From a virus: 21,713 bases of DNA. Where the stretch lies: the IMG/VR virus record IMGVR_UViG_3300048080_000657, one strand, 5' to 3'. The notes under the pieces were generated by a model. That model was not told where the DNA came from. It was given only the letters and a program-made list of their open reading frames with translations, and searched no databases. How positions within the stretch are numbered: the stretch's first letter is position 1; every line of letters begins with the position of its first letter. This document shows, piece after piece, positions 1-21,713 of this stretch. Both the position numbers and the translations under genes were made by a program.

Positions 1-333
1 GCCGGAGACGCCACTGTAGCCCGACACGCCCGAGTAGCCCGAGGTCCCCGAGACGCCGGAGAATCCGCTCACCCCCGAGTAGCCGCTGACTCCCGAGAAC
101 CCGCTGATCCCGGAGAAGCCGGAGGCTCCAGGGTTTGCCCCCGAATATCCGGAGACCCCCGAGTAGCCCGACGTCCCGGACACGCCCGAGTAGCCGGAGA
201 CGCCACTGTAGCCCGACACGCCCGAGTAGCCCGAGGTCCCCGAGACGCCGGAGAAACCGCTCACCCCCGAGTAGCCGCTGACTCCCGAGAACCCGCTGAT
301 CCCGGAGAAGCCCGAGGCTCCAGGGTTTTCCCC
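1..333. repeat. 192-bp (64-codon) near-identical tandem duplication inside the fibre gene
   Basis: 1-141 matches 193-333 with about 3 substitutions. Each unit has a G-[A/E]-N-P-G break in the SGX triplet register. Confidence 0.85.
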
Positions 334-939
334 GGAGAATCCGGAAACTCCCGAGTAGCCGGATGTTCCCGAAGCACCGGAGTAGCCGGAGACACCCGAG
401 TAACCCGAAGTCCCTGACGCGCCCGAGTAGCCGGACACTCCTGAGTAGCCAGAGGTCCCCGAGACGCCGGAGAAACCGCTCACCCCCGAGTAGCCCGAGG
501 TCCCGGCGCCACCCGTGCCCGAGTAGCCAGACACGCCCGAGAAACCCGAGGCTCCGGCACTACCCGTGCCCGAGTAGCCCGACACCCCCGAGAAACCTGA
601 GGCCCCGGTGCCACCTGCGCCGGAATATCCACTCACCCCCGAGTAGCCCGAGGCCCCGGCACCCCCCGTGCCGGAGTAGCCCGAGATCCCGGAAAACCCG
701 GACGCACTGCCCCCTCCGCCTCCCGAGAACCCGCTGATCCCGGAGAAGCCGGAGGCTCCCGGGCCGCCGCCTCCTCCGCCTGGCGCTGCGGGGACACCTC
801 CGCCCCCTCCGCCTCCGGGCAGGGTGGCCCGGAGCTCGATCGCGCAAAGATCGCGGAGGCGCACGGCGTCATCCGGATCCCGTGGTTGGCCGACGCGGCG
901 GACGCGGCCGCCTTTCATGTCCTTGTCGAGGTTGCTCAT
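1..939 (-). CDS. Gly/Ser-rich (S-G-X)n repeat fibre/spike protein, 3' end runs off the window
   Basis: Not in the ORF track because it is truncated. ATG at 939 reads MSNLDKDMKGGRVRRVGQPRDPDDAVRLRDLCAIELRATLPGGGGGGGVPAAPGGGGGGPGASGFSGISGFSG..., then SGY/SGF/SGV/SGT triplets towards position 1. The N-terminus resembles the 'MxGxRIxxVxxPxxxxDAV' motif of phage fibres. Confidence 0.85.
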   Translation of the reverse strand, partial: MSNLDKDMKGGRVRRVGQPRDPDDAVRLRDLCAIELRATLPGGGGGGGVPAAPGGGGGGPGASGFSGISGFSGGGGGSASGFSGISGYSGTGGAGASGYSGVSGYSGAGGTGASGFSGVSGYSGTGSAGASGFSGVSGYSGTGGAGTSGYSGVSGFSGVSGTSGYSGVSGYSGASGTSGYSGVSGYSGASGTSGYSGVSGFSGENPGASGFSGISGFSGVSGYSGVSGFSGVSGTSGYSGVSGYSGVSGYSGVSGTSGYSGVSGYSGANPGASGFSGISGFSGVSGYSGVSGFSGVSGTSGYSGVSGYSGVSG

Positions 940-1085
940 CTGGACAGTTTGCGTACCTGCTTCCGCAAGTCCTGGATCGCGTTGACCAGAAAAAAGACGA
1001 TCGGCGTCGGGTCGATCTTGAGGATATCCGTCTCCGCCCCCTCAGGATAGAGTTTATCGCGACTGAGCGTTTCTGTCTCCGCCAA
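936..1085 (-). other. 49-aa ORF or remnant resembling the C-terminal part of an S74-type intramolecular chaperone domain
   Basis: TTG at 1085 gives (M)AETETLSRDKLYPEGAETDILKIDPTPIVFFLVNAIQDLRKQVRKLSR*. The stop overlaps the ATG of the fibre gene (ATGA). No clear RBS. Confidence 0.5.
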
Positions 1086-1626
1086 AGAGGATGAGAAGGA
1101 GCGCGATCGCGCCCAGGCCGATGAGCGGGATGAGGAGGATCAGGTCCGGCGCGTCTGCGGGACGGGCGGTGCCCATGCGGCCTCCGGAGACAGCCCCCGA
1201 CGTGCCTAGATCCGGCACGCCGCCCGTGTGCCTCCTGATCCTTGATGCCGCCTCCGAGAGGAGCCCCTCGGCCCGCCGTAGCTTGCTGAGGCCCTGGAGC
1301 GTCAAGTCGACGGGCCTTCCCTTCGCAGCTGCATGCTCGAGAGCGTCAAGCACCCGGTCCATGGCGCCGGCCTCAAGCATCGCTGAGAGTTCGATCGCGA
1401 TCGTCTCGACGCCGGCGGCGCTGGCAAGGTCACGGTCGGAGTCCACGAACTCGACGAGCCGGGCCTCCCCGTCCATGACGGACCGGCAGAGGCGCATGAG
1501 ATCGATCGCCGTTCGTTCATCGAACCTCTGGAGGTCCGGGGGCGGCCGAAAACCGAGCGCGAGGGCCTTGGCGGCCGCGGAATCGCCGCCCCCCTTCTGG
1601 CCCGGGAAAGGCAGAACTTGTCCCAT
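1054..1626 (-). CDS. Hypothetical membrane-anchored protein (C-terminal TM helix)
   Basis: 190 aa, helical, with C-terminal LILLIPLIGLGAIALLLILF. AAGG-like RBS upstream. Co-oriented in the structural operon. Confidence 0.75.
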   Translation of the reverse strand: MGQVLPFPGQKGGGDSAAAKALALGFRPPPDLQRFDERTAIDLMRLCRSVMDGEARLVEFVDSDRDLASAAGVETIAIELSAMLEAGAMDRVLDALEHAAAKGRPVDLTLQGLSKLRRAEGLLSEAASRIRRHTGGVPDLGTSGAVSGGRMGTARPADAPDLILLIPLIGLGAIALLLILFGGDRNAQSR

Positions 1627-1659
1627 GTAGTACCTTTACAAATTAGCCGTGGAGAGTCG

Positions 1660-2037
1660 TCACGCCAAGATGTCTCCGTATACGCAGATGTCAGCCGAGG
1701 CGGCCGCTCCCTGCGCCGTCGTCAGCGAAAAGTAAAGCGTCGACTCGGTCCGGACGTCCGTTCCGAGGATCGCGGCAAGCGTGAGATCCAGGAACTTTGA
1801 TGACGCGGTCAGAAACGTGTAGCCCTGGGTAGCGGCGACGATAACCGTCCCACCCTTTGACGCAGCCGTGTAGAAGCCTCCCACAGCTGTCGTCAGGCTG
1901 ATGGACGCATTCCCAACAACGATCCGACGGACGACATACCGGGCGTACGGAACGGCGATGGCCTGATCGCCGGTCGTGTTCATGTTCGCGCCGATGAAGG
2001 AACCCAGAAGGATTCCGGATCCGGGTTGATAAGTCAT
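1660..2037 (-). CDS. Beta-rich virion structural/decoration-like protein
   Basis: ATG at 2037 overlaps the upstream TGA (TGATG). The ANMNTTGDQ...NASISLTTAVGGFYTAASKGG...ADICVYG pattern is typical of small phage structural proteins (recognised from memory, not searched). Confidence 0.75.
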   Translation of the reverse strand: MTYQPGSGILLGSFIGANMNTTGDQAIAVPYARYVVRRIVVGNASISLTTAVGGFYTAASKGGTVIVAATQGYTFLTASSKFLDLTLAAILGTDVRTESTLYFSLTTAQGAAASADICVYGDILA

Positions 2038-2387
2038 CAGAGTATCCACCACTGCGTGCCGTCGCTGATGATCGTGAACGACGCGTAGAGCACCGAGAGG
2101 ACCTGCGTCAGGAGGCCGTCAATAGTCTCCGCACCGGCCGCGTCGATGGTCACGATGCTCAAGGTGTTGACCTTCTTGATCGTGTACATCTTGTTGACTG
2201 CGGTCGCCGCTGCGGGCAGGTTGACCGTTATCGCATTCAACAACGTGTCGCAGAGGACGACGACGTCGTCCAGGTCAAGCGTGACCGCGACTGCGGTCAC
2301 CGTCCGGGTGGACTGGATCCTTGCGGGGCGATATTCGATCTGGCCGCCACCCCCGTCAATCCTGTCGATGGCCTCGTATTCGCCCAC
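2037..2387 (-). CDS. Small fibre/spike-associated beta-sandwich protein
   Basis: Contains the D..AITVNLPAA...YTIKK...VTIDAAGAETIDG...Y.S.TIISDGTQWWI signature common in phage fibre modules. GTG start overlaps the upstream TAG. Confidence 0.8.
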   Translation of the reverse strand: MGEYEAIDRIDGGGGQIEYRPARIQSTRTVTAVAVTLDLDDVVVLCDTLLNAITVNLPAAATAVNKMYTIKKVNTLSIVTIDAAGAETIDGLLTQVLSVLYASFTIISDGTQWWIL

Positions 2388-3232
2388 TATGCTCTCCTGA
2401 AGTCGAAACGGCCCGCGTTTTCGACGATCGCGATGGTTCCGCCGAACGTGTCGGCACCGTCCGCCCCCAGGCGATCGAGGGCGAGATTGATCTTGTCTGC
2501 CGCCGCCATGAGCGCCGCGGAGAGCGTGAAACTCATCTGGTCCATCCGTTTGTCGGTTCCGATGACCGCAACCGTCTGCAGCAGTGTCTCATCGGCGGCC
2601 TTGCTCGTCAACTCGCCGTTGGCGATGTACCGGCAGGTGAGGCGCATCCGGACGTTTCCGTCCGCGGCGGCCGTGAACACAAAATAAGGAATCTGGATGT
2701 CCGGGTTCACCGTCAGGTCGATGTTCCGAGGGATGAGGAACGTGGTGACGACGCCCCTCGTGACTCCATCGATGAGATTGAACCCGAAGACGTTGTCTTC
2801 GGAGACGCGGCTTGGGCTGGGCGGCGGCGATGCAACCCACTCGACGGGATCCGAGACATTGGCGGTGCCGGAGAAACCGCTCACGCCAGAGATTCCGCTG
2901 TAGCCGGACGTCCCTGATGCGCCGGAGTAGCCAGAGACGCCACTGTAACCAGAGACCCCCGAGAAGCCCGAGGCTCCCGAGGCGCCGGAGTAGCCAGAGA
3001 TCCCGGAAAACCCGGATGCGCCGCCTGGCGCTCCGGAAATGCCGGAGTAGCCGGATAAGCCGGGGGCGCCGGGGGTGCCGCCGCCGCCCGAGAACGGGAA
3101 GCCAGCTACCCGGAGTTCCGGGCAGAGGAGCCGTGCGAGTTCGCAGAGGTCTCCGAGGCTGACGGGGTCGCCGGCCCATAGAGTTTTTCCCTGCTGCGTC
3201 TTGACGGAGCCGTCGGGCCGGATCGTCGCCAT
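2387..3232 (-). CDS. Spike/fibre protein with (SGX)n stalk and C-terminal beta-rich domain
   Basis: 281 aa: N-terminal GDPVSLGDLC motif, about 65 aa of SGY/SGF/SGI repeats, then a beta-strand-rich C-terminal domain. Paralogous in layout to the 939..<1 gene. Confidence 0.85.
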   Translation of the reverse strand: MATIRPDGSVKTQQGKTLWAGDPVSLGDLCELARLLCPELRVAGFPFSGGGGTPGAPGLSGYSGISGAPGGASGFSGISGYSGASGASGFSGVSGYSGVSGYSGASGTSGYSGISGVSGFSGTANVSDPVEWVASPPPSPSRVSEDNVFGFNLIDGVTRGVVTTFLIPRNIDLTVNPDIQIPYFVFTAAADGNVRMRLTCRYIANGELTSKAADETLLQTVAVIGTDKRMDQMSFTLSAALMAAADKINLALDRLGADGADTFGGTIAIVENAGRFDFRRA

Positions 3233-3268
3233 CTTCTATTCGGATGCTGGAGCTTCAATCAAGGGCCT

Positions 3269-3670
3269 CTATGTAACTGGGAGCCCCGTTCCGCAGAGAT
3301 CGAAGATCGTCTGGGCCGAGCCCCCCGTATTCGTCGGCGTGATCCGCATGAAGTTTCCTGAGGGAAGGTGCCTCGCGGAGATCCTCTGGAGCGCCCCGGC
3401 TGCCACGGACGTGAGCGTCACGACCGTGACGTACGTCCCATCGCTTTCACAGGCTTCCTCGATGAGCACCGAGAACGGCTGATCCGAGATTCCCAGGAAG
3501 TTGACGGCGGAGTATCCGGCCACCTTCCTGCCGAGAGCCGCGGGCAACGGCGGCACGGGAGACGGCTGTGCCGGGATGACGATCGACGCGGCAGGCGCAA
3601 GGAGCGTGTTCACCGGAAGGACGAAAAGAGCTTCCGTCAGTTGCCGGCTCGGGACCGCGCTCTTGCCCAT
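3269..3670 (-). CDS. Small beta-rich structural protein (penton/minor capsid candidate)
   Basis: 133 aa with alternating hydrophobic beta-strand pattern. AAGGGA RBS. Lies between the capsid candidates and the spikes. Confidence 0.7.
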   Translation of the reverse strand: MGKSAVPSRQLTEALFVLPVNTLLAPAASIVIPAQPSPVPPLPAALGRKVAGYSAVNFLGISDQPFSVLIEEACESDGTYVTVVTLTSVAAGALQRISARHLPSGNFMRITPTNTGGSAQTIFDLCGTGLPVT

Positions 3671-3682
3671 GATTCCCTTTCG

Positions 3683-4258
3683 CTAGCAGCACGCCCACAT
3701 GCGGGCATGCAGGTGGAAGACCGCCTCGCTCGTCGGGTCGTGATTCACCGCATACAGGCTGAATCCTGCCTTGGGCGGCGTCACGATGTGCTCCGTGTTG
3801 ATGAAAAGGCCCGGGCCGCCTTCCGGCTCGAAGGGCAGGCACCATTCTCCGAACGATCCGAGATTGACCTTCTTGAACTCCGCCCCTCCGGATTCCGAGG
3901 CGGTGAGATTCTCCGGCAGGAGCCGGAGCTTCTCCACCACGAGCGCACGGTTCAGGGGGGCGCAGATCGAGATGGCCCTCGTCTCGGAGGGCTTGATCGT
4001 GCCGTCGGTATTGAAGGTCGCCGGCGGCACCACGATGTCACGGTCCACCACGGCGACGGGGTCGCAGACTCCCGGCCGGCTCGCGCAAAGCGGCTCGAGT
4101 GCGCCGAGAAGGTCGGCGATGCAGATCAGGTCGTCGAGGAGGGGAGACTTGTTTCTGACCCGGGTGACATTATCGGGAAGCTGCCCCGTGCAGCAGTACT
4201 TGATGTAATCCGCGAGCGTCATCCCGCAGATGCTCCCGTGGACGAGCTCGCCTGCCAT
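3683..4258 (-). CDS. Cys-rich beta-rich structural protein (second/minor capsid candidate)
   Basis: 191 aa, 10 Cys, GGAG RBS, beta-rich C-terminal half. First gene after the terminator. Confidence 0.75.
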   Translation of the reverse strand: MAGELVHGSICGMTLADYIKYCCTGQLPDNVTRVRNKSPLLDDLICIADLLGALEPLCASRPGVCDPVAVVDRDIVVPPATFNTDGTIKPSETRAISICAPLNRALVVEKLRLLPENLTASESGGAEFKKVNLGSFGEWCLPFEPEGGPGLFINTEHIVTPPKAGFSLYAVNHDPTSEAVFHLHARMWACC

Positions 4259-4273
4259 CGTTCGGTGCTCCGG

Positions 4274-4320
4274 AAAAAAGCCGCCGGAGGGGGGACGCTT
4301 GCGCGTCCCCCCTCGGCAGC
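4274..4320 (-). terminator. Intrinsic (rho-independent) terminator
   Basis: 12-bp perfect stem (4287-4298 / 4303-4314) with a GCAA (GNRA) loop on the minus strand, an extended imperfect stem, then UUUUUU (A-run at 4274-4279). Confidence 0.85.
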
Positions 4321-4347
4321 GATATGTCTACCGGACTGGCCGGGGAC

Positions 4348-5067
4348 CTACGAGCTCACGCCCGAGGCCGGGCCGAAGCTGACCGACGCCGCGGGCACCG
4401 CGGGCGAAACGGCCGGCTGCATGGCCGCGCCGAAGCTCGGCGGGCAGGGGTACGTGACCGGGTACGCCTGCTGCTGGGCATCGAGCGCTCCCACCCCGAA
4501 GAGGCAGCCCTGCCGCGCCTTCGTGGTGTAGTTGGCCAAAACCGCGCCGGTGTTGATGCGGATCGCTCCCGCGCCGGCCGGGACTCCCGTGATGGTCGCC
4601 TGGATGCGCGTGCCGTTGGGCAGGAAGAACATCTGGCACCCGCCGAGGAGCTCATCCTCGCCCTCGCCCAGGATGATCCGGATGTCCGCGACCGTGGTGG
4701 AGTTCGGGCTCGGCTGCACCGCGATCTGGCACGCCGGGCAGAGCAGGTGCTTCTCGATCGCGCTGTCGTTGACGACCTTCTCGCCGTCGATGGAGAAGGT
4801 GAAGCGCGCGAGGAAGAAGAGGCCCGCGTAGTCGAGGCTGACCGCGGTCAGGAGCTTCACGAACGGCAGGACGAACATCTTGGCATCGCAGACGGCGGAC
4901 GACGTCGTGGTGTCGAGGCTGGTCACGTTGAGCGCCGTCCCGCCCGACGTGAGGCCCGTGTCGACGACGAGCGACTGCTCGACGTCCGCGCGCCCCTCAC
5001 ACCGCATCGCGAAAGCGTTGCACGCGATGGGGTTGATCAGGGCCGCGTATTCCGGAGGCCTGAACAT
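4348..5067 (-). CDS. Candidate major capsid protein (beta-rich, possibly jelly-roll; not recognisably HK97)
   Basis: 239 aa, beta-strand-rich. Very strong RBS (GAAGGAGAAACATATG), followed by a terminator and preceded by a membrane protein gene. The capsid function is inferred from expression signals and context only. Confidence 0.6.
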   Translation of the reverse strand: MFRPPEYAALINPIACNAFAMRCEGRADVEQSLVVDTGLTSGGTALNVTSLDTTTSSAVCDAKMFVLPFVKLLTAVSLDYAGLFFLARFTFSIDGEKVVNDSAIEKHLLCPACQIAVQPSPNSTTVADIRIILGEGEDELLGGCQMFFLPNGTRIQATITGVPAGAGAIRINTGAVLANYTTKARQGCLFGVGALDAQQQAYPVTYPCPPSFGAAMQPAVSPAVPAASVSFGPASGVSS

Positions 5068-5216
5068 ATGTTTCTCCTTCGTTCCGTTCCCTTGTCGTAC
5101 GACCTACTGCACATTTACCGCCACTTCCACTGCATGCGCCCGGGTGCGTCACCGTCCGCCCCGAAGGCACCGCCTGCCTCCTCCCCCAGACGGGCCGGTG
5201 ACGCGGCCCCCGTGCG

Positions 5217-5876
5217 CTATGATGCGCGGGGAACCGCAACTACGCGCGGCGCCGGCTGCCCCTGCGGGCGGATCCTGGCCTGGATGTCGGCGAGCTTCTG
5301 CCGCGCTGCGAAGGCCGCGTCCGCACCCTGCCGGGGTGCGCCCGCGCCTCCCCTGAGCGCCGGCTTGCCCATGCCGACCTGGTCCAGGAGCCAGTCCACC
5401 ACGGCCCCGCCGAGGAACACCGCGCCCGGAAGGGCGACGCCCATCGTGAGCGAGTTCCTCTTGGCGAGGAGGGGGACCAGGCCGACACCGAAGGCGATCG
5501 CCTCGTGGGCGAGCCTCGAGTCGGTCTTGATGATGTCCGGCGTCACGCGTACGAGCGCGCGGCCGCCGGCGATGCCCAGGCCGATCCCGGTCAAGGCATC
5601 GGAGGTCTTGAGCTGCTCGGGCAGGCCGAGCCTCTGGCCCAGCGCCCAGCTTCCTCCCGACGAGGAGAAGCGGGACGCGTACCAGGGCCGGTATCCGCCG
5701 AACATCCCGGGCCTGTACCCGCCGGGCCGGTAGCCCTGGCGGGAAAGGGACCCCTTGTGGGCCCCGCCGGCCATGCCAGCGGCCTTGAGCTTCTTCTCGA
5801 TCGTCTCCCCGAGGTCGATCGTGACGTTGCCTTTGCCCGCGTCGCGGCCGGCGCCCTTCTGCGGCTTCTTGGTCAT
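5217..5876 (-). CDS. Basic N-terminal, multi-hydrophobic-segment membrane protein (putative virion membrane/core protein)
   Basis: 219 aa. AAGGAGG RBS. K/R/G-rich N-terminus with GYRP repeats, then Gly-rich hydrophobic segments. Confidence 0.8.
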   Translation of the reverse strand: MTKKPQKGAGRDAGKGNVTIDLGETIEKKLKAAGMAGGAHKGSLSRQGYRPGGYRPGMFGGYRPWYASRFSSSGGSWALGQRLGLPEQLKTSDALTGIGLGIAGGRALVRVTPDIIKTDSRLAHEAIAFGVGLVPLLAKRNSLTMGVALPGAVFLGGAVVDWLLDQVGMGKPALRGGAGAPRQGADAAFAARQKLADIQARIRPQGQPAPRVVAVPRAS

Positions 5877-5934
5877 TCCTGTGCCTCCTTAGAAAAGTGC
5901 CGGTCGGACGACGGGCCCGACCGCGCGTTTCGAC

Positions 5935-6180
5935 TCATTCACTCCGTCCCATGAGGATCCCGGTGGCCGCCGCGACCACCGCGACGACCGCGAGCCCGCC
6001 CCAGAAGGACGACCCGCCGGGTCCCACCTGCCCGAGCCCCGGACCCCGCTCCGAAAGGAACGTCCCGCGCCCCGCGGCGCCGTGGACCCTTCCGGCGAGG
6101 AACGGCCGCCGCCCGGATACCATGACCGGGACCGGCCTTCCGAGCTCGATGAGTTCCTCCGCCCCGAGCGTGCATCTCAT
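5935..6180 (-). CDS. Small C-terminally anchored membrane protein (81 aa)
   Basis: ATG at 6180 overlaps the upstream TGA (ATGA), with GGAGGT RBS. Reads MRCTLGAEELIELGRPVPVMVSGRRPFLAG...GPGLGQ...FWGGLAVVAVVAAATGILMGRSE. This is the 3' part of track ORF 5935..6594. Confidence 0.75.
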   Translation of the reverse strand: MRCTLGAEELIELGRPVPVMVSGRRPFLAGRVHGAAGRGTFLSERGPGLGQVGPGGSSFWGGLAVVAVVAAATGILMGRSE

Positions 6181-6914
6181 AGCGGCACCTCCACCTCCTC
6201 GTAAGCCTCGAAGGTCGAGACGTCGCCGAGCTTGTATCCCGGCTCGGTCAGGTCGGAGTCGTACCAGTTCCCGTCCGCCCAGACGCGCCCCCATACGTGG
6301 TGGAGCGTCCCATCGTTCCCTCCGAAGCGGAAGCGCACGGGCGTGATGTCCAGGCAGCAGCACATCGAAAGCATGAGGCAGACCGCTTCGTCGCAATCGC
6401 CGATGTAGGCCGGCGGCGGCGAGTAGCTCCCGCGGTAGAACGACGGCTCCGCCTCTTCCATGGCTGCGTAAAACGGTTCCATGATGTGTGCAAGGACTTC
6501 CCTGGCCATCCGCGTCGCCTTGGCCATCCGCCGGGGTGTCTGGATCACCTCCACGTTCGGCGGATCGTTCACGTAGCAGAAGTGGTGGCGGCACCAGATG
6601 TCGATGCCCTCGAGCATGATCGTCTTGTTGTTGTGCGCCGAGATCGGGTTCCCTTCGCGCGCCGACATTTCCTCGACGAACTTTGCATAGTGAACGGCCG
6701 CGAGGCGCGCGGTGTCGATGACGAGGGAATCCTTCCGCGCGTCCTGGACGTATTTCACCATCCGGCCGATCTGGAACCGGATGCCGTCGAACGTGTCGGG
6801 GAGCGCCGTGCGCCGCACCTCGCCGTCCACAGGCGACGGCGCCGACATGGCGTGCGCGCCTGCCCTTCCCGGGGCGCCCCGGAGGACATACCTCCGGCCC
6901 TGGTCGATGTTCAT
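6177..6914 (-). CDS. Transglutaminase-like superfamily cysteine enzyme (putative virion maturation protease)
   Basis: YVNDP...IQTP motif, catalytic GDCDE (Cys), HHVW (His) and WYDSD (Asp) in the order typical of the transglutaminase-like fold. Confidence 0.85.
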   Translation of the reverse strand: MNIDQGRRYVLRGAPGRAGAHAMSAPSPVDGEVRRTALPDTFDGIRFQIGRMVKYVQDARKDSLVIDTARLAAVHYAKFVEEMSAREGNPISAHNNKTIMLEGIDIWCRHHFCYVNDPPNVEVIQTPRRMAKATRMAREVLAHIMEPFYAAMEEAEPSFYRGSYSPPPAYIGDCDEAVCLMLSMCCCLDITPVRFRFGGNDGTLHHVWGRVWADGNWYDSDLTEPGYKLGDVSTFEAYEEVEVPL

Positions 6915-6933
6915 CCTTGCTGCTGCTCTCCGG

Positions 6934-9138
6934 TTACGGTTGCTTCACTACGCGAAGGCTCTCGCGCGTGGGGAGTGGGGTCCCCTGCGCCTCCTCGGTG
7001 ACCGTCTCATTGGCCGGACCGCGACCGGCGGTCTGCGCCTTGCGTGCTGCGAGGAACTCCTCCCAGTAGACCCTGATCTGCTCGACGACCATCGCCCGGA
7101 AACCCTCGTAGAAGTCCGCGGCATCCGGTTCTTTCTCGAAGATGCGGACCGTTTCCGGGTCCAGGTGCGGCTTGAGCGCCCTGAACATCTTCTCCCAGTT
7201 CCGCGGCCTCATGTAAGTCGCGAAAGCCGCGCAGGCCTTCCTGCCCTTGTCATCCTCGGGGTCGCGCATCCACTCGAGGTACAGGTTCGCGAAGCTCGTG
7301 GGATCGCTGCCGCTGTCGACGTGCAGCGCCCATTCCTGGATGACCTCGGCGAAGAACGGCTCCTTGAGCATACCTTGGATGATCTTGTCCATGCTGATCT
7401 CCCCCTCCGGCTCCTCGGTTCTCCCGTTCCCCGAGGGTGCCTGGGCCGCTGTCGCGCCCTGTCCCGGGGCCGGAGGCGCCTTCTCCCTCTTGTTGACATC
7501 GAGGACATTCCCGTCGATCGAGCCCCTCTCGATGGCGGCGGCCTGCGCCTCCGGGCTCATGTCTGCCGTTGCCTGGATTTTTTTCAGGTCGACGAAGCGC
7601 TCGAAGCCCTTGGCGATCTCCTTGGCGATCGTTCCGATCGTGTTCAGGACGAGATCACCTCCCTCCTTGGACATCGCCTCTTCGCGCGCCTCGAGAATCT
7701 TGATCTGCAGTTCGTGCTCACGGTCGAGGGCCTTCTCGCGCAACTTGTGCTCGCGGTCCAAGCCCTCGCGCTCCCGGTCGGCATCCGCGCCCACACTCTC
7801 GCGCGTCGCGGTGATCTCCTTCTCGGTCCGCTCGCGCATCTCCTTGACTTCGGCCGTCACCCTCTCCTGGGAGGCCTTGATCTCGGTGGACGTCTTGTCC
7901 TGGACATGCTGCATCTCATCGCGACTCCTCTTGAGTTCGCTCTCGAGGGCTTCTCGCTGGATCCTCGCCTCCTCGCGCATGTTCTGGAACTTCTTGTCCT
8001 CGAGTTCCGTCGATGTCTTGCGGTCCTCGGAGAGCCGTCTCGCGCGCGATTCCTCCTCCGCCTGGGCGAACTTGAGCCTCGATTCCGTCTCGGCCTGGAT
8101 CTGCTTGTACCGGGAGTCCGCCTCCTGGCGGATACGCTCGAGCTCGCGCTCGTGGCGCTTACGATCCTCTTCCTCGCGCCGCTCTGCCGCCGCGCGCTCC
8201 TCGCGCTGCCGGCGATCCCACTTCTCTTCCTCGTCCTTGCGGTGCTGAGCGTCGCGCTCACGCTCATCGGTCGTGCGCTTCTCTGTCAGGGCGTGCTGGC
8301 TCTTGAAGAATTCGGCCAGCGAGGTCTCCGGTCCGCTCTTCCTCGCCTCGCTCGCCTGCTTCATGTTCTCACGGGTGATCTCGCCGAGCGCCTTGATCGC
8401 CTCGTTCGCCGAGCTCTCCGCTGCGACCGAGCCGTGGCGCGCGAAGGCGAGGAGCTCGCGCTCACGCCCGTCGTCGCGCGGCTGCTCGTAGCCTTGCCGC
8501 AAAAAGGACGGCCGGTGGCCCTCCCCCTCTTCGTGTGCGCCTTGCGCGGCGCCGCGGTCCCACGGTCTCACGAAGGACTGCCGGGGCCGTTCCTGCCGGG
8601 ACTGCTGGGGCCACCTGGGAGGGCCGAAGGACGGCCCGATGCGAATATCCGTCTCGACAGCCCTGGTCTGCCCGGGATCGTAGCGATAGAGCCTGTAAAG
8701 CCCCTCGCCGTACTGCTGGCCAAGATTCATCTCGTCGAAAGGCGCCGTGTGCTGTCCGAGGATGCCGTCGGGCGGCGTCTTTCTCTCGACGGTGTACCGC
8801 GTGGTCAGGTTCGACGATGCAAGCGGCCCCCCGCTCTGCCTCCAGTCCCCGAACGAATCCGCCACGGGCGGGTGCGCTGGAGCCTGCTGCTGGGGAACGG
8901 GCGCGGATCCGCCGGACGGATTCATGGGGGCCTCCCGTTTCTTGGTGGGTTCGTGGGGCGGGATTGTCGGCAGCAGCCCCTTCCTTCGCGCTGTGCCAAC
9001 GAAGCCGTTGACACGTTGAGCGTCTTTTTTATGCAGGTTGAGCTGGTCGTTGATCTGGTTGATGGAGAAGCCGTCACGAGCGAGAGAGAGGACTTGATCC
9101 TTCTGCTCGTCCGTCAGGCCCTGAGGACGTTTGGCCAC
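6934..9138 (-). CDS. Large protein with N-terminal HTH-like region, long E/R/K coiled coil and helical C-terminal domain
   Basis: Likely GTG start at 9138 (GGAG 7 nt upstream). LTDEQKDQVLSLARDGFSINQINDQL is HTH-like, followed by roughly 250-300 aa of charged coiled-coil-like sequence. Confidence 0.85.
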   Translation of the reverse strand: MAKRPQGLTDEQKDQVLSLARDGFSINQINDQLNLHKKDAQRVNGFVGTARRKGLLPTIPPHEPTKKREAPMNPSGGSAPVPQQQAPAHPPVADSFGDWRQSGGPLASSNLTTRYTVERKTPPDGILGQHTAPFDEMNLGQQYGEGLYRLYRYDPGQTRAVETDIRIGPSFGPPRWPQQSRQERPRQSFVRPWDRGAAQGAHEEGEGHRPSFLRQGYEQPRDDGRERELLAFARHGSVAAESSANEAIKALGEITRENMKQASEARKSGPETSLAEFFKSQHALTEKRTTDERERDAQHRKDEEEKWDRRQREERAAAERREEEDRKRHERELERIRQEADSRYKQIQAETESRLKFAQAEEESRARRLSEDRKTSTELEDKKFQNMREEARIQREALESELKRSRDEMQHVQDKTSTEIKASQERVTAEVKEMRERTEKEITATRESVGADADREREGLDREHKLREKALDREHELQIKILEAREEAMSKEGGDLVLNTIGTIAKEIAKGFERFVDLKKIQATADMSPEAQAAAIERGSIDGNVLDVNKREKAPPAPGQGATAAQAPSGNGRTEEPEGEISMDKIIQGMLKEPFFAEVIQEWALHVDSGSDPTSFANLYLEWMRDPEDDKGRKACAAFATYMRPRNWEKMFRALKPHLDPETVRIFEKEPDAADFYEGFRAMVVEQIRVYWEEFLAARKAQTAGRGPANETVTEEAQGTPLPTRESLRVVKQP

Positions 9139-9230
9139 CGCAATCTCCACAACACGAGGAAGATTACGGCGCCTTCGTTAATGCCTACTGCACGTTACTT
9201 CGGCATCTCCGGGGGAGGAGACTGAACGGG

Positions 9231-9259
9231 ATTATGGGACGAACCGCGGGGGATGTCAA
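9231..9259 (-). promoter_or_regulatory. sigma70-type promoter for the structural operon
   Basis: TTGACA (9259-9254), 17 nt spacer, CATAAT (9236-9231). Confidence 0.85.
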
Positions 9260-9271
9260 GAGGAAAAACGA

Positions 9272-10639
9272 TCAACGAAGAAGAGCGAGGAGCCCGATGC
9301 CGACCGCGGCGATGCCGCCTCCTAGGAGGAGGTCCGTGATCGGGGCGCTCTCGTGCTCCAGCGGATAGAAGTCGTGCACGCCCACGTCCCGGGGATTGAT
9401 CTCCCTCTCGACCAGGCCCTCGCGGATGGCTTCTTCCTCCTCCGGCGCGAGACCGCGCGAGCGTGTCTCAGCAGCGGCCATCGCATCGATCGTGTCCGCG
9501 GCCCGGCGCGCCTCTGCCGCGAAGGCGGCGTCGTCCTGTTCGAACTGGCGCGCCACCTGCTCCATGTCCTCAGCCGCCTGCCGGCGCTCCTGGTACGCCA
9601 TCTCCTGGCCGATGATCTTGGTGGCTGCCTGGCCGACCTGCCCCGAGGACACGGCGGAGCCGACCGGGATCGCGGTCGAGAGTGCAATGCCGACGCCGAC
9701 GCCGATCACGATGAGCGCCGCGCCCAGGGCGATCTTGTTGATGATCGCCTTCCGCTTCTGTCTTTTCGCCCTGTCCTTCAGCACGGCCACGACCCAGCTC
9801 GAGACGCGGTTGTAGTTCTCGACGGTGAGGAGCGTCACCCAGAGGCGCGCGAGCTCCGGATGGATGTCGTAGTCGCTCTTCACGAACTTCACCAACTCGT
9901 CCCGCAACACCCAGAACCAGACGCCCGGCGCGGCCGAGATCGGACTCGGGAAAGGATAGTCGGCCAGGGCCGTCAGAAGGGAGATCGTATTACGGACCTG
10001 CCTGCGAACGTCGCCCCATTCGCCAACTCCTATCCTGAAGTATTTTCCGAATCCCGCTTCTCCGTGCGAGACATACCTGAACATCCAGGATCGCGGCATC
10101 TCAGAAGGCGGCGTGCAGAAGAATGGGTTAGCCTGGAGCGCGGCGATGTTCAGCCCTTGGTGACTTTCATCTCTAAGTAGTAGTAGTCGGTCCATCCGCC
10201 TGTCGGGGTCGGCGCCGCATAGACGACGCAGGAATGGCCAGTCTCTTTTCGGCTGTCTATCCTCCAGGATAGACTCTCCAAAGAAAGTATCGACGACGCC
10301 CAGGTCGGAGATCTCCGTGCGCGACGGACCGTTCGCTACCGCGGCCATCTGATCAAGAGTTTCCGAACCCCACTTGCGCAGGTCCTCTTGGCGAAACTCC
10401 TCGTATTCGCTGAGAATATCGTCGAGTATATCTGAGGCCTCTTCCGAAGCGGTCAGCCGACCCGGGATGACGAGACCGGCATCATCCGTAACCACCGCGA
10501 GCTGCCCGCGGGCGAGGAGGATGTCGACCGGAATCCCGAGGAGGCGGTTCTGGTCCGCTTGTGCAAGGAAAGGACGCCGCCGCGCGCCGAGCCCGCGGAC
10601 CTGGAGGACGTTGACCACGGGAAAAGGCCTCGTGCGCAT
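9272..10639 (-). CDS. Membrane protein with internal and C-terminal TM helices (putative virion/entry protein)
   Basis: Start placed at ATG 10639 because a promoter lies at 10650-10677. TM segments IALGAALIVIGVGVGIALSTAI and LLLGGGIAAVGIGLLALL. Confidence 0.8.
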   Translation of the reverse strand: MRTRPFPVVNVLQVRGLGARRRPFLAQADQNRLLGIPVDILLARGQLAVVTDDAGLVIPGRLTASEEASDILDDILSEYEEFRQEDLRKWGSETLDQMAAVANGPSRTEISDLGVVDTFFGESILEDRQPKRDWPFLRRLCGADPDRRMDRLLLLRDESHQGLNIAALQANPFFCTPPSEMPRSWMFRYVSHGEAGFGKYFRIGVGEWGDVRRQVRNTISLLTALADYPFPSPISAAPGVWFWVLRDELVKFVKSDYDIHPELARLWVTLLTVENYNRVSSWVVAVLKDRAKRQKRKAIINKIALGAALIVIGVGVGIALSTAIPVGSAVSSGQVGQAATKIIGQEMAYQERRQAAEDMEQVARQFEQDDAAFAAEARRAADTIDAMAAAETRSRGLAPEEEEAIREGLVEREINPRDVGVHDFYPLEHESAPITDLLLGGGIAAVGIGLLALLR

Positions 10640-10649
10640 CGTTCCCGAC

Positions 10650-10677
10650 ATTATACGGCCGTCGAACCGCGTTGCAA
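10650..10677 (-). promoter_or_regulatory. sigma70-type promoter (near-leaderless transcript)
   Basis: TTGCAA (10677-10672), 16 nt spacer, TATAAT (10655-10650). ATG lies 10 nt downstream of the -10. Confidence 0.75.
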
Positions 10678-10688
10678 GCATGGCGCCA

Positions 10689-10970
10689 TCAACGGTCGAA
10701 AAGTCCGTGTCCTGCCAGGCACTCGAGGACGCGACGGTCTCGGGCGTCGTTCGGCGTATCGAGGCATTTCTTGCAGATCACATAGGGCGCGGCCTTGTCC
10801 TCGATCTGGTTCCCGATCATCCGGCTCTTCGCGCGGTAGAGGGCGACGCGGCCGATGTCGGTCGCGCTCGCTCTCCTCTCGTAGCAGCAGGCGCACTGGA
10901 ACATGAGAGAGGACTGGACCCTCTCCGTGAATGCACGCAGCTGCTCGTCCTCGAATTTCTTGTCGGCCAT
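10689..10970 (-). CDS. Small Zn-finger-like protein
   Basis: 93 aa with CACC and CKKC pairs. Confidence 0.7.
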   Translation of the reverse strand: MADKKFEDEQLRAFTERVQSSLMFQCACCYERRASATDIGRVALYRAKSRMIGNQIEDKAAPYVICKKCLDTPNDARDRRVLECLAGHGLFDR

Positions 10971-10986
10971 ATCTCAGATGGTACAC

Positions 10987-11119
10987 GGAAGATTCCATTC
11001 GCGCAACGATCATCGAGATCGAAAAACCCGCGGAAGTTTCCAAGGTGCAGTTTCCCATGGAAATCCACAGGAACTTCCACGTGGAACTGCCCGGAAAGGT
11101 GATTCCGGGCCGAAATTCC
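10987..11119. repeat. Array of GGAA(N1-2)TTCC-like palindromic sites in an intergenic gap
   Basis: GGAAGATTCC 10987, GGAAGTTTCC 11032, GGAAATCC 11059, GGAACTTCC 11070, GGAACTGCC 11083, CGAAATTCC 11111. Confidence 0.6.
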
Positions 11120-11122
11120 GGG

Positions 11123-11539
11123 TTAATCCACCCCCTGAAGGCTCCTGACGTCCTGGGGGAGCCCCGCCCAGAGACATACCTCTTCCATGACGGGCTTCCC
11201 GGATTTGATCTCGTCCCGTGTGAGCGCGAGCGGTATCCACGGCGAGAGGACGATCGGCTTGACGCAGAGGTCCACGTGCCCGTCCGGAAAGCCGAACCGG
11301 ACTTTTGCGCGGGGATCAAGTTGCCGTTCCGTCTCCCCTCCGGTCCAGCCCAGGGCCTCCTCGAAGACCTTCTTGAGCGTGGCGATCTGTGCCGCCGTCA
11401 CGGAGACGGGTATGACAATGCCGACCGGGGTCGTCACGCGAATCACAGCGTGCGCATCCTTGAAGCCGTAACGACACTGAACCTTCGGCGAGAGTGCCTT
11501 TTCGAACGGCTCCCGCTTTGTCGTCGTTCCATCGCTCAC
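11123..11539 (-). CDS. Hypothetical protein (138 aa)
   Basis: GTG at 11539 overlaps the upstream TGA (GTGA), consistent with translational coupling. Confidence 0.6.
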   Translation of the reverse strand: MSDGTTTKREPFEKALSPKVQCRYGFKDAHAVIRVTTPVGIVIPVSVTAAQIATLKKVFEEALGWTGGETERQLDPRAKVRFGFPDGHVDLCVKPIVLSPWIPLALTRDEIKSGKPVMEEVCLWAGLPQDVRSLQGVD

Positions 11540-12009
11540 TTTTTTTCTTTCGCAGACCGGGGTTTCCGTGCCCCCTTGAGCGGCGAGGTACATGCGCTCT
11601 GCGTCTTCGTGAGGAGCAGATTGAGGCGCCCGTCGATCCTGTCCAGTCGCTCGCGGAGTTTCGGAATCTCCCCGGGGCCGAGGCGCCGGCGCGCGAGGGC
11701 AAGATTGAGGCTCTTAGCGTCCTCGGCTACGAGCCTGGCGAGGCGGGCGTTCTCTCCCATAGCGCCGTTCTGCTCGAGTGTCCGGGCCGCTATCCCCGCG
11801 AACCGCGCAGCCGTGTAGACCCCGGTCGCGACGTCGCGCAGGTCGACGCGCGCCCCCCGAGCCCTCGTCGCGCGTCCCTCTGAGACCAGGTAGCGAGCAA
11901 GCGTGATCCCGCAGCCGGCGTGCATGACCTGGTTGACTGCGGTCATGCAGCGCCCTGCGTGAGCGGCGATCTCCTTCGCCTGCGCCTCCGTGAGCGTGAG
12001 CTTCCTCAT
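11536..12009 (-). CDS. Hypothetical basic helical protein (157 aa)
   Basis: ATG at 12009 with GGAGGAGGA RBS and ATGA overlap with the upstream stop. Reads MRKLTLTEAQAKEIAAHAG... Confidence 0.7.
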   Translation of the reverse strand: MRKLTLTEAQAKEIAAHAGRCMTAVNQVMHAGCGITLARYLVSEGRATRARGARVDLRDVATGVYTAARFAGIAARTLEQNGAMGENARLARLVAEDAKSLNLALARRRLGPGEIPKLRERLDRIDGRLNLLLTKTQSACTSPLKGARKPRSAKEKK

Positions 12010-12584
12010 TCCTCCTCCGGGCTTCGGCGGGAGCCGCCCTCCGTGCACTCCCCATCGACCATGACGGAACCCTCTACTAGAAAACTCATGAAGGAAGGAA
12101 TCTCCAGCTTCTCCGGGAACGGCTCGCCGCGCCAGTAGCTCGTGGCCATCCGCCATGCCTCCTCGGCCTGGCGAATCTCAGGCCATCTCTCGACGAGCGC
12201 ATCCACCCAGCGCTCGTCCGTCATCGTCCGCAGGGCATCCCTCTTGGGAGTCACGTACCAACAGTAACGCCCCTCCCCTGGGGGATCCACCATGAGCTCC
12301 CGAGGCGCGTACATCGTAGCGTAGATCTTCCTCGCCGGCGCATGCGTGGGCCACGGGACGATGACGATCGAGCACATCCGGTCGGGGAGCCCGTGGAAGA
12401 AGGGGTCGCGCTCGGCCCTGCGCTCCTCCTCCGCCAAGATGCGCGCCTCCGCAAGGAGTTGCTCTACCTCCAGGTGGTCGTGCCCGAGCGCCTCCACGGC
12501 GCTTTGGTTCTCCTCACAGAAGCGGCGCGTGTCCACGAGGTCGCCCTTGCGGAAACGCCGGTCCGTGTAGAAGACGTTCGGCAT
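12006..12584 (-). CDS. Hypothetical protein (192 aa), leaderless
   Basis: ATG 6 nt downstream of an extended -10 element. Normal globular composition. Confidence 0.75.
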   Translation of the reverse strand: MPNVFYTDRRFRKGDLVDTRRFCEENQSAVEALGHDHLEVEQLLAEARILAEEERRAERDPFFHGLPDRMCSIVIVPWPTHAPARKIYATMYAPRELMVDPPGEGRYCWYVTPKRDALRTMTDERWVDALVERWPEIRQAEEAWRMATSYWRGEPFPEKLEIPSFMSFLVEGSVMVDGECTEGGSRRSPEEE

Positions 12585-12590
12585 GCAAAG

Positions 12591-12618
12591 ATTCTACCAG
12601 ATCAGCCGGGAGAGTCCA
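12591..12618 (-). promoter_or_regulatory. Extended -10 promoter, leftward
   Basis: TGGACT, 16 nt spacer, TAGAAT (12596-12591) preceded by TGn. Confidence 0.65.
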
Positions 12619-12723
12619 GCGCAGGACGCGCCATCCGATACAACACTCTCAACCTGTAGTGTGCGGCTGCCCGTGGAACCACAAGAATCGGCTTTTATTT
12701 TTCGCGCCGGTGTCGCTGGTCGC

Positions 12724-12751
12724 TTGACACTTCTCCTTATCGCGCTAGACT
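12724..12751 (+). promoter_or_regulatory. sigma70-type promoter for the replication operon
   Basis: TTGACA (12724-12729), 16 nt spacer, TAGACT (12746-12751), with an AT-rich tract upstream. Confidence 0.75.
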
Positions 12752-12757
12752 TCACCC

Positions 12758-12862
12758 GCGCGACGAACGCACCAGGACCCCGAGTCTCTCGGCCCGTGCC
12801 GTCGCCACACTCCGGCATGCGTTCGTCGCGCAGCCGGAAGGCGGCACGGGTCGCGATACTCG
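12758..12862 (+). ncRNA. Structured 5' leader of the rep gene (alternative or pseudoknotted helices)
   Basis: 14-bp perfect complement between 12758-12771 and 12818-12831 crosses a 23-bp imperfect helix between 12781-12803 and 12840-12862. Confidence 0.55.
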
Positions 12863-12912
12863 TGGTTGCGCTCGCGGTCTCCGTGTAGTGGATACTGGCC
12901 CTGGAGAGCCTC

Positions 12913-14676
12913 ATGGCGGCACCGACACCGAGGGAGTTCTTTGAAGCCCTCTGGTCCGATATCCGAGGCGGCGACATCCTTCTCAGGCTGATCGGATGCG
13001 GACAGGATTCCGAGGTCGAGGTCCGCGATGTCAGGTTCGCATGGCCTGCCGGCATAGACGAGATGCTCGGTCGGGCTTTCATGGAAGCCGGCTGGAACGC
13101 CTACTACGGGATCGGCATACGCTCGGTCCAAGGAACCGGGCCGCATAAGGTGTTCGCCGTGCCCGCCCTCTGGCATACGTTCAACCTCAACGTCGTTCCC
13201 CTGGACAAGGCTGTCGGGGCGATCAAGGCGTTCCCATTGAGGCCGTCCGCGGGCTTTCGCGCGGGCGACGTCCTGACGGCCGTCTGGTTCATTGAAGGAT
13301 CCTTCTGCGGAGAGACGGAGTTGCGGGGTGTCTGGCCGGCGAACCTCAAGCTTGCCGCCAAGCTCATGGCGTCCCTGGGAGAAGCCGGCGGGCACGAGGA
13401 TCCCCTGCTCGTGAAGGCCAACCTAGCCGTGGAGCATCGCCAACCGCAAGGGGTGCTACGGGTTCCAGGCTCGACGAACTACGAGACGAGCCAGCCTCAA
13501 GCCGTCGAGTTCGTCTCGTGGAACCCGGGCCTGCGTCACGATTTCGAGCAGTTCTACAAAATCCTTGTGGACACGCCTGCCGTCGACAAGGAAGAACCGA
13601 AGGTCGAGCCGGCGAAGCCGACCAAGCCAAAGCAGGCTGCTGTGCCCGACGAGGACGAGGATGGCCCCAAGCCTAGGGACATCGCGACCGACCTCAACCA
13701 GAAGCTCGCCAACGCCATGACGAAGGTCTGGATCGAAGGCTTCCGCGAGAAGATAGCCATGCTCGTGGCCGGTGGCCTTGCCCACGGGAACTACACCAAG
13801 GAGGCGGCGCTGCGGCTCGTACGTGCCGTCTGCACGCTGACCGGGGACCCCGATATTCCGCGCTTCGAAGAGATCATCGAACGGACCTTCAAGAGGCACG
13901 ACGACGGGGACCGTGTTGCGGGATGGCCCACGCTCGAGAAACTGATCGACGAGTTCCCTGGTGCGCTCCGCGACGAGGCAAAGAGGGCGTTCGAACTCAT
14001 CCGAAAAAGCGTCCCGAAGCCGCCGAAAGGCGGGGGCGGGGGTGGAAGCAACGGCCGCGGCAGGGCCGACGAGCCCGACTTCGACATCGTCGAACTCGTG
14101 CGGTACACGAGCGAACCCGCCCGCTATAGGGTACACCTGAAGCTCCATGCCGAAAAGGCTGGAAAGACGGACCTCGATGTCCATGTCGAGGAGGGTGACG
14201 TCTACTCTTTCGATGCCTTCCGCGAGAAGACCTTCGGTCAGGCACACATTTACCTCGCCAAGGTCAGCCAGACGGCTTGGGAAGTGCTGGTGGAGAAGGC
14301 ACCGTTCAAGATCGAGGAGGCTCCTCCAGAGGCGAAACCGTCCGGGGCGATCGCCTCGGCGCTCGAGGAGTTTGTCGAGGACAAGAAAGAGGACCCGGAG
14401 TTGGGTGACCTGAAGAGCTACCCTGGCTATGACGAGACGGATGTCTTCTTCAGGCTCCCCACCTTCAAGGGCTTCCTCAAGGACCAGGGGGTGAGATTCA
14501 CGGACCGCGAAATCCTGCACCAGATCAAAGAACTGGGCTGGAAGCGGGAAACTAAGCGGTTTGGGCAGGCAACCGCGAAAATCTGGCTCAAGCCACTGCA
14601 GAACGGGCACACGGAAGAGAAGCCACCGGAAGGCCTGTTCGAACCCGGCACCGATGCATCTGGTGGGATGGCGTGA
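12913..14676 (+). CDS. RepB-like AEP primase homolog with degenerate catalytic motifs, PriCT-like and C-terminal wHTH-like regions
   Basis: AYYGIGIR, ALW, PS, VLRVPGSTN scaffold of RepB-type primases and a PriCT-like helical segment (...VAGWPTL). The expected DxD is replaced by ALWHTFN and SGxGxHxYW by RAGDVLTAVW. Confidence 0.75.
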   Translation: MAAPTPREFFEALWSDIRGGDILLRLIGCGQDSEVEVRDVRFAWPAGIDEMLGRAFMEAGWNAYYGIGIRSVQGTGPHKVFAVPALWHTFNLNVVPLDKAVGAIKAFPLRPSAGFRAGDVLTAVWFIEGSFCGETELRGVWPANLKLAAKLMASLGEAGGHEDPLLVKANLAVEHRQPQGVLRVPGSTNYETSQPQAVEFVSWNPGLRHDFEQFYKILVDTPAVDKEEPKVEPAKPTKPKQAAVPDEDEDGPKPRDIATDLNQKLANAMTKVWIEGFREKIAMLVAGGLAHGNYTKEAALRLVRAVCTLTGDPDIPRFEEIIERTFKRHDDGDRVAGWPTLEKLIDEFPGALRDEAKRAFELIRKSVPKPPKGGGGGGSNGRGRADEPDFDIVELVRYTSEPARYRVHLKLHAEKAGKTDLDVHVEEGDVYSFDAFREKTFGQAHIYLAKVSQTAWEVLVEKAPFKIEEAPPEAKPSGAIASALEEFVEDKKEDPELGDLKSYPGYDETDVFFRLPTFKGFLKDQGVRFTDREILHQIKELGWKRETKRFGQATAKIWLKPLQNGHTEEKPPEGLFEPGTDASGGMA

Positions 14677-14862
14677 AATCCCCTTATATATATACCCCTT
14701 TTCTGGAGATACACGGACCACCCCTTATGATCAATCGACTTTCAGGGGGAACATCGGTAACGCGGTCACAACAGGTGTATCTAGTTAATTGCCAAAAACT
14801 TACAGTGTTACCGGTGGGGTGGGTTATCGGGAACAGAAAACCGGTATATATATAAGGGGATT
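14677..14862. other. Putative replication origin: AT-rich region bounded by inverted repeats
   Basis: Perfect 20-bp IR AATCCCCTTATATATATACC (14677-14696 / 14843-14862), extending to 27/29 bp. Inner CGGTAAC/GTTACCG IR (14755-14761 / 14807-14813) flanks an AT-rich core. Confidence 0.65.
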
Positions 14863-14868
14863 GGGTCC

Positions 14869-16521
14869 GTGGCCGAAACTGGATGTATTCTCGGGCCCCC
14901 AGGGGTGGGCAAGACAACCGCCTGCATCACCCTGTGCCGTTCTTGGATCGACCAGGGGGTGGATTCCTCCCTGATCGCCTACCTCGCCTTCACCCGAGCG
15001 GCTGCCAAAGAGGCGGTTATCCGCATCATGGAGGGTGAGGAGGACGTCTCCGAGGATACCGTCAAGGAGAGGTTTCCGCTCTTCCGCACCATCCACAGCC
15101 TTGCCTACCGCGGGCTCAAGGGGGCGAAACCCGACCTCAGGGTGATGACGCCGGCCGACATGAAAGCCTTTTCTAAGGAAACGGGCTACCAGGGGAGGTT
15201 CGCCGTATCCGACTGGGAGGACATGTCTGACGCCCTCCAAAAGGCCCGCGAATCCTCTACCGACAGCGTCTGGGACAAAGCTCTGGCGGCGTACATGATC
15301 AGCCGCGTCACCGCCGCCACCCCGGAGGGGTTCGAGCGCGCGCGCACCGAGATGTCGTCCGCCGCGCTCCGCATGGGGTTCCTCCAAGGACACGTCTATC
15401 GCGCGCTCATCAAGCGCTACGAAGACTTTAAGAAGCGCGAGGGACTAGTCGACTTCACAGACATGCTGGAGTTCGCGGCGACGGAGATGAAGCCGCTTGA
15501 CCATGTGAAGAGGGTCGTACTCGACGAATCGCAGGATCTTTGTGCCGCCCACTATCAGATAGGCAGGCTCTTCCCGAACGCGGACGAGGTCTGGTACGCC
15601 GGAGATGAGGATCAGGCTATTTTTTCATTCAGTGGAGCGTCGGCCGATCTCTTCCTCGATCGCTATCGTCGCGCCTCACGGCGGATCATCCTTCGCCAGA
15701 CGTACCGCTTTGGCAGGGAGATCGTGGACTATTCCGCCAAGATCATCCGGCGTATCCGGAACCGGATCGAGAAGAACATCATCGGCGTGGCGGGCCGCCA
15801 GGGCCGCATCGAGAAGGCCGGAAAGTTCGTGCCGCCAAAGGGCGAAGTGCTGATCCTGCATAGGCACGTTCAAGGATGCCAGGAGATCGCGCGCGCATTC
15901 GTGGATGCGGGGCTACCTTTCAGGAACGAGCGGGGTCGGGATCCGCTTTCAGCGCACGAGAGGATCAAGGCATGGATGGCGCTTGAGCAGCTCGCGAACG
16001 GCGCGACGGCCTCCGCCGGCGGCATCCGGATCCTCCTCGAGGACTACATGCCGAGCTTCAGGGTGGACGAGCACGGGCAGAAAGTGCGGTTGATCGCCCG
16101 CGGCGGGATCAAGAAGATCGGAGAAATAGCGGGCTCCGGTATCGTGATGAACCTGACAGACCTGGTTGGCGGATCGATCCTCACCGAGCGCGGTGTCGAG
16201 ATCATCAGCTCTCGTGGTTACCAAGTCTTCGATCATTGGCAGGACTTCGAGTACTACGGGAAGGTCGTCGAGAACGGCCATGACCTGGACGGCGTAAAAG
16301 TGCCGGTCATCACGACGATACATGGGTCGAAGGGAAGACAGGCGGAGCGCGTGGTCGTGTTCAGCGAGATGAACCGGCGCTGCCTGGAGGACCGCGATAC
16401 GGAGCACAGGCTCGCCTACGTCGCCGCCACGCGGACGAAGACGGACCTCACGATATGCGGCGAGGACACGGTGGAATGGGCATCGATGGATTATGACTAC
16501 CCGGAGCCAGCGGGAGCGTGA
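14869..16521 (+). CDS. UvrD/Rep-family (SF1A) helicase, compact phage type
   Basis: Motifs GPPGVGKTT, LAFTRAAA, RTIHSLA, DFTDML, LDESQD, GDEDQAIF, LRQTYR, TIHGSKG, YVAATR. Confidence 0.95.
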   Translation: MAETGCILGPPGVGKTTACITLCRSWIDQGVDSSLIAYLAFTRAAAKEAVIRIMEGEEDVSEDTVKERFPLFRTIHSLAYRGLKGAKPDLRVMTPADMKAFSKETGYQGRFAVSDWEDMSDALQKARESSTDSVWDKALAAYMISRVTAATPEGFERARTEMSSAALRMGFLQGHVYRALIKRYEDFKKREGLVDFTDMLEFAATEMKPLDHVKRVVLDESQDLCAAHYQIGRLFPNADEVWYAGDEDQAIFSFSGASADLFLDRYRRASRRIILRQTYRFGREIVDYSAKIIRRIRNRIEKNIIGVAGRQGRIEKAGKFVPPKGEVLILHRHVQGCQEIARAFVDAGLPFRNERGRDPLSAHERIKAWMALEQLANGATASAGGIRILLEDYMPSFRVDEHGQKVRLIARGGIKKIGEIAGSGIVMNLTDLVGGSILTERGVEIISSRGYQVFDHWQDFEYYGKVVENGHDLDGVKVPVITTIHGSKGRQAERVVVFSEMNRRCLEDRDTEHRLAYVAATRTKTDLTICGEDTVEWASMDYDYPEPAGA

Positions 16522-18302
16522 TGGAGCTCAGGCCCTACCAACAGGCAGCGATCGCGGCGTCCGCGGAGGCGGAAGCGCGCGGAGTGACGAGACAGCTCAT
16601 CGTATGGGCAACAGGGTTGGGGAAAACCGTGGCAATTTCTGCTCTCGTAGCGGGAAAGGGAACACCGCGGACGTTCGGCTTCATGCACCGTGACGAACTC
16701 ATCCAACAGTCGATCGAGAAGCTGAAAATCTTCAATCCGGCGGCGAGAATCGGCGTCGAGAAGGCCGAGCTGCGCGCCGACCCGGACAAAGACAACATCG
16801 TCCTCGCGAGCGTCCAAAGCGTGGGGAGAAGCGACCGAGCGCGAATCTCGCGCTTTGACCCGGACTGGCCGCAGCTCGTTTGGCTGGACGAGGCCCATCA
16901 TGCCGTGGCAGACACCTTTCTCAATGTTCTCGATCACTTTGGTCTTCACGGCGAGTCGCCGAGACGTGACCGGCTTTTGATTGGAACGACGGCAACACCG
17001 GATCGCCTCGACGAGATGGGTTTCGATAAGATTTTCGACGACGTCGTCCACCGCTACGGTCTGCGGGAGGCGATCCGCGACGCTTGGCTGGCCGACATCC
17101 GGGCCTGGAGGAGGAAGAGCGACCTCGACCTCGCAGGCGTTCGTACGGTCAAGGGCGAGTTCGTGGAGAAGGACCTTGCCGAGGCGATCGACGCCTCGAG
17201 GATGAAGCAGGTCGCGGTCGAGACCTGGGAGGAGCGGTGCCGCGGGCGCCGGAGCCTCTTCTTCTGTGTGACGAAGGCGCATGCGCACGAGATCGCGGAG
17301 GCCATCAAGGCGAGAGGCGGGAAGGTCGCGGTCGTTGTGGATGACACGCCGAAGGCGGACCGCCGCGCCGCGATCGAGCTCTTCAAGTCGGGAGATCTCG
17401 ACGCTTTGACCGGAGTGTCCGTGTTTACTGAAGGTTTCGACGCCCCGGAGACCGAGTGCATCCACATCATTCGGCCCACGCGATCACGCGCTCTCTACAC
17501 GCAAATTATCGGTCGTGGGACGCGCAGGACTCCCACGAAGTCCTTCGTCGAGCTCTACGACTACACCGACCAGGTCCACGACGTCTGCTCGATCGGGCAG
17601 ATCTTCGGGCTGCCGGATTCGTGGGCACTGAACGGCCAGTCCGTGCCCGAGGAGGCTGACAAGGTCGAGGAGATTGAGGCGGATCTCGGCCTCAAGGCTG
17701 AAGGCACCAAGGGGATGCAGGAGCTCATCGGCCGCATCCACGAGCGGAGGATCGAGCTCATCAGAGGCACGCTTGCCGATAGCGGGCTCCCCTCGAGGCT
17801 CGCATGGATCAAGCCTTCCCAGGCGAAGGAGAGGTGGTTCATCTCGTGGAGGAACGAGACGAAGAACGGTCTCGGCAGGGTGCCTCCCAGCGTGCGCGAG
17901 GAGGCGGAAGACGTCATCGCGGACATGAATCTCTGGGGCGTCTACGAGCGGATCGAGGTCTTCAGGAATGAACTCGGGCGCTACGAGGCAAAGCTCCACC
18001 GAAGCGGTCCTGGGGATTCGAACACGAAGGGCGGCAGGCTCGACTCGGACCATTCGCTCGTGAAGCTCGTCTCGCGCCTGGACAAGTTGATCTTGGACCG
18101 GCGGCCTCACAAGGAGAAGCTCCTCCGGAAGAACGCTCCTTGGACCCGCCAACCCGCATCGGACAAGCAGAAGGAAGTCCTCCTCAGGAAGGGCGTGCCG
18201 CCCTCGATCGCGACGGGACTCACGAAGGGCGAGGCGTACAGCCTGATCAATATGCCCGGGGCCGTCATCAAGAAGTGGTTCGACGGCGTGGAGAAGGCGT
18301 GA
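16518..18302 (+). CDS. SF2 DEAH helicase (ResIII/Irc3-like phage helicase)
   Basis: LRPYQ, ATGLGKT, DEAH, TATPDRLD, EGFDAP, QIIGRGTR and a C-terminal PASDKQ...LTKGEA motif. ATGA overlap with the upstream gene. Confidence 0.95.
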   Translation: MMELRPYQQAAIAASAEAEARGVTRQLIVWATGLGKTVAISALVAGKGTPRTFGFMHRDELIQQSIEKLKIFNPAARIGVEKAELRADPDKDNIVLASVQSVGRSDRARISRFDPDWPQLVWLDEAHHAVADTFLNVLDHFGLHGESPRRDRLLIGTTATPDRLDEMGFDKIFDDVVHRYGLREAIRDAWLADIRAWRRKSDLDLAGVRTVKGEFVEKDLAEAIDASRMKQVAVETWEERCRGRRSLFFCVTKAHAHEIAEAIKARGGKVAVVVDDTPKADRRAAIELFKSGDLDALTGVSVFTEGFDAPETECIHIIRPTRSRALYTQIIGRGTRRTPTKSFVELYDYTDQVHDVCSIGQIFGLPDSWALNGQSVPEEADKVEEIEADLGLKAEGTKGMQELIGRIHERRIELIRGTLADSGLPSRLAWIKPSQAKERWFISWRNETKNGLGRVPPSVREEAEDVIADMNLWGVYERIEVFRNELGRYEAKLHRSGPGDSNTKGGRLDSDHSLVKLVSRLDKLILDRRPHKEKLLRKNAPWTRQPASDKQKEVLLRKGVPPSIATGLTKGEAYSLINMPGAVIKKWFDGVEKA

Positions 18303-18337
18303 CACAGGATGTCATAGCGTCCCTGTAGGAGTAACGT

Positions 18338-18565
18338 ATGACCGCGCAGGAGCTCAAGCCCAGGATTGAGGGGAAGGCCGGAGGATGCTTCCTCTGCAAG
18401 TGGACCGTCGAGGACCTGGACAAGAACGGGAAGCTGACTAACCATCCCGGGCAATGCAACGACGGCAACGACCTCTTCCCGGCCCGGGCCAAGGTGGCGC
18501 ATGCCTGGCTCGAGGGAGTCCTGACGCACGACGAGACGAAGGAGCTGCTTGAGACCTTAAAGTAG
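18338..18565 (+). CDS. Small hypothetical protein, possibly metal-binding
   Basis: 75 aa, AGGAG RBS, CFLC...HPGQC. Confidence 0.7.
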   Translation: MTAQELKPRIEGKAGGCFLCKWTVEDLDKNGKLTNHPGQCNDGNDLFPARAKVAHAWLEGVLTHDETKELLETLK

Positions 18566-18577
18566 ACTAGGTATACT
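18549..18577 (+). promoter_or_regulatory. sigma70 promoter with overlapping palindromic operator
   Basis: TTGAGA, 17 nt spacer, TATACT. AGTAGAC-TAG-GTATACT at 18561-18577. Confidence 0.75.
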
Positions 18578-18599
18578 GTATCCTTAGAAGGAGAAAGAC

Positions 18600-19679
18600 A
18601 TGTCCGAGCCTGAAAACGGGGAGTTGACGCCCACGACGGCGCCGACGGCGACCGTCGCGAGCCTCTCGATCAACGACCGGACGCTCCATCTCAACCGCGA
18701 CCAGGTGGAACTCCTCAAGCGCACCGTCTGCCGGGACTCGACCGACGACGAACTCGGGTTCTTCCTGGCCGTCGCAAGCCGAACGGGTTTGGACCCCTTC
18801 GTCCGCCAGATTCACGCCGTCAAGCGCTGGAGCCGTGAGAACGATCGCTGGGAGATGGCCATCCAGACCGGCATCGACGGCTACCGCCTGATCGCCCACC
18901 GGACGGGGCAGATGAACGGCCAGGACGGCCCCTTCTGGTGCGGACCGGACGGCGTCTGGAAGGACGTCTGGCTATCTGATGAGCCGCCCGTCGCCTGCAA
19001 GGTCGTGGTCTGGCGGAAGGGACACGACAAGCCCTACACCGGGATTGCGCGCTTCAACGCCTACGTCCAGCGGACGAAGGAAGGAGGGCCGAACCGGTTC
19101 TGGAAGCTGATGCCGGACAACATGATCGCGAAGTGCAGCGAGAGTTTGGCGCTGCGCAAGGCCTTCCCGGCGGAGCTTGCAGGCATCTTCACCAACGAGG
19201 AGATGGAGCAGGCCGATAACGAGCCGGGAGCCCCGCCGCAGAGGTCGCAGAAATCATCGAGGAGGGGCGACACGGCCGCCGGCACTACCGCGGAGGGCAC
19301 GCCCAATCCGACGAAGTCACCGAAGGAGGCGGCCCTCGAGGCACTTCAGAAGAACCTGGTCATCGTCCTTCGGAAGGCGACCGGTGCGGCGGACGATGTC
19401 GCGGCGCGGACTCACCTCAAGGCGCTTGCGAACGTCGACCATGAGTCCAAGATGTCCGAGGAAGACATCCGCGACCTCGGCAAGGCCCTCCATGCGATCG
19501 GCAAGGGGGCGAAGCTCGAGGAAGGGATGATCACGGTCATCGACTCCGACGAGCAACTCTGGCCGAGGAAGCAAGCCAAGAAGAAGGCATCCCCTCCTCC
19601 GAAGGAGGAACCGCCTCCGGCCGAACCAGTTGCTGCGGCGAAGATCCCGGTGAGCGCCGTCGAGAAGCCTCTCTTCTAG
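18600..19679 (+). CDS. bet: Phage single-strand annealing protein, Bet/RecT family
   Basis: LDPFVRQIHAVKR, IQTGIDGYRLIAHRTG and W..MP..MIAKCSESLALRKAFP. Strong AAGGAG RBS. Confidence 0.92.
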   Translation: MSEPENGELTPTTAPTATVASLSINDRTLHLNRDQVELLKRTVCRDSTDDELGFFLAVASRTGLDPFVRQIHAVKRWSRENDRWEMAIQTGIDGYRLIAHRTGQMNGQDGPFWCGPDGVWKDVWLSDEPPVACKVVVWRKGHDKPYTGIARFNAYVQRTKEGGPNRFWKLMPDNMIAKCSESLALRKAFPAELAGIFTNEEMEQADNEPGAPPQRSQKSSRRGDTAAGTTAEGTPNPTKSPKEAALEALQKNLVIVLRKATGAADDVAARTHLKALANVDHESKMSEEDIRDLGKALHAIGKGAKLEEGMITVIDSDEQLWPRKQAKKKASPPPKEEPPPAEPVAAAKIPVSAVEKPLF

Positions 19680-19694
19680 CCCGGAGGAGCTACC

Positions 19695-20156
19695 GTGTCC
19701 ATCGACGAGACCCCGATCGCAGAACGCGCCCTGAATGGCGCCAAGCTGCTGGGCCAGCTATGGCGCGCGGGCGAGCGTTGCGCCTCCGGCTGGTCGCTCG
19801 GAAAGGAGGCCGGATGCTCCTGCGGAGAGGCTGCCACGAAGTTCTGCAAGGCGAGAGAGCTCTGGGTTTCACTCGCCGTAATCGACGGACGGGATCCACT
19901 CGAAGGCGAGTTCGCCCTTGCGCTCATGATGAAGGCGTCCGAGTGGGATGCAACGGGTCTTGTCATGACCGCAGAACCCAGCCAAATCGGCCGGGTCACG
20001 ATCGGCCCGAAACCTGCGTCCGAGGTTACGATGTCAGAGCTCGCGTCGCTCGCGCGGTCTCCGGACTCCGCGGAGGGAATCTTGCGGCTCATGAGGAAGT
20101 TCCCCGGCTCCGTGATGGATCTATCGCCCGTCGCAGGCGATCAGAAATCCCGTTGA
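19695..20156 (+). CDS. Hypothetical protein (153 aa)
   Basis: GGAGGAG RBS before GTG. Fills the gap after bet. Confidence 0.7.
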   Translation: MSIDETPIAERALNGAKLLGQLWRAGERCASGWSLGKEAGCSCGEAATKFCKARELWVSLAVIDGRDPLEGEFALALMMKASEWDATGLVMTAEPSQIGRVTIGPKPASEVTMSELASLARSPDSAEGILRLMRKFPGSVMDLSPVAGDQKSR

Positions 20157-20181
20157 CGAAGTAAAGTACACCCGGTATACT
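20153..20181 (+). promoter_or_regulatory. sigma70 promoter with overlapping palindromic operator
   Basis: TTGACG, 17 nt spacer, TATACT. AGTACAC-CCG-GTATACT at 20165-20181. Confidence 0.8.
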
Positions 20182-20189
20182 AGAGCGCG

Positions 20190-20621
20190 ATGGACGACCC
20201 AGAATCCCCGAAGGACTGGTCGCCGCGCGGGGAGCCGGCGCCCGGAAAGGGGTGGCTCCGTGTGTGGCACGCGGATGGAGACGACGTTTATCTCCACGAG
20301 GACAAGCCGTGGGCCTACCTCGACATGAGTAAGTGCAGCGCGCATTCCAATGGGTTCTGCGTGCTCTGTGCTGCAAGGTTAGTGCGTGTGGCGGGAGAAC
20401 TCATGCTGGCGCTGCAGAAGGCCGCGCACGGAGTCGCGCGCCCGAAACTCCCAAGAGAAAACGCGCCACCCTACGACCAGGCCACGAAGGAGCGCAAGCG
20501 GATACTGTCGCTCCTCCGTCGCATGGCAGACCAGTGTCGTTCGGCCGGCGAGGAGGCGCGCACTGCCTGGACCGAGAGCATGGCCGCGCTCGTCGAGACC
20601 GACTTCGCGGAACCACCTTAG
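20190..20621 (+). CDS. Hypothetical protein (143 aa), likely leaderless
   Basis: ATG 8 nt after the -10. Contains CSAH...CVLC. Confidence 0.65.
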   Translation: MDDPESPKDWSPRGEPAPGKGWLRVWHADGDDVYLHEDKPWAYLDMSKCSAHSNGFCVLCAARLVRVAGELMLALQKAAHGVARPKLPRENAPPYDQATKERKRILSLLRRMADQCRSAGEEARTAWTESMAALVETDFAEPP

Positions 20622-20694
20622 GCCAACACGAAATAGCTTGACGCCAGCGCTTCGGGCAGGTGTTTCTACCTATTGGCGACGACAGGAGGAAACG

Positions 20695-21144
20695 ATGGCC
20701 GACGAATCAATCACAAAGCAGAAGTTGAACCCCGAGGAGTTGCTTGCCCAGCTTCAGCAGGCGCAGCGCGATATCCAGGAGGAGCGACGCCAGGCGGAGC
20801 GGCGCGTCGCCGAGGAGCACGGCCGCGGTGAACACGACAAGTCGCGGATCCGCGAGCATTTCGAGAGCCGCATCAGGGGGCTCGAGGCGGAGAGTTCAGC
20901 GCTCCTCCGCATGCTCGGCAGGCTTCAGGAGGAGAACGATCGCCTCTGCGAGGAGGTCGTGGTGTTTCGTGCAAGGAGCCTGGGGAACGGAGAAGTGACA
21001 AAGGGCGCCGCGCATGCCACCGCGCCTGAGGCAGCAGCGGACGGTGAACCTCCGGCCGGAGGAAGAATGGACGTACGATCCGTGGCAGTCGTTCTTCCGG
21101 ACACGCCGGCGCTCGGGAGGGGCGTGACGGTCAAGAAGCCGTAG
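20695..21144 (+). CDS. Coiled-coil hypothetical protein (149 aa)
   Basis: AGGAGG RBS before ATG 20695 (MADESITKQKLNPEELL...). This is the 3' part of track ORF 20386..21144. Confidence 0.75.
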   Translation: MADESITKQKLNPEELLAQLQQAQRDIQEERRQAERRVAEEHGRGEHDKSRIREHFESRIRGLEAESSALLRMLGRLQEENDRLCEEVVVFRARSLGNGEVTKGAAHATAPEAAADGEPPAGGRMDVRSVAVVLPDTPALGRGVTVKKP

Positions 21145-21145
21145 G

Positions 21146-21622
21146 ATGATCGTGGGAGAGAAGGGGTTCGCCATGCATGCGGGAACAGGCCTCTGGCCCT
21201 TCGACAGGAACCCGGGCCGCGAGGAGATCGAACGGCTCTACAGGGTCGCCTACTACGTCGACTCCTCCGTCTTCCGGAGGGAGGATCTCGTCGACTTCGG
21301 CATCGACTTCCACCGCCTCAAGGAATGCGGCGAGGTCCGGATGAAGAAGCCCCTTCTGCAACTCCGCCGGCACGTCAAGGGTCTCTGGGACAGGATGGGC
21401 AGGGATCAGAGAGCCATGTTCCTGATGGGCCATTTCGCGCATACGCTCAGGCGCGCGCAGGCCGTGCTCGGCGAGTTGAGGACGCTTTTCGGGGACGTGG
21501 AGGACGAGAAACAGGCGCTCGATCTGGCCATGACGCGGCTCTGCGGAAGGCTTCCGGAAACTCTGCGGAAGAAGCTCGACCAGGGGCTCGGCAAGGCGTG
21601 GTCGATAAACGGGGGACCGTAG
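21146..21622 (+). CDS. Hypothetical protein (start may be ATG 21173)
   Basis: Co-oriented, immediately after the previous stop, helical composition. Confidence 0.6.
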   Translation: MIVGEKGFAMHAGTGLWPFDRNPGREEIERLYRVAYYVDSSVFRREDLVDFGIDFHRLKECGEVRMKKPLLQLRRHVKGLWDRMGRDQRAMFLMGHFAHTLRRAQAVLGELRTLFGDVEDEKQALDLAMTRLCGRLPETLRKKLDQGLGKAWSINGGP

Positions 21623-21637
21623 AGGGGGATTGATGCG

Positions 21638-21713
21638 ATGGAGAGGCCGGGACACAGGGACATGGCGCGGGAACTCGACTCCATGGACCGCGACGTCACG
21701 TCGTGGGAGGCGA
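21638..21713 (+). CDS. Start of a truncated hypothetical protein
   Basis: GAGGGGG RBS-like sequence, ATG 21638, MERPGHRDMARELDSMDRDVTSWEA... open to the window end. Confidence 0.4.
   Translation, partial: MERPGHRDMARELDSMDRDVTSWEA

Follow-up and report, generated by a model that had tools for sequence, protein, structure and literature searches.

A conserved gene block that probably builds the particle of a giant tailless, membrane-containing bacterial virus

Gene content and conservation of the block

The window (the whole 21,713-nucleotide stretch of IMG/VR virus record IMGVR_UViG_3300048080_000657) begins with a block of 13 genes at 1-10639, all of which, like the other features described here, lie on the minus strand. 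In order, they encode a partial Ser-Gly fibre (1-939) and proteins of 190, 130, 116, 281, 133, 191, 239, 219, 81, 245, 738 and 455 aa. Two further small conserved genes directly upstream (10689-11593; a 93-aa Cys-rich and a 156-aa protein) form the head of the block in relatives. A first-pass annotation had described about 14 co-oriented, tightly coupled genes. The co-orientation holds and the count is 13; the coupling varies, with starts overlapping the previous stop in several genes (2387, 6177-6180 and 2037-2052) but gaps of 90-150 bp bordering the 239-aa gene. Sigma-70-type promoters were located ahead of the 738-aa gene (9231-9259, 11/12 consensus) and at 10650-10677 (10/12 consensus). 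The gene order is repeated in more than 20 independent contigs and is, therefore, not the product of chance. Synteny of the module, which is carried on contigs of 131-353 kb (among them the 352,816-bp genome Ga0534158_0000003), persists down to 25% identity, and the order 219-239-191 is kept at 25-35% identity.

Profile scans (ten genes against Pfam and PHROGs, nine against NCBIfam, and the 455-aa gene) returned no terminase, portal, HK97 or tail-tube match, in agreement with the first-pass annotation. The matches among the scanned genes were to collagen/fibre families (281 aa), to fibre/baseplate-type families, weakly (116 aa), and to Transglut_core (245 aa). The Ser-Gly-repeat (collagen-like) fibre or spike at 1-939 continues past the window start, and its N-terminus shares 75% identity with a 783-aa fibre that a closed relative of ~349 kb encodes. 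The 281-aa spike or fibre (2387-3232) combines an N-terminal docking module, a collagen-like stalk and a C-terminal head, and matches Pfam Collagen (E 2e-8) and PHROG 5073; its N-terminal module is family-wide and common to five fibre paralogues of the 349-kb relative (E 1e-7). Between these two genes lie those of a 116-aa fibre-type domain protein (2037-2387; PHROG 37034, E 9e-7; baseplate PHROG 20556, E 1e-3), a 130-aa protein (1660-2052) that has no family match in Pfam or PHROGs and is a probable vertex or fibre accessory, and a 190-aa protein with a C-terminal membrane anchor (1054-1626), whose gene is conserved immediately before the fibre in 5 loci.

At least four membrane proteins had been claimed, and the best 19-residue hydropathy values identify three clear cases: the 190-aa protein (3.05), an 81-aa protein (5935-6180; 2.09) and a 455-aa protein (9272-10639; 2.46) that is poorly conserved and dispensable in many relatives. 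Conservation of the 81-aa protein starts abruptly at an LGA motif that is invariant in 25/25 orthologues. The fourth is probable, with a borderline value (1.77): a basic 219-aa protein (5217-5876), a candidate major membrane or core protein that carries an LG motif and a hydrophobic segment rich in Gly. Its gene belongs to the second tier of codon adaptation and, tandem copies aside, immediately precedes the 239-aa gene in all loci with upstream DNA.

The proposed transglutaminase-like enzyme is a 245-aa protein (6177-6914) that matches Transglut_core (PF01841; E 4.5e-4, below cut-off) and has an intact Cys-His-Asp triad. Cys174 and His206 are retained in all active orthologues, inactive paralogues adjoin, and one relative carries an intein at the catalytic Cys. 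The enzyme is a candidate maturation protease (or cross-linker). The neighbouring 738-aa protein (6934-9150) comprises an HTH-like N-terminal part, a long charged helical stalk and a conserved C-terminal domain; it has no Pfam, PHROG or NCBIfam match and could serve as a scaffold, ruler or genome tether.

Single jelly-roll proteins

The first-pass annotation had called three small proteins beta-rich and two of them, encoded at 4348-5067 (239 aa) and 3683-4258 (191 aa), single jelly-roll capsid proteins. Models of their own show this fold for the 239- and 191-aa proteins (AlphaFold pLDDT 77 and 87, respectively), each with one barrel as opposed to the double jelly roll of PRD1/PM2-like Varidnaviria. 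The top Foldseek match of the 239-aa model was the capsid protein of SPV1 (E 4.3e-4, probability 1.0), and the capsids of SH1, HCIV-1 and P23-77 were also matched, as was Bacillus Ena3A (E 3.6e-3). Of the highest-scoring alignments, that with SPV1 was the longest (140-145 residues, Z 6.0-6.2, rmsd 4.2-4.4). Every Z-score of this model was, however, at most 6.7 and tied with nucleoplasmin, baseplate and enzyme domains, so the scores indicate the fold only and not the lineage. Against unnamed viral Atlas clusters, the model gave TM 0.48 by query and 0.53-0.58 by match. The Atlas's own model of this protein was poor.

The 191-aa protein has a helical N-terminal arm ahead of its jelly roll and six near-invariant Cys. 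Its model is nearest to GOLD domains (Z 8.6) and matches Bacillus Ena2A (Z 7.0). Comparisons of the 239- and 191-aa models with the vertical jelly-roll capsids of Halopanivirales/Singelaviria gave Z 5.0-7.2, tied with unrelated jelly rolls, and the decoration proteins of KHP40, Pam1 and GP4 are present in the fold lists. Small jelly rolls also occur as cement and fibre proteins of tailed phages. The proposed fold of both proteins stands, and the structural scores of these models are too low to prove their capsid function or lineage. The third beta-rich protein (133 aa; 3269-3670) is a small jelly-roll-type vertex or decoration candidate by the matches of its Atlas model (pTM 0.75). These include jelly-roll proteins and mostly viral clusters (TM 0.61-0.71), with Bbp16 in 13% of one cluster's members, and the model resembles XepA by features. 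Its gene is often duplicated in relatives. Given the beta-domain fold of the 133-aa protein, its hydrophobic stretch is not taken for a membrane segment.

Gene-level evidence distinguishes the 239- and 191-aa proteins. The 239-aa gene, preceded by an AAGGAG site, has the top codon adaptation index among 20 window genes (0.84; GC3s 0.95), and its orthologue in the 349-kb relative ranks 4-5 of 243. It is the most conserved as well as the most codon-adapted gene of the block (47-88% identity over 95 proteins) and is tandemly duplicated in four loci, which makes its product the likely single major capsid protein. A C-terminal arm and eight Cys are conserved across the family. Divergent copies stand singly in early regions, which is unusual for a capsid gene. 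The 191-aa orthologue is much less codon-adapted (rank 93 of 243), there is no profile similarity between the two proteins, and the 191-aa protein looks minor, a candidate minor capsid or penton protein. Codon adaptation, conservation and duplication thus favour one major and one minor protein over a Halopanivirales-like pair of two major proteins.

No sequence link of the block to any solved capsid or isolated phage was found. Nothing useful came from PDB sequence searches with a wide 239-aa profile, with the 245-aa enzyme or with a 387-aa conserved late protein, GenBank phages gave no match, and the literature covered by our incomplete search holds no description of this virus family.

Genome context in a closed relative

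Joining two IMG/VR records (3300005544_000020 and 3300025930_000007), which overlap over 153,090 bp at 99.999% and share an exact 82-bp end overlap, yielded a circle of ~349 kb. Its layout is phage-like: replication and recombination genes form a divergent block, small early genes number in the hundreds, fibres lie in a late block, and there are tRNA arrays (~45 tRNAs). The late region encodes many membrane proteins, fibres and glycosylation genes. A membrane segment is predicted in 24/47 late genes vs 36/528 elsewhere, and an N-terminal [LMI]GQ motif occurs in 17/47 vs 36/528 (P 7e-8). The genome also encodes a fatty-acid desaturase and glycosyltransferases. The late proteins of at least 300 aa are nearly all fibres or fibre-like proteins, a glycosyltransferase, membrane proteins, the 738-aa orthologue and a probable Ro-type RNA-binding protein, the latter identified from pooled scans.

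Ten tailed-phage hallmark profiles with positive controls were without a match in this genome: five for terminase, two for portal, one or two for the HK97 capsid, and those for sheath and tape measure. This result describes one whole relative of the window's virus rather than that virus itself and, for terminase, is limited by profile sensitivity to very divergent forms. The first-pass annotation had named non-jelly-roll folds and flanking terminase or portal genes as evidence against its reading; the models are jelly rolls, and neither gene was detected in the closed relative. The FtsK/A32-type packaging ATPase that it expected was found neither there nor in the module: the window and the syntenic loci hold no packaging ATPase. 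SLT and amidase genes were likewise not found in the 349-kb genome. Its only packaging-ATPase candidate is a HerA in the early region, unlinked to the module, which sits among early accessory genes and carries extra C-terminal domains. HerA matches PHROG 2666, labelled terminase (E 4e-11); we rejected the label, as the match covers the C-terminal part of the PHROG only, Pfam assigns DUF87, and there is no terminase nuclease match. A ~600-aa HerA is present in two relatives at 38% identity. Two host assignments were not accepted, because the contigs look like binned viral DNA: Planctomycetota (8.7-kb contig) and Ca. Sericytochromatia (27.7-kb contig, all of whose recognisable genes match the virus family). 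The source material is a sediment, with a depth of about 120x in run X1.

Affinities and alternative explanations

Among known systems, the 239/191 arrangement resembles SPV1 (VP4 and VP10) more than the Halopanivirales pair of two majors. SPV1 (Portogloboviridae) infects Sulfolobales and has a circular dsDNA genome of ~20 kb, a nucleoprotein core, an inner lipid layer, and hexameric major (VP4) and pentameric minor (VP10) single-jelly-roll capsomers (PMC8459092). The likeness lies in the major and minor single jelly rolls, here candidates, and in the best structural match of the 239-aa protein. In contrast to SPV1, the family of the block has genomes 10-17 times larger, which carry tRNAs, replication genes of their own, genes for glycosylation and one for a putative maturation protease; there is no sequence similarity, and its promoters are sigma-70-type whereas the SPV1 host is archaeal.

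A giant Borg-like or megaplasmid-like extrachromosomal element with no icosahedral virion, whose Cys-rich jelly rolls form disulfide-linked surface fibres or the coat of vesicles or pleomorphic particles, is in our judgement unlikely. It would account for the undetected packaging ATPase, SLT and amidase lysis genes, and the 239- and 191-aa proteins, with their conserved cysteines, do resemble Ena3A/Ena2A appendage subunits. The Borgs of Methanoperedens offer a precedent as giant linear archaeal elements with terminal repeats and unresolved packaging that carry genes for sugars and lipids and encode several capsid-like proteins of jelly-roll type (PMC12660748). The family of the block shares the giant size, jelly-roll proteins, and sugar and lipid genes, but it is circular where closed and has bacterial promoters, ribosome-binding sites and tRNA arrays. 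Against such an element also speak the phage-like layout of the 349-kb relative, the filing of relatives in IMG/VR as viruses, and the lack of a conjugation module among long ORFs (best 25 of 33 families).

That the virus is a tailed jumbo phage with head and tail genes diverged beyond the reach of profiles, and with jelly rolls as decoration proteins, seems quite improbable. Genome size, tRNA arrays, RecT, helicases, many small early genes and collagen-like fibres are indeed typical of jumbo phages (Caudoviricetes), tailed-phage decoration proteins appear in the fold lists, HerA has its terminase-labelled match, and the PHROG scans cover the best 25 of 62 and best 25 of 51 families. Yet no terminase, portal, HK97 capsid, sheath or tape measure was detected in the 349-kb relative, HerA is a DUF87 protein encoded among early accessory genes, and the identities of the large late proteins leave very little room for a capsid, a portal, a terminase and a tail all at once. 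Furthermore, the strongest conservation would not fall on a decoration gene. Least probable is a genuine but unusually large member of Halopanivirales/Singelaviria that has two co-major capsid proteins and packages its DNA with a HerA-type motor. Viruses of this group (SH1, HHIV-2, HCIV-1 and P23-77, all with chains in the match lists) have 16-31 kb genomes in ICTV profiles, two co-major heterodimer-forming capsid proteins and a conserved packaging ATPase (PMC12643093, PMC12714852). They share with the block adjoining single-jelly-roll genes after a conserved membrane-type protein, spikes and many membrane proteins, and HerA occurs in relatives. The family of the block differs in its 200-350 kb genomes, probably one major protein, a 191-aa gene that is far less codon-adapted than its neighbour and unrelated to it by profile, and a HerA with extra domains that is unlinked to the module.

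We consider it probable that the block builds the particle of a giant (0.2-0.35 Mb) tailless, membrane-containing bacterial virus outside Halopanivirales. The first-pass interpretation as a whole is thus partly supported; a small virus of PRD1, PM2 or Halopanivirales size is contradicted by the genomes to which the module belongs. For this virus, known here from genes alone, a genome about ten times that of classified viruses of the same build is most likely. The block would be the start of the late, particle-building operon in a family of 200-350 kb genomes, circular in the one closed case. The 239-aa protein would make up the majority of capsomers in a large shell (180-225 nm, assuming SH1- or SPV1-like packing), with the 191- and 133-aa jelly rolls at vertices or as decoration. 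Collagen-like fibres may dock via the shared N-terminal module and be glycosylated by virus-encoded enzymes, while the 219-aa protein and ~25 anchored proteins would build the inner membrane. The Cys-His-Asp enzyme could mature late membrane proteins by cutting at or near the [LMI]G motif. Since the module has no packaging ATPase, the genome would most likely be wrapped and enclosed with membrane and shell, as in SPV1; as a fallback, the early-region HerA may pump it in. To a broader proposal we give about an even chance: that these bacterial giant viruses form a separate high-rank lineage of 200-350 kb, with ~200-nm membrane-lined, glycosylated single-jelly-roll particles, motorless assembly and a transglutaminase-fold protease acting on the LG motif, converging on eukaryotic giant viruses.

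Implications

Large phage genomes are assumed to need an HK97 head and a terminase motor. Genomes of 16-31 kb are found in the classified prokaryotic viruses compared here that lack a tail, contain a membrane and have single jelly-roll capsids (PMC12643093, PMC12714852, PMC8459092). If our reading is correct, this size link would be broken by a widespread family with tenfold larger genomes, jelly-roll shells would scale to giant size in bacteria, and some records catalogued as jumbo phages would not be tailed. Filtration at 0.22 micron and chloroform treatment would presumably remove lipid-bearing particles of ~200 nm, a possible reason for the lack of isolates. Both the candidate capsid protein and the enzyme are of a size that allows direct expression and testing.

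A syntenic gene block and a closed 349-kb relative

The ORF map of the window placed 13 genes on the minus strand at 1-10639, pointing away from a replication block (12913-19679) that encodes a primase-like protein, UvrD, an SF2 helicase and RecT. Matches of the 13-gene block in Pfam, PHROGs and NCBIfam were confined to collagen/fibre repeats and a weak transglutaminase domain, which bears out the first-pass annotation of a co-oriented module without recognisable structural hallmarks; of the four or more membrane proteins it counted, three had clear segments by hydropathy and the fourth was borderline. Two near-consensus sigma-70 promoters (9259-9231 and 10677-10650, both minus strand) and Shine-Dalgarno sites point to a bacterial host. 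The gene order 156-(93)-738-enzyme-81-219-239-191-133-fibres (protein lengths in amino acids) recurred in more than 20 contigs, and its 219-239-191 core was kept down to 25-35% identity. We found no publication on this family.

Contigs bearing the module measured 131, 140, 156, 191, 216 (own), 242 and 353 kb. Two IMG/VR records of one relative (G001 and G002) shared 153,090 bp at 99.999% identity, and their other ends overlapped by 82 bp inside the 239-aa gene; the two overlaps thus close a circle of ~349.4 kb, at whose 82-bp joint tandem 239-aa copies may have been collapsed. A purpose-made simple gene caller predicted ~630 genes in this relative, which also carries ~45 tRNAs, one of them with a CUA (amber) anticodon (L014:13483-13556). 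An IS605/TnpB-type gene is inserted directly after the 191-aa orthologue in another locus (L005:11543-12766). In the window, Ser-Gly-aromatic repeats (1-780 and 2840-3076; periods of 9, 18 and 51 nt, plus a 192-nt duplication) accumulate many variant contigs, and the assembly probably broke there for that reason.

On the replication side, divergent sigma-70-type promoters (12591-12751) separate the replication and late blocks. The primase-like protein (12913-14676) had weak family matches only, and its homologue in the 349-kb relative a weak RepB primase match. The relative encodes a pair of UvrD paralogues; a replicative DNA polymerase was not seen in its long ORFs. An inverted repeat between the primase-like and UvrD genes (14677-14862; 29 bp, 93%, AT-rich arms 128 bp apart) is a candidate replication origin.

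Jelly-roll proteins of the block

Structural models gave jelly-roll rather than HK97 folds for the 239-aa (4348-5067), 191-aa (3683-4258) and 133-aa (3269-3670) proteins. The 239-aa protein, with 95 relatives at 47-88% identity, was modelled (92 aligned sequences, pLDDT 76.8) as a single beta barrel that spans residues 7-181 and is followed by a flexible C-terminal arm. Its sole Foldseek match in the PDB below 1e-3 was the SPV1 capsid, followed by SH1, HCIV-1 and P23-77 capsid proteins amid other jelly rolls. VIA-align scores reached a Z of 6.7 at most, and nucleoplasmin, an HHIV-2 chain, a baseplate domain, SPV1 and the STIV turret were tied among them. In the 191-aa model (pLDDT 87.3), three helices precede a jelly roll; the structures nearest to this model were GOLD domains (Z 8.6), an HHIV-2 chain (7.2) and Ena fibres (7.0). 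The 133-aa Atlas model matched small, mostly viral clusters, including Bbp16- and XepA-linked ones (TM 0.61-0.71). The models thus establish fold class, but structure alone does not demonstrate lineage or capsid function; of the single jelly-roll capsid proteins first proposed at 239 and 191 aa, the fold is the part that the models confirm. Profile comparison detected no relationship between these two families; each keeps six to eight cysteines.

The 239-aa gene had the highest codon adaptation among 20 window genes, and its orthologue ranked 4-5 among 243 genes of the 349-kb relative (191-aa orthologue, rank 93). The gene is tandemly duplicated in four loci (L004, L033, L035 and L040), and three contigs of 236-353 kb end inside or next to it. 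From its codon adaptation, duplication and contig breaks, we infer that it behaves as expected for a single major capsid gene.

A putative maturation enzyme

The transglutaminase-like enzyme (6177-6914) retains Cys174 and His206 in every active orthologue, with conserved Asp residues at 219-221; many relatives carry an extra, Cys-less copy next door. In one relative an intein sits exactly at the catalytic Cys (L091:8542-10335), indicating a conserved, probably essential site; such an enzyme is an unusual intein host. The motif [LMI]GQ occurred near the N-terminus of 17 of 47 late proteins versus 36 of 528 others (P 7e-8, an optimistic value, as motif and region were picked by eye). Conservation of the 81-aa protein (5935-6180) sets in at an invariant LGA. 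Among 38 orthologues of the 219-aa protein (5217-5876), 29 keep an [LMI]G site. Adenovirus and poxvirus maturation proteases cleave after Gly. As the residue after G varies (Q, A, E, D, R), putative cleavage after Gly fits the sequences better than Gln cross-linking; the motif could also be a sorting signal.

Probable nature of the particle

No terminase (Terminase_6N, TerL_ATPase, Terminase_3, Terminase_6C, GpA), Phage_portal, Phage_capsid, sheath or tape measure profile matched the closed relative, nor did PHROGs 2, 10 and 12, which we take to be terminase, major head and portal; controls responded throughout. By profile, this relative shows none of the terminase or portal genes whose presence in flanking sequence would have spoken against the first-pass reading. 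Long and late proteins matched enzymes, fibres and unknowns among the 25 families listed per scan of Pfam, PHROGs and NCBIfam, and neither SLT nor amidase lysis families were found. Every Caudoviricetes hallmark sought by profile in this relative was missing, and a divergent tailed phage is unlikely. Portogloboviruses and sphaerolipoviruses come closest in the working of this virus as read from its genes, yet it departs from them in size, host or packaging ATPase; an oversized member of the Halopanivirales is very improbable. Of the packaging ATPases suggested for a search, A32 and FtsK were not found in the 349-kb relative, and one 603-aa HerA/DUF87 protein, amid its early accessory genes and recurring in another relative, is the only motor candidate. 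For a giant prokaryotic element carrying jelly-roll proteins of this sort, the closest precedent is that of the Borgs (PMC12660748). An element that is pleomorphic or has no virion is also unlikely here, if somewhat less so than a tailed phage.

With folds, synteny, size, an intact triad, membrane-protein enrichment and no detectable tailed-phage hallmarks established, we consider a tailless giant virus the probable identity of this family. Capsomers of the 239-aa protein would form its shell and minor jelly rolls the vertices, over an inner membrane; 24 of 47 genes in one cluster within the 55 kb after the 191-aa gene of the 349-kb relative encode a membrane segment. Fibres would be docked on the particle and glycosylated: the same 55 kb holds at least five fibre paralogues that have their N-terminal module in common with the 281-aa protein of the window (2387-3232), and the relative encodes glycosyltransferases. 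It also encodes a fatty-acid desaturase. Virion proteins would mature by proteolysis, and the genome may co-assemble with the particle, as in SPV1 (PMC8459092). Scaling from SH1-type (PMC12643093) and SPV1 dimensions, a 349-kb genome would correspond to a particle of 180-225 nm.

G002 carries a large sugar-nucleotide/glycosyltransferase cluster, a four-domain 1211-aa glycosyltransferase and the desaturase (72-110 kb and 26470-30105), and pooled G001 and G002 scans matched a Ro/TROVE protein, an ice-binding protein and a response regulator.

Copies outside the block

Divergent 239-aa-family jelly rolls stand alone in early or replication regions of seven loci (L016, L070, L073, L087, L088, L089 and L101), among them L016:13584-14324 (G001 213584-214324). 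These copies span 180-360 aa, the best full-domain ones at 28-47% identity, and the 50% library contains ~100 proteins of this type. Such copies might act as decoys, derived from a capsid protein and interfering with competing viruses. Early-strand genes of G001 (98927-99463 and 42122-42661) carry the 239-aa C-terminal arm motif or the fibre N-terminal module, which suggests that these docking peptides are reusable.

Follow-up and report, generated by a model that had tools for sequence, protein, structure and literature searches.

A probable cis-acting leader RNA with two crossing helices at the head of a replication operon of large uncultivated phages

Results and Discussion

Gene arrangement around the leader

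The window, by which we mean the whole 21,713-nt stretch of viral DNA that was analysed (IMG/VR record IMGVR_UViG_3300048080_000657), has a G+C content of 64%, lies on a 216-kb contig and looks like part of a large phage. GC3 frame analysis placed minus-strand genes up to position 12584 and plus-strand genes from 12913 onward. The 328-nt gap between them is a divergent control region. A coding region across 12585–12912 was rejected, as the frame analysis called no gene there and the linkers of the element vary among related loci by lengths that are not multiples of three. The first plus-strand gene encodes a 587-aa primase-like protein and is followed by genes for a UvrD-like helicase, an SF2 helicase and RecT; the element described here heads this replication module. 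The 587-aa protein has a weak match to a PHROG primase (Table 1), and its homologue in L070, one of the related loci, weakly matched PF16793 (RepB_primase); searches of PDB, Pfam and NCBIfam gave it no name. The genes upstream of the gap are mostly unknown, and one of them, for a collagen-repeat protein, matched tail-fibre PHROGs.

Two other features of the plus-strand gene block were noted. An AT-rich island (14677–14862), with inverted repeats that include TATATATA at each of its ends, separates the primase-like and helicase genes and is a possible origin or terminator/promoter region. Two further plus-strand promoters of the type found in the gap (TTGAGA or TTGACG, 17 nt, TATACT), at 18549–18577 and 20153–20181, precede recT and a small-gene cluster, and model R1 found no such leader after them.

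Table 1. Positions of the leader, its arms and the neighbouring signals in the window
Feature	Position	Strand	Basis
Divergent promoter-like site for the minus-strand gene 12006–12584	12591–12618	-	9/12 matches, TG extension
Sigma-70-like promoter: -35 TTGACA (12724–12729), 16-nt spacer, -10 TAGACT (12746–12751)	12724–12751	+	10/12 matches
Arm A (helix P1, 5' strand), from the predicted transcription start	12758–12771	+	Repeat finder; both-side changes
Linker L1, 8–9 nt in the window, 7–33 nt in relatives	12772–12780	+	
Arm B (long hairpin P2, 5' strand); can be extended to 12777	12781–12803	+	Repeat finder; covariation
Linker L2, holding TCCGGC (12811–12816), which pairs with GCCGGA in the rod-shaped fold	12804–12817	+	
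Arm A' (helix P1, 3' strand), in the apical part of P2	12818–12831	+	Repeat finder; duplex energy; covariation
Linker L3, 8 nt, including GCCGGA (12833–12838)	12832–12839	+	
Arm B', 3' strand of P2	12840–12866	+	Repeat finder; covariation
GGCCCTGGAGAG, 12 nt, holding the Shine-Dalgarno sequence of the primase-like gene	12897–12908	+	Invariant in 9 lineages
First operon gene, 587-aa primase-like protein	12913–14676	+	PHROG primase, C-terminal part, 5e-8 (weak)

Arms and predicted folding of the element

An earlier note, made from the letters of the window, had described a 14-nt 5' segment perfectly complementary to the apex of a long hairpin, a 23-bp helix with an inner TCCGGC/GCCGGA pair, and a crossing of the two pairings. 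All three descriptions stood when re-examined. Arm A (GCGCGACGAACGCA) is complementary to arm A' at 14 of 14 positions, both as read directly and as pair I2 of the repeat finder. The inner pair lies within the long hairpin, and the 23 positions of the long helix (12781–12803/12840–12862) comprise 19 Watson-Crick pairs, 2 G·U pairs and 2 mismatches; the repeat finder returned this helix as pair I1, 25 nt with 84% complementarity (12777–12801 and 12842–12866). The arms follow one another in the order A, B, A', B', so the pairings cross. In the minimum-energy fold CCAGG of linker L1 can also pair with CCTGG at 12900–12904.

The note had further placed the start of the element at a predicted transcription start, and the sigma-70-like promoter agrees with this: the position of TTGACA-16-TAGACT gives an expected start at 12758, and arm A begins 7 nt past the -10 hexamer. 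Only 0.1 such promoter sites were expected in shuffled sequences. The 113-nt RNA had a predicted folding energy of -63.5 kcal/mol (z = -4.17), which none of 200 shuffles equalled, and the z-score of a 158-nt fold was only -2.66. Pairing of the 5' segment with the apical loop gave a duplex of -33.9 kcal/mol, which none of 300 dinucleotide shuffles of the loop matched.

Conservation of the layout in related loci

Metagenomic homologues of the 587-aa protein were collected by word-based and profile searches, and their contigs were then compared. The resulting 12 distinct loci are the window and 11 relatives on uncultivated phage contigs, in which the homologues of the downstream protein are 35–47% identical or less. 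The layout of promoter, A at +1, B, A' and B' was found in all 12, including L070, which was obtained last, after the pattern had been defined. In the 11 related loci the promoters read TTGAC(A/T) or TTGATT, 16 nt, and TAnAnT or TATCCT, and in all 12 arm A begins 6–9 nt past the -10 hexamer. The sequence of arm A differs among lineages, some having GAACGC-type cores and others being unrelated, and each arm is complementary to its own A'. The leader is about 105 nt long in the window and 105–145 nt in the relatives, and the B:B' helix keeps a length of 18–24 pairs, about two helical turns.

Between the leader and the primase gene other genes were found in four lineages, namely one for an HNH protein in L048, one for a 376-aa protein in L052 and L057, and one for a 358-aa protein in L054. 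Because the leader stays beside the promoter when the first gene differs, we assign it to the promoter-proximal start of the operon and not to the primase gene. The description in the earlier note of a leader of a rep operon is thus sustained in that the element adjoins the operon promoter; a tie to the rep or primase gene itself did not hold.

Neither the region nor the primase-like protein had a BLAST match in phage and plasmid collections, and related-locus searches in viral, metagenome and genome contigs gave no relatives, with none in IMG/VR. Matches to the DNA pattern at 41 metagenome and 9 IMG/VR loci were rejected as chance; these loci encode no homologue.

Some relatives carry features of their own. 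In L051 about 180 extra nucleotides (2322–2500) lie between B' and the start codon and contain a second GC-rich hairpin (2320–2370) and a T6 run (near 2443–2448). In L070 a three-codon mini-ORF (ATG ATC ACG TAA; 2413–2436) that has a strong GGAGG site lies between B' and the primase gene; none was seen there in the other loci. The UvrD-like helicase genes of some relatives, such as L048 (4325–6674) and L052 (4841–6824), contain intein/homing-endonuclease domains (Hint, Intein_splicing, LAGLIDADG).

Covariation of both helices

A covariance model was built from three relatives with B:B' as its sole structure, and it found the window at E = 3e-11. Covariation was scored on the resulting six-sequence alignment, in which the A and A' columns were aligned by sequence only; this alignment was used because the helices came out misaligned with MAFFT alone. 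L048 and L059 were not reached by model R1, whose alignment A7 also contained reverse-strand matches, so those loci were analysed per sequence. The two-helix structure was paired in 92% of the cells of the six-sequence alignment. Pairs changed on both sides numbered 13, against 5.4 ± 1.5 in shuffles (0/500 as many) and 0–3 in slid controls, statistics that are indicative, the sequences being few and partly related (L052 is close to L057, and L047 fairly close to L054), while the pattern is consistent. These changes fell in both helices, 6 of the 14 pairs of A:A' and 7 of the 24 pairs of B:B'.

Duplex energies, which need no alignment, were compared across 11 loci. The cognate partner was best or nearly best both for the 5' segment with the apical loop and for B with B'; the means for cognate and other partners were -34.4 and -24.5 kcal/mol in the first case and -40.9 and -26.2 kcal/mol in the second. 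The check that the earlier note had proposed, covariation in homologous leaders, therefore came out in favour of both crossing helices, and in all 12 loci the strand order is that of an H-type pseudoknot (S1a-S2a-S1b-S2b) with both stems covarying. On this comparative evidence we take the two helices to be real and to be kept by compensating mutations.

Terminator-like hairpins and the start-codon region

In three AT-richer relatives arm B' is directly followed by a run of T residues, T8 within a T-rich run of 12 in L048, T8 in L056 and T6 in L059, and A-rich tracts precede B in the same loci. To judge by its sequence, B:B' in these three looks like an intrinsic terminator placed between the promoter and the first gene. 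The window has no U-run after 12862–12866, nor do 8 of the 11 relatives, and a scan of the window gave 0 terminator-like sites, the simple scan used being blind to hairpins with large loops. Since the window and other GC-rich members lack a U-run, termination cannot be claimed for them and is not universal in the family. The two-turn length of B:B' is more than a terminator needs and would fit a double-strand RNase site as well.

No loop sequence is conserved throughout the family, which makes a metabolite-binding riboswitch unlikely. A leader peptide was rejected: the ATG-led frame at 12817 is not conserved, having 4 codons in L001 and no ATG in L005. The search for an antisense RNA that the earlier note had called for was negative, in that a promoter scan, a weak test, showed no minus-strand promoter-like site in the leaders; antisense control was set aside accordingly.

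In 9 lineages with primase-like proteins of only 35–47% identity, the 12-nt motif GGCCCTGGAGAG is invariant and stands 4–6 nt ahead of the start codon for that protein. Outside the window it was found at 3145–3156 in L001, at 867–878 in L005, and around 2482–2497 in L047, L051, L052, L056, L057 and L059. Because it stays with the primase gene when that gene is internal to the operon, as in L052 and L057, it is a property of the translation start and not of the leader fold; its appearance suggests an extended ribosome-binding site or a translational operator that has been conserved. A scheme in which B pairs with the GGCCCTGGAGAG start region as an anti-Shine-Dalgarno sequence, with B' as its decoy, was rejected as a general mechanism. 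Pairing of B with this region was significant in 1 of 7 loci (L047, 0/300 shuffles as good), borderline in the window (17/300) and L005 (24/300), and not above chance in L001, L051, L056 and L059; moreover, the motif remains with the primase gene when another gene intervenes.

Predicted order of folding and the attenuator-type model

Transcripts cut before B' had A:A' in the minimum-energy fold in 9 of 11 loci, with B partly tied up in small local helices; the cut-transcript folds of L048 and L056 are uninformative, as the automatically chosen core (7–8 bp) was not the main A helix. At full length the nested optimum was the B:B' rod, better by 7–17 kcal/mol in 10 of 11 loci and by 0.7 kcal/mol in L001. 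Given the order of synthesis, P2 would form after P1, a sequence that follows the logic of a kinetic switch. L059 shows the switch design explicitly. The heptamer GCGTCCG and its complement CGGACGC each occur twice there (sites 2352–2358, 2395–2401, 2430–2436 and 2445–2451), and arm A has a choice of two partners, the apical loop and the 5' part (top) of B', the 3' strand of the terminator. Arm A is in this way complementary to the terminator as a classical antiterminator would be. Complementarity of arm A to B' itself was found in L059 only.

From sequence comparison, the element is probably an undescribed structured leader RNA that acts in cis at the start of the replication-gene transcript, and the most likely mechanism, to which we give a probability of roughly one half, is that of an attenuator-type leader folding during transcription. 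A strong sigma-70-type promoter would drive transcription of the leader, which opens the replication operon in a clade of uncultivated large phages. In helix P1 the apical loop of P2, the imperfect hairpin of roughly 23 bp, would pair with nucleotides 1–14 of the transcript. P1 would form once A' had been made, with B closed into a loop and partly tied up; as B' emerged, the more stable P2 rod would compete with the early fold or be added to P1. In the AT-richer relatives, where P2 with its A-tract, stem and U-tract may serve as an intrinsic terminator, the choice of fold, under some putative regulatory input, would set how many polymerases enter the operon, which is attenuation. The GC-rich version in the window, which has no U-tract, might instead bring about pausing or U-poor termination, protect the 5' end of the mRNA, or be a site of processing.

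A possible static pseudoknot

The earlier note had offered a pseudoknot and mutually exclusive folds as the two ways to read the crossing. A:A' and B:B' share no nucleotides and so need not exclude each other. The energy of the A:A' duplex, added to that of a fold with A and A' kept single-stranded, lies 6–16 kcal/mol under that of the best nested fold if no pseudoknot penalty is charged, and coexistence of the helices is thus possible on energy grounds. The helices might stand together as a knotted 5' domain that is itself the functional state and not one side of a switch. Such a domain would protect the mRNA from nucleases that depend on a free 5' end, or would act in cis on polymerase for read-through of the long operon. 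The crossing order in 12 of 12 loci, the 5' strand flush with the predicted start in every locus and the tie of the element to the operon head rather than to a single gene all suit this reading, and put of phage HK022 is a precedent for nascent promoter-proximal RNA acting on polymerase (PMC9378689). The geometry is less favourable, however. The 8-nt L1 of the window is probably too short for a compact, coaxial H-type fold with a 23-bp stem, and the helices would then have to lie side by side. Further, in several loci the pairing of the 5' segment reaches B itself, which would prevent full B:B' pairing, and the U-runs after B' in three relatives point to termination and not to protection. We regard the static fold as unlikely.

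The related proposal of a truly interleaved RNA, its 5' nucleotides locked in the apical loop of a two-turn hairpin, is also a tentative one with the odds against it. It would constitute a new class of cis-acting element in giant phages, which could reprogramme polymerase for processive read-through of the replication operon; alternatively, the leader RNA could silence sibling transcripts through the wobble-free A/A' pairing and so be an RNA-based timing or immunity device.

A possible processed or trans-acting RNA

The B:B' rod might also be an RNase III-type site, or the leader might be terminated or processed to give a stable small RNA with A' exposed in its loop. The conserved 18–24 pairs of B:B', which exceed what termination needs, agree with both forms of the idea. 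In the second, A' would pair in trans with arm A, at the 5' end of leaders still being made, and shut down the replication operon, much as in the immunity of satellite phage P4 with its CI RNA and seqA/seqC. The position of A' in the apical region of a very stable hairpin is suited to such a role, as is the perfect 14-nt complement, which favours fast RNA-RNA pairing, and in one summary the replication genes of P4 are controlled by a leader-derived RNA that pairs with complementary leader sequences (PMC4825925). Against this, neither the window nor the related loci hold a second target copy of A or A', no Rfam match to RNAs of the C4, SeqA or IsrK type was obtained, and there is no evidence of a lysogenic lifestyle or of processing. 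This explanation is distinctly unlikely.

RNA-level and DNA-level constraints on the two helices

The two helices differ in how they tolerate imperfect pairs. B:B' contains 29 G·U pairs and 7 A·C single mismatches, and its stability is higher on the plus strand in 9 of 11 loci. G·U pairing on the plus strand only indicates RNA, or single-stranded plus-strand DNA, in the sense of the genes. A:A', on the other hand, has no G·U pair among about 150 pairs in 12 loci, compared with about 12% G·U in B:B'; its few defects are G·A, A·A, C·A and terminal U·C, and its energy shows no strand preference. A wobble-free helix is unusual for RNA and would be expected of inverted copies of a protein- or primase-recognition site. 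A:A' and B:B' seem to be under different kinds of constraint, and the presence of a wobble-free and a wobble-rich helix in one element offers a test case for separating constraints at the RNA level from those at the DNA level.

These features raise the possibility that A and A' work in DNA, as two 14-bp arms with the same sequence on opposite strands that are recognised by a protein, B:B' being a separate RNA or DNA hairpin. The arms might serve autorepression as paired operators at +1 and +61, or else mark where the neighbouring RepB-like primase begins priming. Arm A covers the predicted transcription start and a primase-like gene comes next, and the RepB' primase of RSF1010 initiates on two inverted repeats (PMC8567376). 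Several properties of the arms do not fit. Their centre-to-centre spacing ranges from about 56 to 98 bp with no helical phasing, their sequence changes in nearly every lineage while the start is always at +1, and each is 14 nt long with no hairpin of its own, compared with 40 nt for the ssi sites of RSF1010. No further arm copies occur at other promoters, and arm A as a global operator was rejected, as neither the window nor the loci hold an extra copy even when 2 mismatches are allowed. In four lineages a non-primase gene adjoins the element, and the interleaving with a hairpin biased to the plus strand is left unexplained. We consider a DNA-level role for A/A' very unlikely.

That the repeats are chance inverted repeats in GC-rich intergenic DNA, with no function, is effectively refuted by the covariation, together with the recurrence in 12 loci, the compensatory changes (0/500 shuffles) and the blind confirmation in L070, even though GC-rich sequence folds well in general and the z-score of the 158-nt fold is small.

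Comparison with known systems

The suggestion in the earlier note that the RNA is possibly undescribed was strengthened by the searches; control of copy number or of the lytic switch, which the note also proposed, is a putative role. With Rfam 15 at gathering thresholds there were 0 matches in the window and in 10 homologous loci, and at E<=10 the segment 12500–13000 gave noise only, two miRNA models and DUF3800-VI at 15–17 bits against thresholds of 35–124. No description of this interleaved leader motif was found in the literature, and primase leaders are not mentioned in a survey of structured RNAs in phages (PMC10690425).

The analogy drawn in the earlier note with plasmid rep genes controlled by their leaders did not hold up. 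In the repZ and repA leaders of IncI-alpha and IncB plasmids a hairpin loop pairs beside the rep ribosome-binding site, the pairing needs translation of a leader peptide, and an antisense RNA blocks it. What the element shares with these leaders is that a hairpin loop ahead of a replication gene pairs over a long range. Unlike them, it has no conserved leader peptide and no antisense promoter; the partner of its loop is the 5' end of the transcript rather than the ribosome-binding region, and its first gene varies.

Attenuators and riboswitch platforms, like the element, are promoter-proximal leaders with a strong hairpin before the first gene, and in L048, L056 and L059 the likeness extends to the U-tract. 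In the pyrG leader of B. subtilis the 5' end of the transcript acts as the antiterminator. As in attenuators and in pyrG, an alternative pairing, here a predicted one that would be made earlier, involves the 5' end, and in L059 arm A is complementary to the 3' strand of the terminator. The differences are that the 5' strand of the family pairs with the apical loop, that the stem is about 23 bp, and that most members are without a U-tract; the element also has no ligand pocket, leader peptide or known binding protein of the kind found in attenuators and riboswitches.

HDV-like ribozymes have the same strand order as the element, P1-P2-P1'-P2', with a 7-bp P1, P3/L3, P1.1 and a catalytic C. Such a ribozyme was rejected as an identity for the element, with no Rfam match even at E<=10, helices of 14 and 23 bp and an L3 of only 8 nt. 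The leaders of T7 and of lambda N contain RNase III sites in long imperfect hairpins. The leader of T4 gene 32 has a small, compact H-type pseudoknot that nucleates binding of the gene's own protein, as the survey describes it (PMC10690425). The element resembles these phage leaders, which precede replication genes and control translation or processing through a 5' pseudoknot or a long imperfect hairpin, and differs from that of gene 32 in the length of its helices, 14 and 23 bp.

P4 immunity, with its CI RNA and seqA/seqC, is the subject of work by Sabbattini et al. in 1995. As summarised in another source, it relies on premature termination, with a processed, trans-acting CI RNA derived from the leader and two target copies that flank it (PMC4825925). 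The P4 leader and the element both contain mutually complementary segments at the head of a replication (primase) operon. The element, unlike P4, has a single A/A' pair, with no further copy at up to 2 mismatches in the window and the loci, and shows no Rfam similarity. In RSF1010, ssiA and ssiB are 40-nt inverted repeats with hairpins of their own, which serve as signals for the RepB' primase inside an origin that has iterons and an AT-rich region (PMC8567376). The element likewise has inverted repeats beside a RepB-like primase gene, and its A/A' pairing is strand-neutral and wobble-free; its arms, however, are 14 nt long with at most a 3-bp hairpin of their own, start at promoter +1 and are interleaved with an RNA-like hairpin. 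The repeat finder showed no iterons in 12550–12950.

HK022 put consists of two tandem stem-loops (PMC9378689), and conAn2 of conjugative plasmids is a region of roughly 300 nt with a GC-rich box and stem-loops (PMC8191782). Like the element, both are structured RNAs that head a long operon of a mobile element and are poorly conserved in sequence among relatives. They act in cis on transcription, and the analogy with the element is functional only, without structural likeness, as neither put nor conAn2 has crossing helices.

Judged by its sequence and conservation, then, the element is a new RNA family of a known kind, that of cis-acting 5' leaders, and its interleaved architecture is unusual. 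Among bacterial leaders it is out of the ordinary for the first nucleotides of the transcript to form a 14-bp helix that is interleaved with a two-turn hairpin. The work adds a covariation-supported RNA family absent from Rfam at the entry to the replication genes of very large uncultivated phages, and, at about 110 nt plus a sigma-70 promoter, the element offers a compact model for the way in which capture of a hairpin loop by the 5' end would bear on termination, stability or polymerase behaviour.

What the first reader, a model, noticed from the sequence alone, without database searches (positions are those of the whole stretch)
12913..14676. Apparently catalytically dead RepB-like primase retained as a full-length gene
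Seen: the RepB/AEP scaffold is recognisable (YYGIGIR, ALW, PS, LRVPGSTN). However, motif I (hhDhD) reads ALWHTFN and motif II (SGxGxH) reads RAGDVLT, so the metal-binding Asp and nucleotide-binding His appear lost. PriCT-like and wHTH-like regions remain, and no fused helicase is present. Inference: repurposed as an origin-binding initiator or helicase loader acting on the adjacent inverted repeats, with priming supplied by the host, by transcription or by recombination.
Basis: partly seen in the sequence, partly recalled or inferred. Interest (0 to 1): 0.7.

Follow-up and report, generated by a model that had tools for sequence, protein, structure and literature searches.

The report
Catalytically dead primase-like phage replication initiator
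A gene in a very large sediment phage encodes a replication protein with the fold of a DNA primase that has lost the residues needed to make primers. It has been kept intact under selection, most likely to recognise the origin-like DNA element beside it and to work with the neighbouring helicase.

Summary
ORF 12913-14676 encodes an intact 587-aa protein with three domains: an AEP primase fold (Z 19.0 to cyanophage S-2L PrimPol, 14.4 to RepB'), a PriCT-like helical bundle, and a C-terminal module ending in a winged helix.

It belongs to an uncultivated phage/MGE family, about 200 clusters. In that family 54 of 54 other full-length representatives, and 83 of 83 more distant AEP domains, keep [DE]xD, the Gly-rich loop, R, N and K. 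P0001 sits in a monophyletic subclade (SH-aLRT 99) with T/S-x-N/D at motif I. The glycines, N189 and K191 are also gone. Half of the subclade, P0001 included, has also lost the motif II His.

The domain is not decaying:
- Within-clade identity is 40%.
- A related strain gives about 26 synonymous to 12 non-synonymous changes, with silent changes in codons 89 and 91.

The gene, an inverted-repeat-bounded intergenic element and an orthologous SF1 helicase are syntenic in both dead subclades. A comparable element follows an active relative.

Best reading (about 0.6): the family are ColE2-Rep/PrimHYQ-type initiator-primases, and this clade kept origin binding and helicase coupling but lost priming. 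No biochemistry or 3D active-site inspection was possible. The scan had not noted this protein on other DNA.

The parts
12724..12751 (+). Promoter-like site upstream of the gene (TTGACA-16-TAGACT)
   Evidence: Consensus scan, 10 of 12 matches. This is a consensus match only.
12913..14676 (+). CDS of the 587-aa dead-AEP initiator-like protein (P0001)
   Evidence: Homologues at E 1e-165 to 1e-30. Profile-profile alignment to active relatives at E 1e-121.
12913..13578 (+). N-terminal AEP/PrimPol-fold domain (residues 1-222), predicted non-catalytic
   Evidence: Model pLDDT 90-98 across the domain. 6zp9 Z 19.0, 3h25 RepB' Z 14.4, CAPP Z 11.6, PriS Z 9.6.
13165..13185 (+). Motif I remnant A85-LWH-T89-F-N91; active relatives have [DE]xD here
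   Evidence: Silent changes in codons 89 and 91 in a related strain.
13246..13287 (+). Motif II remnant S112...G118-DVL-T122...W125; active relatives have SGGGx[HQY]
13456..13485 (+). 'LRVPGSTNYE': the motif IV-like Arg183 is kept; N189 is kept in P0001 but is not conserved in the clade; K191 is replaced by E
   Evidence: The role of the Arg is taken from PMC5862659.
13675..14022 (+). Helical-bundle domain (residues 255-370), PriCT-like
   Evidence: Sequence matches to the segment just after Prim-Pol domains and just before DUF3987 in fusion proteins. RepB' helix bundle Z 5.5, which is weak. One relative each hits PriCT_1 and RepB_primase_C.
14074..14607 (+). C-terminal module (residues 388-565): beta-meander plus helices, ending in a winged helix (469-565)
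   Evidence: phrog_21866 'primase' at 5e-8. Winged-helix matches at Z 5.9-6.7, including oriT-bound TcpK. The same module is found in the Atlas standalone and in clusters some of whose members carry Prim-Pol, PriCT_1 or AEP-TOTE domains, and behind a DnaG-type N-terminus in P0061.
14677..14862 (.). Intergenic element bounded by inverted repeats (29-nt arms, 93% complementary, (TA)4 core, nested GGTAAC/GTTACC, AT-rich): the candidate cognate site or origin
   Evidence: The same architecture sits at the same position in L001 and after an active relative in L003.
14869..16521 (+). UvrD-like SF1 helicase, the conserved downstream partner
   Evidence: Pfam UvrD-helicase 1.4e-20. phrog_1967 6e-61. 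48-53% identical to the helicase downstream of the dead homologue in L001.
16518..18302 (+). SF2 helicase (ResIII/Helicase_C), same operon
18600..19679 (+). RecT-family single-strand annealing protein; possible route to recombination-dependent priming
   Evidence: Pfam RecT 6e-30. phrog_2780 4e-70.

Best explanation
P0001 is a non-catalytic descendant of a phage/MGE initiator-primase with the layout AEP domain + PriCT-like bundle + winged-helix module. This is the architecture of the PrimHYQ and ColE2-Rep type.

Shown here:
- The fold and the homology.
- Loss of both motif I carboxylates, the Gly-rich loop, N189 and K191 in a monophyletic clade.
- Purifying selection on the dead domain.
- Conserved synteny of the gene, an inverted-repeat-bounded element and an orthologous SF1 helicase.

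Inferred mechanism:
1. The protein binds the inverted-repeat/iteron element just downstream of its own gene, through the winged helix and possibly the former template-binding face of the AEP domain. RepB' binds the ssiA hairpin in this way.
2. It helps to open the AT-rich core.
3. It recruits the adjacent UvrD-like helicase.
4. The primer comes from elsewhere: a second phage primase in the unseen part of the roughly 216-kb genome, host DnaG, a transcript, or RecT-mediated strand invasion.
For: Fold: Z 19.0 to S-2L PrimPol and Z 14.4 to RepB'.

Family-level Pfam: RepB_primase in 31 of 75 relatives.

Active-site loss: column table. 83 of 83 independent AEP domains keep [DE]xD, G, G, R and N.

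Literature on the catalytic residues:
- E85, D87 and D146 are crucial in S-2L PrimPol (PMC8065100).
- The DID to LIL mutant of PolpTN2 is inactive, and the acidic residues of motifs I and III are nearly universal in the supergroup (PMC5862659).

Single loss: the clade is separated with SH-aLRT 99.

Selection:
- The N-domain is 40% identical within the dead clade, against 40-52% in active clades.
- A 95% relative differs by conservative changes.
- 26 synonymous against 12 non-synonymous listed differences, 11 against 4 in the N-domain.

Synteny and cis element: L001 has a 35-nt inverted repeat and a 48-53% identical SF1 helicase. Active L003 has a 26-nt inverted repeat, five TGGTGGTAY repeats and an AT-rich tract.

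Architecture precedent: PrimHYQ is primase + PriCT-1 + HTH, and ColE2 Rep unwinds DNA through its PriCT-HTH part.

Modularity: the C-terminal half also occurs behind a DnaG-type primase domain (P0061), and its terminal module in clusters carrying other AEP families.
Against: - No assay was done, and no model coordinates were available. A rearranged metal site cannot be excluded: E157 is acidic in 8 of 10 clade members, D163 is invariant in the clade, and T89 and N91 are themselves conserved.
- Binding of this protein to the inverted-repeat element is untested. The element could instead be an RNA structure or a regulatory site within the operon.
- Context is known for only four related loci.
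- No second primase was found, but only 21.7 kb of the roughly 216-kb genome was visible.
- The pN/pS figure rests on the 38 coding-region differences among the 40 of 96 that the tool listed, taken from metagenome contigs.
Confidence: 0.6

Rival explanations
1. The protein is still an active primase or polymerase with a non-canonical active site, for example E157 or D163 together with N91 and T89, or catalysis assisted by a partner.
For: - T89 and N91 are nearly invariant rather than drifting, D163 is invariant, and E/D is at position 157 in 8 of 10 members.
- R183 is kept, and the motif II His is kept in subclade B.
- In RepE/RepS the motif III Asp is replaced by Gln, with nearby acidic residues possibly compensating (PMC5862659).
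Against: - Both motif I carboxylates are missing, and mutating them kills PolpTN2.
- They are called crucial in S-2L and human PrimPol.
- The Gly-rich loop, N189 and K191, which are invariant in 54 of 54 or 53 of 54 active relatives, are also gone.
- No exception was found among 83 further AEP domains.
Confidence: 0.12
2. The protein is not a replication initiator. It is a DNA-binding regulator (winged-helix repressor or activator of the early operon) or a component of a conflict system that uses a dead AEP as a sensor.
For: - It has a winged-helix C-terminus.
- The inverted repeats overlap a promoter-like site at 14704-14731 and the helicase ribosome-binding region.
- The mid-domain gives a distant hit to an AEP-TOTE conflict-system protein, and the C-terminal module occurs in AEP-TOTE clusters.
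- An active relative sits beside SIR2-like and integrase genes.
Against: - The gene heads an operon of two helicases and RecT.
- The whole family has the initiator-primase layout.
- The downstream element has iterons and an AT-rich tract, which is typical of origins.
- The helicase partner is conserved, and in L001 it carries an intein.
Confidence: 0.15
3. The N-terminal domain is a decaying remnant: a pseudogenised domain carried along by a still useful C-terminal half.
For: - The dead N-domains have diverged more from active ones (27.6% identity) than active ones have from each other (40%).
- The ratio of N-domain to C-domain identity is lowest in subclade A, at 0.76.
Against: - The domain is full length in at least 11 clusters at 50% identity or less, on contigs up to 216 kb.
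- Within-clade N-domain identity is 40%, and the model is confident.
- Synonymous changes outnumber non-synonymous ones 11 to 4 in the N-domain.
- Standalone C-terminal modules exist, so the domain could have been shed.
Confidence: 0.05

Closest known systems
[quoted passage not shown] 2018, PMC5862659)
   Same: - MGE or phage encoded.
- Primase domain + PriCT-like bundle + C-terminal (w)HTH, with no fused helicase.
- Motif II alternates H, Y and Q in the wider family (H58/Y13/Q12).
- The conserved motif IV Arg (R183) is present.
   Different: - The P0001 clade lacks the motif I acidic pair, which that paper reports as nearly universal.
- P0001 has an SF1 helicase gene next door, whereas PrimHYQ elements are reported to lack helicases.
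- Direct sequence comparison with a named PrimHYQ member was not done.
RepB' primase of plasmid RSF1010 (PDB 3H20/3H25; Pfam RepB_primase PF16793)
   Same: - AEP catalytic-domain fold (Z 14.4) followed by a helix bundle.
- Relatives of P0001 hit PF16793 (31 of 75).
- RepB' recognises two ssi sites at oriV; their inverted arrangement on opposite strands is from my own knowledge. This resembles the inverted-repeat arms beside P0001.
   Different: - RepB' is an active primase.
- P0001 itself does not hit PF16793 and lacks the metal ligands.
- RSF1010 uses a separate initiator (RepC) and a hexameric helicase (RepA).
Cyanophage S-2L PrimPol AEP domain (PDB 6ZP9)
   Same: It is the closest solved structure: Z 19.0, rmsd 2.5 A over 176 residues, 19% identity. 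It is also followed by a PriCT-2-like domain.
   Different: - S-2L has E85, D87 and D146 and is an active polymerase fused to an SF3-like helicase.
- P0001 has T89 and N91 and no fused helicase.
ColE2 Rep initiator-primase
   Same: As described in PMC5862659: primase + PriCT-1 + HTH, with origin unwinding through the non-catalytic part. This is a functional template for what P0001 may retain.
   Different: ColE2 Rep synthesises its own primer. Homology to P0001 was not tested here.
Inactivated AEP domains of mriyavirus helicase-primase proteins (PMC10962738)
   Same: A viral lineage in which most AEP domains have disrupted catalytic motifs but are retained, with initiation predicted to come from another enzyme.
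   Different: - These are eukaryotic viruses.
- Their AEP is fused to an SF3 helicase.
- The replacement initiator is an HUH endonuclease.
- The AEP family is unrelated.

Membership tests
AEP (archaeo-eukaryotic primase) superfamily | AEP/PrimPol alpha-beta catalytic-domain fold | tested here: met
   6zp9 Z 19.0 (176 residues, rmsd 2.5 A). 3h25 Z 14.4. CAPP, Prim-PolC, LigD-Pol and PriS Z 9-12.
AEP (archaeo-eukaryotic primase) superfamily | Motif I: two acidic metal ligands ([DE]xD) | tested here: not met
   T89 and N91 in P0001. Clade: T9/S1 and N9/D1. Active relatives: D43/E11 and D54. 83 of 83 further domains keep the pair.
AEP (archaeo-eukaryotic primase) superfamily | Motif II: sGxGx[H/Q/Y] nucleotide-binding loop | tested here: not met
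   P0001 reads AGDVLT122. G120 is lost and position 122 is T. Subclade B keeps the His.
AEP (archaeo-eukaryotic primase) superfamily | Motif III acidic residue | tested here: inconclusive
   hhalign pairs the family 'GGD' with L-G-E157 (E5/D3/N2). MAFFT pairs it with L171. D163 is invariant but lies in a clade-specific insertion.
AEP (archaeo-eukaryotic primase) superfamily | Primase or polymerase activity | not testable with these tools
   Needs a biochemical assay.
Pfam RepB_primase (PF16793) | Match to the family profile | tested here: not met
   P0001 has no Pfam hit at E up to 1. 0 of 10 dead-clade members match. 31 of 75 homologues match, best 9.3e-8. Homology is therefore transitive only.
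PrimHYQ / PrimPol-PV1 supergroup | Conserved motif IV Arg | tested here: met
   R183. R9 of 10 in the clade and R54 of 54 in active relatives. The equivalence to motif IV is inferred from the 'R.PG' context.
PrimHYQ / PrimPol-PV1 supergroup | Primase + PriCT-1 + HTH layout without a helicase domain | tested here: inconclusive
   The winged helix is supported at Z about 6-6.7. The helical bundle is only weakly PriCT- or RepB'-like (Z 5.5; one relative hits PriCT_1 at 0.005). No helicase domain is present.
PrimHYQ / PrimPol-PV1 supergroup | Sequence clustering with named members (for example the Bacillus phage IEBH primase) | not tested

The most novel reading that the evidence does not exclude
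A lineage of very large sediment phages, on contigs of 72-216 kb, has turned its initiator-primase into a pseudo-enzyme. The pseudo-enzyme still reads the origin (inverted repeats, iterons, AT-rich tract) and hands it to a UvrD-like SF1 helicase. Initiation in these phages would therefore not depend on the Rep-borne primase and would rely on recombination, a transcript, or a separate primase. The conserved T89/N91 pocket may act as a non-catalytic reader of a nucleotide or a DNA end.
Probability: 0.45. Interest if true: 0.65.

Novelty: new variant of a known kind. Interest (0 to 1): 0.55.

Why it matters
Non-catalytic descendants of replication enzymes show which parts of an initiator are needed apart from catalysis. 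Here active and dead versions of the same three-domain protein coexist, and both have recognisable cis elements beside the gene. This gives a natural separation-of-function series for three questions:
- What do the AEP fold and the PriCT-wHTH half contribute to origin recognition and helicase recruitment?
- How does a large phage start DNA synthesis without its Rep-borne primase?
- Can an SF1 UvrD-like helicase serve as a replicative partner?

It also warns annotators. These proteins would be labelled 'DNA primase' by fold or remote homology although they probably cannot prime.

Tried and rejected
- Pfam (E up to 1) and a PDB sequence search with P0001 alone gave nothing meaningful.
- tblastn of P0001 against 50,697 phage records: no match. 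Active relatives do hit annotated phage primases, but over the AEP domain only.
- Two viral-contig scans and one genome-contig scan with dead-clade alignments: no loci.
- The metagenome scan returned only three loci.
The rest of the roughly 216-kb contig could therefore not be searched for a second primase or a polymerase. Full codon alignments for dN/dS could not be built.
- Model coordinates are not exposed, so distances between E157, D163 and T89/N91 could not be measured.
- Base-level alignment of the intergenic elements of the window and L001 shows no sequence homology. Only the architecture is shared.
- The wide structural search of residues 250-570 gave no match above Z 6.5. The beta-meander subdomain (390-426) remains unassigned.
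- No RNA holder was listed for the stretch.
- Iyer et al. 2005 is not held.
- The GC-skew minimum near 12-13 kb coincides with the switch of coding strand, so it was not used as origin evidence.
Full report
**1. The gene and its setting**

ORF 12913-14676 (+) is intact: 587 aa, ATG start, GGAGAG 5 nt upstream. It heads a plus-strand block with these parts:
- a 186-bp intergenic element (14677-14862);
- a UvrD-like SF1 helicase (14869-16521);
- an SF2 ResIII/Helicase_C helicase (16518-18302);
- a RecT-family annealing protein (18600-19679).

The left half of the window is transcribed the other way and holds particle genes, including collagen-repeat proteins that match tail-fibre PHROGs. The protein is recorded on a 216,145-bp contig from a sediment metagenome. 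No whole genome is held.

**2. Fold and domains**

P0001 alone matches nothing in Pfam or in PDB sequences. It gives only weak PHROG 'primase' hits.

An exhaustive HMMER search found 196 representative clusters at E up to 1e-3, and 54 at E up to 1e-30. With 75 of these as the alignment, AlphaFold2 gave a confident model with mean pLDDT 89.5. The model has three domains.

- Residues 4-219 are an AEP fold:
  - cyanophage S-2L PrimPol 6zp9: Z 19.0, rmsd 2.5 A, 176 residues, 19% identity;
  - RepB' catalytic domain 3h25: Z 14.4;
  - CRISPR-associated PrimPol, Prim-PolC, LigD-Pol and archaeal and eukaryotic PriS: Z 9-12.
- Residues 255-370 are a helical bundle.
  - They match, by sequence, the segment that follows Prim-Pol domains or precedes DUF3987 in fusion proteins.
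  - They match the RepB' helix bundle only weakly (Z 5.5).
- Residues 388-565 are a beta-meander plus helices ending in a winged helix (469-565).
  - Winged-helix matches have Z 5.9-6.7. They include PadR/LmrR and TcpK bound to oriT.
  - In the ESM Atlas this C-terminal module is a phage module. It is found standalone and in clusters some of whose members carry Prim-Pol, AEP-TOTE or PriCT_1 domains.
  - In P0061 the same C-terminal half follows a DnaG-type zinc ribbon plus Toprim domain.

**3. The active site**

I aligned 67 full-length representatives. The 54 ordinary members read '..W.[DE].DFK', 'PS....SGGG.[HQ]..W', 'G.D' and 'R.PGT.N.K'.

P0001 and nine other clusters (P0002-5, P0008, P0009, P0011, P0012, P0025) differ at almost every invariant position:

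| Position | Dead clade (10) | Active relatives (54) |
|---|---|---|
| 89 | T9/S1 | D43/E11 |
| 91 | N9/D1 | D54 |
| 93 | variable | K43/R7 |
| 118 | G6 | G54 |
| 120 | no G (V5 T2 L1 S1) | G54 |
| 189 | D5/G4/N1 | N54 |
| 191 | variable | K53 |
| 183 | R9 (kept) | R54 |

The motif II His is lost only in the five clusters nearest P0001 (T, Q or D). It is kept in the other five. H, Q and Y alternate at this position in the wider family, so it is a weak marker.

An independent sample came from 83 AEP domains in bacterial and archaeal genome contigs. They were retrieved through the 'DLAR..R.PG' motif, not through motif I. Among them:
- 83 of 83 keep [DE]xD, both glycines, R and N;
- 80 of 83 keep K;
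- motif II reads H58/Y13/Q12.

The only exceptions in the 85-row hit set were L001 and L002, which are dead-clade members.

The literature gives the functional weight of these residues:
- E85, D87 and D146 are described as crucial in S-2L PrimPol (PMC8065100). The family profile aligns its motif II and motif III to that protein's H and D146.
- In the PrimPol-PV1 supergroup the motif I and III acidic residues are 'nearly universally conserved'. A DID to LIL mutant of PolpTN2 is inactive. A motif IV Arg is essential (PMC5862659).

The fate of motif III in P0001 is unclear. hhalign pairs 'GGD' with L-G-E157, a position that is acidic in 8 of 10 clade members. MAFFT pairs it with L171. D163 is invariant but lies in a clade-specific insertion.

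**4. One loss, then retention**

A maximum-likelihood tree (66 rows, LG+C20, quick search) puts the ten clusters on one side of a branch with SH-aLRT 99, nested among active members. The clade has two well-supported halves (98 and 100). Its branch lengths are ordinary.

Mean identity comparisons:

| Comparison | N-domain | C-domain |
|---|---|---|
| Within the dead clade | 40% | 42% |
| Within active clades | 40-52% | not summarised here |
| Dead against active | 27.6% | 32% |
| Active against active | 40% | 28% |

The AEP domain therefore shifted once and was then held.

A 95% identical relative (P0151) differs in the N-domain mostly by conservative changes.

I laid contigs of a second sediment study on the gene. 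Of the 38 listed differences in the CDS, 26 are synonymous and 12 non-synonymous, which gives a crude pN/pS of about 0.14. The N-domain has 11 synonymous and 4 non-synonymous. Codons 89 and 91 carry silent changes. The tool listed only 40 of 96 differences, so this is an indication, not a measurement.

Dead-clade proteins sit on contigs of 216, 191, 131 and 72 kb.

**5. Context in relatives**

- L001 and L002 carry a member of the other dead half: 33% identity, motif I 'TTID', motif II His replaced by Leu.
  - Its stop codon is followed by a 240-bp gap bounded by a 35-nt, 94% inverted repeat.
  - The arm has the same build as in the window: 'ATCCC..TT', then an alternating purine-pyrimidine run ((CG)5 here, (TA)4 in the window), then a C-run.
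  - The gap encloses five or six GTAACA repeats and an A/T tract.
  - Next comes an SF1 helicase 48-53% identical to the window's, interrupted by a Hint/intein module.
- L003 carries an active-type relative ('EFD', 'SGGGIQ').
  - It is followed by a 26-nt, 96% inverted repeat of (CG)8TAAGAAAAAA around an A/T tract and five TGGTGGTAY repeats, up to the contig end.
  - Upstream lies a DinG-like helicase.
- L004 carries an active relative in a Planctomycetota-binned contig.
  - It has only a weak inverted repeat.
  - It is followed by SIR2-like and integrase genes, so it looks like a small integrative element.

The cis element next to the gene is therefore probably a family trait. The SF1 helicase partner is shared by both dead halves. 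Four loci are a small sample.

**6. Interpretation**

The family has the layout described for PrimHYQ: primase + PriCT-1 + HTH, with no helicase. It also has the H/Y/Q variability at motif II. For the related ColE2 Rep the non-catalytic part is reported to unwind the origin (PMC5862659). RepB' recognises two ssi sites, and its AEP domain binds the ssiA hairpin (PMC4538821).

The simplest reading is that the P0001 clade kept the origin-recognition and partner-recruitment half of an initiator-primase and lost priming. However, the origin role looks inherited rather than new.

Rivals considered:
- A rearranged but working active site (about 0.12).
- A regulatory or conflict-system role (about 0.15).
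- Simple decay (about 0.05).

Retained but inactivated AEP domains have a published precedent in mriyaviruses (PMC10962738). I found no description of such a clade among phage RepB'/PrimHYQ-like proteins in the library searched. That is not proof that none exists.

**7. Limits**

- No biochemistry was possible.
- There was no access to model coordinates.
- No RNA data are available.

The scan's own index holds this protein only on this window.

Noticed in passing
window 14677-14862; L001 4104-4343; L003 11921-12100: The gap after the AEP-like gene is bounded by long inverted repeats in three loci. Each repeat contains an alternating purine-pyrimidine run: (TA)4, (CG)5 and (CG)8. The repeats enclose short repeated words (GGTAAC/GTTACC; GTAACA five or six times; TGGTGGTAY five times) and an A/T tract. 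The architecture is conserved but the sequence is not.
   Followed up: partly
L001 4344-6497: The SF1 helicase orthologue carries a Hint/intein insertion of about 150 aa between its two conserved halves, just after the 'GD.NQ' motif. The window's copy has none.
   Followed up: partly
protein P0061: A relative has a DnaG-type zinc ribbon plus Toprim domain in place of the AEP domain, in front of the same PriCT-like and C-terminal half. This is a primase-domain swap on a constant initiator chassis.
   Followed up: partly
L004 1-3985: An active-type family member, in a contig binned to a Planctomycetota MAG, is followed by a SIR2-like gene and a tyrosine integrase. This suggests a small integrative element rather than a large phage.
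   Followed up: partly
window 1-939 and 2387-3232 (minus strand): Collagen-repeat proteins match tail-fibre PHROGs (phrog_5073 at 3.5e-13).
   Followed up: no
window 12000-13000: Cumulative GC skew reaches its minimum here. The place coincides with the divergent switch of coding strand, so the skew cannot separate an origin from transcription bias.
   Followed up: no
window 12913-14876: A second sediment study (run X2) holds contigs 85-99% identical to this stretch, so close strains of this phage occur in more than one sample. Small indels were seen at 14804, 14809 and 14834, inside the intergenic inverted-repeat element.
   Followed up: partly
window 13456-14721 (minus strand): A 421-aa antisense ORF lies opposite the gene. 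It is probably a high-GC artefact, since the plus-strand frame has strong homologues.
   Followed up: no
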